A DNA stretch of 64,000 bases from a virus: the IMG/VR virus record IMGVR_UViG_3300014501_000003, positions 1 to 64,000 of that record; one strand, written 5' to 3'. Both the position numbers and the translations under genes were made by a program. Below are positions 1-64,000 of this stretch, piece by piece. Position 1 is the stretch's first letter. Each line of letters begins with the position of its first letter. Under the pieces are notes generated by a model. The model ran no database searches. It had not been told where the DNA came from and saw only the letters and a program-made list of their open reading frames with translations.

Positions 1-1368
1 GATGGCGGCTTGGCGGTCGTTGGCGACCGTGATCCGCGCCTGTGGATAGCTGGTGAGCGTGATGTAGCCTGGCGGAGGTACCGGTTCAAGCGTCAAGATG
101 GCAACGCGGAAGCCGACGCTCGCGGTGAGGCTACCCGCGGTGAGCTTGTGAGCCGTGAAGGTCGCTGCGAATCCCGCTGATGCCGAGAGCGCTGCATCGG
201 CGATCTTGCGGCCTGTAGTCGTGCTCCTCAGAGCGCCCGACACGGCCAACGTGCCAGCGCTCGCCTTGTGCGCCTGAAGCGCGTCCGCTAGACCAGCGCT
301 CATGGCCATCCCGCCATCTGCCTGCTTGTTGCCCACCGCCAGCGTGTCGAGTCCGAATCTCAGCAGCAGCGCTCCGCTGTACGATTCTTTCGCAGCTTCA
401 AATTTCCAACCCGAGTTGCCTGAGACGCTGGTGGAGTTGGCTCCTGCGTACCATTCTGCGCCGCCTTCTGCTGCGGAGTCTTTCAGTTCTAGGTAGTTGA
501 GTGCGACCACTCCCGAAGCTTTTGTGAGTTTCCAAGGTTTGCCCGCTTCGGTGCTTTCCATCTTGACGAGGCTGCCCGATTTGGCGTTCGTTGTGAGCGA
601 ACCCGTGATCGTCTGCGTGGTGCCTTGGGTGAACTTGGTGGCTTCCGCGTTACCTGCGGTACTGAGGGTCAGCGTGCCGAACGTGTTGCTGCCTGTGATC
701 GTGATGGCTGGGACGCCGAGGACGACCGTGCCGTAGGTCCCACCGCCTCCTGCGAAGGTTCCCGCTTTCCAAGCCCCGACGATTTCGATTGTCGCTTCCG
801 CCGCTTCGAGCGTGCCCGAAGCGAATTCCCAGAGGGCTGTCGTTGTGCCGCCGGTGATGACCACTGTGCTTTTGCCGAGGACCAGCTTGCCGGTGGCCAG
901 GCTTACTTTGCGCGCCTTCAGCGTGTTTCCGTTGGTGACGACTTCCCCGGCGCCAAATGCGATCAGTTCTTCTTCGCAGTTGACTTCTTCGAGGAGTTCC
1001 CACTTGCCACCTACGGCTCCGAAGGAGACTTTTTTGGGATGCTTTCCGCCTAGGCTGACTCGTTCAAATGTGCCCGAGGTCGAGACAAAGTTGAGGCGCA
1101 GGCCGCTCACACTCATCGAGGCGCCCAGTTTGATAGCCAGGCCACCGTTGCTCGTCGAGTAGCCGATCGCAAGAGTGGCTGTCGCTGCCAGGGTTTGCGT
1201 ATAGGCGCTTGCTTCGAGGCTGCGGCACTTGGCTTCGGCTGAGATCGTGATGGAGCCCGAACCGGCCCCAAGCACAACGTCGTCTTTTTCGCCAGGAACT
1301 ACGCCGCCTTCCCAGGCTGTCGTTTCGCTCCATTTGCCGCCCGCTGCGGAGGCTTCGATGGTCGCCAC
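1..1368 (-). CDS. Repeat-rich beta-helix-like, fibre-like protein; 3' end runs off the window (partial)
   Basis: Hand translation from GTG 1368 (next to the upstream TAG) is stop-free to position 1 (456 codons). High GC3, G/T/A/S-rich repeats (ITISAEA, VVITGGTT, ITITGSNT). Absent from the ORF track because there is no stop in the window. Confidence 0.6.
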   Translation of the reverse strand, partial: MATIEASAAGGKWSETTAWEGGVVPGEKDDVVLGAGSGSITISAEAKCRSLEASAYTQTLAATATLAIGYSTSNGGLAIKLGASMSVSGLRLNFVSTSGTFERVSLGGKHPKKVSFGAVGGKWELLEEVNCEEELIAFGAGEVVTNGNTLKARKVSLATGKLVLGKSTVVITGGTTTALWEFASGTLEAAEATIEIVGAWKAGTFAGGGGTYGTVVLGVPAITITGSNTFGTLTLSTAGNAEATKFTQGTTQTITGSLTTNAKSGSLVKMESTEAGKPWKLTKASGVVALNYLELKDSAAEGGAEWYAGANSTSVSGNSGWKFEAAKESYSGALLLRFGLDTLAVGNKQADGGMAMSAGLADALQAHKASAGTLAVSGALRSTTTGRKIADAALSASAGFAATFTAHKLTAGSLTASVGFRVAILTLEPVPPPGYITLTSYPQARITVANDRQAAI

Positions 1369-1370
1369 AA

Positions 1371-1985
1371 CTACGCAACCGGGTTAGCTTCGAGCTTGTC
1401 GCTCGTGACTTTGTATTCGCCTTCCCCGGTGAATTTCTCAGCGTGTTCGAGTTTCGCCACGGCGTAGACACCAGTGGCACCCGAACCCGCGGAGGCTTTT
1501 TCCCACCAGCCCGCATAGCCGACTTCTTCGCCCGCGGGCACTTTGATCGCCTCAGCGGCGGTGTCTTCGATTTCGCCGTATTCGGCGGTGCCCCAGGTGG
1601 CTTTCACGCGGGCGTAGGATCCGCCCGACAGCTCAACGAGCACGCCGAATTCGGTGGCGGTCGTGACTTCGTGACCTGCGACTTTGATCGCGGTGCCCGA
1701 TTCCTGCTCTGAGAGTTCAAAGCTGTTGGTCGCTTCCCCGACGACGTAGTAGGGGCGAGTGATGACCAGGGCACCCGTCACGCTGGCGGTGAGGGCCGTG
1801 CAGACGACGACCGCACCGTTGACGAAGCCTTTGGCTTTCGCGCCGGTCATATTGAAGACCGTGCCGTTGAGTGCGGTGGACGAGGTCACGGCGTAGGGCG
1901 TGGGGTTCTTGAACAGCCCCACGTAGGCCATCTTGCTCGTTGCGCCTTTCAGCGCTTCGTTCTTGCCGTAGGCGGTCAGGGGCAT
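1371..1985 (-). CDS. Hypothetical protein, 204 aa
   Basis: Track ORF. GGAGG lies 5-6 nt upstream of ATG 1985. Balanced composition. Confidence 0.75.
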   Translation of the reverse strand: MPLTAYGKNEALKGATSKMAYVGLFKNPTPYAVTSSTALNGTVFNMTGAKAKGFVNGAVVVCTALTASVTGALVITRPYYVVGEATNSFELSEQESGTAIKVAGHEVTTATEFGVLVELSGGSYARVKATWGTAEYGEIEDTAAEAIKVPAGEEVGYAGWWEKASAGSGATGVYAVAKLEHAEKFTGEGEYKVTSDKLEANPVA

Positions 1986-2006
1986 GCGTTCCTCCGTTCA
2001 AGGGTT

Positions 2007-2028
2007 CGCCGCCTACTGAGAGGCGGCG
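2007..2028 (-). terminator. GC hairpin between two minus-strand genes (possible terminator or attenuator)
   Basis: CGCCGCCT / AGGCGGCG 8-bp stem with a 6-nt loop, downstream of the stop at 2074. No clear U-tract. Confidence 0.3.
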
Positions 2029-2073
2029 CCGGCCGTCGCGCCGGTAAGAGGTGGCGCTAGCGGCTCAGCTCAG

Positions 2074-2370
2074 CTATTTGAGAAGCGATAGCGAGCGGCT
2101 GGGCTCGGTGCGCTTCTGGAACTGGGCGAGCTTCTCACCGAGGAACTCGCGCACCTTGGCTTGGTCGAGCACGAGTTTCGAGGCTCCGAGGGTGAGCGCG
2201 ATGCGGTCGCGATAGGTCGAGCGGCCGGTTTTCTCGAAGTGCTTGAGCAGGACGGGTGCGGCCTCCTCGAGCAAGGGCCTCAGGCGGTCGATTTCTCGCT
2301 TGGCGTGCTCCCATTGCTCTGCAGCCTCGGCGAGGGTGAGCTTGCGCTTCTGCACTCGGTCGGCGGTCAT
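2074..2370 (-). CDS. Hypothetical protein, 98 aa
   Basis: Track ORF 2074..2382. I prefer the internal ATG 2370, preceded by GGGGGA. Helical, charged composition. Confidence 0.7.
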   Translation of the reverse strand: MTADRVQKRKLTLAEAAEQWEHAKREIDRLRPLLEEAAPVLLKHFEKTGRSTYRDRIALTLGASKLVLDQAKVREFLGEKLAQFQKRTEPSRSLSLLK

Positions 2371-2404
2371 CGCATCCCCCAAGGGTCAAGGTCCGGTCGA
2401 GGGT

Positions 2405-2410
2405 TACAAT
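2405..2410 (+). promoter_or_regulatory. Candidate -10 box (TACAAT) in a divergent intergenic region
   Basis: TACAAT lies 32 nt upstream of ATG 2443 in the 60-nt gap between divergent genes. No convincing -35. Confidence 0.3.
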
Positions 2411-2442
2411 GATAGTGCAGACGACGCCTGAAACGAGGGAAT

Positions 2443-2679
2443 ATGAGCCGCTCGCCGAGCCATCCAGATTTGCTCGCGGGTCATGCCGTGGTGCGGCTCA
2501 AGACCGGCGAGTCGTTCGTCGGCGAGATGGTCTACGACGGCCGAGCGGTATCAGGGTCGATGAGCCTGCGCGTCATCGTGAACGGCGTCGTTGAGTACCG
2601 ACCTCCGAAACAGCGAACGGTCCCGACCCACGTCATCAGAGAAGTGGTCTGGGACGATGATGCTGTCCAGCGCGAGTGA
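2443..2679 (+). CDS. Hypothetical small protein, 78 aa
   Basis: Track ORF. GAGGGAAT precedes the ATG. Beta-rich composition. Confidence 0.6.
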   Translation: MSRSPSHPDLLAGHAVVRLKTGESFVGEMVYDGRAVSGSMSLRVIVNGVVEYRPPKQRTVPTHVIREVVWDDDAVQRE

Positions 2680-2721
2680 TAGAAGGTGTTTACACCTTCC
2701 CCTCGACTGATCGGAGACACG

Positions 2722-2952
2722 ATGCCCACAACCGAGCACGCCATCGAGAACGACTCGATCTTGAAGAAGCTCCTGAAAGGCCCGAAGACGCGCAAGCAAC
2801 TCGGCGTGACCCGCTACCGCCTACAGCAGCTCATGGCGGACAAGCTCGTCAAGAAAGGCGGAGAAGTCAAAGTCAAGGGCTCGGTCGCTCGGAAGGCCGT
2901 CGCCTACGAGTTGACCGCGAAGGGGCTCAAGCGGGCTCAGAAGCTCGCCTGA
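2722..2952 (+). CDS. Small winged-helix-like DNA-binding protein, 76 aa
   Basis: Track ORF 2686..2952. ATG 2722 has GGAG 5 nt upstream. KKLLKGPKTRKQLGVTRYRLQQLMADKLVKK resembles a wHTH. Confidence 0.6.
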   Translation: MPTTEHAIENDSILKKLLKGPKTRKQLGVTRYRLQQLMADKLVKKGGEVKVKGSVARKAVAYELTAKGLKRAQKLA

Positions 2953-3263
2953 TGCAGCGCGTAGCGATAGGCCAGCTCACGTTCCAAGCGGCGCCCGCGC
3001 GTCGCAAGACGGAGGTCCCGCTGATCTCAAGCGTCAGCGTCAGCGGGACCGTGATCGAGGCAGCGATGGTCGCGATGCAGCACGCTCTCGACTCCAAGGA
3101 ACCCGTCGTGCAGCTCGACCACGGCGAGGAGGTCGTGGTGTCGATCGCCACGCCGGAGGGCGAGGTCATCGGACAGGCACGCGGCACGGTCGGCGTCTCG
3201 TTCGCCGACAAGATGATCGAGGGCGTGGGATACACCGTGCGTCAGCACAAGGTGAAGCTGTAG
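2952..3263 (+). CDS. Hypothetical protein, 103 aa
   Basis: In-frame ATG 2952 overlaps the upstream stop (TGATG). The upstream part of track ORF 2676..3263 is Arg-rich and unlikely to be coding. Confidence 0.6.
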   Translation: MQRVAIGQLTFQAAPARRKTEVPLISSVSVSGTVIEAAMVAMQHALDSKEPVVQLDHGEEVVVSIATPEGEVIGQARGTVGVSFADKMIEGVGYTVRQHKVKL

Positions 3264-3265
3264 CC

Positions 3266-3892
3266 GTGAGCCGGACGATCGCGCTGCCCGACACGCTCTC
3301 GCTGCTGCTCGCGATCGAACGGGCCGGCGAGCAGAACCCCGGACCTCGCAGGGATGACAACTACGAGTACCGAGGGCCTGCGGGCTCGGCGGATGTCGAG
3401 CGCATCGCCGAACATCTCGGCTGGCGTCGCTGGTATGACGACGGGTGGCACGTCGAGGGCGAGTTCCCACCCGAGCGGATTCGAGCCGCATGCAAGCGTC
3501 TGCTACCCGATGAGCTGGTGTTCGAGCACCGGCCGAAGCACGGATGCGTCCACTATTCCGTGGCGCCCGAGGGCGAGCAGGAACTGGTGTACCGCGCCGA
3601 GGAGCTGCCCGAGTTGCCCGAGTCACCGGAACATCACCGCTGGCGCAAGGCTCGCGAGACCGCGCTGCGCAGCCTGCCGTCACTGAGGACCGCCGTGCGT
3701 ACCACCGCGCAGCGGGCGCACGGATGCGCCGACACGGACGACCTGGGCCAGCTTGTGCGACGGGTGCCGCTGGTCGGTGAGATGTATCGCAAGGGAGCGA
3801 CCTCGCGCGTGACCGTGGGCGATGACGTCGAGTGCGCCGTCGAACAGCTCATCGAAGCGCTGGAGGACATCCACGCAGAGGAGCCGTCGTAG
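3266..3892 (+). CDS. Hypothetical protein, 208 aa
   Basis: Track ORF with a GTG start 3 nt after the previous stop. Protein-like composition. Confidence 0.7.
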   Translation: MSRTIALPDTLSLLLAIERAGEQNPGPRRDDNYEYRGPAGSADVERIAEHLGWRRWYDDGWHVEGEFPPERIRAACKRLLPDELVFEHRPKHGCVHYSVAPEGEQELVYRAEELPELPESPEHHRWRKARETALRSLPSLRTAVRTTAQRAHGCADTDDLGQLVRRVPLVGEMYRKGATSRVTVGDDVECAVEQLIEALEDIHAEEPS

Positions 3893-3945
3893 CCGACCAA
3901 GCCTCCCTCGCTGATGACGCACGCGCCCGCCGAGACGAACGGATC

Positions 3946-4050
3946 GTGGCGCGCTTGGAGCAGATGCGCAACCTCGTGGCCGACTTAGAGGCTCGGCTTC
4001 CGGGGTGGCGACGGGAGATCGAGGGACTGCTGGCGGAGCTGCGGCGATGA
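3946..4050 (+). CDS. Possible small coiled-coil protein, 34 aa
   Basis: First canonical start (GTG) after the upstream stop, in the frame of track ORF 3832..4050. Heptad-like RLEQMRNLVADLEARL. Confidence 0.3.
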   Translation: MARLEQMRNLVADLEARLPGWRREIEGLLAELRR

Positions 4051-4202
4051 TCGAGCGCTGGCTGTGTTGGCTCAATCGCACCGGCAAGCAGACGGGCCTG
4101 CGCTTCGCTCTGTGGCGCTGGCGGGCAGCACACGAAGATCGCACGCGGCTCAAGCAGGAGGTTCGACGGCTGGAACGCCTACTCGCTGAGCTGCGCGGGT
4201 GA
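4047..4202 (+). CDS. Possible small protein, 51 aa
   Basis: ATGA overlap with the preceding small ORF. Hydrophobic N-terminus followed by a coiled coil. Confidence 0.4.
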   Translation: MIERWLCWLNRTGKQTGLRFALWRWRAAHEDRTRLKQEVRRLERLLAELRG

Positions 4203-4922
4203 TGGGCGTAGCTCGGATCCGGTGCCACTTGGCCGGGGCTCGTCTTGGTCATCGACGGGCGCTTGGCGGGCGGCACGATCCGACGCATCCAATATAGCGC
4301 CGCTGTCGAGAGCGAGTTCGGCCTGGAGCTTGAACAGCTCCTTGCGGATTAGGTTCGCGCGGTTGCCTGCCTTGACCGTGACCATCACATCGCGGCAGCG
4401 TTCGGCATCGGCTGCCATGCGCGAGACGAGCAGCTGGGCCGGCGTCAGGCGTTTCTCGCGTGCCGCTAAGCGGGCTCGAGCGAGATCCTCGGCCAGCGGC
4501 GCCAGGTACTCGGGATCTCCAGGCACGGATTGACGTGAGGCCACCGTCGTAAACCCGCCGTCGGCTGAGAGGTAGACCCCCGTGTCGTCGAAGGCTTCGC
4601 GCTCATCGCCGCGGATGAAGTGGATGATCCACGTCTCTGATTCGCGGTCGACCTGGCGCACGGTGATCGTGGTGGGCTTCGGGTCCCACCGTTGCACGCG
4701 GTCGATGAGCCATAGCACTGAGCGGGCGTGGGATGGCTGCTCGCCGGCGCGTGCCAGGAACCGCTCAAACGGGATCGGCGGGTAGAGGCGCTCGACTTTG
4801 CCCACGCGCGTCGGGCAGCGCTTGAGCTCTCCGAACTTGCCGTGCCTCACCGGGAGTTCCAGCAGGCGCTTGCGGACCTTGCGGTCCAAGATTGCATCGA
4901 GGTCGGCCTGCGAGACGATCAC
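4179..4922 (-). CDS. Hypothetical protein, 247 aa
   Basis: GTG 4922 forms a GTGA overlap with the stop of the upstream gene. The track ORF extends to 5006 through an Arg-rich stretch. Confidence 0.75.
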   Translation of the reverse strand: MIVSQADLDAILDRKVRKRLLELPVRHGKFGELKRCPTRVGKVERLYPPIPFERFLARAGEQPSHARSVLWLIDRVQRWDPKPTTITVRQVDRESETWIIHFIRGDEREAFDDTGVYLSADGGFTTVASRQSVPGDPEYLAPLAEDLARARLAAREKRLTPAQLLVSRMAADAERCRDVMVTVKAGNRANLIRKELFKLQAELALDSGAILDASDRAARQAPVDDQDEPRPSGTGSELRPSPAQLSE

Positions 4923-5476
4923 AGCTTGCTCGGGTCTATGACGTGCCAGGTTGTCGCCGCGCGGAGTCGAGCGACGCCGTCGGCACGCCGCGGCGACGGG
5001 TCCCACACCAGCTCACGGTCGTTCATCACGACGGCATGTAGACCCCACTGGATGCCAAGGAACCGCTCGTCCGGCTTGCCGTGGCACCACTCGCAGTCAG
5101 GGTCGCCACCGGGCGTGCGGTCAGCGCAGCCGCAGCCGCGCATGATCTCATCGGGGATGCGAGGGCTATGAACGCCAGCGATCCAGTATCCGAACTCGCG
5201 GTGATCGCCGAGCTCGGGCCAGTTGCGCCACCCCTCGCCCGTCTGGTCCCAGTCGTCCTCGATCTTCGTGAGCGACGTATGGACACACCGGAGCGCCGGG
5301 TACTGCTCGGTCGTCCACGTCATCAGGTCTTGGCCATAGCCGGTGCCGGTCGCATCGGCCTGACTGATCGGGATCTCGAAGATGGACGCGACGCACGCCG
5401 CGACGCAGTTGCCACGGCTCGGACCGAGCGGGTGATCGTCGGCCCGGTAGAACCGAGTCTGCTCGACAGGGATCAT
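4919..5476 (-). CDS. Hypothetical protein, possible papain-like Cys peptidase, 185 aa
   Basis: Track ORF. GNCVAACVASI (candidate Cys nucleophile) and GLHAVVMND (candidate His) are in papain-like order. Confidence 0.75.
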   Translation of the reverse strand: MIPVEQTRFYRADDHPLGPSRGNCVAACVASIFEIPISQADATGTGYGQDLMTWTTEQYPALRCVHTSLTKIEDDWDQTGEGWRNWPELGDHREFGYWIAGVHSPRIPDEIMRGCGCADRTPGGDPDCEWCHGKPDERFLGIQWGLHAVVMNDRELVWDPSPRRADGVARLRAATTWHVIDPSKL

Positions 5477-5514
5477 CGACCGTCCAGTATCGCCCGATGG
5501 CGGGGTTTACACCA

Positions 5515-6096
5515 TCACTGACGGCGCCCGCGCATCTTCGCCTTCAAGTCCTCATTGCGCACGCTGAGGTAGATCGCGGTGGTGCGAATGTCCGAGTGGC
5601 GCATCAACTCCTGCACGTCGCGGATCGTGAACCCCTCGCTAAGCAGCGTCGTGGCGAACGTGTGGCGGAGCTTGTGCGGCCACGCGTGCTCGATCTCGGC
5701 CTTGCGCGAGCGGCGGTCGATCATCGCCCACACTCGGCGCCGGTCCAATGGCTCGCCGCGCTGGGCCGAGCGGACGCACACGAACAGGTGGGGCTTGCCG
5801 GCGGCGTAGGCGCGGCGCGTTGCCTTCCAGCGCTCGAGCAGCTTGAGCGTCGTCTCGTCGACGTAGATCACGGCCTCCTTAGAGCCCTTCGTGATCTCCG
5901 GGCGCAGCCTGATCTCGCCCTCGCGCCAGTCCACGTCGCGCACGTACAGGCCGCAGACCTCCGAGACGCGCAGGCCCGCCCTGACCATGAGCTCCATCAT
6001 GCAGCGGTCGCGCAGGCCCGTCGGCGTGTCGAGGTTCGGCATCTCAAGCAGCTGCTCGAGTTCGGCCGAGAGTAGGGTTTTCGGGAGCCTGCGCAC
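5515..6096 (-). CDS. Tyrosine recombinase/integrase, catalytic domain only, 193 aa
   Basis: Carries RVSE (Arg), HKLRHTFAT (HxxR), MRHSD (His) and TAIYL (Tyr). No N-terminal core-binding domain is available in this frame. Confidence 0.9.
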   Translation of the reverse strand: MRRLPKTLLSAELEQLLEMPNLDTPTGLRDRCMMELMVRAGLRVSEVCGLYVRDVDWREGEIRLRPEITKGSKEAVIYVDETTLKLLERWKATRRAYAAGKPHLFVCVRSAQRGEPLDRRRVWAMIDRRSRKAEIEHAWPHKLRHTFATTLLSEGFTIRDVQELMRHSDIRTTAIYLSVRNEDLKAKMRGRRQ

Positions 6097-6162
6097 CCTT
6101 CCCGTTGTACCGTCTGAGCGGACATTTGCCCGGATGCCGGATCGCAGGGGTTCGGCGACGAT

Positions 6163-6235
6163 AGGGGAGACAAAGTCAACTCAGAATGTCCCCTGCATCG
6201 AGCGCCGGAAGGCGCGGAGCGGGGTTCCGTCCCCT
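6163..6235. promoter_or_regulatory. Short repeat cluster upstream of the recombinase gene (candidate binding sites)
   Basis: AGGGGAGACA (6163..6172) is inverted relative to TGTCCCCT (6187..6194). A direct copy CGTCCCCT lies at 6228..6235. GGGGTTC occurs twice (6147, 6221). Confidence 0.3.
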
Positions 6236-6283
6236 CTATTTAGCCGGGCCGGCTAGGGGGGTGCGGGGAGGTGTCGTGCGTAT

Positions 6284-8602
6284 TCACGCGGCCTTCGCCC
6301 GCTTGCGTTTGGCGGGTTTCGCCGCTGCCTTGCGACGGGGTTTCGCCGTAGGCTTGGTCGGCTCGAGGGGCGCGTCGAACAGCGACGGGACGATGTGGTT
6401 TGCCTCGGCGATGTTGCGCGCGGCCGTCTGCCAGTAGGAGCGCTTGAGCTCCACTCCGACGTATCGCCGGCCGAGTCCTACGGACACCACGCCTTCGGAG
6501 CCCACACCCGCGAACGGCGAGAGGATCAGATCGCCAGGTGCGCTCCACAGCTTGATCGCGCGCTCGATCACGCCGAGCTGTAGCGGGCACAGGTGGCGCT
6601 CGTCTCGCTCATCTCTCGCCGCCGAGACATTGAGCACGTCCGTCTCGCGGATGCCGCCGGGGTAGTCCGGGCCCGCTCGATACCAGACCGGCGCCGCCCA
6701 CTCGATCCACTCCTCGGGCGTGATCCAGCCGTCCGTGTTGCCGTAGCGCTCGGAGATTCCGGCGGCGATTGGTTGGGGGTTCTCGCCCGGCTTGCGGAAT
6801 TGCAGCAGGTAGTCGGCCTGCGCCATGCGCATGTTGGCCGAGTCCTTCGCGAGCGTCTTGAACAAGAGGCCCCGGTCCTTCGTGCGGATCGCCTTGACCT
6901 GCGGGTCCTTGTCGATGCAGACCTCGCCGTAGTAGGTCCAGCCGCCCGCTTCCATCGCGGCGATCGTCGCGCCGCGGAAGTCGCGCAGGCCGATCTCCTC
7001 GCCGTCGCGCTTGCGGGTCTGCGCCTGGGCCAGGTGGATCGCCACGGAGCGCCCGGGCATCGTCACGCGCAGGAGCTCGGGCACGAGGTAGCCGAAGTGC
7101 TCGATCATCTGCTCGACGGATTCGACGTTGCCCATGTCGCGCGCCTGGTCGGTGTAGACGTACATCGACGGGAAGGGCGGCGAGAACACCGTCAGGCCCA
7201 CGGAGTCGGGCTCGACCTCGGCGAGCCGCTCCACGCAGTCGCCGAGCATGAGCCGCCAGCCCTCGCCCTCGGCGTCGTCTGACTCATAGACGCCCTTCGC
7301 CAGGTGCTCGAGCGTGCGGTCGCTCATGGCTTGCAGCAGTTCCTCGGCCATCTGCTCTGCCCTCCGTTGCTTGGATTCGATGTTGCGGACCACCGCGCCC
7401 TCGACGTCGGCGGTGACGACGTAGACCTCGACGGGCCGTGTCTGCCCGAAGCGCCAGCAGCGGCGCACGGCCTGGTAGTAGCGCTCGAATGAGTCCGAGA
7501 GCCCGACGAACACCATGCGCGCGCAGCGCTGCCAGTTCATGCCGTGGCCGCAGATCGAGGGCTTTGAGACGAGCACCTGCACATCGCCGTCGGCGAAGCC
7601 GAGCAGCGCCGATTCCTTGTGCTCCTGCGAGTCCGCGCCCTTGACCTCGACCGCTCCGGGGATCAGCTTGGCCAGCTGCTCGGACTCGGAGTTGAGATCA
7701 CACCACAGCAGCCATTGCTCGCCCGGCTCTTTGGCGACCAGCGCGGCGGCGGCCTTGACGCGATCGTCGCGCGTGTCCGCTCGCGCTTTGCGGCGCTCGG
7801 AGAGCGTGCGCGCCTCGCCGCGGAACAGCGTCTCCGCCTCCTGCTCGTTCTCAGCCTCGACGCCGATCTGGTGGACGCTCAGCGGCGGGAGCTCATACAG
7901 CTCGTCGCCCTCCGGGAAGCCCACGTCGGAGGGCCGGCGCATCGCCATCGCCCATGAGGCGACCCAGCGCCAGAAGTCCGTCTCGGCGTGCCGCTTCATC
8001 CGCCACTTCTGCGTCGAGTTGCCGTCCTGCGTAAAGAACAGCGCCATCATCTCCTTCGCGCTCAGGACCGATAGGAACTCGGAGTGCTGGCCCAGCTCGA
8101 GGTAGTCGTTCGGCGCGGGCGTGGCCGTCGCGCAGAGCCGGTAGGGCAGCAGCGAGGCGAAGTCCGTCAGGTCCCGGCGGGTCTTGCCGTCGAAGCTCTT
8201 GAGGATCGAGGACTCGTCCAGCACGATCGCGCCGAAGTCTGCGGGGTCGAAGCGGTGCAGCCGGTCGTAGTTGGACACGGTGATGTAGCCCTCGGGCTCA
8301 CCGCCGGGCGAGTAGGCGGCCTCGGCGCCGACGTCGGATGCCTCACGGACGATCTGCTTGGAGACGGCCAGCGGCGCGAGCATGAGGACGGGTTTCGCCG
8401 GGACCGCCGTCGCCCACGCGAGCTCCATGCGGGTCTTGCCGGTGCCCGTGTCTGCGAACAGCGCCGAGCGGCCCCGCTTCAATGCCCGTTCCACGAGCAG
8501 GTGCTGCCACGGGAACAGGTCCCAGCGCGGCGCCTTGGCCTTGGCCTCAGCGACCGGCACCAGCGCGCGCATCTTCGACGCGACGAACTCCGCGTAGCTC
8601 AC
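6284..8602 (-). CDS. SNF2-family helicase fused to a beta-class N4/N6 DNA methyltransferase, 772 aa
   Basis: Helicase motifs: GTGKT, VLDESS, ATATP and QAVRRCWRFGQ. Methyltransferase motifs follow in the order SPPF then FAGVGSEG. Start taken as GTG 8602 (GTGA overlap). Confidence 0.9.
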   Translation of the reverse strand: MSYAEFVASKMRALVPVAEAKAKAPRWDLFPWQHLLVERALKRGRSALFADTGTGKTRMELAWATAVPAKPVLMLAPLAVSKQIVREASDVGAEAAYSPGGEPEGYITVSNYDRLHRFDPADFGAIVLDESSILKSFDGKTRRDLTDFASLLPYRLCATATPAPNDYLELGQHSEFLSVLSAKEMMALFFTQDGNSTQKWRMKRHAETDFWRWVASWAMAMRRPSDVGFPEGDELYELPPLSVHQIGVEAENEQEAETLFRGEARTLSERRKARADTRDDRVKAAAALVAKEPGEQWLLWCDLNSESEQLAKLIPGAVEVKGADSQEHKESALLGFADGDVQVLVSKPSICGHGMNWQRCARMVFVGLSDSFERYYQAVRRCWRFGQTRPVEVYVVTADVEGAVVRNIESKQRRAEQMAEELLQAMSDRTLEHLAKGVYESDDAEGEGWRLMLGDCVERLAEVEPDSVGLTVFSPPFPSMYVYTDQARDMGNVESVEQMIEHFGYLVPELLRVTMPGRSVAIHLAQAQTRKRDGEEIGLRDFRGATIAAMEAGGWTYYGEVCIDKDPQVKAIRTKDRGLLFKTLAKDSANMRMAQADYLLQFRKPGENPQPIAAGISERYGNTDGWITPEEWIEWAAPVWYRAGPDYPGGIRETDVLNVSAARDERDERHLCPLQLGVIERAIKLWSAPGDLILSPFAGVGSEGVVSVGLGRRYVGVELKRSYWQTAARNIAEANHIVPSLFDAPLEPTKPTAKPRRKAAAKPAKRKRAKAA

Positions 8603-9003
8603 GCGCGCTCGCCATACGTCTTGTCGAGCCAGTAGGTGAGCCCGTTCGTCGCCGCCCATAACTCAGTCTCGGCAGGGATCGCGGACCGGGGGATGCGCAG
8701 CGTCTTGGTCTGATCGAGGGCGAGATGGTGACGCTTGCACGCGGGCCGCCAAACAGCGGGTGCCCAGAGAATCAGCTTGGAGCGGGACACCTCGCGGCGG
8801 ATCACCTGCTCGCGGATCAAGTGCGCCCGTTCCATCCGGCCGGAGCAGGAGACGCCCGGAGCGAACTGAGCCAACCAGCACGCCGGGATCTCCTCGGGCA
8901 GAGCACCGAACACGTACAGCGTCTCCCTCTCTCGCTTCCCCTCGCGCTCGGGCTTGGGGACGGGGAGGACGTGGGCCTTGGCTTGGTCGCTGGTGGTGGT
9001 CAT
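8599..9003 (-). CDS. Hypothetical protein, 134 aa
   Basis: Track ORF with 4-nt overlaps to both neighbours. Cys/His-containing (CSGRMERAHLI, CKRHH). Confidence 0.7.
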   Translation of the reverse strand: MTTTSDQAKAHVLPVPKPEREGKRERETLYVFGALPEEIPACWLAQFAPGVSCSGRMERAHLIREQVIRREVSRSKLILWAPAVWRPACKRHHLALDQTKTLRIPRSAIPAETELWAATNGLTYWLDKTYGERA

Positions 9004-9314
9004 CGCAGCTTCACAAGGTCAGCGATGGTCGTGATGAGCTTGTCGTCGGCATCCGCTAGGCGCTCGCAGAGATCCTCCGGTATGCGATCCGAGTACAGGA
9101 ACGCGGCTGCGGCGAGGGTGTCGCGGATGCCGACCCTCGCGCACTTCTCGGCGTGGACGCGCGAGCGCTCCTGATCCACCACGACGAACGCATCCTCCGC
9201 TGTCCGTCCCTCTTGCCAAGACTCGATCCTCAGCGCAAGATCATCGACCGGCACGACAAGCCATGCTCGGCCTCGCTCGCCTGCCTTGGCAGTGTGGGAG
9301 GGGGTGGGGGTCAC
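9000..9314 (-). CDS. Hypothetical protein, 104 aa
   Basis: GTG 9314 forms a GTGA overlap with the upstream stop. The track ORF extends further through an Arg-rich segment. Confidence 0.65.
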   Translation of the reverse strand: MTPTPSHTAKAGERGRAWLVVPVDDLALRIESWQEGRTAEDAFVVVDQERSRVHAEKCARVGIRDTLAAAAFLYSDRIPEDLCERLADADDKLITTIADLVKLR

Positions 9315-9760
9315 GCGGCGGCGACCTCCCAGCGGAATCGTTCCTGCGGGTCGCCGGGATCGCGCGGGCGCGTCGGAGTGGTCCACTCGCGGCCTTTGAC
9401 CTCAGCCACGATGCGCAGACCAGCAGCGCGCAGGCTCGCGCCGCTCTCCGATTGCAGGGTGTAGGTGACGAGCTTCGTGTAGCCGAGCGCCCGAGCTGCG
9501 CGCCAGCAAGCGCCATACAGGAACGAGCAGGCGTTGGGTGTGCCCGTCGTGCAGAGCCGTAGAACCTCGACCGTCCATCCATCCTGTAGGCCGCCAGCGA
9601 CCGGACGCCCGACGATCGCCACTCCCACCAGCTCATCGCCAAGCGCCGCCCCGAGCGCGAAGCGGTAGCCGACCGTGACCTTGGAGTGTCGGTGATGACG
9701 TTCGACGTAGGCGTTGGCCTCGTCGCGCATCATCGGCACGATCCGCAGTCGCTCGCTCAC
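9311..9760 (-). CDS. GNAT-fold-like acetyltransferase candidate, 149 aa
   Basis: GTG 9760 is coupled (GTGA) to a 50-codon mini-ORF. VGVAIVGRP ... NACSFLYGACWRAARALGY ... SGASLRAAG resembles a GNAT core. Confidence 0.6.
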   Translation of the reverse strand: MSERLRIVPMMRDEANAYVERHHRHSKVTVGYRFALGAALGDELVGVAIVGRPVAGGLQDGWTVEVLRLCTTGTPNACSFLYGACWRAARALGYTKLVTYTLQSESGASLRAAGLRIVAEVKGREWTTPTRPRDPGDPQERFRWEVAAA

Positions 9761-9778
9761 CCCCTCGCCGCCCTCTCG
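9757..9778 (-). repeat. Gene-junction motif, copy 1
   Basis: The minus strand reads GAGAGGGCGGCGAGGGGGTGA, ending the 50-aa ORF with RAARG-stop and overlapping the next GTG. Confidence 0.6.
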
Positions 9779-9909
9779 TGAGCTTGCTCCGAGACGATCC
9801 GGCAGAGAGCGAGGAATCCGAGGTAGGCGAGATAGATCGTGGGGGCATCGGCGTACCTCCAGAGCCAGAGCTCCGCATATGTCGCTTGGATGGCGAGGTC
9901 GCCGCTCAT
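9757..9909 (-). CDS. Small membrane-like protein, 50 aa (below the track cutoff)
   Basis: ATGA overlap at 9906..9909 and GTGA overlap at 9757..9760 bridge an apparent gap. Has a hydrophobic core and ends RAARG-stop. Confidence 0.5.
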   Translation of the reverse strand: MSGDLAIQATYAELWLWRYADAPTIYLAYLGFLALCRIVSEQAHERAARG

Positions 9910-10502
9910 GCCACGCGCTCAAGTGCCAGCAGCTCATCCAGCCGCGCCTCGACCTCGGGGCGCTCAAGCTCCTGCCCGAGATACACGCTCGCGTAGTACC
10001 CGGCCACGTAGGGGCGGAACCACTCGGAGTGCGACCACGGCCATATGCGGTGCATCTGGACCTTGCCTTGGATCTGCAGATGGCAGCGTTGGCAGAGCGC
10101 GGCGAGGTTCCACCAGCGGCAGTTGGCCTTGTTCATGTCGAGGTGGTGGACGGTGAGGATGCGCCAGGCCGCCTCGATGCGGCACGTCGGGTAGGCGTTG
10201 CGGATGTCGGCGAGCTTGGCAAGGGGGTCGAAGGGTCCTTCGCGCAGCACGTCGCCATCGGGGGTAATCAACCGGAACGGGCCGTCGTGCTCGCACCGCT
10301 CGTCGCAAGCCGACCACTCGCCGGCACCCTTGGCGTACGGATGAAGGCAGCGAATGCAGCGGTGTGCGGCTTCGATCCGCACCACCTCCTTGATCCCCGC
10401 GTCCGCGCCGTCCCCCAGCGGCCCAAGATCCGCGCGATGCCACTCGGGCGGGTAGCCATCCGGGCCAAGCTCATCCGGCGCGTAGACGCGGAACACGCTC
10501 AT
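9906..10502 (-). CDS. HNH endonuclease, 198 aa
   Basis: VHHLDMNKANCRWWNLAALCQRCHLQ plus N-terminal Cys pairs. ATG 10502 sits in an ATGA overlap. Confidence 0.85.
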   Translation of the reverse strand: MSVFRVYAPDELGPDGYPPEWHRADLGPLGDGADAGIKEVVRIEAAHRCIRCLHPYAKGAGEWSACDERCEHDGPFRLITPDGDVLREGPFDPLAKLADIRNAYPTCRIEAAWRILTVHHLDMNKANCRWWNLAALCQRCHLQIQGKVQMHRIWPWSHSEWFRPYVAGYYASVYLGQELERPEVEARLDELLALERVA

Positions 10503-10708
10503 CGCGCCTGCACCACGAACCGATCCACCGGAGCATCCGCCAACCCGTTCTCCCACTCCGCCTGCCGTACAGCCACGCCCTCGTCCTCATAGGGTCCTGC
10601 AACGGGGAGTCCTGTCCTTGAGTTAACGACGTAGAAGCCGGGGCGTTGGCTTCGCTGGGCGAGCTGGGCCATCGCTGCGCGGTTCGCCCCTTCGCTTGCG
10701 GGCCTCAT
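10499..10708 (-). CDS. Hypothetical protein, 69 aa
   Basis: ATG 10708 forms an ATGA overlap with the upstream stop. Confidence 0.6.
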   Translation of the reverse strand: MRPASEGANRAAMAQLAQRSQRPGFYVVNSRTGLPVAGPYEDEGVAVRQAEWENGLADAPVDRFVVQAR

Positions 10709-10911
10709 CGAACGCTCCATGTGCCGGTCGGATGACGGCGGGCGTGGGGCGAGCGGGCGAGCGCGGCAGCTACGGCCTGGTAGGAGACGGGTTTGTATTT
10801 CTCTGATAGCTCCCTGGCGATCTCGCGAGGGAAGGATTGGCCGAGTCTGACCAGAGAACCGACGACCATGTTGTCGAAGCCCGGACCATCGGCGAGGGAG
10901 CGTTCGCTCAC
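10705..10911 (-). CDS. Small helix-turn-helix-like protein, 68 aa
   Basis: Track ORF with GTGA coupling. FPREIARELSEKYKPVSYQAVAAALAR. Confidence 0.65.
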   Translation of the reverse strand: MSERSLADGPGFDNMVVGSLVRLGQSFPREIARELSEKYKPVSYQAVAAALARSPHARRHPTGTWSVR

Positions 10912-11222
10912 CGCTCGACCTCATACTCGTGATCCTCTACAGCCTCGGGTGAGAGCCCCCGTTCGTCATCCCACACGACAAGAGGAAGGTCTAGCGATGG
11001 ATCATGGGAGACGACCACCCCGCGTGCCCACCGTCGGTGCCCCTCCCCATCACACACGGAGCGAGTGCGGGACTCCACGCGGGTACCGGTGGGGATGCGG
11101 CGGCGGAGGCCGAGCTTCTGTATTCGTTCGCGGTCGGCGGCGGCCTTGAGCGTGCGGTTGAACTCCTCGCGGCTCGGGGTGAAGTGGGCTCCCTCGCGGG
11201 AGAATGAGGCGGAGGGGGTCAC
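10908..11222 (-). CDS. Hypothetical protein, 104 aa
   Basis: Track ORF with 4-nt overlaps on both sides. Confidence 0.65.
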   Translation of the reverse strand: MTPSASFSREGAHFTPSREEFNRTLKAAADRERIQKLGLRRRIPTGTRVESRTRSVCDGEGHRRWARGVVVSHDPSLDLPLVVWDDERGLSPEAVEDHEYEVER

Positions 11223-11413
11223 GACACGGCCTCGCGCAGATCGTCCAGGCTGACGGTGATCGATTCAAGGCCGCTTTGTGTCGGGTTGCCGAGACGCACG
11301 CGCCCGTCGTCCAAGAGCGTGACGCCGACCTTGCCGCGCCACGTCTCGGTCCGGTCGAACTGGCCGACGCTCGCTATCTCCGCGTCGATCTGGACCGTGC
11401 GCTCAACGCTCAC
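11219..11413 (-). CDS. Hypothetical protein, 64 aa
   Basis: GTG 11413 sits in a GTGA overlap immediately after a junction-motif copy. Confidence 0.55.
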   Translation of the reverse strand: MSVERTVQIDAEIASVGQFDRTETWRGKVGVTLLDDGRVRLGNPTQSGLESITVSLDDLREAVS

Positions 11414-11430
11414 CCTCTCACCGCCCGCCG
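11410..11430 (-). repeat. Gene-junction motif, copy 2
   Basis: CGGGCGGTGAGAGGGTGA followed by GCGTTGAG. The ORF ends RAVRG-stop. Confidence 0.6.
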
Positions 11431-11592
11431 CTTGATCGTCAGTTGGACGGTGCCCGACTTCGGCCACACCTGCTGCGAGGAGATGTGCCAGTCCTGGGCG
11501 GTGAACACGAGGTATTTGTCCGCATCAAGGTCGCGGCGCTCGACCTCCTGTCCATCTTCGTAGATGGGGTATCCACTTAGATGGCCCGTCAT
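11410..11592 (-). CDS. Hypothetical protein, 60 aa
   Basis: ATG 11592 sits in an ATGA overlap. The protein ends RRAVRG-stop. Confidence 0.6.
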   Translation of the reverse strand: MTGHLSGYPIYEDGQEVERRDLDADKYLVFTAQDWHISSQQVWPKSGTVQLTIKRRAVRG

Positions 11593-11843
11593 GGGGACCG
11601 TTCCCGTCCCATAAACCAGTCCGCTACGGCTCGACCCTTCGGCTTCCACTCTTCGCCTCCAGGCGTAAAGACGCGCACGCTGCGGCCTGTGCGGGAAGCA
11701 TAGATGTGCAGTTCCTTCCCAGCGTCGCTCTTGATCGAGACGCATACACGCCCGTCGGGCAGCGAAGTTGCACGCTGGACTAGTAGCGCCCCGAATTGGA
11801 AGCCATATTGCGTGTGCGAGCCCCGGTTTTTCTCCCGGCTCAC
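11589..11843 (-). CDS. Hypothetical protein, 84 aa
   Basis: GTG 11843 sits in a GTGA overlap. Confidence 0.6.
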   Translation of the reverse strand: MSREKNRGSHTQYGFQFGALLVQRATSLPDGRVCVSIKSDAGKELHIYASRTGRSVRVFTPGGEEWKPKGRAVADWFMGRERSP

Positions 11844-12259
11844 GGGACCAGCTCCTCGACGCGAAGATGCAGGGCGCGAGTCTCGCGGCAGAGCCACGCG
11901 TCGCACTCCCCAAAAGGCTCGATGTGCTGCGGTGAGCCGTCGCGGCGGTGGACCATCTCGGCCAGCTCCCAGCCCCACACGTCCAGCTCACGCAAGAGCG
12001 TAAAGGCGCTTTTCAGCTCGCCCGTCATCGCTTCGATGTCTCGAAGTCGCGCCTGGTATTTCGCCTCCCAGCCGTCCCACTCGCGGTGCAAGCGCTCGTC
12101 AAGCGCGTCATAGGCCGCTGCGTCTACTACCTCGGCCCCGACGCTAACCTCGGGACCGACCAAGATGATGCCGCCCGTGAGTGGTTCCGGTTTTGCTAGG
12201 TCGAACCGTGGCAGCGATGCCACCGTCCATCGCGATACTTGGTTGCCTGTATCAGACAC
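11840..12259 (-). CDS. Hypothetical protein, 139 aa
   Basis: Track ORF with acidic, Trp-rich, protein-like composition. Confidence 0.7.
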   Translation of the reverse strand: MSDTGNQVSRWTVASLPRFDLAKPEPLTGGIILVGPEVSVGAEVVDAAAYDALDERLHREWDGWEAKYQARLRDIEAMTGELKSAFTLLRELDVWGWELAEMVHRRDGSPQHIEPFGECDAWLCRETRALHLRVEELVP

Positions 12260-12479
12260 CTTGCGCCCTCTCCACCGACTCCTTCAGCACACGGCGTCCC
12301 ACAACAGTCAGCCGCCACACCGGCAGTCGGCCCACATCCATCGGCGAGACGAGATGTTTGCTCGCTAGTTCGCGAGCTACGACGTACTCCTCGCCCGCAT
12401 TGCCTGCGTACTCATCGCCAAGGTTGATCGACTCTAAGAGCGCAAGCTGCTTCGATGTGAGGATTGTGAGCGGGGTCAT
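12252..12479 (-). CDS. Hypothetical protein, 75 aa
   Basis: Track ORF. ATG sits in an ATGA overlap. Confidence 0.65.
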   Translation of the reverse strand: MTPLTILTSKQLALLESINLGDEYAGNAGEEYVVARELASKHLVSPMDVGRLPVWRLTVVGRRVLKESVERAQGV

Positions 12480-12709
12480 CGCTCAAGGTCCCGCGCGTAG
12501 CGAGCTGCGATCCGCCAGTCTTCGGTCGGTTGAGTCTGCTCCCCCTCCGCGTAAGGCAGCTCGACCTCCTCAACGACGATAAAACGCTCGCTCTTCCGCC
12601 GCATCGGGAGCGGCTCATAGGCTGCGATTGCGAGGCTCTTTAGATCAAGCAGGAACCGCCGTGGCGGTTTACGACCGGACGGACTAGTGGTTGCCCGGGG
12701 ATCACGCAC
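12476..12709 (-). CDS. Hypothetical protein, start uncertain
   Basis: The confident core starts at ATG 12604 (MRRKSERFIVVEEVELPY...). Upstream candidates are GTG 12709 and TTG 12724, but GC3 is low there. Confidence 0.45.
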   Translation of the reverse strand: MRDPRATTSPSGRKPPRRFLLDLKSLAIAAYEPLPMRRKSERFIVVEEVELPYAEGEQTQPTEDWRIAARYARDLER

Positions 12710-12899
12710 TAGCCTGTGCTCCAAACGGATAGCGACCGGCGATAAGGGCCTGAAGCTCGTCTAAAACCCTTTCGTACTCGGCTTCGGTGCCGCCACGATA
12801 GATTGACGCACAGTCTTCGCAGCGGCGCATGATACGTTCATCCATCTCGTGTAGGGCGATCCACTCAGCTTCGGTGAGGGAGCGGCCTACGCCGTTCAT
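12702..12899 (-). CDS. Hypothetical protein, 65 aa
   Basis: ATG 12899 forms an ATGA overlap with a 21-codon mini-ORF. Confidence 0.6.
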   Translation of the reverse strand: MNGVGRSLTEAEWIALHEMDERIMRRCEDCASIYRGGTEAEYERVLDELQALIAGRYPFGAQASA

Positions 12900-12961
12900 G
12901 CCGCACTCCGGGCCATCAAAGTGGATACCCCATCTTCGTAGACCACGACCTCGACGCTCAC
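12896..12961 (-). CDS. 21-codon bridging mini-ORF
   Basis: GTGA overlap at 12958..12961 and ATGA overlap at 12896..12899 keep the coupling chain unbroken. Confidence 0.3.
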   Translation of the reverse strand: MSVEVVVYEDGVSTLMARSAA

Positions 12962-12990
12962 CCCCGCACCGCCCGATTCCGCGACTCGGG
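12958..12990 (-). repeat. Gene-junction motif, copy 3
   Basis: GAGTCGCGGAATCGGGCGGTGCGGGGGTGA followed by GCGTCGAG. The ORF ends SRNRAVRG-stop. Confidence 0.65.
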
Positions 12991-13182
12991 AAGCTCTCCA
13001 GCCTGACGCGCGATCCGATCAATGAACTGCTGGCGCCACCAGTCCCATTCGGGCTCGTCGGGGATGTCGCTGGGGCGCAGATCAAGCAGGACGGTCACGA
13101 CGTCTTCCAGGGCGCGGCGGTCCATCTCGCCGCTCATGCGCATCGCCTTGCTGCTCGCGGGGCCGTGCGAGTAGACGCCCAT
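12958..13182 (-). CDS. Hypothetical protein, 74 aa
   Basis: Track ORF. TGATG junction with the upstream gene. Ends SRNRAVRG-stop. Confidence 0.65.
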   Translation of the reverse strand: MGVYSHGPASSKAMRMSGEMDRRALEDVVTVLLDLRPSDIPDEPEWDWWRQQFIDRIARQAGELPESRNRAVRG

Positions 13183-13210
13183 CAGCCCCTCACCGCCCGA
13201 TTACGACTCG
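13182..13210 (-). repeat. Gene-junction motif, copy 4
   Basis: GAGTCGTAATCGGGCGGTGAGGGGCTGA. The ORF ends SRNRAVRG-stop and TGATG starts the next gene. Confidence 0.65.
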
Positions 13211-14081
13211 CACACGCACTCTCTACCGGCCGGTTCGCCCGGAACCATGCGAGCCCCGCGTCTACCCGCCAGTCCTCATGGTCGGCTATTGCTGAGTGCT
13301 GCTCTAGGTTCCAGTCTCCGGAGGCAGGGAGGACGATCACGCGGCGATGGGAGGCGGGCTCGGCGCCGGACTGGACCGCGGCACGCTCGTATAGGTTCAC
13401 GCCCCAATGCGCGTGCGGATAGATGGCGCCGTTGGCCTGCGTCTTGAACTCGTCCGTCTCGAGAAGGCCGCCGATGATGGCGCGCATGTCGAGCCGGCCG
13501 GCGTAGCCGTCGTCCGGGTTCACGACCAACTGCTCGATCGCCACCGGCTCGGGTTTCAACTTGAGGATCGCCTTCACCCACGAGCGCAGGTAGCCCCGGT
13601 GCTCCTCGGGATGGTCCAGCAGCTTCGGCGGCTCGCCCGTGAGCATGTAGTCCTCGTTTACGGCGTGTACGTCGAGGCCGCGGTCGGCGGCGCGTTTCGT
13701 CGCGGCTCGCGCGCCGAGGCCCTGCTCGCGCACGACGGCGATCGCGTGCTCTGCCCGGCTCGTCTCGGTCAGCATCCCCGCCTTGAACGCCAGAAGCGCG
13801 CCTTCGATCCCGCGTTCCTCAGACCAGTGCGGCACGCCGTCCTTCGGGCAGATGCAGTCGCAGATCCGGCTCACCGAGGGCAGGCGCACCCCCCGCTCAC
13901 CGCTTGGCGTCCACACGTACTCGCGGTAGGGGCGCACACGGGGGATCCCGTCGCGGGTCAGCCAGCCTGCCGGGGCCTCGCGGTAGATGACCTCGCCGCC
14001 GGGGACCTCGCGCGTGCGCTCAACCTCCCAGGCTCCGGGGGTCTGCGAGGGGTCGGAGACGAGGGCGAGGTCAGGTGACAT
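13182..14081 (-). CDS. PD-(D/E)XK (RecB/Cas4-like) nuclease candidate, 299 aa
   Basis: GRLDMRAI ... ETDEFKT fits the D...(D/E)xK pattern. ATG 14081 chosen as start. Ends SRNRAVRG-stop. Confidence 0.7.
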   Translation of the reverse strand: MSPDLALVSDPSQTPGAWEVERTREVPGGEVIYREAPAGWLTRDGIPRVRPYREYVWTPSGERGVRLPSVSRICDCICPKDGVPHWSEERGIEGALLAFKAGMLTETSRAEHAIAVVREQGLGARAATKRAADRGLDVHAVNEDYMLTGEPPKLLDHPEEHRGYLRSWVKAILKLKPEPVAIEQLVVNPDDGYAGRLDMRAIIGGLLETDEFKTQANGAIYPHAHWGVNLYERAAVQSGAEPASHRRVIVLPASGDWNLEQHSAIADHEDWRVDAGLAWFRANRPVESACASRNRAVRG

Positions 14082-14364
14082 CGGACACCACCGGACAGGT
14101 CGCGAAGTGTGGATGCGTGCTGACGTAATCCGGCGCAGGGCCGCCGCAGCACTGCAACGGGCTGCGCTCGGCACCGTGGACGATGGTCATCGCGACACGC
14201 TCGCCCCAGGCCGCAACGAACACGTTCTCGATCCGTTCGTCGTCGCCTTCCAATCGCGGCGCGGCCAGCTCGGCGGCGTCCTCTGCGGTCGGCGCCCCGA
14301 CAATGACGCACTCGGTGTTGCCGCCCGACGGCTCATCGAACTGCGTGACGATCCACCGCTTCAT
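14071..14364 (-). CDS. Hypothetical protein, 97 aa
   Basis: ATG 14364 forms an ATGA overlap with a 43-codon mini-ORF. Confidence 0.6.
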   Translation of the reverse strand: MKRWIVTQFDEPSGGNTECVIVGAPTAEDAAELAAPRLEGDDERIENVFVAAWGERVAMTIVHGAERSPLQCCGGPAPDYVSTHPHFATCPVVSDVT

Positions 14365-14492
14365 CGCGCCCGCACCTGTAGCCCCGCTACCTGCTCGATC
14401 TGCACTCCGGGGATCTCTCTGACCCCGGCTTTCGCGCCAACCGTCGAGAGCAGGCTCGACTCGCCGCGAATGTCGCCTTGCTCGCCACTCAT
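14361..14492 (-). CDS. Small protein, 43 aa (below the track cutoff)
   Basis: ATGA overlaps at both ends (14489..14492 and 14361..14364) fill an apparent 124-nt gap. Confidence 0.5.
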   Translation of the reverse strand: MSGEQGDIRGESSLLSTVGAKAGVREIPGVQIEQVAGLQVRAR

Positions 14493-14800
14493 GTCCGGCC
14501 CGCCATATGCTCTGCCAACGCTCGCCGGTCCTCATCGGAGATTTCAGCAGGCGTCACGGGCTCGGGCCGTGCTTTGGCGGGCCTCTTGCGCTTCGGTGGG
14601 GTGACGTACCAGTCCCAGGCATCGACGGATGAGCCCTTGACGGTGACGACTGAGCTACTTCCCGCTCGCCAGCCCTTTTTGGACAGCTTGAAGGTCCGGT
14701 GTGACTCGGGGGCGATGGCCTTGGCGAACTCCCCTCGGTTGACGCTGCCGTACAGCCAGACGCCCGCCACCAGCACGGCGATCTTGCCGCGGAGGGTCAC
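14489..14800 (-). CDS. Membrane-anchored hypothetical protein, 103 aa
   Basis: Track ORF with an N-terminal hydrophobic helix (IAVLVAGVWLYG). Confidence 0.65.
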   Translation of the reverse strand: MTLRGKIAVLVAGVWLYGSVNRGEFAKAIAPESHRTFKLSKKGWRAGSSSVVTVKGSSVDAWDWYVTPPKRKRPAKARPEPVTPAEISDEDRRALAEHMAGRT

Positions 14801-15072
14801 GGCTTGCCCGCTTCGTCGAGCGTGATCGTCTGCACCTCGGCCAGCTCGTGCACCCGCAGATACCCCCCGTGCTCAAGCGTGACCTGCTGCAAGGTGCGCG
14901 TGTAGTCGCCGGGTGTCCAAGCCTGGGAGACACAGGTTGCTCGCCGGCGGGTGACCCGGTGGCATGGGCTGACCTTGATCGTGGCGTGCTGGCCGTGCCA
15001 GTAGTCGCGTTCGGTCGTCTCTACCGCCTTGTGGGCCGCGGCGAGCGAGAGGATTGCGAGGGCTAGGATCAC
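14797..15072 (-). CDS. Signal/TM-bearing hypothetical protein, 91 aa
   Basis: Track ORF with N-terminus MILALAILSLAAA. Confidence 0.65.
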   Translation of the reverse strand: MILALAILSLAAAHKAVETTERDYWHGQHATIKVSPCHRVTRRRATCVSQAWTPGDYTRTLQQVTLEHGGYLRVHELAEVQTITLDEAGKP

Positions 15073-15176
15073 GGGCGCGATAGGCTCTGCACGGGCGACT
15101 CGGCCGGGGGGGCAGCCGACACCGCGGAGGAATTGGCGGCGGGGTGATCGCCGCCCGTGCAGATTTGGTCAGTCAT
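15069..15176 (-). CDS. Possible 35-aa bridging mini-ORF
   Basis: ATG 15176 overlaps the upstream stop and its TGA overlaps GTG 15072. GC3 is high, but the region also folds (inverted repeat 15087..15097 / 15152..15162). Confidence 0.35.
   Translation of the reverse strand: MTDQICTGGDHPAANSSAVSAAPPAESPVQSLSRP
15135..15155 (-). other. GC hairpin nested in an 11-bp long-range inverted repeat
   Basis: GGCGGCG / CGCCGCC 7-bp stem with a 7-nt loop. The outer arms CTGCACGGGCG / CGCCCGTGCAG are perfect. Confidence 0.35.
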
Positions 15177-15501
15177 CGGTCATGCCGATGCCGTTGAGGT
15201 CAGCGAGTTGGATCAGCCGCTCGGTGTAGTCGTCATTCCACTCGTCTTTGAGGGCGACGAACGCGGGGCTCGCGATCCGCTGGGCGATCTCATCCTGCAG
15301 GTCGATGGTCAAGCTCACGCCGTCGTCGGTGCGCTCCGATCCCACGACCTTGCCGACGGGCTCGCCGTCGAAGTTGACCCTCACCGGCATCCCCTTGGCC
15401 TGCGCGGCGAAGCGGTCCAGGCACTCGGGTGAGAAGATGTAGTGGACGGGGCTCGCCGGGTGCGACTCCGTGGCCAGCTTGACTTGGATGCTCACGCGCA
15501 C
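15169..15501 (-). CDS. Hypothetical protein, 110 aa
   Basis: Track ORF with protein-like composition. Confidence 0.7.
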   Translation of the reverse strand: MRVSIQVKLATESHPASPVHYIFSPECLDRFAAQAKGMPVRVNFDGEPVGKVVGSERTDDGVSLTIDLQDEIAQRIASPAFVALKDEWNDDYTERLIQLADLNGIGMTDD

Positions 15502-15827
15502 GCCCCCGTGAAGTGCTCAAGGTGCCTGCGCGCATCCTCCTGAGAGTGCCGTTCGGCGTGGTGCCATGGACGGCGATGCTCCCGCCCGGCCTCGGCCAGT
15601 ACGCCCGGCCAGTCGATCTCCACCGTCTCGCAGACAAGGTGGGCATGGTAGTCGCAGGTCGGTACCGCGCCGATGAGCCAGTTTGCGTCCATCGCGCATA
15701 GCTCCGTGCGGTCCTCGAGCGGGGCGTCGGCCTCGGGCGTGCCCGGCAGCACCGGCACCCCGCAGCCGATGGTGCCCGTGATCGGGAGCGGGGTGAACTG
15801 GATCTCGGTCACCTCGGCCATTGCCAC
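15492..15827 (-). CDS. Hypothetical protein, 111 aa
   Basis: Track ORF, Cys/His-containing. Confidence 0.7.
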   Translation of the reverse strand: MAMAEVTEIQFTPLPITGTIGCGVPVLPGTPEADAPLEDRTELCAMDANWLIGAVPTCDYHAHLVCETVEIDWPGVLAEAGREHRRPWHHAERHSQEDARRHLEHFTGACA

Positions 15828-15949
15828 TCATCCTCATCGTGTGGAGGCGGCGTGTTCTGATCGGCTCGGCGGCGCACTCGGGCGCCGAACGCGAGCACGA
15901 TGGCGATGTACGCCAGAACGCAGAGGGCGATGATGAGGGGGAGGCTCAC
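15809..15949 (-). CDS. Small single-pass membrane protein, 46 aa (below the track cutoff)
   Basis: GTG 15949 sits in a GTGA overlap. Translates VSLPLIIALCVLAYIAIVLAFGARVRRR... Confidence 0.5.
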   Translation of the reverse strand: MSLPLIIALCVLAYIAIVLAFGARVRRRADQNTPPPHDEDEWQWPR

Positions 15950-16176
15950 AACGCGCTGGCTTCCCCGCTCCGCGAGTAGCGCTTGGCGTGGTGCAGCCGC
16001 GTGGCTACCTCGTCGATCTCGTCCGGGTCTAGTGCGACGCGCTGGCGCTTGCCGTCGTAGGTCCCCTCAAGGATCACGACCATCCCCGGTGCCGCGTGGA
16101 TGTCGTGGCTCGCGCACTCGTAGCTGCGCGACTCGACATCGGGGTCGTTCCACCAGTGGGCGAGAGGGAGGCTCAC
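15946..16176 (-). CDS. Hypothetical protein, 76 aa
   Basis: Track ORF. Confidence 0.65.
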   Translation of the reverse strand: MSLPLAHWWNDPDVESRSYECASHDIHAAPGMVVILEGTYDGKRQRVALDPDEIDEVATRLHHAKRYSRSGEASAL

Positions 16177-16364
16177 AACGCCCTCTTAGTGATCTCCCGC
16201 CCGAGCCTATCCCGGCGGATCGTGACATGCTGCTGGACGGGCGCGAGCGGCCGACCGCACTTGCCGCACTCATCGCCATTCCGCCACGGGCGCTCGCACT
16301 CGCAGCCCTTGAGCTTCGCGTCCGCGTAGAGCGCTGGGCCGTAGTTCTCGTGGCCTGTGCTCAT
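16173..16364 (-). CDS. Small Cys-rich protein, 63 aa
   Basis: ATG 16364 sits in an ATGA overlap. CECERPWRNGDECGKC resembles a zinc ribbon. Confidence 0.6.
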   Translation of the reverse strand: MSTGHENYGPALYADAKLKGCECERPWRNGDECGKCGRPLAPVQQHVTIRRDRLGREITKRAL

Positions 16365-16600
16365 GCGCGCTCCCAATCCCCGACCGCTCCGACCGTGCGG
16401 GAAGCGATGAACAGTCCCCTTGCGCGGACGACCGAGACTATGTCGTCCGTCCGCACCGTCCGCTGCCGAGTGATTCTCAGCGCCGTCAGCCACGCCTCAG
16501 CCTCCTCGCTGCTACGGAGGCCGGTCGTCTCGACCTGCGGCGGTTCTATGCCGGGAAGACGGTAGAGGATCGCGTACTCCGTATGCTCGCTCTCGGCCAT
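16361..16600 (-). CDS. Hypothetical protein, 79 aa
   Basis: ATG 16600 sits in an ATGA overlap. Confidence 0.6.
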   Translation of the reverse strand: MAESEHTEYAILYRLPGIEPPQVETTGLRSSEEAEAWLTALRITRQRTVRTDDIVSVVRARGLFIASRTVGAVGDWERA

Positions 16601-16812
16601 CAGGCCTCCCCCTCCGGTGGCCACAACTCCGCCACGCTCACACCCAACGCCTTAGCGATCCTCCGCTGATTGCCAGAGGTGGGGATGTTGACCCCTCGCC
16701 GCCATCGGGACACCTGGGAGACGTTGACGCCGAGCTGGGCGGCGAGCCATTTGCCGGTGCGCCTCTCAGCCTTCAATGCCTCGTCGAGCGGGGTTGTCGT
16801 GACGTTCCTCAT
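16600..16812 (-). CDS. XRE/Cro-like helix-turn-helix regulator, 70 aa
   Basis: KWLAAQLGVNVSQVSRWRRGVNIPTSGNQRRIAKALGV is a classic HTH_XRE pattern. Confidence 0.85.
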   Translation of the reverse strand: MRNVTTTPLDEALKAERRTGKWLAAQLGVNVSQVSRWRRGVNIPTSGNQRRIAKALGVSVAELWPPEGEA

Positions 16813-17108
16813 CGGTCCATCGCGTTTCGCCAGAGTCGGTCCACGACCGCGGTCAAGTGCTCGTCTGTCAGCCGCTGCGCCACCTGCTCCCGAATCTCGT
16901 CAGCGTGGGCGTGAACCTCCTGAGTGACCGCTGCGGCGACCTGCTGCTTGACGATCTGCCCGACCACGCCGCCGTCGAGGTAGCCTTTGCCGAGGGCCTT
17001 TTCGACCTCCTCCGCGACGCGCTTGCGAAGTGTCTCGCCGAGCACAGAGTCCACGATCGCCTTCGTCACGGCCCCCGCGACCTGCTCCTCGCTGAGCTTT
17101 ACGTCCAT
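16809..17108 (-). CDS. Hypothetical protein, 99 aa, first gene of the leftward early operon
   Basis: Track ORF. Its ATG lies 6 nt downstream of a -10 box. Confidence 0.7.
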   Translation of the reverse strand: MDVKLSEEQVAGAVTKAIVDSVLGETLRKRVAEEVEKALGKGYLDGGVVGQIVKQQVAAAVTQEVHAHADEIREQVAQRLTDEHLTAVVDRLWRNAMDR

Positions 17109-17114
17109 GCCGCC

Positions 17115-17144
17115 ACGCTACACGCTCCCCCGGCGCTATGTCAA
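17115..17144 (-). promoter_or_regulatory. Sigma-70/SigA-type promoter giving a leaderless transcript
   Basis: On the minus strand: TTGACA (17144..17139), an 18-nt spacer, then TAGCGT (17120..17115), then 6 nt to ATG 17108. No SD. Confidence 0.5.
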
Positions 17145-17186
17145 TAAGGATTGACGCAATATAGTCCGCTGTTTGCGGGGTTCGGG

Positions 17187-17224
17187 CAAAAGAAAAGCCG
17201 CCCCCGGATTGCTCCGAGGGCGGC
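17187..17224 (-). terminator. Rho-independent terminator
   Basis: On the minus strand: GCCGCCCTCGG-AGCAAT-CCGGGGGCGGC (11 bp, one G.U pair) followed by TTTTCTTTTG, 50 nt after the stop at 17275. Confidence 0.7.
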
Positions 17225-17274
17225 AGGAGGAGAGGCGTGCGTCCGTGCAGGACCGACGCTATCGGATCACACGG

Positions 17275-17670
17275 TCACGCCTTGCATTCCCACTGACCGG
17301 CACCGGCGCCACCGTCCCAGATGCGGGCGGCGACGGCAGACTGTTCGGTCCGCGAGTGTCGCCATGCTTCGTCGGGTGGCGAGCCGCCGTACGCGCTCCA
17401 CGTCGAGTCGATGATCTGATAAAAACCCGACGCCGTGGCACCGTTCGGCGGTTCGTCGATGCCTTTCGACTCGCACATCACGACGGCTTCGGGGATGGCC
17501 CAGCTCGATGCGGCGTGGGCGACGGGCGGGTGCCAGGCGAGATGGTGCGCGCGGCCCTCGGCTCGCATCACCCGCCGGTCGCACCGCTGCCCTCGACAGC
17601 CGGGCTGGTGTGGGAGCTTCTGCGCCTCAGCCGTGAAGGCCGAGGGGAGTACGGCAGCGACGATGAGCAA
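17275..17670 (-). CDS. Secreted Rpf/transglycosylase-like wall hydrolase
   Basis: VVMCESKGIDEPPNGATASGFYQIIDSTWSAYGG resembles an Rpf-type transglycosylase domain. TTG 17670 is the first canonical start; the frame stays open to ATC 17688. Confidence 0.8.
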   Translation of the reverse strand: MLIVAAVLPSAFTAEAQKLPHQPGCRGQRCDRRVMRAEGRAHHLAWHPPVAHAASSWAIPEAVVMCESKGIDEPPNGATASGFYQIIDSTWSAYGGSPPDEAWRHSRTEQSAVAARIWDGGAGAGQWECKA

Positions 17671-17748
17671 CAGCAGTAGGCGTCTGATACACGTTGCCTC
17701 CTCTTACGTTGAGCCAAGGCGTTAGGCCAAGGCAGGACACGCACACGC

Positions 17749-17949
17749 TCATTGAGCGGACTGCGAACCTACCCGCACCGTCGGAGGGATGTCAACCCCC
17801 GACTCCGCTCGCTGCGGCCTTTCCAGGTCGCTCACGTCCACATCATCCGCGGCATGGGAGGGTCCGCAGATGTCGTCCACTCGGCGCTTCAGGTCGGTCC
17901 ACGGGCGCTGCGCGTTGCGCCGGTCCATCTCTCGCTGTCGCCTGTCCAT
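17749..17949 (-). CDS. Hypothetical basic protein, 66 aa
   Basis: Internal ATG 17949 is preceded by AAGGAGG 6 nt upstream. Confidence 0.55.
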   Translation of the reverse strand: MDRRQREMDRRNAQRPWTDLKRRVDDICGPSHAADDVDVSDLERPQRAESGVDIPPTVRVGSQSAQ

Positions 17950-18083
17950 GGTGCCCTCCTTGGCTTTGGTTTGTGTGCCGAGACCGCCGCAGGAGGAGAC
18001 CCGAACGATCTCGGCCTGACCATCATCGACGGTGGTGCGGCGGGCCATGAGGGGGCTCGACGGATGTACTAGCCCGAGAACGA

Positions 18084-18122
18084 CAAGAGCCCCGCCCGAC
18101 CGAAGTCAGTGCGGGGCTCTTG
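18084..18122 (-). terminator. Intrinsic terminator-like hairpin
   Basis: Perfect 12-bp stem CAAGAGCCCCGC / GCGGGGCTCTTG with a 15-nt loop, 39 nt after the stop at 18161. Followed by U-rich UCGUUCU. Confidence 0.6.
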
Positions 18123-18160
18123 TGGACGGCCAGCGGCCAGGAGGGAAGCCGGGATTGTAT

Positions 18161-19006
18161 TCAGATCAGCGCGATGTACTCCTCGAGCACCGCCTCGGAC
18201 GCGCCCTCGTAGTCCTTGCCCGTGACCTTGGAGATTCTGTCGGGCGAGAGGTACGCCCAGCACTCGAACATGCGCCCGGTGCGGAACGCTTCGAGAAGGT
18301 TGATCGGCCGCGACCACGTGACCCCGACAACTTCGCCAGCGGTCGGGTGACCGACCAGCGGGACGCAATGGTCCTCGCCTTCGTTCGCGCCTTCGTTGCC
18401 CCACTGGGCGTGTCCGGCGGGGAGCTTCGCGTCGAAGGTTTCCTCGTTCTCGCTGTTGACCGCGATCCCCGCTGGGCAGGCGTCGAAGTTGCGGATCGCA
18501 AACAGCAGCTCGTTGAGGTTCGACACGTCGACTTTCGCGAAGAGGCCGATCGTGTGGACCGACCCGTTGGCGACCGTGGTCCCGACCTTCGCGTCGTGTT
18601 CGAGACGCGAGCGGATTTCGAGGCCGTTGTCGTTGGCGCCCGTCTCCGGGTCATAGGCCGGTTCGCCCGTGAACTCATAGACCGCGATGTAGAGCTTGAT
18701 CGCCGTTTCCGCATCACCGACGATCGCGTGGGCTTCGGCTGGTGACATGCCCGCATCGACCAGCATGCACTTGAGCTCGTTGATCCGCGCCGCCGCCACG
18801 CAGTTGCCGGCGCCCCGCTGCGCCGCGGCCCAGGTCACGGGCAGCACTTCGCCCGGTACCCGCGGCCCGTTGCCGTTCATGTACCAGTTGGCGTAGGTGT
18901 TGCCGTGCCCCCAGCCGAACGCGGGCTCGACGGTCGGGATCGTGTGGTTCGCGAGCAGGAAGTCCCGGTCGTCCGCCTTGCTCGGGATGCAGCCCTTGAG
19001 GGCCAT
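18161..19006 (-). CDS. Papain-like (C1-type) cysteine peptidase, probable endolysin component, 281 aa
   Basis: AGNCVAAARINE (Cys), EDHCVPLVGH (His) and VTWSRP are in papain order. Adjacent to the holin-like gene. Confidence 0.75.
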   Translation of the reverse strand: MALKGCIPSKADDRDFLLANHTIPTVEPAFGWGHGNTYANWYMNGNGPRVPGEVLPVTWAAAQRGAGNCVAAARINELKCMLVDAGMSPAEAHAIVGDAETAIKLYIAVYEFTGEPAYDPETGANDNGLEIRSRLEHDAKVGTTVANGSVHTIGLFAKVDVSNLNELLFAIRNFDACPAGIAVNSENEETFDAKLPAGHAQWGNEGANEGEDHCVPLVGHPTAGEVVGVTWSRPINLLEAFRTGRMFECWAYLSPDRISKVTGKDYEGASEAVLEEYIALI

Positions 19007-19435
19007 CTACTTCGCCGCGCCTTTCGCCTTCGTGCCCGTGCCCGTTTCGACCTTGCCGGGCGCGGGCGGGGCGTTGTGTATGTGGACCTCCACGGGTGGG
19101 CTCGGCGCGACGGTGCCGAACGACAAGGGCAGGTCGGCCGCCGGGGTGCGCGCCGCCTCGGTGTTCGCTTCGGCGGTGAGGATGGCCGCCCGCGCTGCGA
19201 TCTGTGCTTTCGCTGGTGGCGAGTACTTCCCGAGCAGGATGTGATGCGAGGTCAACCACCCCGAGCCCGTGACGATGACGAACACGCCCAGCTCATCGAG
19301 ATCCGTGGTGGCCGTGGCCGAGGAGATGCCAAAGACGTTCAGGACGCCCTTGGATGCCAGCCATGCCGCACCGGCCCCTGCGATGGCCGGGATGACGGTC
19401 CCGACTAGGAACTGCTTGATCGCTTCGGTGTTCAC
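19007..19435 (-). CDS. Holin-like membrane protein, 142 aa
   Basis: GTG 19435 is preceded by AGGAGG and sits in a GTGA overlap. Two hydrophobic helices and a Pro/Ala/Lys tail. Confidence 0.65.
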   Translation of the reverse strand: MNTEAIKQFLVGTVIPAIAGAGAAWLASKGVLNVFGISSATATTDLDELGVFVIVTGSGWLTSHHILLGKYSPPAKAQIAARAAILTAEANTEAARTPAADLPLSFGTVAPSPPVEVHIHNAPPAPGKVETGTGTKAKGAAK

Positions 19436-20100
19436 GGTGCCTCCTGTCGTTGATGCGTGGCCCAAGCCACAAGATCGGCAATAAAGATCGAGGCAATCGT
19501 AGCCTTGAGAGATATGTCCTCGGTGCTGCGGGCGAGCGCGAGCTGCGCAGCCGCCGGATCGCGGCGATGATAAGCGGCGAGGACCCGCTCGCGCTCACAC
19601 ACGCGACAAGTTCGGCCACCAGTAGGACGCCAGCGAGTATTCGCCTCATCGAACAGGTGCCCGTGGATGCAGTGCGTCAGGGCCGCCCGTTCGCCGCGGC
19701 GGTGGTTCTCTTGGTTGGTCACTGGGTCAAGGTGCGCGGGGTTGACGCAGGCGCGGTTCCGGCACAAGTGGTCGAGCTGGAGGCCGGCGGGAATAGCGCC
19801 CCGGACAAGCTCGAATGCGAAGCGGTGGGCCGAGACTCGATGTTGCCCAGGGTGGAAGTGGCCGTAGCCGTCCTTGTCGGGTGGGCCGCCCCAGACCCAG
19901 CACGGACCCAGCGCGGGACGGTGCGCGGGGACTGGCCCGTTCTTGTCGACCTTGCTCCAGAAGCGTTGCTCGGTCGGAGGTCGACCGAGGATTGCCGTCG
20001 GGTTGCCCGTGCGCTGCCAGCGTGCGTAATGCACACGGCACCATCCCCGGGCCACGCTGGGCGCATCGCACCCGTCAACGCTGCAGGTACCCTTCGCCAC
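19432..20100 (-). CDS. HNH endonuclease, 222 aa
   Basis: LQLDHLCRNRACVNPAHLDPVTNQENHRR, with an N-terminal CxxC. Confidence 0.9.
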   Translation of the reverse strand: MAKGTCSVDGCDAPSVARGWCRVHYARWQRTGNPTAILGRPPTEQRFWSKVDKNGPVPAHRPALGPCWVWGGPPDKDGYGHFHPGQHRVSAHRFAFELVRGAIPAGLQLDHLCRNRACVNPAHLDPVTNQENHRRGERAALTHCIHGHLFDEANTRWRPTGGRTCRVCERERVLAAYHRRDPAAAQLALARSTEDISLKATIASIFIADLVAWATHQRQEAP

Positions 20101-20165
20101 GTCTGCACGCTCCGCTCGTGTAGGCCATGCCCCCGGCTGTTGGCTCAGCGCGGGGGTGCTTTTCA
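20101..20165 (-). repeat. Copy A of a ~65-nt repeat upstream of an HNH gene
   Basis: The 40-nt core 20126..20165 matches 43122..43161 at 38/40, and the flanks are also similar. Contains a GCCCCCG/CGGGGGC hairpin. Confidence 0.8.
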
Positions 20166-20167
20166 GC

Positions 20168-20332
20168 CTATTCTACGGGGTGCGCCTGATGGCGTCGGCA
20201 ACGACCAGACGGCGACAATTCTTGCCTCCAGCACGATTTCACGTTGCAGCTTATGTGCAGCCGTAGCCCGAACACGCCGAGCACCACGACCGCCAGCTCG
20301 ATCACTTCCGTCCAGGTCGCGCAGAACCTCAT
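20168..20332 (-). CDS. Possible small membrane protein, 54 aa
   Basis: ATG 20332 sits in an ATGA overlap. TM segment VIELAVVVLGVFGL. GC3 drops toward the end. Confidence 0.4.
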   Translation of the reverse strand: MRFCATWTEVIELAVVVLGVFGLRLHISCNVKSCWRQELSPSGRCRRHQAHPVE

Positions 20333-20757
20333 GCGGGCTCGGGGAACGAGATACCAGCGGCGCGCAGGGCACCTTCCAGCACCGTGAGCCGTGCGCGCAG
20401 CAGGGCGGATTCGTCGGGCAGCAGGCGCTTGCAGACGTGCGTCCAGAAACGGGTTCCGACGTAGGAGGTTCCCATGATGACCGCGATCGTCGCGAGCGAC
20501 AGTAGCGTCCAGCCGTGGAGCACGATCTGGCCGACGCCGAACAGGGTCGTGAGGATGACCGCCGCGTCGTTGCCCGCGTCGAGCAGGCCCGCGAGGTGTC
20601 CGCGGCCACGGTTCTCGGCGACCGTCATCAGCACACCAGTCGCGTCCTTCGCGGCCATGCTCAGACAGGCCCACAGCAGGACCACGGGGGTACCGATGCC
20701 GACCGCGCTCGCCACGAGCATCGTGTGGGCGACGAGCTGCTGCTGGAGCGGGCTCAC
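20329..20757 (-). CDS. Polytopic membrane protein (about 4 TM), 142 aa
   Basis: Track ORF with four hydrophobic segments. Confidence 0.7.
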   Translation of the reverse strand: MSPLQQQLVAHTMLVASAVGIGTPVVLLWACLSMAAKDATGVLMTVAENRGRGHLAGLLDAGNDAAVILTTLFGVGQIVLHGWTLLSLATIAVIMGTSYVGTRFWTHVCKRLLPDESALLRARLTVLEGALRAAGISFPEPA

Positions 20758-21089
20758 GCGCCCGACTGCTCATGGTGGCGCGCAATGTCCTCGGCGGTGA
20801 TCCCCGAGCCCTTCTCCTGCGCGTGGGGGTGGTGCCGGCGGCAGGCGCGGTGTCCGGTGCCCGCGACGGGATGCCCGATGCGATGGCACGGCCTGGGCGC
20901 TTCGACGTGGCATTCCAGATGCTTGCGGGTGCGCCAGAAGGCGACAGCGACCCCGGTGATGAGCGTGAGCTCGCCGAGGTCGGAGCCGATGCCCGACCAG
21001 AAGTTGTAGGAACGACAGCGGGCGACTTCATGGGCGGTCCCCGCGCACTGGCCCAACGGATGCCAGAACATCGACAGGAACGCGAGCAT
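20754..21089 (-). CDS. Cys/His-rich membrane protein, 111 aa
   Basis: ATG 21089 lies in a TGATG junction. Confidence 0.6.
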   Translation of the reverse strand: MLAFLSMFWHPLGQCAGTAHEVARCRSYNFWSGIGSDLGELTLITGVAVAFWRTRKHLECHVEAPRPCHRIGHPVAGTGHRACRRHHPHAQEKGSGITAEDIARHHEQSGA

Positions 21090-21478
21090 CAGACGTGCCC
21101 GGTGGAAAGCAGCGCCGAGAGTACGGCAGCGAGGATGATCGCGGCGATAGCACCGACCGCGAGCCACAGGTCCCGGCGGGATGCCGCAGTCTTCGCCAGC
21201 GCGGAGGCGACCGTCTCGCCCGTCTCGATCTTCCCCTTCACATCCAAGACGCCCTGTTTGACACCCGCCAGCTCCCGGTTGGTTGCCTCCTGGGCCCGGG
21301 CTGAGCGCTCGATGCTGCCGTTGAGGGCCTTGAAGTGCCGGTCGTGATCGTCAAGGCGCCCGTCTACCTCCTGCTCCCGGCGCCCCCGCTTGTATGCGCG
21401 CTCGACCGCACGGTCTGCTTGGTGAGAAGCGAGGTCGGTGGCCTTGGCCTCGCGCTCCTGGTCGGTCTCGGGTACCAA
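21089..21478 (-). CDS. Coiled-coil protein with a C-terminal TM anchor, 129 aa
   Basis: Track ORF. C-terminus LWLAVGAIAAIILAAVLSALL. Confidence 0.7.
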   Translation of the reverse strand: MVPETDQEREAKATDLASHQADRAVERAYKRGRREQEVDGRLDDHDRHFKALNGSIERSARAQEATNRELAGVKQGVLDVKGKIETGETVASALAKTAASRRDLWLAVGAIAAIILAAVLSALLSTGHV

Positions 21479-21489
21479 GATAGCTCCCC

Positions 21490-22077
21490 TCAGCCGTGCA
21501 GGATCAGGGCGACGATGGTGGAGATAACGGCTGCCAGGAGGATGACGCTCACGCCCGCTATGCCGATCATCGACGCGGTGATCTCTGCGCCGCGCCGCTG
21601 GGCGCCGATGTTCTGATTCGAGCGGTCCTGGAGGGTACGCAAGTTCTCCGGCCCCACGTCGATACGGCTGCGCAGGTCGCTCAGATCCTTGGTCAACTGA
21701 TCGGTGGTGACCTTGGCCGCCGTGAGGGCCGTAGCCGTTTCGTCCTTCACCGTCCCAAGGGACTTGTCCAGTTCGGTGCGCGTGGCCACCTCGCCCTTGA
21801 GGAGGTCTAGTGCCTCGCGGAAATCCTTGTTCTCCACGAACCGCAGCGCCACGGCATCTTCAAACAGGATCTGGGCCGTGTTGCGTTGATCCTGAGCCGT
21901 GACCAACTCGCCCCGAAGGGCGGTCAGGTTTTCGGTGAGCCGCGTAACCTGCGTCGCCGACTCCTCGTCGAGGCGCCGGATCTCGCCTTGCCACAGCTCC
22001 TTCTGTGCCGCCAGCTCGCGGTCGTGCATCTCCCGGAGCTGGTCGGGCGTCCAGCTAACTCCTCCGTTTCCGGACAT
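21490..22077 (-). CDS. Coiled-coil protein with a C-terminal TM anchor, 195 aa
   Basis: Track ORF. Long heptad region, C-terminus [23 protein letters not shown]. Confidence 0.75.
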
Positions 22078-23383
22078 CGGACCTCCTTGTCAGCGCCGCA
22101 GACGGGGAACGGCGAACAGCAGAACGATCACGGCCACCAAGATCAGCAACAGCGGCGAGAGCGCCACGGTTCCCCGCGAACGAGCCGATCTCGGTCAGGG
22201 CTGGGCTACCGACGGCGCTTGAGCCTTCACCGGAGACGACGCCCCAGTTACCGGAGTCGTTGTGCGACTGGTACCACCATATCCCGGCGACGTAGGGCAG
22301 GCCCGTGAACTCCCCGTAGGCTTCCTTGATGTCCTGCACACGCACGGTTTCAGTCGGGGCCGACGTGTTGGGGCCGTTCAGTTCGATCCCGTACTCGGTC
22401 AGGTAGTAGGTCGCGTGGGCGAAGCCCTCGGACACCGCATAGGCGTGCTGTTCTTCGAGGCCCCTTGGCCCTTCCCAGCCGTTGCGGCTTTCATGGGCGA
22501 AGCCGTATGGGTGGTCGGAGAAGGCATCGACGAGCGTCGTCAGCTTGGGCTCGGCCGTCACGGCTTCTTTCGTCCAGGTGTTGCTCCCGCCGTCGAAGAT
22601 CAGCGTGACGTGCTCGGCCGCTGCGGCTTCGTGGAGCGACACGTACATTTCCGCGTACTTCGCCCCGTTCTGAGAGCCGCCCTTGAGGTACATCTCGTTG
22701 CCGACTTCCAGCAGCGTGTAGCCGTCGCCCGCGAGCGTCTTTACTTCCGCCAGGGCCGAGGATGTCCACGAGGCGAGGTTCACCCCGGATAGCGGCGAGC
22801 CATCGCTGGTGTTGCCGACTATCGCTGTGGACGTGGCCGGGTTCCCACCATCGGCAGCGATCCACGTTGCCTGCCCCGTGCCTTCGATCCGGCCCGAGTG
22901 GATGCCGGCGGCCTCTAGCACTTTCGCGGTGCCCGGACCCCAGCCGACGAAGTCGTTGGAGCCGATGATGACGGGCCCGGCGGTGCCCGTCGATCCAGTG
23001 GTGCCTGTGGTCCCGGTCGTGCCCGTCGAGCCCGTCGATCCAGTCGTGCCTGTGCTGCCTGTGGAGCCTGTCGTGCCCGTTGGTCCTGTGGAGGTGGTTG
23101 AGCCCGTCGTGCCGCCCGCGCCCGTTGGACCCGTCGCGCCCGTGACACCGCGAGGCCCAGTCGCCCCCGTAGCGCCAACCGGCCCAGTCGCGCCAGTAGC
23201 GCCAACCGGACCCGTGGGACCCGTCGGCCCCGCCGTTCCTCCGCCCGGTGCGCAGGTGACATGCACTTCGGTCGTGCCTGTAACGGTGCAGCCTTCGAGG
23301 GTGATCGTGACGGATGCGGCCTGCGCGCTCGATGCGAACAGGCCCAATGCTAGGAGTGCGATGAGGATTGAGACGCTGCGCAT
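22055..23383 (-). CDS. Secreted collagen-like repeat protein with a clan GH-A glycoside hydrolase domain, 442 aa
   Basis: AAGGAGG precedes ATG 23383. Signal peptide ends SSAQA-A. About 30 GXY triplets. LLEVGNEMY and YLTEYG resemble the GH-A acid/base and nucleophile motifs. Confidence 0.85.
22973..23245 (-). repeat. Collagen-like GXY coding repeat
   Basis: 9-nt periodic GGN-NCN-NNN runs encode [16 protein letters not shown]...[10 protein letters not shown]. Confidence 0.9.
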
Positions 23384-23429
23384 GGGCAGCCTCCTTCTCT
23401 TATGCGATCCTTCGCGGTTTAGAGCGCGG

Positions 23430-23891
23430 TCACGGGTGCCGCGCGTTGAACGCGGCCACCCAATCCGGCGATGCCGTGAACCACCCGACGGTGGTCCCGG
23501 GCACCTGCGCCGCCCACAGGCGAACGGGGCGGCCGGGCAGCGTGAACATGAGGAAGCAATGGTGGATCGCGGGCGTGTCGAGCACGCGCACCGAAACGTA
23601 CTGGCCGACCCCGGGCTCGCCGTAGGTCTCAAGCTCCTCCGTGTCGAGCGCTTCCTGGTGGCCGAGCACGCCAGCGCGCCAGAGGACCGCGGAGACCGCG
23701 CTCGAGCACGCGTAGCCCGGCTCTGAGGGTTCGAGCGGCGAGACCTTCTGCGGCGGGTTCGTCGGCGGGAGTTCCCTCCCGTCGAGCGGTCCGACCCCGT
23801 AGCCCCCGTAGTAGCGGTAGGGCAGGTGCAGCCCTGAGAGGTGTTCGGCCCAGCTTTCCGCCCACTCGGCCTGCTGGAGGGTCATGGTCAT
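23430..23891 (-). CDS. NlpC/P60- or CHAP-like peptidase candidate, 153 aa
   Basis: ATG 23891 sits in an ATGA overlap. [13 protein letters not shown] (Cys) and AIHHCFLMF (His). Confidence 0.6.
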
Positions 23892-24820
23892 GCGAGGTCC
23901 CTTCTCAGCTTGGCGATCTGCGCGTCCTCGACGCGTCCGTGCGCGCTCACTCGGTTGCCGGCGGCCTTCCAGCCCCGGCATTTCGGGCCAGCGCGGTGCG
24001 CCTTCAGGGCCGGATAGCAGTCGTGGCTCGCCAGTTTCGTGCGGAGGTGGACGATCTGCCGGCGCAGCGCGGCCAGCTCCCGCTCGTGGCCGGCAAGCTG
24101 AGCCTCAAGCTGAGCGTGAGTCGGCGCGGGCGCCGGCCGTTCCACCACCTGCAGCAGCTCCCCCTCGCGCACCCGCCGGTCATACAGCCCCTGGAGGAAC
24201 GAGCCCCCGGCGTAGGAGTAGCGGCGGATGTAGATTGCGGCCGAGTACCACGCGTGAGCGCGCACGAGCGAGGCCAGCGTGCAGCAGATGTCCCCGGGGC
24301 CGACGTTCCAGGCCAGGTCCCCGAGGGCGTCGACCTGCTTGTGGGAGAGGTTGACGCCGAGGCGCCGCACCGGGGCGAGGTACTGCGTGTCCATCAGGTA
24401 GCGGAGGTTCGCGAGCGCCTGGGCTTTCGTGATGCAGCGCCCGCCGAAGTTGCCCGACCAGTCGGTTTCCCCATAGCCCCGTGTCCAGACGTGGCCGTAG
24501 GGATCCCAATACGGGCAGTAGACCCGTTCGGGCACGTTCTCGAAGCCGCCGGTGAGTTCGGCGCCGAAGGTATCGAGTTGGATCTGCCCGCCGATCAGCG
24601 TCAACGGCGGCGTGCCGGCGACGTAGCGGCTCATATCCTTGCCGCGCGCGCCCTCCGGGACGATCGCCGAGCATGGGGGGCCTGCTTGCTGGCAGGCCGC
24701 CGGAGCGAGGTTTAGCGTGCCCGCCGGCCGAGGAGGAGACGGCGCGCTGGGAGGAGACGCGCCACAGCCGACGAGCACGATGGATGCCGCGAGGGCGGCG
24801 AAGATCGACAGGCGCTTCAT
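23888..24820 (-). CDS. Lipoprotein GH24-type lysozyme with a coiled-coil tail, 310 aa
   Basis: Lipobox LVGC. GGFENVPERVYCPYWDPYGHVWTRGYGET fits the E...D...T pattern of phage lysozymes. Confidence 0.8.
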   Translation of the reverse strand: MKRLSIFAALAASIVLVGCGASPPSAPSPPRPAGTLNLAPAACQQAGPPCSAIVPEGARGKDMSRYVAGTPPLTLIGGQIQLDTFGAELTGGFENVPERVYCPYWDPYGHVWTRGYGETDWSGNFGGRCITKAQALANLRYLMDTQYLAPVRRLGVNLSHKQVDALGDLAWNVGPGDICCTLASLVRAHAWYSAAIYIRRYSYAGGSFLQGLYDRRVREGELLQVVERPAPAPTHAQLEAQLAGHERELAALRRQIVHLRTKLASHDCYPALKAHRAGPKCRGWKAAGNRVSAHGRVEDAQIAKLRRDLA

Positions 24821-25005
24821 GCTCGTGCCCCCTTGCGAATCGTGCCGTACTCGTCACGCTCATATGGGCGATCGTCGCGGGAGTGCGTCGCGGCGCGCAC
24901 GGTCAGCGGGCGGCGCTTCTGCCAGCCCTGCTCATCGCGCGAAGCCTGCGTGGCCGACTGCCGATGGCGCACCCGTGGCACGCCGTAGTTCGCTGGCTTC
25001 GGCAT
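24817..25005 (-). CDS. Small basic protein, 62 aa
   Basis: ATG 25005 is preceded by GAGAGGGGGG. Its stop overlaps the lysozyme ATG. Confidence 0.5.
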   Translation of the reverse strand: MPKPANYGVPRVRHRQSATQASRDEQGWQKRRPLTVRAATHSRDDRPYERDEYGTIRKGARA

Positions 25006-25027
25006 CGTGACCCCCCTCTCGGCGGTA

Positions 25028-25061
25028 GTCGCCCCCGCTCCATCCAGAGAACGGGGGCGAC
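25028..25061 (-). terminator. Strong GC hairpin (terminator or processing site)
   Basis: Perfect 10-bp stem GTCGCCCCCG / CGGGGGCGAC with a 14-nt loop, 19 nt after the stop at 25080. No U-tract. Confidence 0.45.
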
Positions 25062-25079
25062 CGCCAGCTCTACTCAGTG

Positions 25080-25652
25080 CTACGCGGTCGGGACCGCCAC
25101 TCCGGTGAAGACCGTCCAGACGCCTGCCTGTTCGCCGGTCGGCGCGCCGCCCACGGCGTCCGCGTCGAAGTACCACAGCGGGACCGCGGGGACTTCTGCC
25201 ACGGCGGGGACAGCCGGGACTTCGGCGGCGCCGGTTTCCGGGTCGGCCGGGACCGCCGGCACTTCAGCGACGGCCGGGACGGCGGGGACCTCGAAGCCCG
25301 AGGCCGTCCAGCCTTCTGTCGAGCCTTCGACGTCGTGGACGTAGACCGGCTTGTCGGGCGCAGCCGAGGGCTTGCCCGGGTCCTCGCCTTTCACGGCCGT
25401 GTCGGCTGCGTCGACGTCCAGGGCCAGCGCGTCGACCGCGTCCTTGATCGGGCCGAGGTCAGCGGCGGTGATCGTGCCGCCCGCGGCCTCCTTGGCGATC
25501 AGATCGGCGATCGTCTGGTTCGTGTCGGAGGCGAAGGTGTTGAAAGCGGTGCTGAGGGTGGTGACGGCCTCTTGGAGTTCCGCCACAGTCGCTTCGGTCA
25601 TCGTCTGTCTCTTTTCTAGCGCCGCGAAGCGCTTCTCGTGGTCAAAGGCCAT
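25080..25652 (-). CDS. Hypothetical protein with EVPAVPAV repeats, 190 aa
   Basis: Track ORF. Coiled-coil N-terminus and a repeated AEVPAVPAV motif. Confidence 0.75.
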   Translation of the reverse strand: MAFDHEKRFAALEKRQTMTEATVAELQEAVTTLSTAFNTFASDTNQTIADLIAKEAAGGTITAADLGPIKDAVDALALDVDAADTAVKGEDPGKPSAAPDKPVYVHDVEGSTEGWTASGFEVPAVPAVAEVPAVPADPETGAAEVPAVPAVAEVPAVPLWYFDADAVGGAPTGEQAGVWTVFTGVAVPTA

Positions 25653-25688
25653 CGGTGTTCAGGCTATCAGTGGTGCGAAGCTAAGGCT

Positions 25689-25985
25689 ATGGATCAGGTT
25701 GAGCTTCACGTCTGCTTCCACTGTGGCGGGGAGTTGGTCTACCCGCTCGACTGGTCGGAGGAGGGTCGGAGCTGGCGCATCACGCTTCGCTGCCCCGAGT
25801 GCGAGTCCGAACGCGAAGGCGTGTTTACGGCGCGGGAGGTGGAACGCTTCGATGACGAGCTGGACCGCGGCTCGCATGCGCTGCGCAGCGACCTGGACCG
25901 GATGACGCGCGTGAACATGAGCGAGGAGATCGAGCGCTTCGAGGAGGCGCTGGACGCGGGCTGGATCACGCCCGAGGACTTCTGA
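25689..25985 (+). CDS. Zinc-ribbon protein, 98 aa
   Basis: ATG 25689 follows AAGG. CFHCGG ... CPEC. Confidence 0.65.
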   Translation: MDQVELHVCFHCGGELVYPLDWSEEGRSWRITLRCPECESEREGVFTAREVERFDDELDRGSHALRSDLDRMTRVNMSEEIERFEEALDAGWITPEDF

Positions 25986-26009
25986 GGCGGTTGCCCGCAC
26001 AAGGAAATG

Positions 26010-26038
26010 TTGACAAGTTGACGGGGCGGGTGTAGTGT
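26010..26038 (+). promoter_or_regulatory. Near-consensus promoter facing the plus-strand island
   Basis: TTGACA (26010..26015), a 17-nt spacer, then TAGTGT (26033..26038). A second TTGACG overlaps at 26018. Confidence 0.55.
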
Positions 26039-26111
26039 CGCCAGAGAAGACGAAAAGCGCCCGACGGACAGAACGGGAACCGCCGGGCGCAGGCCACCAC
26101 GAGATAGGGTC

Positions 26112-26336
26112 GTGATGACGGACACCAAGGTATCAGCAGCCGGAACGTACATCGAGCGGTTGCGCACGCTCGATGACGATGAGCTGAGCGAGGAGGCAGG
26201 CTACCTCGCCGCTGCCGTGCAAGACCCGCCGCAGCACACCGACGCCGCGCTGAGTCCCGAGCGGCGCGCGATGCTTGTGGAGGTCGAGCGCGCGTGGCGT
26301 GAGCGCGGTGCCCATCACAGGGCCTGGGGACACTAA
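26112..26336 (+). CDS. Hypothetical acidic protein, 74 aa
   Basis: Track ORF. GTG 26112 and ATG 26115 are both possible starts. Confidence 0.6.
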   Translation: MMTDTKVSAAGTYIERLRTLDDDELSEEAGYLAAAVQDPPQHTDAALSPERRAMLVEVERAWRERGAHHRAWGH

Positions 26337-26535
26337 TGGCCCGCTGTGCAGGGACTTCCCGAGTTGCGCACATATCCACAGGCCCTACTACTACTGAGCC
26401 TTCACAGAGAATGGGTGGAGCGGTGCCGGTAGGGAGCGCAGAGAGAGCGGGGGAGCCCTCCGCACAGGTTCATCACGGCCGGAGTTTGCGGGATCAGCAC
26501 TGGCGCGCGGCGCTGCGCGGCGCTAGCCTCGCCCG

Positions 26536-26850
26536 ATGGGAGGGCAGTCCTACGCAAGCCTCGGCCCCGAGCAGAAAGCCCGCGCCATCGCCCGCGGCAA
26601 GCTCAACCTCGCGGTCTACCACGGGCGGGTCAAGCGCCAGCCGTGCGAAGCGAGTACGGAGAGCGGCGAAGTGTGCGGAGCCCAGCCCGCCGAAGCCCAC
26701 CATGAGGACTACTCAAAGCCGCTGGAGGTCGAGTGGCTATGCCCGACACACCACAGAGAGCGTGAGCGCGTCAAGCGTGCCACGATCCAACGAGAGGAGT
26801 TAGGGAGATGCGCAAGCACATCAGCTATGCCAGCGTCACAGCGACCGTAG
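26536..26850 (+). CDS. Small HNH-motif protein, 104 aa
   Basis: AEAHHEDYSKPLEVEWLCPTHHRE is a short HNH signature. Confidence 0.75.
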   Translation: MGGQSYASLGPEQKARAIARGKLNLAVYHGRVKRQPCEASTESGEVCGAQPAEAHHEDYSKPLEVEWLCPTHHRERERVKRATIQREELGRCASTSAMPASQRP

Positions 26851-27296
26851 CGCTGGTGTTCGCAATGACCGGCACAGGCATCGCCGCGAGCCGCTATTTC
26901 ATCACGTCCACGTCGCAGATCAAGCCGAGCGTGGTCAGGCAGCTTGAGGCGAGCCACATCGTCGCCGCAACCAAGACAGTCGTCGGCACGCCGGGGTCGC
27001 AGGGACCGGCGGGGGCCAACGGCGCACAGGGGCCGCCGGGAAGCAACGCAACCCTCGGCGAACCCATCGAAGTCAAGGTCGAAGACACGGGGGAAATAGG
27101 CGCGTATGCCGAAGCGCTCTGTCCCGTGGGAGACGTTTTCCTGTTCGGCAAGGGCCACGTGAAGGGCACGCCCGCCTTGGAACAGGAAGCGAAGGTGGAC
27201 ACGAAAGGCCGCGTGGGCTGGTTCGTGAGTGCGGTCGGCACCACCGGGACGTTCACGGTGTCGGCGACCGCTTACTGCGTGAAGGGGGCATCGTGA
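26808..27296 (+). CDS. Membrane/secreted protein with a short collagen-like stretch, 162 aa
   Basis: GAGAGGAG precedes the ATG. TM segment TATVALVFAMTG, then GTPGSQGPAGANGAQGPPG. Confidence 0.75.
   Translation: MRKHISYASVTATVALVFAMTGTGIAASRYFITSTSQIKPSVVRQLEASHIVAATKTVVGTPGSQGPAGANGAQGPPGSNATLGEPIEVKVEDTGEIGAYAEALCPVGDVFLFGKGHVKGTPALEQEAKVDTKGRVGWFVSAVGTTGTFTVSATAYCVKGAS
26985..27047 (+). repeat. Seven GXY collagen-like triplets
   Basis: Encodes GTPGSQGPAGANGAQGPPGSN. Confidence 0.8.
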
Positions 27297-27520
27297 CGAG
27301 TCGGGACCAAAGCGACACGAAGGGCGACCACCAGATCGCGCTCTGCGACGGAAGCGACACGCGGAAACGCGGGCTGCTGCGCGCTGATCGCGGACCGATC
27401 AAGCTCGTGCCAGCAGCAGCCCGCGAGGTCTGGACAAAGCGTCCCTCGCTGACGCCCAAGCAAGCTCAGGCCGTCATCGCCGAAGCCAAGGCGCGAATCG
27501 CGGCGAGGCGCAAGCGATGA
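27293..27520 (+). CDS. Hypothetical basic protein, 75 aa
   Basis: Track ORF with GTGA coupling. Confidence 0.55.
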   Translation: MTSRDQSDTKGDHQIALCDGSDTRKRGLLRADRGPIKLVPAAAREVWTKRPSLTPKQAQAVIAEAKARIAARRKR

Positions 27521-27573
27521 CGCAACCGCAGGAAAGCGACAGAACTTGGAACACCAACAAGGGAGAGGGAACA

Positions 27574-28203
27574 ATGACGAAGGTATGGACACCACTACTG
27601 ATCCTCGCGGCCATGCTGCTGAGCGCAGCACCGGCGGCGGCGGAAACGGCGCAAGAAGTCAGCGAACATAGCTGCACCTATGTCACGTATGTAGGCGTCC
27701 GCTACTACACCTGCCCTGAAGGCGAAATCTCGCTGGCGCAGGCAGAGCTGGACCTCGCACGGCTGACGCAATACGCGCCAGGGCTGACCAGCACGCTCGA
27801 AGCGGGGCTCGGCGCGAAGACGACGGCTTGGTGGTTCAACTATCACACCGGGCTCTTTATGATCCGTATGCCCGAATACGCGAGCGAAGCCACGGGAAAC
27901 AAGCTCGATGAAGAAATCAACTCACGATTCGCGGGATGGATTCCAGAAGGGCTGATGCAGTGGTCCTCGAACAACTGGGATGACGCGCGAATCGCGGCGA
28001 ACAAAGCCACGCTGGAAACGGGCTACAACCAGAAGCTCACAAAATACGTGGCTGAAGGGCTCGTCAAAATCGAAGTGGACCTGAAAGACAACGGGCTCAG
28101 GTGGGTTCCTGAATTTGCCAAGCTCACCACCGCGCAGGAGAGCTACATCTACACGGCGTGTGCGGTCACGGGCTATCTCACAAATGGCTTCTGTCGCATC
28201 TAG
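27574..28203 (+). CDS. Secreted Cys-containing protein, 209 aa
   Basis: GGGAGAGGG precedes ATG 27574. Signal peptide ends AAPAAA-E. Locally lower GC. Confidence 0.75.
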   Translation: MTKVWTPLLILAAMLLSAAPAAAETAQEVSEHSCTYVTYVGVRYYTCPEGEISLAQAELDLARLTQYAPGLTSTLEAGLGAKTTAWWFNYHTGLFMIRMPEYASEATGNKLDEEINSRFAGWIPEGLMQWSSNNWDDARIAANKATLETGYNQKLTKYVAEGLVKIEVDLKDNGLRWVPEFAKLTTAQESYIYTACAVTGYLTNGFCRI

Positions 28204-28210
28204 GGACGCT

Positions 28211-28249
28211 GAGCAGCCGCCGGGGCCTGTAGGTGTCCCGGCGGCGCTC
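28211..28249 (+). terminator. GC hairpin after the secreted-protein gene
   Basis: GCCGCCGGG / CCCGGCGGC 9-bp stem with a 12-nt loop, 8 nt after the stop. No U-tract. Confidence 0.4.
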
Positions 28250-28425
28250 AGGAAAGCTGCGGCGAAACGCGCGTACCGGCAGGCCCACCGGGCGGCTTAC
28301 AACACCAACAAACGCCGGGTCTACCGCATAGACCATCCGAACTGGGCGACAAGGACATTCCCCGGATGACTGACCTCAGCCCCAGACGAGCAGCGGTGGC
28401 AATCCACGACCCGAAGGACTGACCA

Positions 28426-29799
28426 ATGACCAAGCTCGCCACCCTCACCGCCGCCGTTTTCCTCACGCTCTCAGCCTCAGCTCTGGCGAGTCCGGTCAAG
28501 AGCTATGTCCTACACCACCCGAAGCACGAGAACTGCCGGGTCCACTATGTGCGGAAGGTCGAGAAGGTCCGACTCGGCAAGCATCACCGCGGGCGCCGGG
28601 TGCGCGAGACGGTCTGCGTGTATGTCGCGCCGAAGCCCGCCGTCGTGAAAGCGCCGGCCGCTCCCGCGATCATCGCCCCGAGCATCACCGCCCCGCCGAG
28701 CGCTGCCGCCCCGAAGCCGTCGTTCACGCTCCACGCCAAGCTCGACCCGAGCTTCACGCAGAACGCCGGGAACCCGCTGGCCGTGACCTACGACTACTCG
28801 GCCTCCGCCAACAAGCTCACCGATGGCGTGAGCCAAGGCGAACCGAGCCTCCCGTCCGGCGTGCTCGAGCTGTACTCCGAAGGGCTCCTCGCCTGCTCGA
28901 TGGACGTGGGCGGAGCCACGGGGGAAGGCCAGTGCCCGGTCACCTACGGGTCCTACGGGACGCACACGGTCATCGTGGAGTACCTCTCCGGCGAAGCCTC
29001 CGGGACCACGGGCGATGAAGCCGAGCGCATCGAGCCGCCGGACGTGACGGTGCAGAAGGTCTGGACCGCGGGCGCGGCGAGCATGACGATCACGAAGGAC
29101 ACCGCGAGCGTAAAGCTGAGCGCGCCGAGCTTCGACGGGGCGACGAGCGTGGGCCTGACAGACAACCTCGGCGACACCTGCGTGGCCGCCGTCTCGGGCA
29201 CACAGGCCACCTGCTCGATGACCGTCTCGGGCGAACCCTCGGGACTCACCGTCAGCTACCCGGGCGGGACCACAACCCGCCACACCGAAGCGTTCGCTCC
29301 CGGTGGGGAACGCGAAGTGACCGAAGAATGGGCACCACAGACCGTCCCCGTCACACCCTCCGTCACCGCCTATCGGGCGACTGTGGCGTGGTCGAGCTGG
29401 ACAATCGGCAATAGCGGATCGAGCAAGGACCACGGCACCGGGAACCCACCCGACCCGATCCATGTCGAAGCGGGCGAACTACTGACCCTCGACTCGCAGG
29501 CCATCGGCGACTACCCCGGCGATGACGAAAACAGCCCCCTCGGCTACCTCGCCTACACCGTCGAAGGCCCCGGCGCAGTCACCACCCGCAACGAGCTCTA
29601 CAACCCCGGCTCGGAAGAAACCTTCATCACGGGCAGCGAAGATTGCTCGGCCGCGCGCAACTACCTCGGCTCGGCTACGGCGTTCTGCGGGCTGACGTTC
29701 TCAGTGCCGGGCACGTACATCGTCCGCTTGTCCTTCACGAGCGAAGACGAAAACTACTTTGACCGGAGCGGGCCGAGTGCGACGGTGGACGTGGGCTAG
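28426..29799 (+). CDS. Secreted Ig-like/beta-sandwich repeat protein, 457 aa
   Basis: Track ORF. Signal peptide ends SASALA-S, followed by a Pro/Ala linker and then T/S/G-rich beta-type segments. Confidence 0.8.
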   Translation: MTKLATLTAAVFLTLSASALASPVKSYVLHHPKHENCRVHYVRKVEKVRLGKHHRGRRVRETVCVYVAPKPAVVKAPAAPAIIAPSITAPPSAAAPKPSFTLHAKLDPSFTQNAGNPLAVTYDYSASANKLTDGVSQGEPSLPSGVLELYSEGLLACSMDVGGATGEGQCPVTYGSYGTHTVIVEYLSGEASGTTGDEAERIEPPDVTVQKVWTAGAASMTITKDTASVKLSAPSFDGATSVGLTDNLGDTCVAAVSGTQATCSMTVSGEPSGLTVSYPGGTTTRHTEAFAPGGEREVTEEWAPQTVPVTPSVTAYRATVAWSSWTIGNSGSSKDHGTGNPPDPIHVEAGELLTLDSQAIGDYPGDDENSPLGYLAYTVEGPGAVTTRNELYNPGSEETFITGSEDCSAARNYLGSATAFCGLTFSVPGTYIVRLSFTSEDENYFDRSGPSATVDVG

Positions 29800-30620
29800 A
29801 GTTCGAGGTAGTTCGAGTAAAGAAATTCCACCGAGCCGACGGACGCTTCAAGCTTCCACTTCTTTCCAGCGGGGCACGGGAATTCCCACCCACCCCACCC
29901 GCTCGCAACGACGTTCTTTGTATTGAGCAGAACACCGCCGACGTATAGGTTGAGGACCGTCGTTTCGGCGTGAACCTGGGCGCTGAGCATCACAAAGGTC
30001 GGGCGACTCGCGCTCGGTTCGTATTCCGTGGGCGAGCTGCGTACCACCCGTGCTCCGTAGGCATGGCCGATCCCGCTTGCCATCGTGCCAGCGCCTGGGC
30101 CAGCGACCGTCGCCACGTTTTCAATGTCCCCCGAGACGACCGACACCGCTTTCGCCGGCACCAGCACATAAGCCAGCACCATGCTCGACGCGGGCACCGC
30201 ACCCGCACCTTTTTTGTTCGCAAGCGTCGCCCCGGATTCCGCTGTGCCGGTGATGACTGCGACGGAGAAGGTCTGCGTGCTTCCGGCGTACGCCTTGTCC
30301 GTAACCTGCGCGATGATCGTGTCGATTCGCGGGTTTGATTCCGAGGAGGCCGCGATTGCCAGGGCCGTCGAGGATTCCACCCGGCAGTAGTAGCCCGACT
30401 GCGTGGCCGAGCTCGTGCCTGGGACCCATGCCTCCCCAGTGCCGACGAGGACCTGCATCCCGGAGCCTGCCGTGACCTGCATGTCGGTCGAGCCAACGAG
30501 GCCCCCGGCGATCGAGGCGATGGATGCGCCGCGCTGGAGCAGGGTGCCGAACGCGCGGCGTAGGACCACGGCGCCGTAGGTGGATTCTTGCTCGAAGCCG
30601 GGAGGGGATTCGACGGCCAT
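29796..30620 (-). CDS. Minor tail / fibre-associated protein, 274 aa
   Basis: Track ORF. G/S/T/A-rich beta composition, last gene of the tail module. Confidence 0.75.
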   Translation of the reverse strand: MAVESPPGFEQESTYGAVVLRRAFGTLLQRGASIASIAGGLVGSTDMQVTAGSGMQVLVGTGEAWVPGTSSATQSGYYCRVESSTALAIAASSESNPRIDTIIAQVTDKAYAGSTQTFSVAVITGTAESGATLANKKGAGAVPASSMVLAYVLVPAKAVSVVSGDIENVATVAGPGAGTMASGIGHAYGARVVRSSPTEYEPSASRPTFVMLSAQVHAETTVLNLYVGGVLLNTKNVVASGWGGWEFPCPAGKKWKLEASVGSVEFLYSNYLEL

Positions 30621-30946
30621 CAGGCGGCCCTCGCCTTCAGCTCGTCGATCTCGGCCCGCATCTCCGCGAGCGTCGCCGCGAGCTTCATCTCATCTGAGGC
30701 CTCTGCGGGCGGGGGTGTCTCGTGATGGAGTCGGAGTGAGTAGCCGAGGGTCTGAGCGCATGCGGCTACGGCGTCGAGCTGGTCCTCATCGGCGAGGACT
30801 GTGACGAACGCGATGGGCGGTCCCTCGACGGGCGGGAAGCCGTGGTCATCGACGGTGCGCTGCACCTCGAAGCCCTGGGAGGCGAGCGCGGTGCGGACCT
30901 GGGGCTCTGAGGATCGCGGGCCTGAGACAACGATGGTGGTGCTCAT
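30620..30946 (-). CDS. Hypothetical protein, 108 aa
   Basis: Track ORF. Confidence 0.65.
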   Translation of the reverse strand: MSTTIVVSGPRSSEPQVRTALASQGFEVQRTVDDHGFPPVEGPPIAFVTVLADEDQLDAVAACAQTLGYSLRLHHETPPPAEASDEMKLAATLAEMRAEIDELKARAA

Positions 30947-31233
30947 TGCTCTGCCCTCACGATCGTGCCGTCGTCTTCGATGTAGTCAGCCGGGGTCATG
31001 CGGTACTTCGGGTTGATGACTGTTTCGCGCCAGAAGTCCCGCGCCCCCTGTGCCTTGCTCAGCTCATCGTGGACATCGGCCAGCGCCTGTTCAAGTTCGG
31101 CGTTCCTCTGCAAGAGCGCCTGTGCTCGGGCGTCCAGCTCGCGTCGGGTCCGTAGGTCGCCGTCGGAGATCTTCCGCGCCAAGGGCTTCACGCCCGGCGG
31201 TGTCTTGCGCGGTGTGCGCTTGCGGGTGGTCAT
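30943..31233 (-). CDS. Hypothetical coiled-coil protein, 96 aa
   Basis: Track ORF. Confidence 0.65.
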   Translation of the reverse strand: MTTRKRTPRKTPPGVKPLARKISDGDLRTRRELDARAQALLQRNAELEQALADVHDELSKAQGARDFWRETVINPKYRMTPADYIEDDGTIVRAEQ

Positions 31234-31436
31234 TCGGGAGCCGCGATTTCGATGGTTTCGCGTCGATGTGTACGGTAGGCGTAGTTCAGAAGCGCGTGGA
31301 TCAAGAGGTTCATCTGCGGGGCCGTGACTTCACCCACGGGAAGTTCCGCACCCGTTAGAGCGCAGATCGCGGGGACGTAGGCTTCCACGGCTACGGGTTT
31401 GATTTTGACGACGGGTGAGAGTTCTCCCTGTGCCAT
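31230..31436 (-). CDS. Hypothetical protein, 68 aa
   Basis: Track ORF. Confidence 0.6.
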   Translation of the reverse strand: MAQGELSPVVKIKPVAVEAYVPAICALTGAELPVGEVTAPQMNLLIHALLNYAYRTHRRETIEIAAPE

Positions 31437-31693
31437 CAGTCCAGCAGCTCCGAGAAGTCGCGCGCTGCCATGGTCAGCTCGAAACCGGTCACGCTGAAGG
31501 TAATGCTCCGACCACTTCCGTCCTCGGCCTCAAAGTGCTGCCCATCGAAGGTGCCGATCGCCAACTCGTCAAGCCAAGCGGCGGCTCGGTCACGCAGCGC
31601 CTCACGGGAGCCGATGACGCTGACACCAAGGTTCTCCGTCAGGCGCAGTTCGTTCCCCTCCGTATCCTTTATGCGAATCAGTGTGCGACGCAT
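31436..31693 (-). CDS. Hypothetical protein, 85 aa
   Basis: Track ORF. Confidence 0.65.
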   Translation of the reverse strand: MRRTLIRIKDTEGNELRLTENLGVSVIGSREALRDRAAAWLDELAIGTFDGQHFEAEDGSGRSITFSVTGFELTMAARDFSELLD

Positions 31694-31702
31694 TCTGACC
31701 TC

Positions 31703-33529
31703 CTATGCGGGCTCGAAGATGATGTAGCCGACTTCTGAGGTGTCCGTCACGACTCCGGTTTCGATCACGAATTCTTTTGCCGCCGTGATGGTAGTCGTGT
31801 AGCCCGAGATGACGGTGACGGTGCCGAGTTTGATGCAAAAGACAATGATCTTCGAGCTGGCCGTAACCGAAGTATTGGCGACGGCCACTTTGCCCGCCGT
31901 TAGTTTCGCCGTCCCCATCTTGGCGTTCGAGCCTTCCTTGACGCGAAAGCCTGAGCCGGCTTTGTTCGCGGCGATGTTGCCCGCCACATCCATCGTATAG
32001 GTCGCCGCTTCGTTGGCCCCGATCTTGACGTTGCCGACGTGGCGCATTTCAACGCTCGTGCCTACGCTGCGCAGGCTGAGGTTCGTCGTAGCCTTTTTGA
32101 GGTCTTCGACATCGACCGCTACGGACGTCGTCAGGGTTCCCGATGCCCCTATCGCGTCTTCCATCAAGAGGCCGCGATAAGTGCTGATCGTCCAACCCGC
32201 CCCGGTGGTGAACGTGAGGCCAGAGCGCACGGTGCTCACTTGCCCGCTGCCTGTGCCTGACCCGCCGAGGAGCACGGGTTTAGAGCCGACTGCTATCGGG
32301 TGCCAGCCGGTCGACGTCGTTTCTTCAGCGGGTTCCAATTCCGGTCGTGAGTTCAGAGCTATCGCAGGGGTCATCGCAAAGCTTCCAAGTGCGACCAATC
32401 TCACGGCGCTCACGAAAAGCTGCGTGCTGCCTTCCGCGGATGGTGCCCCTTCGTACTTCACTTCGCCTGTGATGAACTTCATTCGGAGGAGCGCGCCCGC
32501 GACCATCGTCATGTTCAACGGTGCCCTGAGAACGTTGGTGGTGCTCAGGCCCGTGCGTTCTTCGGTGTAGAGTTCAATCGCCGGTCCAGAGGTAGGATTG
32601 AATTCCTTACGTCCCGAGATCGACTGTGCGCCCGCGAGCTTGACGACCGTCGTGAGCGCCAACTTTGAGTCTTCGATTCCAGCCGCCGCTTTTACCATCG
32701 CGTTCGTGAGCGAGGCCGCTTTGACCTTGAACGCGGCGCCCGAGAGTTCGAGCCCTTCCCCGGCGGTGTAGCTTTTGATTTCCCCGAGTTTGGTCTGGAC
32801 TTCAGCGGACAGCTTGAGTTTGGTGACGGCTTCGTTTTCGATCTTGATCGTCGTCACGGCGGCGGCGGCCAGCAGCGCCGTAGTGATACCTTCGGCTTTG
32901 ACCTTGAATTCCGAGCCCGAGAGTTCGAGCCCTGTCCCTGCGGTGTAGCTGCCGCCACCACCAGCCACCCATTCCAATCCGCTACCGCTCGCCGTGTAGC
33001 CGAGGACTTTGCCCGCAGCACCTACGCCTTCGACTTTGAGGTAGGGCCGCGTCAGTTCGCCTTCTTTGAGCTTCGCCGCCGCGATCGTTGCCGATGCGAT
33101 CTTTTCCCCGGTGATCGAGACGTTCGCATACTTGCTCGTGGTGATGGTGCCTTCGGCGATGTAGGCGCCGGTGACTCCGAGTGCTTCGAGTTCGACGTTG
33201 ACCCCGGTGATCGCCAGCGGTTTGCTCGCGGTCGTCACTCCGCCTCCGCCGCCTCCGCCGCCCCCCGTGACCTGGACCCATTTGCCTTCGTGGTAGACCG
33301 CGATCCCCCAGCCCGAGAGGCCGGTGCTTTCCCCGCTCGGCCCGTGGGCGATGTTCCCGAGGATCGCGATCGGAACGCCCCGGGCCGCTTCACCGCCGCT
33401 ACCGGGGGAGCCCTTCGGGTATTCATAGATGTATTCCGTGCCGCCCGAGGCGTTCGCGGTCGAGAGGTTCCTGAGCCCCGCGAGCCAGTTCTGGGGTTTC
33501 TGAGCGACCGGCCTTGCGTAGTTCGGCAT
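31703..33529 (-). CDS. Tail fibre / minor tail protein, 608 aa
   Basis: Poly-Gly run plus a repeated module YTAG(T/E)GLELSG(S/A)(E/A)FKVKA. Confidence 0.85.
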   Translation of the reverse strand: MPNYARPVAQKPQNWLAGLRNLSTANASGGTEYIYEYPKGSPGSGGEAARGVPIAILGNIAHGPSGESTGLSGWGIAVYHEGKWVQVTGGGGGGGGGVTTASKPLAITGVNVELEALGVTGAYIAEGTITTSKYANVSITGEKIASATIAAAKLKEGELTRPYLKVEGVGAAGKVLGYTASGSGLEWVAGGGGSYTAGTGLELSGSEFKVKAEGITTALLAAAAVTTIKIENEAVTKLKLSAEVQTKLGEIKSYTAGEGLELSGAAFKVKAASLTNAMVKAAAGIEDSKLALTTVVKLAGAQSISGRKEFNPTSGPAIELYTEERTGLSTTNVLRAPLNMTMVAGALLRMKFITGEVKYEGAPSAEGSTQLFVSAVRLVALGSFAMTPAIALNSRPELEPAEETTSTGWHPIAVGSKPVLLGGSGTGSGQVSTVRSGLTFTTGAGWTISTYRGLLMEDAIGASGTLTTSVAVDVEDLKKATTNLSLRSVGTSVEMRHVGNVKIGANEAATYTMDVAGNIAANKAGSGFRVKEGSNAKMGTAKLTAGKVAVANTSVTASSKIIVFCIKLGTVTVISGYTTTITAAKEFVIETGVVTDTSEVGYIIFEPA

Positions 33530-33539
33530 CGGCCCCTCC

Positions 33540-34922
33540 CTAGATCATCGGCGCGATGGCCTGAGTGAAGGGGGGAGCCGCCATCGCCAGCTTCACCACG
33601 GCATCGCCCTGGTCGAGCACTTCGACGTTGTACCCGGTGATCCGCCACTCCTGATCCATGCCAGCCGGGAAGCGCGGGTCGTACACTTCACCCCGGTCGT
33701 TCAAGGCGGGGATCAGCACCTGCACGTCTTCGCCCTCGATGAACGAGCCGAGCGGCAGGTTCGGGTCATTGATCCCGAGCGTGATCGACGGCGTGACCGG
33801 CGCATAGCTATAGAGCGCCAGGTCCGAGAGTCCGGTCTGCTGCAGGATTTGCATGATGTTCTGCGACTGAATGTTCGCCCGCGAGAAGATCCGCTCCCAG
33901 ACCGCGTAGCCCTGTTCTTGTGCGAACGTGTTTTCCGAGACGCTGATCGCCCCGGTCCCGCCGAGCTCATACACCCGGTTGGCGGTTTCTGAGCCCTGCT
34001 CCGGGAACGAGTAGCTGCGCGCGGTCGTCACGTCGATGAGCAGGCTGTTCTGTTCGACCGTGCGCCCCCGCCGCGGGTAGCTCAAGTTGATCGTCCCGAC
34101 CGGCGGCGAGGGGGAGCCTGCCGAGTAGGCGATGTCGACGGCGTAGTCGAACCCGACGCCGAGCCCGAGCTGTGAGAGCTGGTTGACGATCGTGTCCACC
34201 ATCTGCATCGACGGGTATGGGTAGCTCACCGCCACCCAGTCCGTCGACGAGGCCACCGGCAGAGATGGGGTCGCGCCGTTCAACATCACCGTCATCCCGC
34301 CGAGCGGGTTGCCGTGGCCGATGCTCAGCCCGCCCGCGTAGCCCAGCACGTCCTCGATGATCTGGCAGGCGATCAGGCTCGCGTCGAACGGCGTGGCGGT
34401 CCAGAGCGCCATCTTTTCGGATTCGCTCGGGTTGCCCGTGTGACCCGCGATCCCGCTGTAAGGAGGCGATGAGTAGTCGGTCGCCTGGACGCGGTGCTGG
34501 AAGTAGGCCCACGTCTCAGAGCAGGTGATTTCAAGGGTGCCCGTGGTGCTCGAGCCGGAGCTTTCCGTCTTCGGTTCGCGCGGCAGCACCACGCCGCCCC
34601 ACAGGGCTGCGCCTCCGTAGTCGGCGACGATGAACGAGCGGTTCGGGATTGTGTTCTGTAGCGGGAACGTCTTCTGCACCCGTGGGTCTGAAAGGTCCAG
34701 CGTGCCTTTGAGGGTGCCCGGGCTGTTGAGCTGTTTGCCCCAGGTGACGGTCCGCAAGGGGAGCTGGCCCTGGAACGCGCCGGTGAGGAAGTCGAAGGCG
34801 TAGTAGGAGAACGGCTCGACCGGCGCCTTGATGGGCGTGGGGACGACTTCCGGTGGCGTTTCCGGTGGTTCTTCGTACCCGATCAGGAACCCGGCGTACG
34901 TTTCTGGGCCGAAGACCGGCAT
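33540..34922 (-). CDS. Minor tail protein (Tal/baseplate-hub-like), 460 aa
   Basis: Track ORF. Call rests on size and position in the tail module. Confidence 0.8.
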   Translation of the reverse strand: MPVFGPETYAGFLIGYEEPPETPPEVVPTPIKAPVEPFSYYAFDFLTGAFQGQLPLRTVTWGKQLNSPGTLKGTLDLSDPRVQKTFPLQNTIPNRSFIVADYGGAALWGGVVLPREPKTESSGSSTTGTLEITCSETWAYFQHRVQATDYSSPPYSGIAGHTGNPSESEKMALWTATPFDASLIACQIIEDVLGYAGGLSIGHGNPLGGMTVMLNGATPSLPVASSTDWVAVSYPYPSMQMVDTIVNQLSQLGLGVGFDYAVDIAYSAGSPSPPVGTINLSYPRRGRTVEQNSLLIDVTTARSYSFPEQGSETANRVYELGGTGAISVSENTFAQEQGYAVWERIFSRANIQSQNIMQILQQTGLSDLALYSYAPVTPSITLGINDPNLPLGSFIEGEDVQVLIPALNDRGEVYDPRFPAGMDQEWRITGYNVEVLDQGDAVVKLAMAAPPFTQAIAPMI

Positions 34923-34925
34923 GGT

Positions 34926-35183
34926 CTACTTGCGCCGCGGTTTGGGTTTCTGGCGCCGCGCTTTCTGGAGCTCCACCTTCCGGGCTGCGGGAGTCTTGGT
35001 CGCCTCCTTCATCTCTTCGGCGTGGCGCTCCTCCATTGCCTTCTGCAGGTCGAAGGTCGCGTAGTCCTTGGCCTCCATCACGAAGGACATCCGAATCGGC
35101 CTCTCGAACTCGCCTTCCGTGAAGACGCCGTGGGCCTGGATTTCGACTGCGGTGAGACGTGGCTTCTCGGGTTTGGATGTCAT
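34926..35183 (-). CDS. Hypothetical protein, 85 aa
   Basis: ATG 35183 lies in a TAATG junction. Confidence 0.6.
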   Translation of the reverse strand: MTSKPEKPRLTAVEIQAHGVFTEGEFERPIRMSFVMEAKDYATFDLQKAMEERHAEEMKEATKTPAARKVELQKARRQKPKPRRK

Positions 35184-36394
35184 TAGCAGAGCCCCAGTTC
35201 GTGTAGATATTCGATGAGGGCTTTCGCGCTCGCTTCGGCCGTGATGGTTTGGTGAACGACCGGTGTCGCGTTGAAGAACCCGAGCTTCAGGCCGCTTTCC
35301 GCTCCCCTGATCCATGCTGTCGTGGCGTTGTTGGCGATGAATAGTTCGTTGGAGCCTGTCGCGGCCTTGCCAGCTTCGTAGCCGACGAACACGTTGCCCG
35401 ACCCGGTTTTGTTTTCGTACCCCGCGTGGAAGCCGAGCGCCGTGTTGTTGCTGCCGGTCGTGTTGCTTTTCAATGCCTGCGTGCCCGATGCCGTGTTGCC
35501 TTCGCCGGAAGTCAGCTGGTAGAGGACGCGGTTGCCCACGCCCGTGTTGTTCGGCCCAGTCAGTTCGCCACTACTCATCGCGGCTGCTCCTACGGCCGTG
35601 TTCGCGTTCGCGGCTTCTCCTTCCATGCCCCCGAACACTTTCCAACCCATGCCGACGTTTTCGTTGCCGCCGGTCGCATTCTTCATACCTTCGTGGCCGA
35701 TGACCACGTTGGCGGTGGCAGTCAGAGCAAACTGCATCACGTTGCGGCCCATGACCGTGTTGCTCGTTCCTGTCGTGAGGCTATACAGCGCGTTCTGCCC
35801 CACCGCAGTGTGCGCACCTGCTTCCACATGCGATAGGGCTCCTTGCCCTATCGCCACCATCCCGACGACGACGGCTGTGGTGTACTCCATCGCTCCGGTT
35901 CCCACCGCGACGTTGCCTTCGCCTTCTTTATGACTCCGTGCAGCATAGGCCCCTATGAAGGTGTTCTCACGGCCGGTGGTGTTGTTTTCGCCTGCGTATG
36001 CACCGATGGCAGTCGTGTGTTCCGCCGTATGGTAGAAAAGCGCGTAGGCGCCCACGGCGGTGTTGCTGCCAACCCCCGATAGGTTCCCCCCGCTGATACC
36101 GGCCGTTTCGTTCTGAAGGGCACTTGCTCCCACAGCCGTGTTAGCGTAGGACGAAGTTAGGGACCCCAGCGCATTGAGCCCGTGGCCGGTGTTCAGTTCA
36201 GCAGTCGTCAGTGACGGCAGCGTCGAGCCGATGCTAAGGTTGTTTTTCGCGTCTAGAGCATGGTAGGCAGATCCCAGCTTGGCGCCAGCTTCCGCCGTCG
36301 TCGCGGCTGCCCCGATACCCGCCTGCATGTGGTTGATGTAGGCAGCGGTGGCTTTGGTGACGTTTTCTGTCGCCGGCTGTTCTACATAGGGCAC
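35183..36394 (-). CDS. Tail fibre protein with YadA/Hep_Hag-like NTAVG repeats, 403 aa
   Basis: More than 10 copies of the N-T-A-(V/I/L)-G-x-x-A-(L/M) motif. Confidence 0.85.
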   Translation of the reverse strand: MPYVEQPATENVTKATAAYINHMQAGIGAAATTAEAGAKLGSAYHALDAKNNLSIGSTLPSLTTAELNTGHGLNALGSLTSSYANTAVGASALQNETAGISGGNLSGVGSNTAVGAYALFYHTAEHTTAIGAYAGENNTTGRENTFIGAYAARSHKEGEGNVAVGTGAMEYTTAVVVGMVAIGQGALSHVEAGAHTAVGQNALYSLTTGTSNTVMGRNVMQFALTATANVVIGHEGMKNATGGNENVGMGWKVFGGMEGEAANANTAVGAAAMSSGELTGPNNTGVGNRVLYQLTSGEGNTASGTQALKSNTTGSNNTALGFHAGYENKTGSGNVFVGYEAGKAATGSNELFIANNATTAWIRGAESGLKLGFFNATPVVHQTITAEASAKALIEYLHELGLC

Positions 36395-36404
36395 CGCTCA
36401 CCTC

Positions 36405-37301
36405 CTAGGTGATGTAGGCGCTAGCCCACTGCACCGACAGTTTGCCTTCGCTCGTGGCGGCGAGGAACTGGATGTTTGAGGTCCGTTCGGCTGCGAGCGT
36501 GAACCACTGCGACCCATAGACGAGCGTTCCCAGACGTGTCGATCCGACGGTGGCCCCGGGCCCATAGTAGGTCGCGGTGTGCAGATCCGTGTCGATCACA
36601 AGCTTTGCGCCAAAGGCGATCGGCAGGTTGAACGTGAGGTTCGGTGAGCCTTCCGCGGTGACGTTCGTGATCGACGGGTCTTCGCACGGGCCTTCCACGA
36701 TCAGCAGCGGGCGTGTCTCGATGTTCCCCGCGTTCGTGACCGACAGCGAGCCTGCGACTGAGCCGCCGCCGAAGTTCAGGTTGAAGCTCATCGGGAGCGA
36801 GAACCCCGCCGTTTTACTCGGCGGCACGACCGATGCCTGCTGCGTCTGCGCATACAAGCGCGGGTCATCCGCGGCCCACAGCAGGGCCACCTTGCCGAGC
36901 TTCCCCAGGGAGAGCTGGATTTCGCGCGGCATCTGACGCTTACGCACCCTCGCCATGCAGGCCAGCGTGCCCCACCCCGGCAGGTTTACGAACAGCGGCG
37001 TGTCTTCGGAGCCGCCGGGGATCGTCGCGTTGGCGAGGGCAGCTTCGGCCGCTTCAAACGTGCCGGTCAGATTGTGCAGATCCCCCGTGAGGCTCGGTTC
37101 ACGGCCGGCCATCACGTCCAGCCCACGGAACATGCCGTGATCACGCGGGCGCCCGGAGTCCCCGGAGCGGACGGCGGGCATGTCGAGGCCCTGCCATTCG
37201 CGAATCTCGAGGTTGGTGCCCTGTCCGAACGTGTAGCCGCCGAAGCTGGCCTGGTATCCGGCCAGCGTGGGCCAGAGGGTGCCGTACGGTACGAAGCTCA
37301 C
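36405..37301 (-). CDS. Distal tail protein (Dit-like), 298 aa
   Basis: Immediately downstream of the tape measure, with the typical size. Confidence 0.75.
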   Translation of the reverse strand: MSFVPYGTLWPTLAGYQASFGGYTFGQGTNLEIREWQGLDMPAVRSGDSGRPRDHGMFRGLDVMAGREPSLTGDLHNLTGTFEAAEAALANATIPGGSEDTPLFVNLPGWGTLACMARVRKRQMPREIQLSLGKLGKVALLWAADDPRLYAQTQQASVVPPSKTAGFSLPMSFNLNFGGGSVAGSLSVTNAGNIETRPLLIVEGPCEDPSITNVTAEGSPNLTFNLPIAFGAKLVIDTDLHTATYYGPGATVGSTRLGTLVYGSQWFTLAAERTSNIQFLAATSEGKLSVQWASAYIT

Positions 37302-37310
37302 GGGGACCCC

Positions 37311-40300
37311 CTAGACGGGCAGCTGGTGTGTCAACGCCCAGGTCAGCTCGGTCGCGTTTGCTTGTGCGTTGTTCATATCGAGGCCGTACTGATTGACCAC
37401 CAGGCCCGAGCCGGCGTATTGAGTCGTCGCCTTCTCCTTGGTGACGCTCACTTCTCTTTCCTTCGCCGCCTCACGCTGAGCTGCGGTGTCTTCGATCTGG
37501 GTGAGGTTCTGCTGGGCCTGCGCGAGCTGTGCCGCACCTTCACCCTTCGCTCTGGCGAGGTTCTGTTCAGCCTGTTTGATCGCGTTGCTCCACGATTCGG
37601 TGGTGCGGGTCAGTTCGTTGGACGCGGCGTTGATAGCGGCTTCCGCAGCCGGGTTGACTTCCGCTTTCAGGTGGTGTTCCGCCCCCGCCACCAGCATGCC
37701 GGCTTCGCCTTCTGCCTGGTGGAGCTTGGCAGCCGCCGCCTCTTCCTTTTGCTTGCCCCCACCCGTGGCGGCGAGCACCTTCAGCTCGGCGTTCCCGATG
37801 AGCTGATCCGCATGGGATTGCGCGCGGTCCACTTCTTCCTGCGCGATCTGGATCTTCTGGTCCTGCGCGACCGTTACTGCATCGACATGCGCCAGCGCCG
37901 ATGCCTCCTGCGCGTCCGCCATCGCCTTGTCCTGGTCGACGGTCTGTTCGTCCAAGGCTGTGACCTGCTGCCAGTTGACGGCGAGCTGCGCGTCTTCACG
38001 CTGAGCCTGCGCGATCTGCTGGTCGTAGCTCGCCTTCATTTCGTCGAGCTGCACTTCCTCCTTCTGAGCGATCAGGTTCAGCCCATACAAACCCCGCTCA
38101 CCAAGGATCGAGACTTCGATGTTCGTCTGGTCCTTGATCCCCGTGACGACTTCGTTAGACGCGGCAGCCATCACCTTCGACTGATCTTCGATGCTCTGGG
38201 TCAGCGCGGAGAACGAGTCCGACATCGACTGCGTGGCGTCAGCGATAGCTTGCCCTGCGGCTTTCATCGCATCGGTCTGCTGCGCTTGGCTGGCCTTGAC
38301 GACGTTTAGCTGGTCGGTGGCGGTGTGTTCGAGCTGGGTGGTCTGATCTTTCTGCTCGGTCGCCTGGACTTTCAACTGTTCCCCGAGCTTCGTCTCCTCG
38401 GTTGAAACCATCTCTGAGGCGAGGGTGGCGAGGGCCAGCTTGTGGGCGGCGACGAGTTTCGAGGCGAGCTCCTCAAGCTTCTTCTGGTGCGTCGCGTTCA
38501 GCGCGTTGACAAGCGCCTGCTCCTGCTTGCCGGCGACCGACTGGGATGCGCTCTTGGTGAGCGCCGCCGTGAGCTGGGTCATCGGCTTGCCGCCGGTGGA
38601 ACCCGCTTCCGCATCGTGTAGGGCCATTTCGGGGATCGTCGGCCCCGCGCCGAAGCGTACGCCGTGGCGGGTGACGGGTTTGCCGGTCTGGGCCGTGGTG
38701 GAGACGCCGAGGGAGCGCTCGATCGCGGCGGGCGTCGAGGACTGGATGTTGGCTTCGTATTTCTTGACGAGTCCTTCGGCCTTTTCGCCGAGTTTCACCA
38801 GAGCTTCTGCTGCCTTTTTCGCAGCCGCTTCGGCCTTAGTCGCCGCCGTTTTAGCGGCCGATTCCGCTTTGCTCTGCGCTTTTTCCTTGGCTTTTTCTTC
38901 TTTGGAGACAGCCTTGGCGTTGGAGGTTTCGTTCATCAGGCCCGAGATGCCCGAGGACCCGCTGCCCGTGCCCGCGCTGGCCTTGCCGCCGCCGGAGTGT
39001 GCGTAGGCTTCGGCGGCCGCCTGTTCGCGTTGGTGCAGATGAGCGGTGCCCTCTTCCGGCGTTCCGTACCCCGGTTCGCCCGGCCGGGAACCTGCCGGAA
39101 CCTCAAACTCTTTCTCGATGAAGCGAGCTGCTTCGGCGGGGTTCTTGGCGCTCTTGAGCTGCGCGATCTGAGACGGGGAGAGGCGCCTCAGTACCTCTTC
39201 CGATTGCCCCGCAACGCTCAACCCCGCCACCTGTTCCGCCCCCGCCGAACCCAAGCCGGATTGCTGATACAGGCCACCGCCCTTATCGCTCGGAGTGTCG
39301 CCCGACTCCAGCTGCGCGTTGCCGGCGAATCCTGCTGCGGCGGCGGGCGAAAAGCCCTTGCTCTCCCAGAACTTGAGGATTTCACTCTCGACCCCGACGC
39401 TCCCGCCGATCCCCATCGCTCGGTTCTGCGCTTTCTGGAGGTTGGGTGAGAGTGGTTCGTTGAGGTTGCCTTCCTTGCCTGCCGTGCCACCAGCGCCCGA
39501 GAGTTCCTTGATCTTGCCGAGATGGACGAGCCCGAGCGTGAGTTTTTCGACAACGCTCATGGCTTTGTTCAGGGCGGCGATGACCGCGTTGGCCATTTCC
39601 TGCGCCGCGATTTCGAGGCCCTTCATCACGGTTTTCCAGTGCTGCTCAAGCTCCACGGCCGCAACGCCGACGCCGACAAGCACAAGCCCGACTCCGGTCG
39701 CCCCGAGCGCCGCATCGACTCCCGCCGCCGTCGTGTCGGCGCTTGCGACGATTCCAGTGCCAGCCGCCTTGATCTCACCCGCCGTCATTCCGTAGGAGGA
39801 GGCCAGCGCGACGTTGTTCGCCTCCATCTCCTCGTTCGCGGCGAGCTGTGCCGCAGCCGTGGTCTGCGAGGTAGAGCCGATCAGCCCCATTTTCGTCAGG
39901 ATGCTCGGGACGGTCTGCGCAATCGACGAGCCGAACGTGGTTAGACCTTTCACCATTTCCCGCGTGCCGGTGACGAACTGTGTCGCCTTCTGGTAGGCGA
40001 ACACCGACACGGCTGCCCCGAGCACTGAGGTGATGACGCCGCCGAGGATCATGCAGGCTTCCTTGTGCTTGGTTAGCCAGGTGATGCCTTCGGCCAGCGT
40101 CTTCGCGACGGCTGTGAGCTTCGGGATCAGGACCAGCCCGAGATCCCCGCCCAACGTCTCGACTGCGGCCTTCGCGGTGTCGAACTCGCCGCGCAGGGTC
40201 TTGGCCTGGATTGCCGCGGCCTGCTGAGCCGTCCCCGTTTTCGTCGCCGCGTCTGTGGCCTTCTGATATGCGGGCACTCCCGACTGGATGACGGAGCCCA

Positions 40301-41354
40301 TGATCTGATAGGCCCCGGCTCCGAACAGCGTCTTCTCGGCGAAGATCTGCTGCTGCTGGGAGAGCCCCGCGAGCTTCGGTCCGAGCTGGGCGATCACGCC
40401 CGACATGCCGATGAACTTGCCCTGGGAGTTGAAGATGTTGACGCCCAACGCCTTGAGCACGTTGTCGGTTTTTTCGGAGCCCCCGACGAGCGTGGTCATC
40501 GCGGTGTTGACGACCTGGATGCCACGGGAGCCCGTGACCCCGTGCTCACCGAGGGACACCATCAGCCCGCCCATGTCCGAGAGGGTCGGTGAGAGGGTGC
40601 CGAGCCGGGCGTGCAGTTTGTCGATCGCCGTCGCCAGCGAGCTGATCGGCACGTCCAAGCGGGTCGAGACGTTGTAGAGCGTGTCCGCCGTCCCCGCCGC
40701 CTGTCCCGCTGACATGTGGAACGCCTGCATCACGGCCCCGAGCGATGCGGTGGTGCTCGCCAGTTCGCCCTGCACCGCCGTGTTCAGCTGCGTGGCCGAG
40801 GACATGACCTTCATCGCTTCGGCTGTCCCCAGCGCATGGCCCTCGGTCGCCTGCAACTGGCCAGCCACCCCGGCGTAGGCGGACTCCATCTGCATCCCCG
40901 AGGACTCGAACTGCCCGGCCGTCCCGCCGAACGCCGCCGTGAGCGCTTTCACAGCCTTCGTCGACTGCCCCGTCGCACCCTGGATCTTCGCCTGGGCCGA
41001 TTCGTACTGCAGCCCCATTTTCACGGCCTCGACACCGACACCTACTGCCATCGCTCCACCAGCGAGGAGGGTGGCCTTGCCGAGCTCCCCCATGACCGAG
41101 GTGAGCTTGCCCGTCTTCGTCGTGGCTTCGTCGAGATGCTTGCCCGCTGTCGAGAGCCCGGCGGCGAACGGGATGCCCATCCCTTCGGCTTTCTTGCCGA
41201 GCTTCTCCAGGGCGTTCCCGGCCTTGGTCGACCCCGAGTTGAACGAGTCGCCGATCGTGTCGGATGCGCCCTTCGCCACTAGGCCCGCCCGCTCGAGGCT
41301 GGCCTCCAGGCCCCGGCTGTCGCCGAGGATCTCGATCGTGACCGTGCGTGCCAT
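37311..41354 (-). CDS. Tape measure protein, 1347 aa
   Basis: Very long A/G/Q/E-rich helical ORF with TM-like segments, in the canonical position. Confidence 0.95.
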   Translation of the reverse strand: MARTVTIEILGDSRGLEASLERAGLVAKGASDTIGDSFNSGSTKAGNALEKLGKKAEGMGIPFAAGLSTAGKHLDEATTKTGKLTSVMGELGKATLLAGGAMAVGVGVEAVKMGLQYESAQAKIQGATGQSTKAVKALTAAFGGTAGQFESSGMQMESAYAGVAGQLQATEGHALGTAEAMKVMSSATQLNTAVQGELASTTASLGAVMQAFHMSAGQAAGTADTLYNVSTRLDVPISSLATAIDKLHARLGTLSPTLSDMGGLMVSLGEHGVTGSRGIQVVNTAMTTLVGGSEKTDNVLKALGVNIFNSQGKFIGMSGVIAQLGPKLAGLSQQQQIFAEKTLFGAGAYQIMGSVIQSGVPAYQKATDAATKTGTAQQAAAIQAKTLRGEFDTAKAAVETLGGDLGLVLIPKLTAVAKTLAEGITWLTKHKEACMILGGVITSVLGAAVSVFAYQKATQFVTGTREMVKGLTTFGSSIAQTVPSILTKMGLIGSTSQTTAAAQLAANEEMEANNVALASSYGMTAGEIKAAGTGIVASADTTAAGVDAALGATGVGLVLVGVGVAAVELEQHWKTVMKGLEIAAQEMANAVIAALNKAMSVVEKLTLGLVHLGKIKELSGAGGTAGKEGNLNEPLSPNLQKAQNRAMGIGGSVGVESEILKFWESKGFSPAAAAGFAGNAQLESGDTPSDKGGGLYQQSGLGSAGAEQVAGLSVAGQSEEVLRRLSPSQIAQLKSAKNPAEAARFIEKEFEVPAGSRPGEPGYGTPEEGTAHLHQREQAAAEAYAHSGGGKASAGTGSGSSGISGLMNETSNAKAVSKEEKAKEKAQSKAESAAKTAATKAEAAAKKAAEALVKLGEKAEGLVKKYEANIQSSTPAAIERSLGVSTTAQTGKPVTRHGVRFGAGPTIPEMALHDAEAGSTGGKPMTQLTAALTKSASQSVAGKQEQALVNALNATHQKKLEELASKLVAAHKLALATLASEMVSTEETKLGEQLKVQATEQKDQTTQLEHTATDQLNVVKASQAQQTDAMKAAGQAIADATQSMSDSFSALTQSIEDQSKVMAAASNEVVTGIKDQTNIEVSILGERGLYGLNLIAQKEEVQLDEMKASYDQQIAQAQREDAQLAVNWQQVTALDEQTVDQDKAMADAQEASALAHVDAVTVAQDQKIQIAQEEVDRAQSHADQLIGNAELKVLAATGGGKQKEEAAAAKLHQAEGEAGMLVAGAEHHLKAEVNPAAEAAINAASNELTRTTESWSNAIKQAEQNLARAKGEGAAQLAQAQQNLTQIEDTAAQREAAKEREVSVTKEKATTQYAGSGLVVNQYGLDMNNAQANATELTWALTHQLPV

Positions 41355-41831
41355 CTACAGCCTCCCGTCCAGCGCGCGCTCCACGGCCTCGGCGACCGCG
41401 TTCTCGATCGCCTCGGCTACCTCACCTTCATGGGCGGCGAGTGCGGGTGCAAGGAACGGCCGCGATGGCTGATCGACCCACGTATCCCCGCCGAAGACCG
41501 GATGCCGGAAGGTCCCGCTCCGCCCGTGGTTCTCCAACGGTGCCGCGTCTTCGGCCTGTTCGCCACCAGCCACGACCTTCACGTTCCCGCCGCTCGTCAC
41601 CCGCACTTTGATCGAGCCGGGGATCCGCGATGAGAACGATGCGCGGCTCTTGGCATCATCCGCGACGATCTGCCCAGCGGCTTTGAGCGCCACTCTTGCG
41701 CCCTTCCACGCCGCCGGCGCCGCGAGACGTAGATCGGCGGCGAGGCGGGATAGCGCTTTCGTGTCGCAGACGATCGAGACGCCGGTCTTCGACGTGCCGG
41801 GTGCGCTCGCTTTCGTGTACGTCGCGGGCAT
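41355..41831 (-). CDS. HK97 gp10-like tail-completion family protein, 158 aa
   Basis: FRHPVFGGDTWVDQPSRPFLAPAL resembles the gp10-family C-terminal motif. Sits in an unusual position just upstream of the tape measure. Confidence 0.65.
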   Translation of the reverse strand: MPATYTKASAPGTSKTGVSIVCDTKALSRLAADLRLAAPAAWKGARVALKAAGQIVADDAKSRASFSSRIPGSIKVRVTSGGNVKVVAGGEQAEDAAPLENHGRSGTFRHPVFGGDTWVDQPSRPFLAPALAAHEGEVAEAIENAVAEAVERALDGRL

Positions 41832-41832
41832 C

Positions 41833-42344
41833 TCACATCCCTCCCGGTGTCTTCAGGATCGACTCAGCGATGTCGATCGCGGCAAGGAAGTCGATCCACC
41901 ACAGCTGCTCTATGTCTCGGAGCTGCCAGCGGAAGGCTGCGGCGATGGTCCATCGGTGCTCTCCCCAGAGTTCGGCGGGGTCTCCGTTGATGCGGGGGTC
42001 GGGGGCGCTGTACTGGGCGAGACCTCCGTAGGGCCCGGCTTCTCGGCCTCCTCCTCATCGGGCGTGCTGAGCCACAGGTTGAGCGTGAAGTTCCCGTCCA
42101 TCTTCTGTGGTTCGGGGACTTCGGTCTCACCCGCCGCGCGCCGGGCGATCCAGACCGCGCACAATGCCGCATCGGGGTCCCCCTCGAAGAACGCCTCGAT
42201 GAAGTTGTTGTAGCGGCCGAGCGCCGGCTCCTCGCCGCGTTTCGGATACCACTGCTTGATGTGGTGCAGCGCCTCGACCGTCACCATCGTTGCGTCGAAG
42301 GCGTACTCCTTGTCGTCTACCTTGATAAGCCACTGCTGGGCCAT
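41833..42344 (-). CDS. Tail assembly chaperone, -1 frameshifted long form
   Basis: The -1 frame is open from 42053 to 41833 and encodes a protein-like extension (...DPRINGDPAELWGEHRWTIAAAFRWQLRDIEQLWWIDFLAAIDIAESILKTPGGM). Confidence 0.55.
41910..42344 (-). CDS. Tail assembly chaperone, short form, 144 aa
   Basis: GGAAGGAG precedes the ATG. Acidic, S/T/P-rich tail. Position upstream of the tape measure. Confidence 0.75.
   Translation of the reverse strand: MAQQWLIKVDDKEYAFDATMVTVEALHHIKQWYPKRGEEPALGRYNNFIEAFFEGDPDAALCAVWIARRAAGETEVPEPQKMDGNFTLNLWLSTPDEEEAEKPGPTEVSPSTAPPTPASTETPPNSGESTDGPSPQPSAGSSET
42030..42036 (-). promoter_or_regulatory. Candidate -1 slippery heptamer G GGC CCT
   Basis: Fits X XXY YYZ in the chaperone zero frame (CCG GGC CCT), inside the window where both frames are open. 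Confidence 0.5.
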
Positions 42345-42385
42345 CGGTGCTCCTTCCGCCCCACACCGGGCGGCTTTCAGTTGAC

Positions 42386-42411
42386 GCGGCGACCGGGTGT
42401 GCAGTCGCCGC
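42386..42411 (-). other. GC hairpin downstream of the HNH insert
   Basis: GCGGCGAC / GTCGCCGC perfect 8-bp stem with a 10-nt loop. Confidence 0.3.
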
Positions 42412-42441
42412 GCTCAGCCCCCTCGCCAGGGGCCAAGTTGC

Positions 42442-43095
42442 TTAGGTCAGGCCAGCGCCCGGAAACGGCCAGATGGCCTGCTTCCGGCGATTGCAGGGCA
42501 CGCACGCGGGACGAAGGTTCGCGTGACAGTGCGTGCCGCCGTGCTTCAAGGGCTTGACGTGATCGAACTCCGTGGCCTCGGCGCCGCACATCCAACAGCG
42601 ACCGCCGTAGAAGTCCCAGCGCGCCGCGAGGCCAACGGCCGTGACCGTGCCGCGTGGCATCTGCTTCTTGACCGCTCGGCGGCGATACTGGATCGCCTTG
42701 CGCGCCATTGGATTGCGTTTGCGTTCGCGGCGATCCTTCTCGCGCCACTTCTCGGGATTCGCCGCGCGGTCAGCGCGCGCCCATGCTTCCTTCGCCGCCT
42801 TGCGCTTTGCGTTCTGCTCAGGCGCCCGGGCACGGCCAAGGGCACGACTCGCCTCCACGTCACGCCAGTAGGCGGCCTTGACGCGTGCTTTGACGAGTCC
42901 GAGATTGGCCGCGCGATAGGCGCGCGCGGCGGCCTTGATCTGCTCCCGTTTCGCTTCGTAGCGCGCGCGGTTGTAGTCGCTAAAGCAGGCACGACACCAG
43001 TGGTGCCGACCGTCCGCACTCCGCTTGCTGCGGTTGAATGCTTCGAGTGGCTTGCGTTTGCCACACCGCCGACACCGCTTGCTACCGTCCGCCAT
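42442..43095 (-). CDS. HNH endonuclease, 217 aa, between the major tail and chaperone genes
   Basis: EFDHVKPLKHGGTHCHANLRPACVPCNRRK, with N-terminal CRRC...CRAC. Confidence 0.9.
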   Translation of the reverse strand: MADGSKRCRRCGKRKPLEAFNRSKRSADGRHHWCRACFSDYNRARYEAKREQIKAAARAYRAANLGLVKARVKAAYWRDVEASRALGRARAPEQNAKRKAAKEAWARADRAANPEKWREKDRRERKRNPMARKAIQYRRRAVKKQMPRGTVTAVGLAARWDFYGGRCWMCGAEATEFDHVKPLKHGGTHCHANLRPACVPCNRRKQAIWPFPGAGLT

Positions 43096-43161
43096 GTCCT
43101 ACACGCTCCTAACGTGTGGATCATGCCCCCGGCTGTTTGCTCAGCGCGGGGGCGCTTTTCA
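43096..43161 (-). repeat. Copy B of the ~65-nt repeat upstream of an HNH gene
   Basis: See copy A. The hairpin 43125..43153 follows the major tail stop. Confidence 0.8.
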
Positions 43162-43177
43162 CCTTCGATTGTACCGA

Positions 43178-44248
43178 TTAGAAGGAAGTATCTCCCGTAG
43201 TCAATTCCGCCGACACGACCGCTTCGTTCGTCGCGTTGATGGTCGCTTTGGCCGCGAAGGTCGTTTTCAGAAGGTCCGGCCCGTCGATCGGGAACTCCGC
43301 GCCGGACATGATGAAGACGTTCGGCATCTTGAAGAGGAACAGGTTGGGTTTGCCCGAGGTGCCGATGTTCGCCCCGGTCGCCTGAGCGATGATTTCCTGG
43401 GCTTCGTTTTTGAGGAACGTTTCCAGCACGTTCTTCGCGGCTTCGGTGTTATCGCATTCGCAGGAGACGCCGATGTCCACCAGCCCGTTTGACACCGGGA
43501 GCGACTTTTCGTTTTCCCCGAGGTACCAGCGGTCGGTGGCCAGCTTGTGCTCGAGCGTGACCGTCATCTTTCGCACGCCCGCGAGCGCTGCGGTTCCGCC
43601 GGGGTTGCCGATCTTGAATTCCGAGGAGCCTTCGTTCATCGCGAACGGCACGCCGTTGGTGGTGAACGTCGGCAGCGTCGGGTTGGCGTTGGGTGCGACG
43701 TGGCGGAAGTCGATGTCGTAGCTGTAGGAGCACAGCCCCATGCGGTCGAACACGAACTCCGCCTTGGTCGGGATGCCGGCGGTGTAGCGCCAGCCGACGT
43801 TTTCGGAGTTCGTGTACGGCAGGCCGACTTCGATGTCCAGGAACGTGGATTCTTTCGCGGCGTCGTGGGACTCGGGGGCTTCGAGGTTGATCCCTTTGAT
43901 GCCCGTTCCCGTGAAGAGCTGGTAGGCGGCTCCTGTGCCCGACTCTTTCAGCGTGCCGTTCGACCCGAACGCGCTCACGAGCAGCAGCGCCTGGGCAGTC
44001 GTCATCACGTCGCCGGTGAGCGTCGCTTTGGCGTCGATGCCCATCTTGACGAGCGCCGAGCCGATGTCCGCGATGCGGCCAGCTGCCAGATACGGGCCGC
44101 CCTGCACCTTGTGCGGGTCCCAGGTCGGCTTGAACGTCTTGAAGTACAGCGTCCGGGGTGAGCCCGTGACGAACGCTTCGTTGTATTCTTTGTGCCGCGC
44201 GACGGTGGCCCATGCGCCGAGCCCCGAGCCGGAAGTGAAAGTAGTCAC
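43178..44248 (-). CDS. Major tail (tube) protein, 356 aa
   Basis: Call rests on position upstream of the chaperone and tape measure, size, and beta-rich composition. GTG start in a GTGA overlap. Confidence 0.8.
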   Translation of the reverse strand: MTTFTSGSGLGAWATVARHKEYNEAFVTGSPRTLYFKTFKPTWDPHKVQGGPYLAAGRIADIGSALVKMGIDAKATLTGDVMTTAQALLLVSAFGSNGTLKESGTGAAYQLFTGTGIKGINLEAPESHDAAKESTFLDIEVGLPYTNSENVGWRYTAGIPTKAEFVFDRMGLCSYSYDIDFRHVAPNANPTLPTFTTNGVPFAMNEGSSEFKIGNPGGTAALAGVRKMTVTLEHKLATDRWYLGENEKSLPVSNGLVDIGVSCECDNTEAAKNVLETFLKNEAQEIIAQATGANIGTSGKPNLFLFKMPNVFIMSGAEFPIDGPDLLKTTFAAKATINATNEAVVSAELTTGDTSF

Positions 44249-44478
44249 TCTGCTGCTCCTTGGTTATCCGGCACCGCCGGGGTTTGTGTGTCACGTCTCT
44301 GCTTGAACGCCAGCTCGGCCGCTAGGCCCGCTCGCGGGTCCTGCGCCGACCAGCGGCCGGTGTTCAGCAACTGCTCGGCGGTGTCTGCGTCGAAGTCGCC
44401 TCCGTCGCCGGGGCGGACCGCCGGGTTGTTGGCGCCGCCGACTACCTCCGGTGAGTGGCTCACGTTGTAGAGCCGCAT
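44245..44478 (-). CDS. Hypothetical protein, 77 aa
   Basis: AAGGGGG precedes ATG 44478. Confidence 0.6.
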   Translation of the reverse strand: MRLYNVSHSPEVVGGANNPAVRPGDGGDFDADTAEQLLNTGRWSAQDPRAGLAAELAFKQRRDTQTPAVPDNQGAAE

Positions 44479-44489
44479 GTCGGCCCCCT

Positions 44490-45032
44490 TCACCAGTGAT
44501 GATGCGTCGCGTGCCCGCTCTTGTCGGGCGCGTTCCCGTGCATGTGCCACGGCCGCGTTATGGCTCGGTGCACCGAGCGCTCAAGGTCTTGCCACTTCGC
44601 ACAGCGCAGCGGCTCGATCCGCGCCTGCGCGGTGATCTTCACGAGCCCGATCGCGGACCAGTCGGCCCACTCCTCGCCGCCCTGCAAGTGGTGCGCCCAG
44701 TCTCCGGTGCCTGCGGCGATGATCCCCTCGGAGTGGCCCGTGGTGATCCAGTGGCACTCGTAGACCCATGAGCAGAGCGGGTGCGGGCAGGCCACGAGCT
44801 CGTCCAGGTGCGCGTCTGAGACCTCGATGTCGTGCTCGACGTTGACGATCGTGAGGTCTGAGTCCCAGAGGGCCTCAAGCGCTATCGCGTAGTCGAAGTC
44901 GCCGCGGCACAACGCGGGCTGGACCGGATAGCGGCTTGAGTGGAAGTGCCCCTCGCCCTCAAGGTGGGAGGCGAGGACGACTACCCGAGCTGGGGACTCG
45001 GAGAGATGATCGCCTTGAACGTCAGCGCCCAA
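44490..45032 (-). CDS. VEHD-family paralogue 2 (unknown function), start uncertain
   Basis: VVVLASHLEGEGHF, TIVNVEHDIEV, CPHPLC and GEEWADWSAIGLVKI are shared with 56044..56526. TTG 45032 follows GGGGAGGGG. No canonical start near the conserved N-terminus. Confidence 0.6.
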   Translation of the reverse strand: MGADVQGDHLSESPARVVVLASHLEGEGHFHSSRYPVQPALCRGDFDYAIALEALWDSDLTIVNVEHDIEVSDAHLDELVACPHPLCSWVYECHWITTGHSEGIIAAGTGDWAHHLQGGEEWADWSAIGLVKITAQARIEPLRCAKWQDLERSVHRAITRPWHMHGNAPDKSGHATHHHW

Positions 45033-45517
45033 TCGATCACCCCTCCCCAGCCGCCGGGTTGACCGGCGATGATGTCGAGCCCTGCGGTGTAGTCGGCCTG
45101 GATCGGGAACATGACCTGCGCGCTCGGGCCCGTGGTGCCGAAGGTCGGCTGATTTCGGTTGGCGATGGCGGGGCCCGCCACACATTCGCCGAACAGCTCG
45201 AAGGTCTGCGCCATCACTTCGGCCGCGAGTTCGGCTGCGCGCGCCGGTTCCGTGGCTGGCGGGGTTTCGCCGGTGAAGTAGCTCGCTTTCCCCTGGATCT
45301 CGTATTCCTCCGCGAGCTGGATCGGGATGGCGTGCCAGTCATACCGAGGTCCCTTGATCGGGCCGACGATGATGTAGCGGGCGGGCTCGAACTGGGCGAG
45401 CGCGCCGGGGAACACGCTCACGGGCTTGGACTGTTCCTCGGCGGCTTCGCGGACGAGCTTCAAGAGGCCCGCGTAGATGCCGGGGACCGAGGAGACGAAG
45501 GCGGTCGGTTCGGTCAC
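44981..45517 (-). CDS. Head-tail joining or tail terminator-like protein, 178 aa
   Basis: GTG 45517 sits in a GTGA overlap. The call is based on position only. Confidence 0.65.
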   Translation of the reverse strand: MTEPTAFVSSVPGIYAGLLKLVREAAEEQSKPVSVFPGALAQFEPARYIIVGPIKGPRYDWHAIPIQLAEEYEIQGKASYFTGETPPATEPARAAELAAEVMAQTFELFGECVAGPAIANRNQPTFGTTGPSAQVMFPIQADYTAGLDIIAGQPGGWGGVIDWALTFKAIISPSPQLG

Positions 45518-46164
45518 CCGATGCCTACCTGCGTGTAGTTGTTGAGCCGGGCTTTGACCTCGGGCAGCATCCCCGGCAGCAGGCCCGGCTCGACCTCCCC
45601 GTGCTCGCCGACCATCTGCGGAGCCCCGCCGCGTGACGCCTGCTGCTCCTTGCGCCACTCGTGCGCGATCTGTTTCAGCGTGGCGTTGCGGATCGGCGGC
45701 GGGAGCGGGTCATAGCCCGCGGTCCACACCACCTCGATGTTTCGCAGGCCGGGGAAGAACGGGCGCGGCACGAGCCCCTGGAAGGACCGCACGATGTAGC
45801 CCCGCAGCGGGTCGATCGTGAACATTTCGTTCGAGCCCTGGTGCTCGGGGGTCTGTTCTTCGAGGACGTGTTCGCCGTTGACGCCCCAGAACTCAGCGAC
45901 ACGCTGCACGCTCTGGATCGGGTAGTAGGGCAGCATCAGCGTGTTGCCGCTCCACACCGAGAAGCGTTTGGCGAACAGCGTCGGGGCGAACGGGCGGCCG
46001 AGCTCGTCTTGGAGCCACCAGCACACGTCGTCGACGACTTCCTTGAGCTTCGTCTCTTCGCCCGCGACCGGGACGTCGCCCATCTGTAGCCAACTCTTTA
46101 CGTCCAGGTCCACGTCAAGGTAAGTGGTCCACTGCGGGCTACCGTCGTAGTTGTACGTGGTCAT
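45514..46164 (-). CDS. Head-tail adaptor/connector-like protein, 216 aa
   Basis: ATG 46164 follows GGGGGTGG. The call is based on position. Confidence 0.65.
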   Translation of the reverse strand: MTTYNYDGSPQWTTYLDVDLDVKSWLQMGDVPVAGEETKLKEVVDDVCWWLQDELGRPFAPTLFAKRFSVWSGNTLMLPYYPIQSVQRVAEFWGVNGEHVLEEQTPEHQGSNEMFTIDPLRGYIVRSFQGLVPRPFFPGLRNIEVVWTAGYDPLPPPIRNATLKQIAHEWRKEQQASRGGAPQMVGEHGEVEPGLLPGMLPEVKARLNNYTQVGIG

Positions 46165-46177
46165 CGCCACCCCCGAG

Positions 46178-46183
46178 TAGACT
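46178..46183 (+). promoter_or_regulatory. -10-like TAGACT, 7 nt upstream of the EndoVII ATG
   Basis: TAnnnT hexamer with no SD between it and the start. Confidence 0.35.
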
Positions 46184-46190
46184 CCGCAGG

Positions 46191-46736
46191 ATGATGTCGA
46201 AGGCATGTTCGGAGTGCGGCGACTCCTTCTCGCTGACCTCCGGCCGCCGTCTGACATGCAGCGAGCGGTGCGCCGGCAAGCGGCACTACCGCTTGCGCTG
46301 CGAGCGCCATCCGCTCGTGCGGCCTACGCTCACGCCGCAGCCGTGCATCGAGTGCGGAACGATCTTCCAGCCGACGGTCCCGAACCGGAAATACTGCTCG
46401 AAGGTCTGTAGCAGGAAGGTGGCGAGCCGCGCTATCGAGAAACGCCTCGGCGGCTCGCGCGCTCGGACGCTGTGGTTCAACTACAAACTGACGCTGGCTG
46501 CGTTCGACGCGCTGCTGGCCGCCCAGGGCGGCGTCTGCGCAATCTGTGGCAGTGACGATCCGGGGGCGGCGAACTGGTGCGTCGATCACGACCATGCCTG
46601 CTGCCCGACGAAGGGTCGGTGCTGCGGCAAGTGCGTCCGGGGCCTGCTCTGCGACATGTGCAACCGCACTCTCGGCACCGCCAAGGACGACCCCGACCGC
46701 CTCCGCAAAGCGGCGGCCTACCTGGAGCGCGGCTAG
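46191..46736 (+). CDS. Endonuclease VII-type nuclease with N-terminal zinc ribbons, 181 aa
   Basis: CAICGSDDPGAANWCVDHDHACCPTKGRCCGKCVRGLLCDMCN matches the EndoVII pattern. Confidence 0.85.
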   Translation: MMSKACSECGDSFSLTSGRRLTCSERCAGKRHYRLRCERHPLVRPTLTPQPCIECGTIFQPTVPNRKYCSKVCSRKVASRAIEKRLGGSRARTLWFNYKLTLAAFDALLAAQGGVCAICGSDDPGAANWCVDHDHACCPTKGRCCGKCVRGLLCDMCNRTLGTAKDDPDRLRKAAAYLERG

Positions 46737-46741
46737 CCCCC

Positions 46742-47077
46742 TCATCCGCCGGGGGTTTCTTTCGGGAGCAGCGAGCCGAGGTCGGTCGCGCCGGGGCCGA
46801 CCGGCACGGTGATCCAGAACGTCTCGGGCGACGCGCCGGTGATGCGGAAGTCCACTCGGTACTGACTGTCGCCCGGGGCCGTGCCCGTGTCTACGTTGGA
46901 GGGGAGTTCGACGGAGAGTTCGCCGGTGCCGCTCAGGGCGGCGGAGACGGGGCCGGGCACGATCGTTTCGGCACCGTTCGTGATCCGCTTCGAGAGCGTG
47001 AACTCGATCGCGCCGGAGGCCGCCGCGCCGCTGGGTTCGGTCAGCTTGTGAGTGATCGTCCTCTTGGTGAAAGCGAT
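46742..47077 (-). CDS. Beta-sandwich-like structural protein, 111 aa, proposed ATC start
   Basis: Track ORF starts at GTG 46960. The frame is open and protein-like a further 39 codons up to ATC 47077, which lies 6 nt after GGAGG. Confidence 0.5.
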   Translation of the reverse strand: MAFTKRTITHKLTEPSGAAASGAIEFTLSKRITNGAETIVPGPVSAALSGTGELSVELPSNVDTGTAPGDSQYRVDFRITGASPETFWITVPVGPGATDLGSLLPKETPGG

Positions 47078-47090
47078 GACGCACCTCCGT

Positions 47091-47096
47091 TAGACT
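47091..47096 (+). promoter_or_regulatory. -10-like TAGACT, 6 nt upstream of GTG 47103
   Basis: Same hexamer as upstream of the EndoVII gene. Confidence 0.35.
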
Positions 47097-47102
47097 CGGC
47101 GC

Positions 47103-47255
47103 GTGACCTACCGCGACGTGACCTACTACATGGTCGGGCTGGTGATCGGGGCGCTCATGTACAGCGGCGCGACATGGCACCGCCTCGTGGCCCTCGCCAT
47201 CGTCGGCCTCATCTGCTTCGGTTGGGTCTACTTCCGCCGCCGCGCTAAGTCGTGA
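47103..47255 (+). CDS. Small two-TM membrane protein, 50 aa (below the track cutoff)
   Basis: Hand translation gives VTYRDVTYYMVGLVIGALMYSGATWHRLVALAIVGLICFGWVYFRRRAKS. GTGA-coupled to the next ORF. Confidence 0.45.
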   Translation: MTYRDVTYYMVGLVIGALMYSGATWHRLVALAIVGLICFGWVYFRRRAKS

Positions 47256-47452
47256 GCATCCTGCGAATCAAGACCGATGAGGCAATCCGCGAGCGCTACG
47301 GCCCAGAGCCGAGCCCGTACGCCGACTGGCCGCAGACCTTGCGCTGTCAGCAGATCGAAGCCGCCAACGCGATGCGCGAGCTAGTCACGCAGCTCCTGAC
47401 GGTCTTTGCTCACGCCCTTCGCCGCGCCCTTCCTTCCAGCTCGACCCCATAG
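47252..47452 (+). CDS. Hypothetical protein, 66 aa
   Basis: Track ORF. Its 3' end overlaps the convergent glycosyltransferase gene. Confidence 0.4.
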   Translation: MSILRIKTDEAIRERYGPEPSPYADWPQTLRCQQIEAANAMRELVTQLLTVFAHALRRALPSSSTP

Positions 47453-48035
47453 GCCCCACCTCTGCCCGCTCCAAGTAGTAGGCGTCCTCGGCGTCGGGCT
47501 CTCGGACGTACCACGATCCGTGGCGGGCGAGATAGGGTGCCCCGGTCCTGATCGCCTCGTACTCGAACTCTGCACCGGGGCGGTAGAGGGCGAACGTCGT
47601 GTCGATCAGCGAGTCGAAGACTCCGGGCGACGTTTCACGCGAAACCAACTGGCGCTCCCAGCCCTTGCTCGGGAACTCCACGTCGTCCAGATAGAGCCCC
47701 AGCCCTGCCTTGGAGTAGCCGGGGTGAGCGTCGAGTAGAGCCTGAAGGTGGGCCACGGCATCGAGGGGGCAGGAGTCCAGTGGCACGATGTCCGGGTCCG
47801 TGAGGACGAACGGCTCATCGGGCACCATCTCGGCCTCCCACAGCGCCCTGGAGCCGAGGTTGTTGCCGAGCCAGCGGACCTCGTGGCGGGTACCCGCTAG
47901 GTACCTCAGCAGCGGCATGTAGGTCGAGGCGTTGTCGAGGAACACGATCCGGTGGCCTGCGCGCTCAAGCCACTCGACCAGCTTGCGGAGATCCCGCAGG
48001 CGATCCCTTACCGTGATGTAGACGGTGATGTCCAC
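47385..48035 (-). CDS. GT-A fold glycosyltransferase, 216 aa
   Basis: ITVYITVRDR, RIVFLDNAST and LTDPDIVP (DxD). GTG 48035 chosen as start. Confidence 0.75.
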   Translation of the reverse strand: MDITVYITVRDRLRDLRKLVEWLERAGHRIVFLDNASTYMPLLRYLAGTRHEVRWLGNNLGSRALWEAEMVPDEPFVLTDPDIVPLDSCPLDAVAHLQALLDAHPGYSKAGLGLYLDDVEFPSKGWERQLVSRETSPGVFDSLIDTTFALYRPGAEFEYEAIRTGAPYLARHGSWYVREPDAEDAYYLERAEVGPMGSSWKEGRGEGREQRPSGAA

Positions 48036-48742
48036 AGGTGCCGGCGGCTTCGATAGAGAGCCCGGTCGGCCTCCATCGTCGCGTGCCCTTTGCGGTAGGT
48101 GGCGTCCATCTCGCCCTTGCCTGCGGCGGGGTGCTGGTGCTCCACGATCGCTCCGTCGGCGCGCATGAGCTTCCCGCGCGAGCGCGCGACCTCCCAGCAC
48201 TCAGAATCGCTGTAGTTGTGGTCATAGCCCGGGTAGATCACGACGCCGGGCACGTCCACACACCCCGACTGCTCCTCGATGTAGCGGCGGGAGACGAGCG
48301 CGTTCGTGCCATTCGCGTTGTGCAGGTCGTTGACCACGACCACGCCCTCGACCCTGCGCATGGTGCTCAGCGCCGCTGCGAGCCATCCTCGCTGGAACAG
48401 CACGTCATCTGCGCCGAGGAACACGTACGGGGCCTCGGTGGCGTGGAACAGGCGATTGATCCGGTTCGGCCAGGTGTCCCCGTCATCGCGCAGGAACGCG
48501 GCCCCGTGGCGTTCGAGCTCGTCCACGGTGGGCTGATCGGAGGCGGCGAAGACGACGCGGTGGGGCTCGGTCGTGGCGTCGGCGATGTTCGCCAGCAGGG
48601 GTTTGATCCGGTGCGGGCGGTCGAGGACCGGGATCAGGATCGCCGTGCTCAGTTCGTGACGTTCCGCGTCGCACGGCCGTGGGTGCGCAGCGCTTGGGGC
48701 ACACACACAAACCTGGCATCCATGTCCAGGAACTTGAGCCAT
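48008..48742 (-). CDS. GT-A fold glycosyltransferase, start uncertain
   Basis: AILIPVLDRP and FLGADDVLF. ATG 48742 follows GGAGG but GC3 is low there. Alternatives are GTG 48706 and CTG 48652. Confidence 0.7.
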   Translation of the reverse strand: MAQVPGHGCQVCVCAPSAAHPRPCDAERHELSTAILIPVLDRPHRIKPLLANIADATTEPHRVVFAASDQPTVDELERHGAAFLRDDGDTWPNRINRLFHATEAPYVFLGADDVLFQRGWLAAALSTMRRVEGVVVVNDLHNANGTNALVSRRYIEEQSGCVDVPGVVIYPGYDHNYSDSECWEVARSRGKLMRADGAIVEHQHPAAGKGEMDATYRKGHATMEADRALYRSRRHLWTSPSTSR

Positions 48743-49188
48743 AGCAAATAGTCCTCCACGATGTGCGAGACCGGATAGCCGCCCGCCCGCCGGAGCGTCT
48801 CGGTGCGGATGCACGCCTCCCCGTCGATGTAGTTATCGCCGCTGCGCAGCCGCTCGGCATCGAAAGGTCCCCAGGAGTGGGGGTGCCCGCGGCAGTAGGA
48901 GTAGACGACATCGGCGCCGTCGAGGTGCTGGGCCATGAGCTCCAGATACTCGGGGTCGAACGTGTCGTCATCGTCGAGGACCGCGATCCACTCTGTCTCG
49001 ATGGCGGCGAGGATCGCGTTGCGCTGGCGGGCGACGTGTTCGCAGCCGAAGCGGTCGGGCTCCTCGACCCGCACCAGCCACGGCACCGGGCCGATGGTCT
49101 GGGCTCTCACCGATGCGCCGGCCTTCGCCAGCAGCTCGTGGCGCTCAGGAATCGAGACTGTGACGACCGTGAAAGGGGATCGGGTCAC
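48649..49188 (-). CDS. GT2 glycosyltransferase, 179 aa
   Basis: GGAGG lies 6 nt before GTG 49188. TVVTVSIPERHELL and IAVLDDDDTF. Confidence 0.85.
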   Translation of the reverse strand: MTRSPFTVVTVSIPERHELLAKAGASVRAQTIGPVPWLVRVEEPDRFGCEHVARQRNAILAAIETEWIAVLDDDDTFDPEYLELMAQHLDGADVVYSYCRGHPHSWGPFDAERLRSGDNYIDGEACIRTETLRRAGGYPVSHIVEDYLLWLKFLDMDARFVCVPQALRTHGRATRNVTN

Positions 49189-49855
49189 GGACCACCTCCG
49201 CGGCCTGCATCTCGTTCCAGGCGGCTCGCAGCTCCTCATCGCCGGAGCCGTCCAGGCGGGTCATATGTGCGCCGTCGCCGCGCGCCCGGCCCACCGGATC
49301 GAGCGTGGCGCAGCGTTCGCGCACCTTGCGCTTGAAGTGCTCAAAGCCGCGGAACTGGTAGTGGCGGACTTCGAGCAGTCCCCATGTTCCGCCGGGGAGG
49401 CTCACGTCATGGTTGCCGGGAGCGATGTGCGCCTCCTCGGTCCAGCGGTAGGCGACCTTCGGCAGTCGCTCCGGTGCCGCGTACTTCAGCTCCCAGGTCT
49501 GGTGGTGCCAGAGCTGGGCGTAGAGCTTGCCGCCAACACCGAGCGCGAGGGCCTGTGCGATGGGTTTGCCGCCCGTGGCGAACCAAAACTCGTCAGCATC
49601 GAACGGGAGTATCCACTCGGTGCCCGCCTCGGCTGCCAGGTAGTCGATCCAGTAGGGCTGGCGATGGACGGGCTCGTCATCGACAAGCCTGGTGACGCGC
49701 CCGGTTTCCCGTTCCAGCCGCCGCAGAATGTCCGTGGTGCCGTCCGTTGAGGCATCGGCGATCAGGAGCTTGTCCACGCCGCCTGCGAGCAGGCACCGGA
49801 CGGACGCCTCGATGATGTCGGCCTCGTTGCGGACGGTGGAGACGGCTGCGATCAC
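49145..49855 (-). CDS. GT2-like glycosyltransferase, 236 aa
   Basis: VRNEADIIE, LLIADASTDGT and LPFDADEF. GGGAGG precedes GTG 49855. Confidence 0.85.
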   Translation of the reverse strand: MIAAVSTVRNEADIIEASVRCLLAGGVDKLLIADASTDGTTDILRRLERETGRVTRLVDDEPVHRQPYWIDYLAAEAGTEWILPFDADEFWFATGGKPIAQALALGVGGKLYAQLWHHQTWELKYAAPERLPKVAYRWTEEAHIAPGNHDVSLPGGTWGLLEVRHYQFRGFEHFKRKVRERCATLDPVGRARGDGAHMTRLDGSGDEELRAAWNEMQAAEVVRDPIPFHGRHSLDS

Positions 49856-49872
49856 GACGTGCCTCCCGGCCT

Positions 49873-49878
49873 TATGCT
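49873..49878 (+). promoter_or_regulatory. -10-like TATGCT, 6 nt upstream of ATG 49885
   Basis: TAnnnT hexamer with no SD. Confidence 0.35.
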
Positions 49879-49884
49879 TCGACG

Positions 49885-50295
49885 ATGAGCAGGATGGCCG
49901 CGTTCTACGGTGGCCCTTGGCATCAAGAGGAACACTCCGTGCCGGAGCCGATGCCGTTCGACATCCGCGTGCCGCTGCCCGTTGAGCCGATGGTGTTCGT
50001 CTCCCCGGAGCCGCCGCTGGCCCCTGATCTCCTGCTGCGCGTCGCGCGCTATGAGCGCCGCCGCCGCGAGCCCGCGTGGGTCTACGTCTGCGTGGACGAC
50101 GGGCACCCGCTGCCGAAGTGGACCATCGCTGTCATCACGCCGTGGGATGGCGAGGAAGGTGACGAACTCTTCGAGAACGTGGCGACCATCAGCGCGCGCA
50201 CCGCCGAGCACGCCGAACGCATCTACGGCAATCAGCACCCCTATGACCGGGACTACTGCTTCGTGTACGCGCGACCGCTGGGAGAACCCTGGTGA
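49885..50295 (+). CDS. Hypothetical protein, 136 aa, opposite strand inside the glycosyltransferase block
   Basis: Track ORF with high GC3. Confidence 0.65.
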   Translation: MSRMAAFYGGPWHQEEHSVPEPMPFDIRVPLPVEPMVFVSPEPPLAPDLLLRVARYERRRREPAWVYVCVDDGHPLPKWTIAVITPWDGEEGDELFENVATISARTAEHAERIYGNQHPYDRDYCFVYARPLGEPW

Positions 50296-50304
50296 CTAAC
50301 GGCC

Positions 50305-50991
50305 CTACGGCACCGCCACGAAGTGCTCCATGCCCCCGAGCGTCCCTTCGACGTGGGAGAACCCATCGAACCACGCGGGGTCAACGGGGCTCGGCCACCA
50401 TGGCTCATGCGTGGAGAGGTGCAGCGGGATGCCGCGCTCGGCGAGGAACGGCGCGACCGTCTCCAACACCAGCGCCTCCATGCCCTCGATGTCCATCTTC
50501 ACCAGACAGCAGTCCTCGATCGAGTAGTTCTCGAACAGCCGCTCGAGCGTGAAGCACGGCACCGTCTCCGTGGCCTCTGAGGCCTCATAGCGGATCACCG
50601 AGGACATGGCGGTCGCCCAGCCCTGCGGGTGGCTTGAGAGCTCGCAGGTGCCGTTGTAGTCGGCCAGGGCTCCATGGACGCAGCGGACCTTGCCGGGGAC
50701 GTTCCGCTCGACGTGGCGGGAGAGGAACTCGAAGGCCACTCGGTCGGGCTCTACGGCCACCACGTCGGCCCCGCGCTCTGCGCAGCCCATCGAGTGAGCA
50801 CCGATGCAGGCCCCGAGGTCCACGAACGTCGAGCCGGGCCTCACGAAGCGGTCCAGCACCTCAAGCGTGTCGTTCTCCCAGTTCTCGGCCTCCCACTGTT
50901 TCCAGAAGCCGGGGAACGGGCCTTCGGTGTAGGGAGCGGTCGGGGTGGGTTCGTCCACCTCCCAGGTCATGCCGCGTCGGGTGACGATCAC
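50305..50991 (-). CDS. FkbM-family SAM-dependent methyltransferase, 228 aa
   Basis: FVDLGACIGAHS and LVKMDIEGME. GTG 50991 is GTGA-coupled to a mini-ORF. Confidence 0.8.
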   Translation of the reverse strand: MIVTRRGMTWEVDEPTPTAPYTEGPFPGFWKQWEAENWENDTLEVLDRFVRPGSTFVDLGACIGAHSMGCAERGADVVAVEPDRVAFEFLSRHVERNVPGKVRCVHGALADYNGTCELSSHPQGWATAMSSVIRYEASEATETVPCFTLERLFENYSIEDCCLVKMDIEGMEALVLETVAPFLAERGIPLHLSTHEPWWPSPVDPAWFDGFSHVEGTLGGMEHFVAVP

Positions 50992-51119
50992 TCCAATATC
51001 CAGCGGATGCCGCGTCGGTGGCCATAGCCGGTTGGCATTGTGAGCCAGACGACATGCGTCGCGCCCGTCCAGTTGGCCTGCGAGCCTGCGATTGGCGTGT
51101 CGAGCCGCGTGCTGTTCAC
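50988..51119 (-). CDS. Small protein, 43 aa (below the track cutoff)
   Basis: GTGA overlaps at both ends. Translates VNSTRLDTPIAGSQANWTGATHVVWLTMPTGYGHRRGIRWILE. Confidence 0.45.
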   Translation of the reverse strand: MNSTRLDTPIAGSQANWTGATHVVWLTMPTGYGHRRGIRWILE

Positions 51120-51766
51120 TCCATCCACCCCGCCATCCTCTCATGGCCGATGTGCTCGACCCTCGGCTCATCCTCGATCCGTCCGAGGTAGCCGAAGCGG
51201 TAGCCGTGCTCGAGCAGCGTGTCGGTCACGTTGGGCTCTGAGAGCGGGCGCCCGCTCCTCAATGCCAGTTGGATCACCCGCGCGGGGATCAGCGAGGGGT
51301 TCGTCGTGAAGTTCGTCTCATGCTCGATCCACCCGTCGCGCTGGATGAACTCGCCGGGTTTGGTCTGCATGAAGCCGCCGGCCGCCTGCTCCTCGGCGTT
51401 GACGGGCTGGCGCTTCAGGGCGAGCTGGGCGATGTGCGGATGGGCGTCGAGCAGGCTCGCCATCGCCATCAGGTCCACGGGCTCGTTGTAGGTGAAGTCA
51501 TCCTCGGCGTGGAAGACGTACTCGGCGCCGGAGCGGATCACCTCGCGCCACACGGACTCGACGGCGGCGGCAAAGCCACGGCGCTGCTCGTGCACGAGGC
51601 TCGTGTAGTCCACATATCGCATCACGGCGGCGAAGTCCGGGTCGCCCGAGTCATCGACCATGACGCATTCATCGGGCCACGGGTCCAGCGACGCGCGCAG
51701 GCTCTCCACCGCTCGCTCTAGGCACTCCTCGCGCCCGTCCGTGGTGACGGCGAGGGCGAAGCTCAC
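51116..51766 (-). CDS. GT-A fold glycosyltransferase, 216 aa
   Basis: VSFALAVTTDGR, VMVDDSGD and FHAEDDF. GTG 51766 sits in a GTGA overlap. Confidence 0.75.
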   Translation of the reverse strand: MSFALAVTTDGREECLERAVESLRASLDPWPDECVMVDDSGDPDFAAVMRYVDYTSLVHEQRRGFAAAVESVWREVIRSGAEYVFHAEDDFTYNEPVDLMAMASLLDAHPHIAQLALKRQPVNAEEQAAGGFMQTKPGEFIQRDGWIEHETNFTTNPSLIPARVIQLALRSGRPLSEPNVTDTLLEHGYRFGYLGRIEDEPRVEHIGHERMAGWME

Positions 51767-51879
51767 CGTCGCCTCACCCGCCCACAGCGCCCACAGCGCA
51801 TGTAGGAGCGGAGCCACGGCTCGTCATAGTGGACGCCGATGAGACAGAGCAGGTGGCCGAGGAGGCGCAGGCATCTCAC
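51763..51879 (-). CDS. Small Cys-containing protein, 38 aa (below the track cutoff)
   Basis: GTGA overlaps at both ends. Confidence 0.4.
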   Translation of the reverse strand: MRCLRLLGHLLCLIGVHYDEPWLRSYMRCGRCGRVRRR

Positions 51880-52019
51880 GCGCCCCAGACCTTCGGCCTT
51901 GGCGGCAGTCCCCGCGCGCGATCAATCACGCGGTACAGATCGACCTTCAGATCATGTTCACGCGCGAGCCGGGCGCGTTCCGCCTTCGTCCGCTTGAGGC
52001 CCTTCGCCTTGCGCTTCAC
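51876..52019 (-). CDS. Small basic protein, 47 aa
   Basis: GTG 52019 sits in a GTGA overlap. Translates VKRKAKGLKRTKAERARLAREHDLKVDLYRVIDRAR... Confidence 0.45.
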   Translation of the reverse strand: MKRKAKGLKRTKAERARLAREHDLKVDLYRVIDRARGLPPRPKVWGA

Positions 52020-52153
52020 GGCTCGATGACGGCCTGCTTGCCGCCGATCTTGATTGCGCACTGACCGCAGTAGGGCAGTTTGCGACCGTCGAGGAAGGTG
52101 ATGACTTTGCGGGCCTCGCGCTCGCAGGTGCCAGTCGAGCACGGTGGCCTCAC
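52016..52153 (-). CDS. Small zinc-ribbon-like protein, 45 aa (below the track cutoff)
   Basis: GTG 52153 sits in a GTGA overlap. CSTGTC ... CGQC. Confidence 0.45.
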   Translation of the reverse strand: MRPPCSTGTCEREARKVITFLDGRKLPYCGQCAIKIGGKQAVIEP

Positions 52154-52680
52154 CGCCAACACCCATGCGCCGGCCCGACCTTCCACGGCGAAGCGGGCGA
52201 GTCCTCATCCCTCAAGTGCTCCAACGGTGGCCCGTGAACGTGCATGATCTCGCCTCCGGGGTTCAGGACGTGGGATTGGAGCCAAGAGTCTAGGCGGCAC
52301 CAGTGCTTCGGAGGATGATCCTCATCGCTCAGCTCGCCGACCACGTCGAGCGCGTCGGGATAGCGGGCGATCAGCCCGGCCGAGAACTTCGCACACGACA
52401 GGCCCGCATACACCCGGCCGACGTAGGGCACTTGGTAGGAGCACCACGGCTCGTGACACTCCACAAGGGCATCGAGGGTGCCGGGGCGGACCACCACGTC
52501 GTGCTCGACGCAAATGAAGGTGCGCCTGTTTGCCCACAGGCTTGCCAGCAGCTCCCAATACGCCTCATCTGAGCCGGACACATCTACGAAGGCCACATCC
52601 CACCCTGCCAGTGCCTCGACTACCTCGGAGCGGAGGGGAGGGACGTAGGGGCAGGCGATGGTGGTTTCGTGGCCTCTCAC
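52150..52680 (-). CDS. VEHD-family paralogue 3 (unknown function), 176 aa
   Basis: TFICVEHDVVV, CHEPWC, LSCAKF and MHVHG are collinear with the other two paralogues. Confidence 0.7.
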   Translation of the reverse strand: MRGHETTIACPYVPPLRSEVVEALAGWDVAFVDVSGSDEAYWELLASLWANRRTFICVEHDVVVRPGTLDALVECHEPWCSYQVPYVGRVYAGLSCAKFSAGLIARYPDALDVVGELSDEDHPPKHWCRLDSWLQSHVLNPGGEIMHVHGPPLEHLRDEDSPASPWKVGPAHGCWR

Positions 52681-53078
52681 TTCCGCGCCTCAAGCACGGC
52701 CCGCCAAGGGTCGAGGTCGGCCAGGTGCGCCGCCATCGCCAGCTCGAACTCGTCGAGCGTGATGTGCTCGTCGAGGTACAGGCCCTTGACCCAATCGGCG
52801 GTCGGGTCGTCATCGTCGCTGGCCACAGTCTCCCGGCGGGGTAGCCAGGCGTGGCGGCTGCGGACCACCGACACTAGGCCCGCGCCGATCAGCGCCACGG
52901 CGAACGGCCCCATCCATATGAGCAGGGCGATGACACCGGGTGTGCCGATGTGTTGGTTGACTCCGTGACCCACTTCCGTCGAGCTCGCCACAGCGCCGAA
53001 GCCCACCGCGCCGCCCACGAGCCAGCCGACGGCCAGAGCCACACCGAACTCGCCCAGGTTTCGCCACTCGCGCCTCAC
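52677..53078 (-). CDS. Membrane protein (2-3 TM), 133 aa
   Basis: Track ORF with hydrophobic segments. Confidence 0.7.
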   Translation of the reverse strand: MRREWRNLGEFGVALAVGWLVGGAVGFGAVASSTEVGHGVNQHIGTPGVIALLIWMGPFAVALIGAGLVSVVRSRHAWLPRRETVASDDDDPTADWVKGLYLDEHITLDEFELAMAAHLADLDPWRAVLEARK

Positions 53079-53146
53079 ACCACGAACAGGCTAGCGGCGG
53101 GCCAGTCGGGGGAGGGCGACGGTGGTTTCGTGGCCCCTGTCAGACA
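53079..53146 (-). pseudogene. Chimeric remnant: 5' end of a VEHD-type gene fused to the 3' end of a 54366-type gene
   Basis: 53116..53138 matches 52655..52677 at about 21/23 positions (encodes RGHETTVALP versus RGHETTIACP). 53075..53110 aligns with 54366..54398 at 27/33 positions with a 3-nt indel (PDWPAASLFVV-stop versus PGWPAANLFV-stop). Confidence 0.55.
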
Positions 53147-54369
53147 TGCAGCGTGATCGTGACCTCTGCGCGGAGTCCCGGGTGGATGACGCTCAGCCGG
53201 ACTTCCGTGCTCACCGGCTGGACGTACTGCCCCTGTAGGCCGCCCACGTAGTACGCCATCGGGGCCGCGCCCATGTTCATATCCATGCCCCGGATCATGC
53301 CCCGCTCTAGCCAGGGGACCAGCTCGCGGACCCGCCGTTCGAGGCCGGTGCCGTAGTGCCCGCCCCAATTGTCGGGGAACAGCGGCTCGTGTTTCTCGGG
53401 GCCGAGCAGCCACGCCTCGGCTTCGGCGTGCAGGATTTCAGGGACCGGCTCAGCGCCAAGCTCGCGCGCCAGCGCCTCTGCGTCCTCCCAGCGGTCGAGC
53501 ACGCGGACGCCGTACTCCTCGGCGAGAAGGTCTAGGCCCGCGAGCCCTCCCGCCATCTCGACAGCCTGCATCGAAGCGCCGCACCGGTAACACGAAAGCC
53601 TCGCGCCGTTGACCGACCACGCGTGCGGGCAGTTGCGGTCAACGTCATCAACGCGTGACCTGTCGATGATGCCGACAAGCTCGGCGGTTTCCGCGCGCCA
53701 GCCGTCTGGGTGGATGATCAGGTTGCCGTACCCGATCACGACCGCGCCGACGGCGTAGGCGCCCACGCTGCCCGCGATGGCCTCCGGAGTCGAGTGGGCG
53801 TAGAGCCCGCAGGCGCAGTCCTCTTGCGGCGCGTTGTGTGCGGCAACCGTGGTGGCGACGCACTTCGCGCGCTGGGGCTCGCGCGTGATCGGCCAGCTCG
53901 CTTCGACGCCCGTCGATTTGAGTGGCCCCGTGCCGTCCCACTTGAACGCGCGGTAGCCGATGGCTGGCGCTTGGAGCTGGGCGGTCACGCGGGGACGGGC
54001 TCGGGCTTGCGCACGGGCTCCGCGGGCTCCGGGAGCACGAGCGGCTCCCGCTTCGGAGCCGGAGCGACCGCTGGCACCGTTCCCGGCTTGAGTCCCATGC
54101 CGCGATTCTACGCCCGTGGCCCGTCGCAGGTCTTGCTCGATGATGTCCACGATCACGCCATGCTGCCCCACGTCGCTGACGAGCTGAAGCGAGATCGCCT
54201 CGCCGACCACCGTCCCATTGGGCAGCCGCTTCCACGCCACCACCTGCGCGCGTGCCTGCGACCCGCCGAATCGGTAGGCCAGCGCACTCGGCACCTCGGC
54301 GGGCGTCTCCGCGAGCCGAATCCCTCGCTTGCCCAGCACTCGCCGCAACTCTGCCGTTGCATGGCTCAC
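53140..54369 (-). CDS. Hypothetical protein, 409 aa
   Basis: Track ORF with a GTG start in a GTGA overlap. Confidence 0.75.
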   Translation of the reverse strand: MSHATAELRRVLGKRGIRLAETPAEVPSALAYRFGGSQARAQVVAWKRLPNGTVVGEAISLQLVSDVGQHGVIVDIIEQDLRRATGVESRHGTQAGNGASGRSGSEAGAARAPGARGARAQARARPRVTAQLQAPAIGYRAFKWDGTGPLKSTGVEASWPITREPQRAKCVATTVAAHNAPQEDCACGLYAHSTPEAIAGSVGAYAVGAVVIGYGNLIIHPDGWRAETAELVGIIDRSRVDDVDRNCPHAWSVNGARLSCYRCGASMQAVEMAGGLAGLDLLAEEYGVRVLDRWEDAEALARELGAEPVPEILHAEAEAWLLGPEKHEPLFPDNWGGHYGTGLERRVRELVPWLERGMIRGMDMNMGAAPMAYYVGGLQGQYVQPVSTEVRLSVIHPGLRAEVTITLHV

Positions 54370-54971
54370 ACGAACAAGTTAGCCGCTGGCCAGCCGGGAT
54401 TCAGGTCGAGGACTCGCGGCTCCCCCATCCCGATCCACCGCTCCGCATCGAACCGACTCCTACTCGGGGGCTCCGGGAGAGAGCGCAGGTAGTCACACCG
54501 CGCCATCCAGAAGTTGCCCCCGAAGAACGGGGTCCTGATCGCATTGGGGAAGGCGTCGGGGGTCAGCCAGTGGCAGCCCACCGCGTCGTAGGACTCCAAG
54601 GCTTCGAGGTTGGAGCGCCAGTTGTCGATCACCCGCAGGCACATCGACCTTCGCCAGTCCGCCCGGAACTTCGTCACGTCTGAACTTCCCTTGGTATGCG
54701 CGTACATGCAGGCGCCGTCATTGGTCTGAACCCACTCGCGCAGGGCGTTGATCGTGACCTGCTCGTAGCCCTCGTCAGCTTCGGCGGCGACGGTCACATC
54801 GGGGAGCGGGCTGAAGGCGTCTGCGGCTGCTTCTCGCCAGAACTTCTCACCGACGAGGCCGAGATAGACCGGGCCGGTGAACTCCGCTTTCAGGAGCGTG
54901 TCGACCTGTTCTAGGACGGGCTCTGTCCAGTCTCCGTCAGCGAAAATATGGTAAAAATGCGATAGATGCAC
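54366..54971 (-). CDS. Hypothetical protein (YAHTKG / FGGNFW motifs), 201 aa
   Basis: GTG 54971 (or TTG 54977) avoids the antisense overlap with the plus-strand HNH-like gene. Confidence 0.65.
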   Translation of the reverse strand: MHLSHFYHIFADGDWTEPVLEQVDTLLKAEFTGPVYLGLVGEKFWREAAADAFSPLPDVTVAAEADEGYEQVTINALREWVQTNDGACMYAHTKGSSDVTKFRADWRRSMCLRVIDNWRSNLEALESYDAVGCHWLTPDAFPNAIRTPFFGGNFWMARCDYLRSLPEPPSRSRFDAERWIGMGEPRVLDLNPGWPAANLFV

Positions 54972-54980
54972 CGTCAACCG

Positions 54981-54989
54981 TGATATGAT
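54981..54989 (+). promoter_or_regulatory. Extended -10-like TGATATGAT, 6 nt upstream of ATG 54996
   Basis: TGn plus TATGAT in a local AT-rich patch. No SD. Confidence 0.4.
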
Positions 54990-54995
54990 TGTGTC

Positions 54996-55592
54996 ATGCC
55001 CAAAGAGCTTGACGTGATGGGCCACCGGTTCGGTCGGCTGATTGCCATTCGGAAGATCACGCCCCCCGGAACGCGCAGTAAGTGGGAGTGCCGATGTGAC
55101 TGTGGCGCCATCACCATTGCAGCGCTCTCGCACCTACGAGGGGGACAGACTCGCTCATGTGGTTGCCTCCGTCGTGAGGTTTCAGTAGCCCTGTTCACAA
55201 GGATCGGACGCCAAAACGCCGGCAAGCGCGTCAAACACGGCCACGCGCCTTACAGCCGCAAACGCTCCCCTACCTATGGGAGCTGGTCCGCGATCAAAAC
55301 ACGCTGCCTCAACCCCAACGCCACGGACTACGAGAGGTACGGCGGGAGTGGAATCAAACTCTGCGAGCGCTGGCTCAAGTTCGAGAACTTCCTGGCCGAC
55401 ATGGGCGAGGCACCGGGGCCGGGCTACCAAGTCCACCGCAAGGACTCGGCGCGCGGCTATGAACCGGGCAACTGCGAATGGCTCACGAAGGGCGCCCACT
55501 CTACGTTGCACGGCAAGGAACGCGCCGCGAGGGGCGAACTCGGCCAAGGCCCGCGCGATCCCGTGACTGGTCGCTTCACTCGGGGCGCTTGA
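54996..55592 (+). CDS. Zn-ribbon + HNH_3-like homing-endonuclease-like protein, paralogue A, 198 aa
   Basis: FGRLIAI, CRCDCG, SCGC, YGGSGIKLCERW, ADMGEAPGPGY and GNCEW are shared with 57095..57706 and 60986..61492. Confidence 0.8.
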   Translation: MPKELDVMGHRFGRLIAIRKITPPGTRSKWECRCDCGAITIAALSHLRGGQTRSCGCLRREVSVALFTRIGRQNAGKRVKHGHAPYSRKRSPTYGSWSAIKTRCLNPNATDYERYGGSGIKLCERWLKFENFLADMGEAPGPGYQVHRKDSARGYEPGNCEWLTKGAHSTLHGKERAARGELGQGPRDPVTGRFTRGA

Positions 55593-56034
55593 CTGGCCAC
55601 GCCTTCGGGTAGCAGCGCTGGACGATCCGCCATCCGAGCTGGTGCTGGCAGGCGTGGATGCCGTCCACGAACTCGCGCAGTTCGTCGGGGTGGCGGCGGT
55701 CGAGCTGGCCGAAGGCGTTGACTGCGGCGACAAGGTGGCCGCTGACCTCACGCTCGGGGGCGGTCAGGCCATCCACGAACGCCAGATCGTCCTCCGGTGG
55801 CGACCGGAACGCGCCCGTGTCGGCCACCGGCTCCGCTGACTCGGCAAAGAACGCGCGGTCGGAGTCGCGCTGGCCCTGCGCTTCGGCCGCCGAGTAGTCG
55901 CTCTCCTGCACGCGGGACTGGAAGTAGGGCATGAGCCCGGCGGCAAGCTCCGTCGCCCGCTCCAACTTCTCGATGAGCGCGTCGACCTCCGTCGAGTCGA
56001 TCCCGATCTTGATCGTTGAAGTAGTCCGCGCCAT
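55576..56034 (-). CDS. Hypothetical protein, 152 aa
   Basis: Track ORF. Confidence 0.7.
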   Translation of the reverse strand: MARTTSTIKIGIDSTEVDALIEKLERATELAAGLMPYFQSRVQESDYSAAEAQGQRDSDRAFFAESAEPVADTGAFRSPPEDDLAFVDGLTAPEREVSGHLVAAVNAFGQLDRRHPDELREFVDGIHACQHQLGWRIVQRCYPKAWPVKRPE

Positions 56035-56043
56035 GCCCGCAGC

Positions 56044-56526
56044 TTATACGTGATGATGAGCCGTGGCCGGCCAATGCACATGGACCTGCTGCTGCACCGA
56101 GGCGAACACCGCGATGTCCACGAACTGCCATGTGCTCTCAGGCAACGGCCGAACCCGAACCTCCGGCGCGATCTTGCAGAACCCGATCCCCCCGAAGTCC
56201 GCCCACTCCTCGCCCTCCTCGATCCACACTCCTCCACACGGGGGCTGTCTGCCGGTGCGGTGTGACCAGTGCGGCCCTCCCGAGACGGCGTTGAGCCAGT
56301 AGGCGTGCGTGCAGAAGGGCTCGGGGCAGTCGAGCAGGGTTTGGATCAGGTCGTCTGAGCACTCCATGTCGTGCTCGACGTTGACGATCGTCTTGTCGGA
56401 CTCCCACCACTCGGCGACTCCGGCGCAGTAGGACTCGGGCTCGACGCACTCGATCGGCCAGACCTCGAAGCGCTCGGACTCGAAGTGGCCTGCACCGGGG
56501 AGATGCGAGGCGAGGACGACGGTCAC
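56044..56526 (-). CDS. VEHD-family paralogue 1 (unknown function), 160 aa
   Basis: MTVVLASHLPGAGHF, TIVNVEHDMEC, CPEPFC, GEEWADFGGIGFCKI and HVHW...HHHV. Confidence 0.7.
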   Translation of the reverse strand: MTVVLASHLPGAGHFESERFEVWPIECVEPESYCAGVAEWWESDKTIVNVEHDMECSDDLIQTLLDCPEPFCTHAYWLNAVSGGPHWSHRTGRQPPCGGVWIEEGEEWADFGGIGFCKIAPEVRVRPLPESTWQFVDIAVFASVQQQVHVHWPATAHHHV

Positions 56527-56750
56527 ACGGGCGGTGCGCAGCGCGGGTGGTAGACGCGGGTCGGGTGGTCATCCGCAATGACGGTGCCCATCGTCCATCC
56601 TTCGCACTCGATTGCGCCGGGCGGCAATGACCAGAAGCCGGGGACGCAGACCTTCTCCTCCTCAAAGCTCAGCCGCTTCCCGCACCCGGAGCAGACATCG
56701 GGCATCGCCAGCACGCCCGTCTTGCCCACCGGCAGAGTCTCCGTGTCCAT
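56523..56750 (-). CDS. Zinc-ribbon protein, 75 aa
   Basis: Track ORF with CSGCGK. Confidence 0.65.
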   Translation of the reverse strand: MDTETLPVGKTGVLAMPDVCSGCGKRLSFEEEKVCVPGFWSLPPGAIECEGWTMGTVIADDHPTRVYHPRCAPPV

Positions 56751-57098
56751 CTAGCGAGTCTCCCTCACGACCGACTCGACCTCGACCAGCTCGCCGCCAC
56801 GATTGACGAAGTGGCGAAGCGTCCTCGCCCCGACCGGGCAGAGATAGAGTTCGCCCGCGTGGGCCTCCGGGCCCCGCCGGCAGTTCAAGCAGCAGCCGCC
56901 CGTCTCATCCGGCGTCCATCGCTTGCGCATATCCGCGCCCATCTCCGACACCATCTGGTCGTGAACCTCCCGCTCATGCGCCGGATCGGGTCCGGCCGCA
57001 CGTAGCTGAGCCGAGACGCGCGCCCCGCCCTCTCCCTCGTTGATCCCGATACCTCGCGGGGTCTTGATCTGCTCGGGCGGTAGGGGCTGCGGGGTCAC
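56751..57098 (-). CDS. Hypothetical protein, 115 aa
   Basis: Track ORF with CCLNC...C. Confidence 0.65.
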   Translation of the reverse strand: MTPQPLPPEQIKTPRGIGINEGEGGARVSAQLRAAGPDPAHEREVHDQMVSEMGADMRKRWTPDETGGCCLNCRRGPEAHAGELYLCPVGARTLRHFVNRGGELVEVESVVRETR

Positions 57099-57706
57099 GG
57101 CTTCTCCTGTTCCATGTCGGCTCGCACGAGCGTCACGAGCTCGGCTCGCGTCATCCCGAGCGCTTTGGCCACCGCGGCAAGGCTGATCGCCGGGCGTCGC
57201 TGTCGGCTGTTTCGTACCTGCTCAGACCGTGTCGCCCATCGGCAGTTTCCCGGTTCGTAGTCGCCGTCGTTGTCGATGCGGTCGAGTGTGTACTCAGGGC
57301 CAGGCTTCTCGCCCATATCGGTGAGAAAGTTCGGGAAGCCATCTGGTCCCTGCCAGCGCTCGCAGACAGTGATCCCGCGGCCGCCGTAGTTCTCCCACGA
57401 TGGGTCCCTTTGGTTTCTACAGCGCGCACGCATGAGCGTCCACGTCATGTAGAGCGGATGTCTTGACTTGCGGAACGCATAGCCGTGAACGCGCGGCCCG
57501 CTCGGAAGGTTTCGCTGCGATGTCTGCCGTACGAGACACCCACACGACCGCGTGTGTCCGTTCGCCAGATGGTTAGCGGCGACCACCGTCGTCTTTCCGC
57601 AGGAGCAGAGGCATCGCCAAGCTGTTTGCGTGCCGATATTCGCCACGCGCTCCTGCACGGTCAACCGTCCGAACTGCTGTCCGGCTTGATCGATAAATGC
57701 TCCCAT
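57095..57706 (-). CDS. Zn-ribbon + HNH_3-like homing-endonuclease-like protein, paralogue B, 203 aa
   Basis: [63 protein letters not shown]. Confidence 0.8.
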   Translation of the reverse strand: MGAFIDQAGQQFGRLTVQERVANIGTQTAWRCLCSCGKTTVVAANHLANGHTRSCGCLVRQTSQRNLPSGPRVHGYAFRKSRHPLYMTWTLMRARCRNQRDPSWENYGGRGITVCERWQGPDGFPNFLTDMGEKPGPEYTLDRIDNDGDYEPGNCRWATRSEQVRNSRQRRPAISLAAVAKALGMTRAELVTLVRADMEQEKP

Positions 57707-57713
57707 CCAACGC

Positions 57714-57719
57714 AGTATA
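57714..57719 (-). promoter_or_regulatory. -10-like TATACT, 7 nt upstream of ATG 57706
   Basis: Lies in the AT-rich 31-nt spacer after the capsid B stop. No SD. Confidence 0.35.
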
Positions 57720-57737
57720 TAGCGGCACCGGATAGCT

Positions 57738-59084
57738 TTATTTCAGGGCCGACGTATATCCAGCTCCCCTGATGACCGCCGTTCCAGCCGCATGCCGGGT
57801 GACACACGCAGCGTACTCGCGCAGGTTGAGGATCGTCCGCAACGTATCGCCCTTGGCTTCGAGGAACACGCTCAGCACCGGCTCGTCCTCCATTACGATG
57901 ATGGCGTCGCCGGGCGAGGACACGAGCAGCGGCGTCTGTGTCGTGGTTCCAAAAAGTGGCAGGTTGTCATCGGTCATCCAGAGCACGCCGCCAGGAAGAA
58001 CAGTGCCGGTGAACCGCGACCACTTCGGCATCTTGTTGTCTTCGTCGTGGTCGTCAGCGTCTGCGGCGAGCGGGAAGCCGGGGACGAACTGCGGGACGAC
58101 GATCGGGCGTTCCTGTTTGTCGAGCTGGCTTGTCGCGTGGGAGTAGAGGTCCGAGGTCGTGAACAGGTGCGTCGGGCGCAGCCGCGTGCCGGCGGTGTCG
58201 GTGATTTCCTCGCGGGCCGTCGCCAGGTCTTCGTACAGCCCGCCCGTCGTGTAGGAGGACTTGCCGCTGACCGCGTTGCCCTTGCTGATCGCCTGGTTCA
58301 GCACGTACAGGTCCACTTCGGCATCCAACTGCTGCTGTAGCTGTTTGCCGATGATGACGTCGGTGGCGCCGCCGCCCGAGCCGCCCCGGTCGTGTAGCTG
58401 CTGGGTGCCGGTGATCTGCCCGGTGATCGTCGCGACTGTCGCTGACGGTTCGAGTTCGGTGGCCGGCTCGGTTTCCGCCACTGAGCCGCCCTCGGTCTGC
58501 TGGCCCACTTTCGGCCCCGTGCTGAAGTAGGGCACGTACACTTTCATGCCGAACGCCGGGAGCGGCAGGAGGATGCACTGGTCGGTGAACGATCGTGCGG
58601 CGCCGCGGAACGGTGCCCACTGGTCGAACAGGAAGGCAGGAGTCACGAACGGCGCGGCTTCGCCGGGCGAGCTCGCCGAGATGCCCCCGTCGGTGCCGAA
58701 GCCGCGGATCTCGTTCAGCAGTCTCGTCGCCCGCCGCTGGTCTTCCTCGGCATCGCCGGTGCGGACGCGAGCGCGGATGATCCGTTCGGCGCGCTGGCCC
58801 TCCTTCGAGCCCCGTGCCATCTCTGAGCCGAGTTCCTTTTCATAGCGGATCAGCCGCTGGCGGGCGTCGAGGGTGCCGGGGAAGTCGGGCTGCGCCGCGG
58901 ACACCACGTCGGCATAGAAGGAGTGGCGCGAGCGTAGGCCGTAGGTGGGCGGCTCGTGGGTGACGCTGGCGTCGCTCTGCGCCTTCTCGCGTTCCGCCTT
59001 CTCGCGCTCGCGTGCCAGCCGCTCGCCGATGATCCGGTCAACCTCAGCCTGCTGCGCAGGCGTAAACACCACGTCGCTCATCAT
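57738..59084 (-). CDS. HK97-fold major capsid protein paralogue B, 448 aa
   Basis: GGAGG precedes the ATG. GTDGGISASSPGEAAPFVTPAF, FTDQC, FGMKVYVP, QQLHDRGG, RPTHLF and GTTTQ are collinear with capsid A. Confidence 0.85.
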   Translation of the reverse strand: MMSDVVFTPAQQAEVDRIIGERLAREREKAEREKAQSDASVTHEPPTYGLRSRHSFYADVVSAAQPDFPGTLDARQRLIRYEKELGSEMARGSKEGQRAERIIRARVRTGDAEEDQRRATRLLNEIRGFGTDGGISASSPGEAAPFVTPAFLFDQWAPFRGAARSFTDQCILLPLPAFGMKVYVPYFSTGPKVGQQTEGGSVAETEPATELEPSATVATITGQITGTQQLHDRGGSGGGATDVIIGKQLQQQLDAEVDLYVLNQAISKGNAVSGKSSYTTGGLYEDLATAREEITDTAGTRLRPTHLFTTSDLYSHATSQLDKQERPIVVPQFVPGFPLAADADDHDEDNKMPKWSRFTGTVLPGGVLWMTDDNLPLFGTTTQTPLLVSSPGDAIIVMEDEPVLSVFLEAKGDTLRTILNLREYAACVTRHAAGTAVIRGAGYTSALK

Positions 59085-59145
59085 GTCCTCCGTTGGGGGA
59101 GTAGGTCCGACGCTTTGGAGCGCGCGTCGTCAGCGCGAAGTTGGA

Positions 59146-59173
59146 GGCGAGCGCCCCCGAAGGGACGCCCGCC
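59146..59173 (-). terminator. Hairpin with a UUCG tetraloop after capsid A
   Basis: On the minus strand GGCGGGCGTCCC-TTCG-GGGGCGCTCGCC (10/12 pairs), 10 nt after the stop at 59183. Confidence 0.45.
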
Positions 59174-59182
59174 AGAGGTCGC

Positions 59183-60847
59183 CTAGTTGGTGTAGGTGAC
59201 CGCTTTCATGCCTTCACCGTTGATCGCCGCCACGCCTTCGGCGTAGCGCTTGATCGCGGTGCCATACGAGTACTGCTGGAGAATTACCTGGAGGGTGTTG
59301 GCTTTGGTCTGTGGAATCGTCCGGGGAGTGATTGCCCCCTCGAACACCCACAGCTCCGACAGACACCCGACGATTGCCTGGTCGTTCGTCGTGGTGCCCT
59401 GGTCCGGGATGTTCTCGTCCGTGAACACCGGCAGCCCGACGAATTTGTAACCCGTCGCGCCCTCGATGCCCTCGTCACCTGATGCCGAACCTGCCGCCGC
59501 CGCGTTGAACGGCCCGGCGTAGTCCGGCACGATCAGCGAACGGCCAGTCGTGTCGGTCACCGCCGCCATGTACTCCCAGCGGGTCGGCCGCACGAACAGG
59601 TGCGTCGGGTTCAGCACGGTACCCGCGAGAGTGCGGATGTCGGCCTTCGCTTTCGCGATCTGCCCGTAGAACCCACCGGCTTTGGCTTCGCCCGCCGCCG
59701 AGACTTCCGTGAGCACGAATTTGCCGGCGTTGCCTTTCCAGTTGTTGACTTTGGCTTCGGCCAGCGCGATTTCCAGGCAGTACACGTCGAAGTTCAACGC
59801 GTAGTTGCGCATCAGCTGATCGAAGATCAGTTTGTCGAACGCGAAGCCAGGGCCTGCCCGATCGAGCAGCTGCTGTGAGACGACGACCTGCCCGGCGAAC
59901 GTTTTCAACGCCCCCGAGAGGTAGCCCGCAGTCGGTGCCAGATCGGCGATCGTGGTGGAGCCCGCGGACTCCGTGGTCGCTGTTACTTCGGCGCCGCCCG
60001 TGACGTGTGGGATGTAGACGTACATCCCATATGGCGGGAGCTGTTCTTTCTGGCACTGGTCTGCGAACGCCCGGCCGAATTCACGGTAGGGCGCGTAGTC
60101 GCCGACTTTGAACACGGGGGTCACGAACGCCGAGCCTTCACCCGGTGCTGTGGCCGACGCGCCTCCGTCGGTGCCGACTGCGGTTGCACGCAGCTCGGGC
60201 TTGTCCTCGATCGCCATGCGGCCGCGCTGGTCGAACTCCTTCATCCGAGCCGCTGTGGCTGCCTGGTCCTCGCCGCGGATCGTTTCGCGGATCTGCTTCT
60301 CGGCCGAGCGTCCGAACGGCGTGCGCTGGGCGTACTCCTTCTCGACCTGATGCGCCCATTCGGTCAGACGCTTCGAGGACCCGTGGTCATAGTCCCCGGC
60401 GAACAGCGCTTTGCAGCGGAGTGCCAGGTCCATGTAGAACGAGTTCGGCGAACGCTCACCGTCGGCCGCGACGCCGTAGACCGGCCGGTCGCCTTCGATG
60501 ACCTCCACGTCGGCGATCGAGTCCACCGAGCGGATGTGCTCGCGGGACTCGGCGATCGCCTTCGCGTCCTTCGCCCGCTGCGTCTCTTCCTTGATGCGCT
60601 TGCGGATGGTCTTTACTTCCTTGCGGATCGGCTTCAGGTCCTCGTCGGCCGAGTCGATCTCCGTGCGCAGCTCGTCGCAGCGCGCGGTCTCTTTCTCGTC
60701 TGCGTCGCGGTCCTCGCCTTTGTCGTTGGTGAGGCCCTCGACGATCTTGCGGAACTCCGCTTCCGACCCGTCACGGCGCGTGACCAACTCGTCACGGCGT
60801 GTCTGGGCGGCCTCGGCGTTCTCCACGAGCTCTGCTAGAGCGCTCAT
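59183..60847 (-). CDS. HK97-fold major capsid protein paralogue A with an N-terminal delta/scaffold-like coiled coil, 554 aa
   Basis: ATG 60847 follows AAGGACAAGG. GTDGGASATAPGEGSAFVTPVF, FADQC, YGMYVYIP, QQLLDRAG and NPTHLF. Confidence 0.9.
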   Translation of the reverse strand: MSALAELVENAEAAQTRRDELVTRRDGSEAEFRKIVEGLTNDKGEDRDADEKETARCDELRTEIDSADEDLKPIRKEVKTIRKRIKEETQRAKDAKAIAESREHIRSVDSIADVEVIEGDRPVYGVAADGERSPNSFYMDLALRCKALFAGDYDHGSSKRLTEWAHQVEKEYAQRTPFGRSAEKQIRETIRGEDQAATAARMKEFDQRGRMAIEDKPELRATAVGTDGGASATAPGEGSAFVTPVFKVGDYAPYREFGRAFADQCQKEQLPPYGMYVYIPHVTGGAEVTATTESAGSTTIADLAPTAGYLSGALKTFAGQVVVSQQLLDRAGPGFAFDKLIFDQLMRNYALNFDVYCLEIALAEAKVNNWKGNAGKFVLTEVSAAGEAKAGGFYGQIAKAKADIRTLAGTVLNPTHLFVRPTRWEYMAAVTDTTGRSLIVPDYAGPFNAAAAGSASGDEGIEGATGYKFVGLPVFTDENIPDQGTTTNDQAIVGCLSELWVFEGAITPRTIPQTKANTLQVILQQYSYGTAIKRYAEGVAAINGEGMKAVTYTN

Positions 60848-60967
60848 GTGCCTTGTCCTTTCGTGTGGGTTTTGTGTTCCCCACGCGATCCCGAACCGCA
60901 CTCCGGACATTGCCAGCAGTACTCGGCTTTTCGCCTTTCCTCGACCTAGCAGGGTGACCGTCGTGCG

Positions 60968-60976
60968 TGGTACTAT
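60968..60976 (+). promoter_or_regulatory. Extended -10-like TGGTACTAT, 9 nt upstream of ATG 60986
   Basis: TGn plus TACTAT. No SD. Confidence 0.4.
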
Positions 60977-60985
60977 CGTGGTCTG

Positions 60986-61492
60986 ATGTCTTGGCAAGAC
61001 AAGGTCATTGCGCCCGGCACCGTGCTCGATCACTGGACCGTGATTGGTCTTTCCAGCGAGAGGCATCGTCGCTATCGCATGTACATGTGCCGCTGCGTGT
61101 GCGGCACCGAACGCGTGGTGCGGAGCGATCAGTTGCTAGCGGGGCGGTCCCGCAGTTGCGGCTGCAAACGTCCGGCCGAGCGCAAGCGGCGCGCTCTCAG
61201 CGGGCCGAGCCTGCGAAGCCATTCCCTCTACAAGACTTGGTCTGATATGCGCTATCGGTGCCAGAACCCGAAGCACAAGAGCTACGCCTACTACGGCGGG
61301 CGCGGGATCACGGTGTGCGATCGGTGGCAGGTCTTCGCCAACTTCCTAGCCGATATGGGCGAGCGGCCGGAGGGCCTGACGCTGGATCGCCGCGACAACG
61401 ACGGCCCCTACTCGCCCGAGAACTGCCGATGGGCGACGCGGAAGGAACAGGCCGGAAATCGGCGCTCGCCCGAGATGCGCGGGCGCCGATAG
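60986..61492 (+). CDS. Zn-ribbon + HNH_3-like homing-endonuclease-like protein, paralogue C, 168 aa
   Basis: [56 protein letters not shown]. Confidence 0.8.
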
Positions 61493-61699
61493 GTGGAGTA
61501 CGTCTGGCTGGACGACATCGCGCCCGAGGTCGAGGTCGACTATGAGCACCACGCGCGGTGCGAGCGCGAGGTCATCGGCCCCGCGCTGGAACGTCTCGGC
61601 TACAGGCTCAGCGGGCCGTGGTTCACGGGTGACGGCGATTCGTTCGGGCCGCTGACCCGCTGCATCCGCACGGACAAGGTCATCGTCGTCTATGGCTGA
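61493..61699 (+). CDS. Hypothetical protein, 68 aa
   Basis: Track ORF with GTG directly after the upstream TAG. Confidence 0.6.
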   Translation: MEYVWLDDIAPEVEVDYEHHARCEREVIGPALERLGYRLSGPWFTGDGDSFGPLTRCIRTDKVIVVYG

Positions 61700-61781
61700 C
61701 AGCGCACATGGCGCGCGGTGGGACTAACTGCGTGTCGAGGCTTTGACGGTGCCTCAGCCGTAAGTGGGATGCTTTGGGGCG

Positions 61782-61994
61782 ATGAGCCTTGCCATAGCGC
61801 TGATCGACGCCGCGACCAACTGCGAGCGGGACGGCGCGAGCGCGCTCCTGACGCTGCGCTCGGGGCGCGAGATCAGCGGCAAGTTGGACAAGCGGGTCGG
61901 CGGCTCGCTCACGGTGCACGTCAAACTCAGCGACGGCGGATGGAGCGCGGTGCTGGTCGATGAGATCGCGGCCGTCACGGCGGTCCCGGCATGA
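61782..61994 (+). CDS. Hypothetical protein, 70 aa
   Basis: Internal ATG 61782 of track ORF 61764..61994. Confidence 0.6.
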   Translation: MSLAIALIDAATNCERDGASALLTLRSGREISGKLDKRVGGSLTVHVKLSDGGWSAVLVDEIAAVTAVPA

Positions 61995-62284
61995 GCGTGA
62001 GTCGGCACATCCCCGATCGGTGCGTGACCTTCAAGTACGTTGCGGGCAGCCCCGATCAGCACAACCCGCGCATCGATCGAGTCGTTCGGAGGCCGCCGGG
62101 CCGTGTCCGCCGACTGCTGCGCCTTCGCCCGCGGGTGTTCGTCCTTCGCGGCGTCCCAACGCCGGGCGCGGAACTCCGCAACCTTCTCGGCGCACCGCTG
62201 CCGCGCTCTGGTGACGAAATCCTGTGCAACGTGATCGTTCCGCCCCGCTCCAGTGCGGGCTCGAACACGATTAGCCTCTGCTAG
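61991..62284 (+). CDS. Doubtful ORF, 97 aa
   Basis: ATGA-coupled to the previous gene, but its second half is Arg-rich. The antisense frame looks equally protein-like. Confidence 0.3.
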   Translation: MSVSRHIPDRCVTFKYVAGSPDQHNPRIDRVVRRPPGRVRRLLRLRPRVFVLRGVPTPGAELRNLLGAPLPRSGDEILCNVIVPPRSSAGSNTISLC

Positions 62285-63597
62285 GCCGCGACCTTCGACC
62301 GCTTACCTTTCTTGGAGCGCGCCTCCAACTGGAGTCGCAGCGTCGAAGCCTTGGTCGAGCGGATCGGCTCGCCGTCTTCTGCTGAGCGGGTGCCGTCGGC
62401 AGCGAGCGCGGTTTCGGTCGACTCGGACTCGGCGGCGTCTTCGGCGATCAGTTCGGCCGGGTCGTAGCCCGCCGCTTCGAGAACACCGTGGATCGACTTC
62501 GCGGCCTCGACGAGCTGGCCCTGGTGGGCCTTGGAGAGCACCTTGCCGGCGCGCTCCTCGTGGCCCTGGAGGATCGCCAGAATGTCCGCCAGCTCCTCCG
62601 CAGACATGCGTCCGGCGCGCAGGTCGACCTCGAAGCGCCGCAGGCGCGCGCGGGACTCGACGGGCATCTCGAGCGCCATGCGCCGGGCGATCTCAAGGCT
62701 TGTGCTTGGCGAGCAGGGGTATGTAACCCCAGAGACATCGAGCAGGTCGTCGAGGCCGTACACGTCGCGGGTTTCCAGGCCGTCGGATATGCCCCACTTG
62801 TCGCGGCCCACGATCATGCCGACGCTCATCTGTGTCATGTCTTTTCGCTCGACCGCGATTGCGAAGTCGTTCGCGAGCTGCTGGCGGGCGTCGAGCGTCG
62901 CCTCGAACGTCAACGCCTGCGGCGTGTCGAGAAGCTGGAGAGTGCCAGCGGTCGTGCGCGCCATCGCGAGCCCTTCGTGGTTCAGCAGCAGCCGGCAGTC
63001 CACGCCGCGCTTGAGCACGTCCGATGCGCAGCCGGGGTGCATCCGCTCCTCGAACTCGCCGAAAGCGTCGCGGACGATGTACGGCGCGTCGTAGACGATC
63101 GGCTGGCCGGTGATCTTGAGCTCGTTGGTGTTGGACGCCTCGCGGACCTCGAGACTCGCGAGGTCGAAGTGGCGCAGCTCGCGACCAAGCGGCACCGCGC
63201 GCCGACGTTCCTTGCGCCGGCGAGTGGTCTGCGTGTCGGCGGCGGACTTGCTTTCCACCGGCTTGTAGGTGTGGTGGACCTGGACCTCCTGCGGCTTGCC
63301 CAGCTTGACGCTCCCGTCATCCTGCACCGTGTAGGGCACCTGGAAGGTCTTGCCGCCCGATTCGTAGGTCGCGGTGTCGTCGTCGAAGTCGCGCAGGTAG
63401 GCGCTGAGCTTGCCCGCGTCCGGCAGGTCCCGGATCGCCGCTTCGATGGCGTGCACCGTGTCCGCGTGGCTCGGCCCGCTTCGGTGCTCGGCGTCCCACG
63501 CCGCTGCGCGCTCCTCAGTCTCGGCGTTCTCCGGCACGACCTCATCGGCGCGCTGCTCCTCCTCGGCGTCGGCCAGCGTCTGCTCATCGGTGTCCAC
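62281..63597 (-). CDS. HK97-family prohead protease with N- and C-terminal extensions, 438 aa
   Basis: ITGQPIVYDAPYIV, VDCRLLLNHEGLAMARTTAGTLQLLD and LTFEATL. AGGAGG precedes GTG 63597. Confidence 0.9.
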   Translation of the reverse strand: MDTDEQTLADAEEEQRADEVVPENAETEERAAAWDAEHRSGPSHADTVHAIEAAIRDLPDAGKLSAYLRDFDDDTATYESGGKTFQVPYTVQDDGSVKLGKPQEVQVHHTYKPVESKSAADTQTTRRRKERRRAVPLGRELRHFDLASLEVREASNTNELKITGQPIVYDAPYIVRDAFGEFEERMHPGCASDVLKRGVDCRLLLNHEGLAMARTTAGTLQLLDTPQALTFEATLDARQQLANDFAIAVERKDMTQMSVGMIVGRDKWGISDGLETRDVYGLDDLLDVSGVTYPCSPSTSLEIARRMALEMPVESRARLRRFEVDLRAGRMSAEELADILAILQGHEERAGKVLSKAHQGQLVEAAKSIHGVLEAAGYDPAELIAEDAAESESTETALAADGTRSAEDGEPIRSTKASTLRLQLEARSKKGKRSKVAA

Positions 63598-63615
63598 GGT
63601 GACCTCCTGGGGTCG

Positions 63616-64000
63616 TCACGACTTCTTGAGCGCCTTGGCTGCAGCCTTGGCGTCTTTCTTAGGTTTGTCGTCGCCGGGCGGCTCGACATACTGGAACGTC
63701 ACCGGGCACACTTCGATGATCTCCGGGCCGAACTCCACGCGGTCGTCGAAGCAGAAGAACGCGCCGAGGTGCTTGAGCGCCTTCGCCTTCCCTGCGCCAT
63801 CTTCCTTGGGGTCCACGATCACGATCTCGTCGTAGGGCACACCCAGCTCGGCGAGCAGCGTTTCGCGTGTGTGCTTCGGGCCGTGGCCGGTGAGGATCAC
63901 GACATGATCCCCGAGCGCTTTGATCGCTTCGGCGAGCCGGCGGAACTGCGCCGGGGCCGCGGTGATCGTGTCGTCCACGTCCATCACGAACGTGTAGGGC
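63616..64000 (-). CDS. HAD-superfamily hydrolase-like protein, 5' end probably beyond the window
   Basis: FVMDVDDTIT is a DxDxT motif I, and the frame is open to the window edge. FCFDDR could be motif IV. Confidence 0.65.
   Translation of the reverse strand, partial: PYTFVMDVDDTITAAPAQFRRLAEAIKALGDHVVILTGHGPKHTRETLLAELGVPYDEIVIVDPKEDGAGKAKALKHLGAFFCFDDRVEFGPEIIEVCPVTFQYVEPPGDDKPKKDAKAAAKALKKS

Follow-up and report, generated by a model that had tools for sequence, protein, structure and literature searches.

What does a set of sugar-transferring enzymes do among the genes that build a virion? The question is raised by a 64 kb window, the whole stretch of DNA analysed here, taken from a ~71.5 kb metagenomic contig of an uncultured high-GC siphophage whose host is probably one of the Actinomycetota. 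Its minus strand carries, at 47385-51817, a block that encodes five GT-A-fold glycosyltransferases, all from intact genes, and one methyltransferase of the FkbM family. The gene content and setting suggest, with moderate confidence, a virion-glycosylation island inside the late structural operon, and this island probably also includes three minimal GT-A-like paralogues and a DUF8361 protein (Table 1).

Table 1. Positions in the window of the glycosylation genes, their probable companions and the neighbouring phage genes.
Feature	Position	Strand	Remarks
Major capsid protein paralogue	59183-61066 (probable start 60847)	-	candidate glycan acceptor; tandem with the next
Major capsid protein paralogue	57738-59084	-	candidate glycan acceptor
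'VEHD' paralogue 1	56044-56526	-	160 aa; four genes downstream of the capsid genes
DUF8361 protein	54366-54971	-	201-203 aa; conserved partner of GT1 in these islands
'VEHD' paralogue 2	52150-52680	-	176 aa
GT5	51116-51766 (alternative start 51817)	-	216 aa (233 aa from 51817); first gene of the module
FkbM methyltransferase	50305-50991	-	228 aa
Small opposite-strand gene	49939-50295 (alternative start 49885)	+	118-136 aa; between methyltransferase and GT4
GT4	49145-49855	-	236 aa
GT3	48649-49188	-	179 aa
GT2	48008-48706	-	232 aa
GT1	47385-48035	-	216 aa
Head-tail adaptor	45514-46164	-	PHROG 442 head-tail adaptor, 3.4e-14; downstream boundary of the island
'VEHD' paralogue 3	44490-45032	-	180 aa; two genes upstream of the tail tube gene
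Major tail (tube) protein	43178-44248	-	356 aa; candidate glycan acceptor
Tape measure protein	37311-41354	-	downstream of the tube gene
Tyrosine recombinase	5515-6096		~41 kb from the island

The block lies where an earlier note on this DNA had placed it, between the capsid genes and the head-tail adaptor, flanking genes typed by PHROG matches, and on the strand common to the capsid, adaptor, tube and tape-measure genes. The boundaries of the six genes were set by GC3 and start-codon analysis, and they match the gene calls made independently on L096, a near-identical ENA contig of 71.5 kb. Because all six are colinear and full-length in a related contig (L009), at 59-89% amino-acid identity, sequence comparison indicates that the genes are real. 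The block had also been described as largely translationally coupled. This description fits GT4-GT3-GT2-GT1, which overlap successively by 44, 58 and 28 nt, but not the upstream part, where 124 nt separate GT5 from the methyltransferase and a plus-strand gene stands between the methyltransferase and GT4. In other words, the block is made up of several parts and is not a single translationally coupled unit. Since the anti-oriented gene interrupts it, that GT4-GT1 are transcribed together with GT5 and the methyltransferase is an assumption; terminator-like sites were at chance level (11 found versus 8.5 +/- 3.1 in shuffled sequences). The small plus-strand gene (GC1/2/3 = 0.70/0.47/0.85) has three homologues, at 99, 70 and 48% identity, and the 70% homologue is encoded near the portal gene of another phage, where it is also anti-oriented. 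It was not found in L009 and is outside the glycosylation set.

The five GT-A-type assignments of the earlier note hold, through Pfam for GT3 and GT4, PHROG for GT5 and GT2, and a structure model for GT1, and the motif strings it quoted were all found in the minus-strand ORFs. Pfam HMM searches of each ORF, the check it had suggested, placed GT3, GT4 and the methyltransferase above the cut-off, and GT5, GT2 and GT1 not. GT4, which has GGAGG 6 nt upstream of its start and is 67% identical to its L009 homologue, matched Glyco_tranf_2_4 at 46.1 bits (cut-off 27.5) and the Pfam GT2 model at 26.6 bits. GT3, with the LDDDD motif and 84% identity to its L009 homologue, matched Glycos_transf_2 (34.2 bits, cut-off 23.3) and PHROG 14775 glycosyltransferase (3.7e-15). 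The Pfam match of GT5 is borderline, since it scored 23.1 bits against the GT2 cut-off of 23.3. This protein, which carries an AEDD motif and is 59% identical to its L009 homologue, matched PHROG 3047 galactosyl transferase (1.8e-10) and was 34-37% identical to 'galactosyl transferase' genes of Gordonia phages and 26-27% identical to those of ~155 kb Mycobacterium myophages. The gene-GT2 product was below the Pfam GT2 cut-off (16 bits) and matched PHROG 14945 glycosyltransferase (5.4e-11); it is 66% identical to the L009 homologue, and a 24%-identical homologue precedes the GT1 relative on an unrelated backbone (L013). The FkbM-type methyltransferase had likewise been correctly named: it scored 80.7 bits against TIGR01444 (cut-off 37.7) and 33.8 against Methyltransf_21 (22.7), matched PHROG 8156 (7e-21) and is 89% identical to its L009 homologue. 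No TM-like segment was detected in the glycosyltransferases or the methyltransferase (maximum KD19 = 1.38), and these enzymes are predicted to be soluble.

GT1 had no match in Pfam, PHROG, NCBIfam or PDB sequences. Its AF2 model (pLDDT 91.6) matched GT-A glycosyltransferases in Foldseek searches of the PDB (E 1e-6 to 1e-4) and also of BFVD, and the DxD motif (D80, D82) was invariant across 49 homologues. GT1 is thus predicted to be a GT-A-fold glycosyltransferase, from a family for which there is no Pfam model: none of 290 metagenomic homologues had a Pfam domain, and no homologue was found in 50,697 GenBank phage records. In most typed relatives GT1 is the last gene of the island, at the adaptor-side end, the exceptions (L014/L101, L116 and L117/118) having one further island gene after it.

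All five glycosyltransferases of the earlier note were confirmed, but five is probably a lower bound. The three 'VEHD' paralogues are probably minimal GT-A-like enzymes, as predicted from a model built on paralogue 3 (pLDDT 91.3), whose best PDB match was the viral GT-A glycosyltransferase STIV A197 (PDB 2c0n; Foldseek E 7.5e-4, probability 1.00, TMq 0.50). Like A197, they would be small single-domain viral GT-A enzymes; unlike it, they have E-H-D in place of the canonical DxD, conserved Cys and a C-terminal HHHW, and the likeness is to be read with a sequence identity of 13% and a TM of only 0.5. E-H-D and two Cys are invariant in the family alignment. Paralogues 1 and 3 are 38% identical, paralogue 2 is kept in L006, L009 and L012 (64-76% identity), and no homologue of paralogue 3 was found among GenBank phages. 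The DUF8361 protein is probably glycan-related, judging from its relatives. Its homologues carry PF27674 in precomputed annotations, the family has 2018 representatives at E <= 0.001, the domain occurs fused to GT2, GT-B and Methyltransf_24 domains, and it co-occurs with GT1 homologues on several backbones.

Comparison with related contigs showed that the island is modular. The module, methyltransferase included, recurs with its gene order unchanged in L100 and L120, and an otherwise identical module without it was found in L106/107, L116 and L117/118. The methyltransferase, present in L009, L100 and L120, is therefore an optional accessory gene of the module. Close relatives exchange the five-enzyme module for other sugar modules, and GT1 is retained in most typed relatives. 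In relatives sharing this backbone, GT1 homologues adjoin capsid and adaptor/neck genes, and on two other backbones they adjoin portal or prohead-protease genes. Their companions include epimerase/dehydratase, UDP-GlcNAc 2-epimerase, UDP-Glc dehydrogenase, C-methyltransferase, cupin, hexapeptide acyltransferase and SGNH genes.

The earlier note had proposed a virion glycan, possibly methylated. This is the best-supported reading, because the enzymes appear soluble, because no flippase, polymerase, ABC transporter or polyprenyl-phosphate transferase was found among the ~40 window ORFs scanned, because the island adjoins capsid/neck or other head genes across backbones, and because there is experimental precedent in mycobacteriophages; the glycan itself is deduced from the genes. 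Counted against it were the lack of detectable orthology to the validated Che8/Corndog enzymes or to those of cluster J, the place of bacterial GT1-family genes in cell-surface polysaccharide clusters, the interruption of the block by an anti-oriented gene, and the possibility that the phage is temperate.

The second and the last of these points touch on host-envelope modification, in which the enzymes would act at the cytoplasmic membrane face on lipid-linked cell-wall or O-polysaccharide intermediates. The host surface would then be altered, for example so that superinfecting phages are excluded or progeny re-adsorption is prevented. In cultured bacteria, the clusters containing GT1-family genes hold GT2s, RmlD, GDP-mannose dehydratase, ABC-2/Wzt transporters, RgpF and FkbM methyltransferases, suggesting that the ancestral substrate of the family was a lipid-linked glycan and not a protein, and soluble GT-A enzymes are able to use lipid-linked acceptors. 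The phage may be temperate: it encodes a tyrosine recombinase, and a related phage (L012) is present as a prophage within a contig of 1.02 Mb, which leaves room for lysogenic conversion. However, GtrA/B/C-type proteins and an initiating phosphoglycosyl transferase were also missing from the ORFs scanned, the enzymes lack TM segments, the island is far from the recombinase and within the head-to-tail operon, and head genes adjoin it on all three backbones examined, which is atypical for conversion genes. We consider envelope modification unlikely.

Still less probable is DNA hypermodification, in which at least one transferase would glycosylate modified bases of the phage DNA and so evade restriction. 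GT-A-fold DNA glycosyltransferases exist, a TET-associated glycosyltransferase was among the weak BFVD matches (rank 50), and some other viral contigs have GT1-homologue islands near ThyX or ribonucleotide reductase genes. The window ORFs scanned, however, yielded no hydroxymethylase, TET/JBP or ThyX-type gene, the island sits in the structural module, and five different transferases, together with the nucleotide-sugar tailoring enzymes of relatives, are a better match for the building of an oligosaccharide. The enzymes might instead glycosylate and methylate a small molecule or peptide, in the manner of MftF/MftM with mycofactocin or of SunS-type peptide glycosyltransferases, and so have a target other than a structural protein. 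This is very improbable, for although SunS and ThuS are among the Foldseek matches of GT1, the matches of GT2 to TIGR03965 MftF (26 bits) and of the methyltransferase to NF041255 MftM (17 bits) are far under the family cut-offs (280 and 200 bits), precursor peptide and radical-SAM genes are absent nearby, and the structural-module context speaks against it.

If the virion is the target, the island would be transcribed late along with the head and tail genes, and the soluble cytoplasmic GT-A enzymes would draw on host nucleotide sugars, assembling an oligosaccharide on capsid and/or tail-tube subunits, directly at their exposed residues. GT1, DUF8361 and the 'VEHD' paralogues, found in nearly all relatives, are candidates for recognizing the protein acceptor or laying the core, the recurrent GT5-GT4-GT3-GT2 module may extend the chain, and the optional FkbM methyltransferase may O-methylate a sugar, possibly as a terminal cap. 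Among the candidate acceptors, the capsid paralogues match PHROG 2263 major head protein (2.9e-27 and 1.8e-11), are 32% identical to each other and 28-31% identical to cluster J and Bipper capsid proteins. Homologues of the tube protein carry PF18906 Phage_tube_2.

The earlier note overstated the novelty of a layout with five glycosyltransferases and a methyltransferase. In the cluster J mycobacteriophages Thibault, Optimus, BAKA, Omega and Ariel, an insertion of 8-10 genes separates the major capsid gene from the head-tail connector gene; in Thibault it comprises five predicted glycosyltransferases together with a SAM methyltransferase (Pope et al. 2013, PMC3706429), so this arrangement was already known. 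The interval from gp13 (capsid) to gp22 (connector) in Ariel holds three glycosyltransferases, a methyltransferase and a kinase. Late-operon position and kind of content are the same here, HNH endonucleases are dispersed through the structural operon in both, and the capsid protein is distantly related (28% identity). In contrast, the enzymes show no detectable similarity to their counterparts in Ariel (BLASTP E > 0.06), neither a Ser/Thr kinase nor a zinc-protease-like gene was found here, and the GT1 family, DUF8361 and the three 'VEHD' paralogues are extra and have no mycobacteriophage homologue. We found no published test of virion glycosylation for cluster J phages. As reported for the work of Freeman et al. 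(2023, Cell Host Microbe 31:1216), phage glycosyltransferases modify capsid and tail-tube subunits in Che8 (cluster F), Corndog (cluster O) and Myrna (cluster C), and cluster O phages encode an O-methyltransferase followed by three tandem glycosyltransferases. Phage-encoded glycosyltransferases are common to those phages and this one, though virion glycosylation is experimental there and deduced here, and the Che8 genes are near the right end of the genome, outside the structural operon. No Mycobacterium phage matches were found for GT1, GT2, GT3, GT4 or the methyltransferase, and only GT5 has distant ones, suggesting that this set and the mycobacteriophage enzymes are not orthologous. Bacterial ABC-transporter-dependent O-antigen/capsule loci and seroconverting phage Gtr systems share with the island GT2, the GT1 family, FkbM, epimerase/dehydratases and cassette-like variability among close relatives, but no transporter, flippase, polymerase, initiating transferase or Gtr-type membrane protein was found among the ORFs scanned, and the island is embedded among virion genes.

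As the source is an environmental metagenome, it is unlikely that escape from mammalian antibodies drives the selection. What appears to be new is a set of enzymes non-orthologous to those of mycobacteriophages, a GT1 family with neither a Pfam model nor a GenBank phage homologue, probable extra members (DUF8361 and three 'VEHD' paralogues), and module swapping among close relatives with GT1 mostly retained. With other sugar modules occupying this site in close relatives, the glycans displayed would differ from phage to phage.

The earlier note had described five GT-A-type glycosyltransferase genes (GT1 to GT5) and one FkbM-type methyltransferase gene (MT) between the capsid genes and the head-tail adaptor. 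This observation was confirmed: the gene order in the window agreed, and every motif that had been quoted was found in the translations. Gene limits were set by GC3 and start-codon analysis together with the independent gene calls of L096, a near-identical ENA contig of 71,507 bp, which agreed with the window gene for gene. A GT-A profile was matched by four of the five transferases in HMM searches, all but GT1, which was assigned by a fold model. GT4 (46.1 bits) and GT3 (34.2 bits) exceeded the Pfam gathering cut-offs; GT5 scored 23.1 bits against a Pfam cut-off of 23.3 and matched the PHROG galactosyl transferase family (1.8e-10), and profile support for GT2 came from PHROG only (5.4e-11). 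The DxD-type motifs in the translations were TDPD (GT1), GADD (GT2), LDDDD (GT3), FDADE (GT4), and AEDD (GT5). The methyltransferase matched TIGR01444 (80.7 bits, cut-off 37.7) and PF05050 (33.8 bits, cut-off 22.7), and the SAM-binding glycine-rich motif I, VDLGACIGAHS, was present at the start of the matched domain. It may O-methylate a sugar hydroxyl, a predicted role taken solely from its glycosyltransferase neighbourhood.

Coordinates of predicted features in the window, from the prohead protease leftwards
Feature	Coordinates	Strand	Remark
Prohead protease	62281-63597	-	
Major capsid paralogue 1	59183-61066	-	
Major capsid paralogue 2	57738-59084	-	
HNH/Endonuclease VII-type gene	57095-57706		
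'VEHD' paralogue	56044-56526		mutual paralogy of the three
HNH/Endonuclease VII-type gene	54996-55592		
DUF8361 protein	54366-54971		from precomputed annotations of homologues
Cys-rich protein	53140-54369	-	399-409 aa
Protein with TM-like segments	52677-53078	-	
'VEHD' paralogue	52150-52680		
GT5	51116-51766	-	alternative start 51817
FkbM methyltransferase (MT)	50305-50991	-	
Small gene	49885/49939-50295	+	118-136 aa; between MT and GT4; coding-type codon composition, three homologues
GT4	49145-49855	-	
GT3	48649-49188	-	
GT2	48008-48706	-	
GT1	47385-48035	-	
Upstream adaptor piece	46742-46960	-	72 aa; homologous to part of a 296 aa ORF
Endonuclease VII (HNH-type) gene	46191-46736	+	within gap between adaptor pieces
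Head-tail adaptor	45514-46164	-	
'VEHD' paralogue	44490-45032		
Tail tube	43178-44248	-	
HNH/Endonuclease VII-type gene	42442-43095		
Tape measure	37311-41354	-	
Tail-fibre-like protein	31703-33529	-	
Protein with collagen repeats	22055-23632	-	
Helicase/methylase fusion	6284-8659	-	791 aa
Tyrosine recombinase	5515-6096		193 aa

All six genes were whole and colinear in the related contig L009, at 59-89% amino acid identity, and they are real and under selection. The claim that the block is largely translationally coupled held in part. GT4, GT3, GT2, and GT1 mutually overlap, and overlap between neighbours was confined to these four, whereas 124 nt lie between GT5 and the methyltransferase and a + strand gene intervenes in the block. 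A homologue of this small gene was found near the portal in another phage (L095), also anti-oriented, and L009 had no copy. The gene is an independent insertion and behaves like a mobile moron.

GT1 had no match to Pfam, PHROG, or NCBIfam-type profiles and none to PDB sequences, where neither the single sequence nor a profile returned anything useful. In an alignment of 49 homologues the DPD motif was invariant (D80, D82) and further acidic positions were conserved. An AF2 model made from this alignment (pLDDT 91.6) had 45 PDB matches at E ≤ 0.001, nearly all of them GT-A glycosyltransferases or nucleotidyltransferases, including B4GALNT1 (1e-6), COLGALT1, dolichyl-phosphate mannose synthase, SunS, and TarP. 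There were also 133 matches in BFVD, many of which were viral GT-A proteins. The model thus predicts a GT-A (Rossmann-like alpha/beta/alpha) fold, a result that among the five transferases covers GT1.

Homologues of GT1 numbered 290 in metagenomes, with 340 matching IMG/VR contigs and 285 loci in GTDB genomes, and none was found in GenBank phages. The family has no Pfam model despite its 285 GTDB loci and 340 viral contigs. The exact GT1 protein had no entry in the contig index, and genomic context was taken from the homologues. In cultured bacteria the family was found in surface-polysaccharide clusters with GT2 (20 members), RmlD, GDP-mannose dehydratase, ABC-2/Wzt, RgpF, and FkbM, and there were no phage genes among the 25 commonest neighbour families of the bacterial members. 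In several bacteria (L023, L026, L045, L061, and L066, from GTDB genomes) a GT1-type domain lay within longer ORFs (820-1140 aa), suggesting multidomain proteins.

The late operon of this uncultured phage occupied the right half of the window on the - strand, with a gap of ~11 kb of non-structural genes between capsid and adaptor; the G+C content of the window was ~66%. A 100% identical counterpart of a window protein was found in a JGI metagenome contig of 71,489 bp. Neither megablast nor blastn against 50,697 GenBank phage records found DNA relatives of the region, and by sequence comparison the phage appears to have no close cultured relative. Its capsid protein was 28-31% identical to the capsids of cluster J mycobacteriophages and Bipper. 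Promoter and terminator counts in a scan of 43000-62000 were at chance level, so the scan is uninformative on transcription units.

Several other features of the phage were observed. The tandem major-capsid paralogues were 32% identical to each other (E 5e-51); both were kept in L006, L009, and L012, and a single copy was present in the more distant L003. It is unusual for a siphophage to have two capsid-type proteins, and the second could be a decoration or vertex variant. The adaptor gene looks split, in that L006 and L009 each have a single 296 aa ORF spanning both of the window pieces, which are in different frames and separated by ~577 nt. With an endonuclease gene lying in that gap, the split looks like a homing-endonuclease insertion into a structural gene. 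Neither an intron nor any other RNA family was detected by Rfam in 43000-62000, so a recognisable group I or II intron does not explain the split. Of four HNH/Endonuclease VII-type genes dispersed in the structural operon, two are encoded on the opposite strand; homologues of the one at 54996-55592 were found elsewhere in the gene order of L003 and L006. This density of free-standing endonucleases recalls the cluster J phages. Further left, a K1-lyase C-terminal (intramolecular chaperone) domain was present in a tail-fibre-like protein and collagen repeats in another protein, which together suggest a polysaccharide receptor for the phage. A fusion of a helicase C-terminal domain with an N6/N4 DNA methylase domain adjoined a short tyrosine recombinase.

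Typing of 29 related viral loci showed that the capsid-to-adaptor sugar-gene island is built from modules. The ordered set GT5-MT-GT4-GT3-GT2-GT1 was found in L009, L100, and L120, and the same order without the methyltransferase in L106/107, L116, and L117/118, so the methyltransferase is an optional member. At the same site, different modules were present in close relatives that share the capsid and tube genes: NAD-epimerase/dehydratase, SGNH, and hexapeptide acyltransferase in L006/L097; UDP-GlcNAc 2-epimerase and epimerase in L012, a prophage in a 1.02 Mb contig; and an unknown 197 aa gene with an epimerase in L003, a contig binned to the Solirubrobacterales. On other backbones, L013, L108, and L110 had GT-B, dehydratase, sugar C-methyltransferase, cupin, and UDP-glucose dehydrogenase genes, and L014 and L101 had GT2, epimerase, and GT-B genes. 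GT1 was the final island gene in most of the typed loci; it was followed by GT-B in L014/L101 and by an epimerase-like gene in L116 and L117/118, and it was usually accompanied by DUF8361 or a 'VEHD' paralogue. Among the 149 neighbours from 15 viral loci, a pooled Pfam and PHROG scan found chiefly GT2, epimerase/dehydratase, methyltransferase, and acyltransferase genes; those for portal, capsid, and tail proteins were scattered among them.

The 'VEHD' paralogues shared an invariant E-H-D after a beta strand, two invariant cysteines, and a C-terminal HHHW. One is the fourth gene downstream of the capsid genes, and another is the second gene upstream of the tail tube. Their profile returned nothing useful from PDB sequences. 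The best PDB structure match of an AF2 model (pLDDT 91.3) was the viral GT-A glycosyltransferase A197 from STIV, with E 7.5e-4 and TMq 0.50, and lesser matches were GT-A and nucleotidyltransferase structures. This is moderate evidence, from modelling, that they may be three extra minimal GT-A-like enzymes. DUF8361, whose profile also found nothing useful in the PDB, is a family of 2018 representatives, and fusions of some members to GT2, GT-B, or Methyltransf_24 domains tie it to glycan synthesis. Identity of the 'VEHD' paralogues with DUF8361 was ruled out, as their homologues have no Pfam domain and DUF8361 maps to a separate ORF. Profile-profile comparison showed no relationship of the GT1 family to either the 'VEHD' or the DUF8361 family, so neither pair represents divergent copies.

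Three more island genes were observed. The Cys-rich protein had no family match; in L006 its C-terminal part has two shorter paralogues, located immediately upstream of the GT1 homologue, and L009 lacks the gene. The protein encoded at 52677-53078, also without a family match, was the sole island protein with TM-like segments (~two helices). The island of L009 contained a Cpn10 (GroES-like) gene (4372-4659).

An insertion between capsid and connector genes is known from cluster J phages, in which Thibault encodes five glycosyltransferases, a SAM methyltransferase, and a kinase (Pope et al. 2013, PMC3706429), and the cluster J phage Ariel showed this layout directly. The window likewise has several glycosyltransferases and a SAM methyltransferase between capsid and head-tail connector. 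However, BLASTP of the window enzymes against Ariel gp14-21 gave nothing better than E 0.06, and tblastn of GT1, GT2, GT3, GT4, and the methyltransferase found no Mycobacterium phage. The Ser/Thr kinase and zinc-protease-like genes of cluster J were absent, with no kinase or peptidase family match among the island ORFs scanned, while the window adds the core of GT1, DUF8361, and 'VEHD' genes, and its modules swap between close relatives. The arrangement is thus already precedented, with enzymes that have no detectable sequence orthology to those of cluster J. GT5 alone had Mycobacterium phage relatives, in ~155 kb myophages, with 26-27% identity and E values near 1e-6. The GT5 matches listed included none from clusters F or O, and distant relatives were also found among Gordonia phage glycosyltransferases. 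The metagenomic phage GX15bay in GenBank has seven annotated glycosyltransferase genes and a methyltransferase upstream of terminase. Cluster O phages have an O-methyltransferase and, after it, three glycosyltransferases. Glycosylation of capsid and tube was reportedly demonstrated for Che8, Corndog, and Myrna (Freeman 2023, as cited in other papers).

The island probably directs late, cytoplasmic, stepwise glycosylation of capsid and/or tube subunits. This is favoured because none of the glycosyltransferases nor the methyltransferase has a TM-like segment, scanning of ~40 window ORFs revealed no flippase, transporter, or initiating phosphoglycosyl transferase, terminator-like sites in the operon were at chance level, and there is published precedent. 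A glycan would be initiated on these subunits by the conserved enzymes and lengthened by the GT2-GT5 module, and the FkbM enzyme would methylate a sugar. Glycosyl transfer onto virion proteins is the predicted activity of GT1 to GT5, and we infer which acceptor is used, in what order the enzymes act, and when they are expressed. The suggestion in the earlier note of a larger, possibly methylated, virion glycan was supported in part.

It is possible, though we advance it only tentatively, that in a widespread lineage of uncultured phages the island acts as a modular 'virion serotype' locus. A core of the Pfam-less GT1 family, DUF8361, and the three GT-A-like paralogues would recognise virion proteins, and the structure of the glycan would depend on which interchangeable module is present, so that phage surfaces would vary as O-antigens do. 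Alternative modules numbered at least five, one of them being the five-enzyme set, whether or not it has the FkbM cap. Antibodies would be irrelevant in a soil or sediment setting, so the coat would serve another purpose, and may help the phage adhere to host exopolysaccharide, protect it from proteases or predators, or mask it from host surface defences.

Modification of the host envelope, as by GtrABC-like systems, would fit the gene neighbourhoods of the GT1 family in bacteria, as well as the signs of a temperate lifestyle. It is unlikely, given the soluble character predicted for the transferases and methyltransferase and the absence of flippase, bactoprenol-linked, or serotype-specific transferase families from the ORFs scanned. 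DNA glycosylation is very improbable, and the chance that the enzymes modify a small molecule or peptide is slighter still.

Phage virion glycosylation has reportedly been demonstrated only recently and in a few mycobacteriophages, where it is said to blunt antibody recognition. Should the enzymes modify the host envelope instead, the finding would be one of unusual placement of conversion genes. If the island glycosylates virions, the trait would be common in uncultured environmental phages, as 340 IMG/VR contigs have a GT1-family gene inside sugar-gene islands, and compact soluble enzymes would be available for glyco-engineering phage particles. Virion glycosylation would then be built from enzyme families unlike the known ones and would vary in cassettes between close relatives, which would indicate that the surface glycans of phages are under selection outside animals.

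Follow-up and report, generated by a model that had tools for sequence, protein, structure and literature searches.

Two families of HK97-fold capsid proteins encoded together in uncultured actinobacterial siphophages, with a possible vertex role for the second

Our analysis identified two adjacent genes for HK97-fold shell proteins, MCP1 and MCP2, in an uncultured high-G+C siphophage, most of whose ~71.5-kb genome lies within the window, the 64,000-nucleotide stretch of DNA analyzed here (IMGVR_UViG_3300014501_000003:1-64000). The proteins represent two old sister families, M1 and M2, whose genes have been kept side by side across a wide range of related phages. With respect to function, comparison with known systems leads us to propose, as the best reading, that MCP1 forms the hexamers of the head and that MCP2 supplies its vertices (pentons) at low copy number, an assignment that we consider evenly balanced between right and wrong. 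The M2 family furthermore links these phages to satellite-like chromosomal islands, a link that is new here.

The window phage has a complete siphophage gene set, with protease, adaptor, tail, tape-measure, and lysis genes, and elements related to it are found in MAGs of Solirubrobacterales and other Actinomycetota. The coordinates of its head module (Table 1) reproduce the two adjacent minus-strand capsid open reading frames, 98 nt apart (59085-59182), that an earlier note on this DNA had described. The frames span 59183..61066 and 57738..59084. The MCP1 start at ATG 60847, and with it the length of 554 aa given in that note, agrees with how the identical database protein P0121 has been called and with relatives. 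The 448 aa given there for MCP2 are possible from ATG 59084, but P0001 in the database is 447 aa long and begins at the second ATG, 59081, which is the likelier start because GGAGGA lies just 1 nt from the first; the same GGAGGA bears out the claim that MCP2 has a ribosome-binding site of its own. The second capsid gene carries the annotation "hypothetical." The protease matches Pfam Peptidase_S78 (9.5e-18) and PHROG 80, head maturation protease (1.3e-24), and relatives with both capsid genes or with M1 only have its homolog in that place. Both HNH endonuclease genes are mobile insertions; the relative L003 lacks the first at that position, and the second is found in L002 and absent from L003, in which a homolog of orf56751 lies directly 3' of M2 with no HNH gene between.

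Table 1. Features of the two-capsid head module, in window coordinates
Feature	Position	Strand	Remarks
Prohead maturation protease, S78 family, 438 aa	62281..63597	-	5' of both capsid genes
HNH endonuclease gene, free-standing	60986..61492	+	PHROG 374, HNH endonuclease, 2e-58; between protease and MCP1
MCP1 (M1 family), 554 aa	59183..60847	-	Helical delta-like N-domain and HK97-fold core
Hairpin, G+C-rich 12-bp stem with UUCG loop	59146..59173	-	By folding; 9 nt past MCP1 stop codon
Small second hairpin, CGACGC..GCGTCG	59108..59129	-	By folding; ahead of MCP2 ribosome-binding site
GGAGGA, Shine-Dalgarno sequence of MCP2	59086..59091	-	1 nt to ATG 59084; 4 nt to ATG 59081
MCP2 (M2 family, short phage-borne form), 447/448 aa	57738..59084	-	Helical N-domain and HK97-fold core
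Second HNH endonuclease gene	57095..57706	-	PHROG 374, 8.8e-62; directly 3' of MCP2

MCP1 and MCP2 are homologous in sequence and alike in predicted structure. BLASTP aligns them with 32% identity over ~458 columns (E = 1e-52), all six collinear motifs that had been noticed by eye are visible in the alignments, and profile-profile comparison of the M1 and M2 families gives a probability of 100 (E = 3e-88). AlphaFold2 modeled both proteins with a mean pLDDT of 76.8 (pTM of 0.53 for MCP1 and 0.73 for MCP2), and the models place an all-helical N-terminal region (residues 1 to 222 of MCP1, residues 1 to about 125 or 130 of MCP2) ahead of an alpha/beta core, in agreement with the coiled-coil-type N termini predicted by the earlier note. 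Its assignment of the HK97 fold to both open reading frames was likewise upheld when Foldseek placed each core on HK97 gp5 and ~50 other capsid structures (probability of 1.00, E-values of 1e-10 to 1e-13, target TM-scores of 0.6 to 0.7), with an E-value of 6e-13 for MCP1 against HK97 (1ohg) and ~1e-10 for MCP2 against HK97-fold capsid proteins. The BFVD matches of MCP2 are all capsid proteins, except for two entries named "prohead protease." Both proteins match the PHROG 2263 major head protein (1.9e-27 for MCP1 and 1.8e-11 for MCP2). MCP1 reaches 22.3 bits against the Pfam Phage_capsid family PF05065, for which the cut-off is 24.2, and MCP2 has no match to PF05065; precomputed PF05065 matches exist for many M1 relatives, and one M2 relative only has a Pfam capsid match (PF25209). 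Neither family profile found a match among PDB sequences. Against the major capsid proteins of two mycobacteriophages, Omega and Cracklewink, MCP1 shows 28 to 31% identity.

The pro-region comprises ~125 residues in MCP2 versus ~222 in MCP1, and the mature cores are of near-equal size (~322 and ~333 aa, respectively), with the MCP2 core lacking a single stretch of 14 residues after the spine helix and carrying one insertion of 6 residues. Both proteins have the sequence E-x-R-x-x-G-T-D/G-G-G at the junction between helical domain and core. The N-domain of MCP2 opens with the scaffold-protein-like motif VFTPAQQAEVDRIIGERLARER, and residues 4 to 36 match PHROG 14063, head scaffolding protein (1.1e-6). 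Phage-borne M2 proteins have lost ~100 residues of N-terminal coiled coil, which M1 and island-borne M2 proteins keep.

Taken as a local duplication, the "tandem paralogues" of the earlier note did not hold up, since the two genes are about 31% identical, M1 and M2 are reciprocally monophyletic families (bootstrap of 100), and the MCP2 of the window is closer to capsid genes of chromosomal islands (56 to 61% identity) than to MCP1. The pair is not a recent tandem duplication; M2 is an old sister lineage of M1. A search of related genomes, which that note had recommended, turned up 19 uncultured actinobacterial siphophage loci with a verified pair. In them, the arrangement TerL, portal, S78 protease, M1, M2 is repeated, with M1 identity to the window going down to ~37 to 45%. 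In 18 of the 19, M2 shares the strand of M1 and lies 3' of it, mostly directly after it, and in L021 and L034 after an orf56044-like gene; in L029, it is placed upstream of the protease. Every close relative sampled has both genes, with the possible exception of L014, whose contig ends 2.5 kb past MCP1. Phages with M1 only are nevertheless frequent among the relatives, and in the M1 tree they are scattered between dual-capsid phages within supported clades, which implies that M1 can make pentamers alone and that M2 is dispensable over evolutionary time.

Pairwise identities of M1 and M2 among 13 dual-capsid phages correlate with r = 0.81 (0.59 for M1 and the protease), and the mean divergences of the two are equal (0.52 and 0.50), as expected of partners in one structure. 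For the close relatives L013 and L017, M1 identity is 78 to 83% and M2 identity just 57%, and several phage-borne M2 proteins are nearer to island proteins than to one another, which suggests allele exchange. Both genes are under purifying selection (dN/dS for the closest pairs, 0.16 for MCP1 and 0.22 to 0.23 for MCP2), contrary to what a decaying second copy, the case raised in the earlier note, would show. That MCP2 is a functionless hitch-hiking or decaying extra copy, carried in, for example, with the neighboring HNH genes, might be argued from the HNH genes that flank the capsid genes in the window, from the group I introns that have invaded M1 of relatives, and from the absence of M2 from some related phages. 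Yet the M2 frame is intact in 19 of 19 loci, with no disrupted copy among them; dN/dS is ~0.2; the GC3 of MCP2 (0.85) is that of other phage genes; conservation of M2 extends to ~40% identity, and the gene co-diverges with M1; and L003 has the pair without any HNH gene. The selection and conservation data largely refute such a copy, and we regard it as highly improbable.

The UUCG-loop hairpin reported earlier is present in the gap between the two genes, but it is not special to the pair. A post-capsid hairpin of differing sequence occupies this place in 12 loci with both capsid genes, in 7 with M1 only, and in 3 mycobacteriophages, cultured or prophage (dG of -13 to -41 kcal/mol); it is equally strong 3' of the single capsid gene in Omega, Cracklewink, the prophage prophiT37-1, and related phages. 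The hairpin is generic after capsid genes in this group and is probably a terminator, an attenuator, or an mRNA stabilizer. The sequence of the smaller hairpin is kept in L002 and in L003; in L015, there is a similar hairpin of other sequence. Since the post-capsid hairpin follows M1 everywhere, whereas 5 of 6 loci checked have a weak hairpin after M2, M1 is expected to be abundant and M2 to lie in a zone of lower expression.

We propose the following model for the head of the window phage, whose shell would be built from two HK97-fold proteins. MCP1, with its full-length helical delta (scaffolding) domain, would make the hexamers and drive assembly, the strong hairpin after its gene being typical of highly expressed capsid genes. 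MCP2, translated from its own ribosome-binding site past this hairpin, would reach a lower level, join the MCP1 shell, and fill its eleven pentameric vertices. The S78 protease from the gene just upstream may trim both proteins. MCP2 has in common with known vertex paralogs that it is an HK97-fold paralog encoded adjacent to and 3' of the MCP gene, and the N-terminal loss in phage-borne M2 parallels the N-terminal reduction of those proteins. Against a vertex role, MCP2 keeps a 125-residue helical domain and lacks the clear A-domain and E-loop reduction of the vertex proteins of phages Jabs and Nocturne116, and the position of M2 varies among loci; the common M1-only relatives and the signs of allele exchange also weigh against it. 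In virions, a vertex subunit would be expected in 55 copies versus 60(T-1) of the hexamer protein.

The precedent named in the earlier note, T4 gp23/gp24, is valid but not the sole one: in the solved c2-like Lactococcus phages and Jabs, as in T4, the pentamers are made by an HK97-fold paralog whose gene comes right behind that of the capsid protein, and the satellite-encoded capsid homolog Ccm makes pentamers too. In T4, gp23 forms the hexamers and gp24 the vertex pentamers; the two are low-identity HK97-fold paralogs, both are processed by the prohead protease, with gp24 having only a short propeptide, and the vertex gene lies downstream of the prohead protease gene, directly 3' of the gene for the major capsid protein. 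The window pair resembles them in its low identity, in the placement of the second gene after the MCP gene, and in the shorter pro-region of the second protein. Changes in the major protein of T4 can make its vertex protein unnecessary, and an analogous bypass would explain the M1-only relatives. However, T4 belongs to the large prolate myoviruses and has a separate scaffold core, with gp24 universal and fixed in position among its relatives, whereas the window phage is a siphovirus with a patchily distributed M2 that retains its helical domain. A tblastn search of 50,697 phage records (E of 1e-5) matched MCP2 neither to gp24 nor to any other protein; any function shared with known vertex proteins would be convergent.

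Another parallel is the T=9 mycobacteriophage Jabs, in which MCPh (ORF72, 594 aa) forms 80 hexamers, with removal of its N-terminal ~250 to 266 residues, and MCPp (ORF73, 257 aa), which has no delta domain, a clearly reduced A-domain, and 18% identity to MCPh, forms 11 pentamers (doi 10.64898/2026.07.24.740622). Compared by description, Jabs and the window phage are both actinobacterial siphophages with adjacent genes for a long first and a shorter second HK97-fold protein, but MCP2 differs from MCPp in that it has 448 aa, a core of full size, and a helical N-domain and is 32% identical to MCP1. A genome of ~71.5 kb would also suit T=9, as in Jabs. The cultured mycobacteriophage relatives of MCP1 (Omega, Cracklewink, and prophiT37-1) have one capsid gene each. 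In the c2-like Lactococcus phage Nocturne116, whose head is prolate (Tend = 4, Tmid = 8) with chain-mail cross-links, the 11 pentamers are formed by VP, an HK97-fold protein with 24% identity to the MCP and strongly reduced, its E-loop being small and its N-arm almost absent; it is encoded after the MCP gene and was "hypothetical" in relatives until the structure was solved (PMC13595954). Nocturne116 is likewise a small siphophage with an HK97-fold homolog after its MCP gene, but its host phylum is unrelated, and, unlike for the M2 family of the window, no satellite link is reported for it (PMC13595954).

M2 is also found outside phages. Its long form occurs in 14 integrase-bearing or chromosomal loci in which we found no M1, portal, recognizable protease, or tail genes and in which M2 is the sole capsid gene; some encode a TerL, which is 45 to 76% identical to the TerL of M1 phages. 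One such island, L008, shares with the window a tape-measure gene (72% over 400 aa) and two other genes (74% and 51%). Phage-borne and island-borne M2 proteins interleave in the core tree, with 59 to 70% identity. The islands may be satellites of M1-type phages. The closest model for their long M2 is SaPIbov5 Ccm, an HK97-fold paralog of the helper capsid protein with its own delta domain; Ccm forms pentamers and the helper protein hexamers, turning a prolate capsid into a T=4 capsid and harming the helper, and its element is small and integrative, without a hexamer protein, portal, or protease of its own (PMC8569155). The long-form M2 relatives likewise lie in small integrative elements without a complete head module, whereas MCP2 itself is encoded in a complete siphophage genome and not in a satellite. 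The island-borne M2 may act like Ccm or may build the island's own capsid. The lack of M1, portal, and recognizable protease fits a protein that works with helper capsid proteins; however, L019, an island-type module with an M1-type capsid gene instead of M2, indicates that island capsid genes are not necessarily pentamer specialists. In gene content the islands, which are known from metagenome assemblies alone and are likened here by description, resemble small satellite elements of Actinomycetota that rely upon a helper siphophage and bear genes for a capsid protein, packaging, and an integrase, namely, MulchRoom and MiniFlayer of Streptomyces (PMC10690885) and the EPIPs of Mycolicibacterium, which, like L008, also have a tape-measure gene (PMC12822802).

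This opens the way for a hypothesis that covers both settings, which we consider unlikely, in which a single M2 family forms pentamers on both sides, with the short form serving as vertex protein in M1-type siphophages of Solirubrobacterales and other Actinomycetota and the long form acting like Ccm in the islands. In this scenario, the long M2, with its full scaffolding domain, would combine with hexamers of helper M1, be processed by the protease of the helper, and impose a smaller shell.

Alternatively, phage and island could be in conflict over the capsid. If the long-M2 islands are satellites of M1 phages, the short MCP2, in which a short scaffold-like motif stands in for the N-terminal coiled coil, could act as a decoy or as a dominant-negative subunit, poisoning satellite capsids or changing their size, or as a guard already seated at the vertices, where it would block resizing of the phage capsid by a Ccm-like pentamer protein of the satellite. 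The incomplete head modules of the islands, the TerL similarity, the genes shared by L008 and the window, and the interleaving in the core tree all lend themselves to this explanation, as do the patchy occurrence and variable position of M2 among M1 phages and the precedent of Ccm, a satellite capsid homolog turned on the helper (PMC8569155). We nevertheless think it improbable. The equal-rate co-divergence of M1 and M2 under ordinary purifying selection argues against an arms race, in which the gene should evolve faster than and independently of M1. The deep nodes of the M2 tree have bootstrap values below 20, and the N-terminal motif common to the short forms points to a single origin and not to repeated capture. 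Moreover, a phage-encoded anti-satellite capsid decoy is not known, and the satellite nature of the islands is itself an inferred one.

A shell without vertex specialization appears quite doubtful to us. MCP2 could then give a second capsid type of other size or T number, mix into hexamers, or be a partly redundant spare gained by recombination with an M2-type element. Such flexibility would agree with the existence of M1-only phages and M2-only islands, each family seemingly being the sole capsid gene somewhere, and with cores alike in size and without obvious pentamer trimming; Family 2 encapsulins are reported to be capable of two-component HK97-fold shells whose composition varies (PMC11071501). 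Phage-borne M2, however, always lacks the N-terminal half of the scaffolding-like domain, a half retained in both self-sufficient forms, which argues against autonomous assembly, and in 19 of 19 loci it accompanies M1, no phage head module having it alone. Its place past the post-capsid hairpin argues for a lower abundance, and we know of no tailed phage with hetero-hexamers.

To our knowledge, T4 was for long the only known case of a dedicated penton paralog in tailed phages. The Jabs and Nocturne116 structures of 2026 were presented as unusual or unprecedented (doi 10.64898/2026.07.24.740622; PMC13595954). Our data make the two-gene capsid a conserved trait of a broad, never cultured clade of soil and environmental actinobacterial siphophages, in which sister phages with and without the second gene offer a natural comparison for the value of a separate vertex protein. 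As MCP2 keeps part of the scaffolding domain, it also bears on the choice between pentamer and hexamer during assembly. Should MCP2 not be a vertex protein, an anti-satellite decoy or a mixed shell would be more novel still. If one M2 family did form pentamers on both sides, the phage vertex protein would at the same time be a lock against pentamer substitution by satellites, and the size-redirecting gene of the satellites would have its evolutionary source, or its sink, in phage M2. A family common to phages and satellite-like islands would make the origin of Ccm-type redirection directly testable.

Our data confirmed that the two adjacent capsid genes of the window encode homologous proteins with an HK97 fold and a helical N terminus, as the earlier note had read from the sequence. 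MCP1 and MCP2 share 32% identity over ~458 columns (BLASTP; E = 1e-52), in an alignment containing all six motifs that the note had listed, and the alignments of their families, M1 and M2, match each other with a probability of 100 (hhalign; E = 3e-88; 31% identity over 436 columns). The AlphaFold2 models, built with the family alignments (mean pLDDT of 76.8 for each protein), have wholly helical N-terminal regions, comprising residues 1 to 222 of MCP1 and 1 to 130 of MCP2, followed by an alpha/beta core, and Foldseek matched them in the PDB to HK97 gp5, D3, HFTV1, GTA, and many actinophage capsid proteins (probability of 1.00; E = 1e-10 to 1e-13). Nearly all BFVD matches of MCP2 carry a major capsid protein annotation. 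Both proteins match PHROG 2263 ("major head protein"); in Pfam, MCP1 falls slightly below the cutoff for Phage_capsid and MCP2 has no match. Profile searches of PDB sequences with both families returned nothing, a solved relative of either being undetectable by sequence, and neither tblastn with MCP2 nor DNA megablast with window positions 57000 to 62000 found a match in the phage collection. Among cultured phages, MCP1 has matches solely in Mycobacterium phages, to their single capsid proteins (27% to 31% identity); these phages comprise the Omega-like phages, the Bippervirus group, and two M. abscessus prophages. MCP2 recurs with an identical sequence on a 71.5-kb metagenomic contig in the databases.

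The earlier note described the pair as tandem, diverged paralogues. Adjacency and homology stand, but a recent tandem duplication does not, as M1 and M2 are reciprocally monophyletic (bootstrap of 100 for M2) in neighbor-joining trees with a simple distance correction, in which all relatives compared are metagenomic. Database searches with MCP1 and MCP2 yielded two protein sets without overlap, M1-type proteins being 37% to 100% identical to MCP1 and ~30% to MCP2 and M2-type proteins 43% to 100% identical to MCP2 and ~31% to MCP1, each gene having relatives far closer to it than its partner is. M2 proteins occur in a short, phage-borne form, to which MCP2 belongs, and a long form carried by chromosomal islands. 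Since long M2 aligns with M1 end to end, including the N-terminal coiled coil, the long architecture is ancestral. The idea that long M2 is a protease-capsid fusion, raised by PHROG 2263 spanning both proteins, was rejected: eight long M2 proteins contained no Pfam domain, and their extra N-terminal residues align with the M1 coiled coil.

Compared with long M2 and M1, phage-borne M2 lacks the first ~100 residues. Most short M2 proteins start with the motif (T)F(T/S)xE(D/Q)V(D/N)xI(V/I)xxRLAR(D/E)R, which matches the beginning of a PHROG scaffolding-protein family (1.1e-6). Its strict form is present in 18 of 59 short M2 proteins and in none of 120 M1 and 61 long M2 proteins; looser variants, that of the window MCP2 among them, are visible in the alignment, and a few short forms (e.g., those of locus L018 and database protein P0047) lack the motif wholly. 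The junction between helical domain and core, E-x-R-x-x-(G)-T-(D/G)-G-G-x-(S/T)-A, is kept in M1, long M2, and short M2 alike.

Assigning capsid genes by best family match in 54 fetched loci revealed three genomic configurations. The search for the same gene pair in related genomes, as the note had proposed, found M1 and M2 together in 19 loci, all of them phage head modules, in the order TerL, portal, a 150- to 237-aa gene, S78 protease, M1, and M2, with M2 short every time (~406 to 465 aa); we infer nine additional pairs from contigs whose lengths agree. At least seven loci (L016, L020, L022/L039, L027, L028, L037, and L040) are M1 only, meaning that a second capsid gene is absent from the fetched sequence; their head-to-tail module is contiguous, and no such gene was found within 5 to 8 kb. 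In the M1 tree, supported clades mix these phages with dual-capsid ones. Long M2 (~510 to 580 aa) stands without M1 in 14 chromosomal loci, chiefly from Solirubrobacterales and other Actinomycetota metagenome-assembled genomes (MAGs). In one further relative (L014, 9650-12124), an M1 gene 85% identical to MCP1 precedes an HNH gene, an ORF with a coiled coil, and regulator-like genes in antisense orientation, and M2 was not found in the 2.5 kb up to the contig end; either the genome is rearranged or L014 is a close relative that lacks M2.

The window (62% to 69% G+C) reads overall as a phage genome, with helicase/methylase, exonuclease, and endolysin genes and a long structural operon on the minus strand. 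Downstream of MCP2 lie small ORFs, a glycosyltransferase/methyltransferase block, a head-tail adaptor, a major-tail-like gene, and a 1,347-aa tape-measure gene.

Features of the window in and around the capsid region
Feature	Position	Strand	Remark
S78 prohead protease	62281-63597	-	First in capsid-region gene order
MCP1	59183-60847	-	554 aa; follows protease
MCP2	57738-59084	-	448 aa, or 447 aa from second ATG; follows MCP1
12-bp G+C stem with UUCG loop	59146-59173		In 98-nt MCP1-MCP2 gap
Smaller hairpin, CGACGC..GCGTCG	59108-59129		Just 5' of MCP2 ribosome-binding site
GGAGGA	59086-59091		In MCP1-MCP2 gap
HNH endonuclease gene	54996-55592	+	PHROG 374; free-standing
HNH endonuclease gene	57095-57706	-	PHROG 374; free-standing
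HNH endonuclease gene	60986-61492	+	PHROG 374; free-standing
Two glycosyltransferase genes, one methyltransferase gene	48649-51817, also 54366-55133		Between capsid genes and head-tail adaptor
ORF without family match	56044-56526		160 aa
ORF without family match	44490-45185		231 aa
tRNA-Glu (CTC)	22104-22190	-	Non-structural half of genome; single gene

The three HNH genes, which are paralogous, lie around the capsid genes, and two run antisense to the operon; relative L003 lacks such genes, and in other relatives they lie elsewhere in the genome. The region looks like a homing-element hot spot, consistent with the introns seen in relatives. The MCP1 gene of the window is uninterrupted; M1 is split in loci L038 (8587-8814), L001 (3169-3926 and 4712-4974), and L017 (8823-9085 and 9806-10067). 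Rfam identifies a group I intron in L038 (RF00028; 68.7 bits) and, under the gathering score, in the matching gap of L001 (37.4 bits; E = 2e-7); the other ~264-nt inserts, one in L001 and two in L017, had no Rfam match. The glycosyltransferase and methyltransferase genes are arranged as in mycobacteriophage Omega, whose gp16 and gp17 lie directly 3' of its capsid gene, a parallel suggesting that the virion may be glycosylated. The two ORFs without a family match both match one gene located just 3' of M1 in relatives and thus form a second paralogue pair inside the structural operon.

The gap between the capsid genes holds the UUCG hairpin and the GGAGG that the note had described. All dual-capsid loci examined have a strong G+C hairpin 3' of the M1 stop, and as its sequence varies among loci, the structure is the conserved feature. 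Regulation specific to the pair was rejected as its role, since hairpins of this type also lie 3' of M1 in M1-only phages and of the capsid gene in Omega, Cracklewink, and prophiT37-1; the hairpin is thus a generic post-capsid-gene feature of the group. Hairpins 3' of M2 were weak in five of six loci checked. Its position would mark M1 as the abundant capsid gene and place M2, beyond the hairpin, among lower-level head genes. The smaller hairpin, kept in sequence in L002 and L003 and paralleled by a similar one of different sequence in L015, may control MCP2 translation. The L003 gap also contains, 3' of the hairpin, a tRNA-Met (CAT) gene (7877-7946); at the same site, L002 (~2440-2460) and L013 (~9690-9710) carry a T-arm-like GGGCGGTTCGATTCCGCCC from which no complete tRNA was called, and the window gap has neither.

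The M2-only loci with gene context are 5- to 15-kb islands flanked by host housekeeping genes and carrying a serine recombinase or tyrosine integrase, HTH regulators, and, in some, TerL. They lack M1, portal, tail module, and a recognizable protease, and share only M2 with the window head region at a threshold of E = 1e-5. Islands L044 to L050 and L053 combine long M2, TerL, HTH genes, and a recombinase with a conserved 170- to 238-aa gene upstream of M2, which was tried as a diverged protease and gave no Pfam or PHROG match even at E = 1. One Solirubrobacterales MAG (CAWEGZ01) holds three separate M2-type loci (L009, L010, and L011). An island in another (L008, 2600-16600; CAVRPO01) encodes, besides long M2 and an integrase, a primase/helicase-like protein and a tape-measure-like protein containing a lysozyme domain. 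Three of its genes are also present in the window (37311-41354, 29796-30946), namely, the tape-measure gene (72% identity across 400 aa at the C terminus) and two others (74% and 51% identity); this overlap implies that genes have recently flowed between the two, which may be satellite and helper. Island L046 encodes a TerL 45% to 76% identical to those of M1 phages. Taken together, these likenesses in gene content suggest that the islands are satellite-like elements of M1-type phages, resembling the capsid-encoding actinobacterial satellites (PMC12822802, PMC10690885). An 8.7-kb viral contig (L019, 3614-7800) has the island-type gene set, including 227-aa and 136-aa genes, a TerL with 76% identity to the L046 TerL, and no protease, together with an M1-type capsid gene; the island backbone can thus carry either capsid family.

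Decay of MCP2 was rejected, and a functionless copy seems very improbable. The earlier note had named decay as a reading that related phages could reveal, but the M2 frame is intact in all copies checked, dN/dS for the closest pairs (Nei-Gojobori, with dS compressed by strong GC3 bias) is 0.22 to 0.23 for M2 and 0.16 for M1, and M2 diverges in step with M1, the pairwise identities of the two in 13 dual-capsid phages correlating at r = 0.81 (means of 0.52 for M1 and 0.50 for M2), versus 0.59 for M1 and the protease. Exceptions are L013 and L017, with M1 78% to 83% and M2 57% identical to the window proteins, and several phage-borne M2 cores are closer to island M2 (59% to 70%) than to MCP2. That phages acquired M2 from islands several times independently, as the interleaved tree hinted, is not claimed, because the deep M2 nodes have bootstrap values below 20; the N-terminal motif specific to short forms and the correlated M1/M2 distances also oppose it.

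We favor an assembly in which MCP1 forms the hexamers and MCP2 the pentameric vertices, and give it about an even chance of being correct. The full delta-like domain of MCP1 would scaffold assembly, and MCP2, produced at a lower level and unable to assemble by itself because half its scaffolding domain is missing, would co-assemble with MCP1 at the vertices, after which the S78 protease would cleave both. All solved cases with an HK97-fold paralogue encoded beside the capsid gene, T4, Nocturne116/c2-like phages, Jabs, and Ccm, work alike. In T4, gp24 is the pentamer-forming paralogue encoded beside the capsid gene. The note's T4 gp23/gp24 precedent thus applies but is not alone: adjacent-gene paralogues serve as pentamer proteins in Nocturne116 (VP) and c2-like phages (PMC13595954) and in Jabs (MCPp; doi 10.64898/2026.07.24.740622), and the satellite protein Ccm makes pentamers within helper-hexamer shells (PMC8569155), offering a ready model for what island-borne long M2 might do. 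The phiCbK "vertex protein" was discarded as a precedent, being a processed product of the same capsid gene. We infer the presence of MCP2 in the virion, its copy number, its pentamer location, and the processing.

Several observations weigh against vertices made of MCP2: the two cores are about equal in size, MCP2 retains a helical domain of ~125 residues, M1-only relatives are frequent, the position of M2 is not constant, and some M2 alleles have apparently been exchanged. MCP2 might instead act in phage-satellite conflict, which we consider unlikely, or the two proteins might give alternative or mixed shells, a somewhat more doubtful reading; the remaining probability is given to no particular reading.

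If MCP2 does occupy the vertices, these phages would, in functional terms, become the fourth lineage to divide labor between hexamer and pentamer proteins. As far as compared, with no deposited-phage or PDB-chain match and with Jabs considered by description only, MCP2 appears independent by descent of the known vertex proteins. It differs from them in that it retains part of the scaffolding domain, that M2 is dispensable among relatives, and that its family provides the only capsid gene of small integrative islands. Two-protein shells have recently been described in cultured phages, making such a pair less surprising now; what is new here is how broad the environmental clade is and its link to satellites, from which concrete experiments follow.
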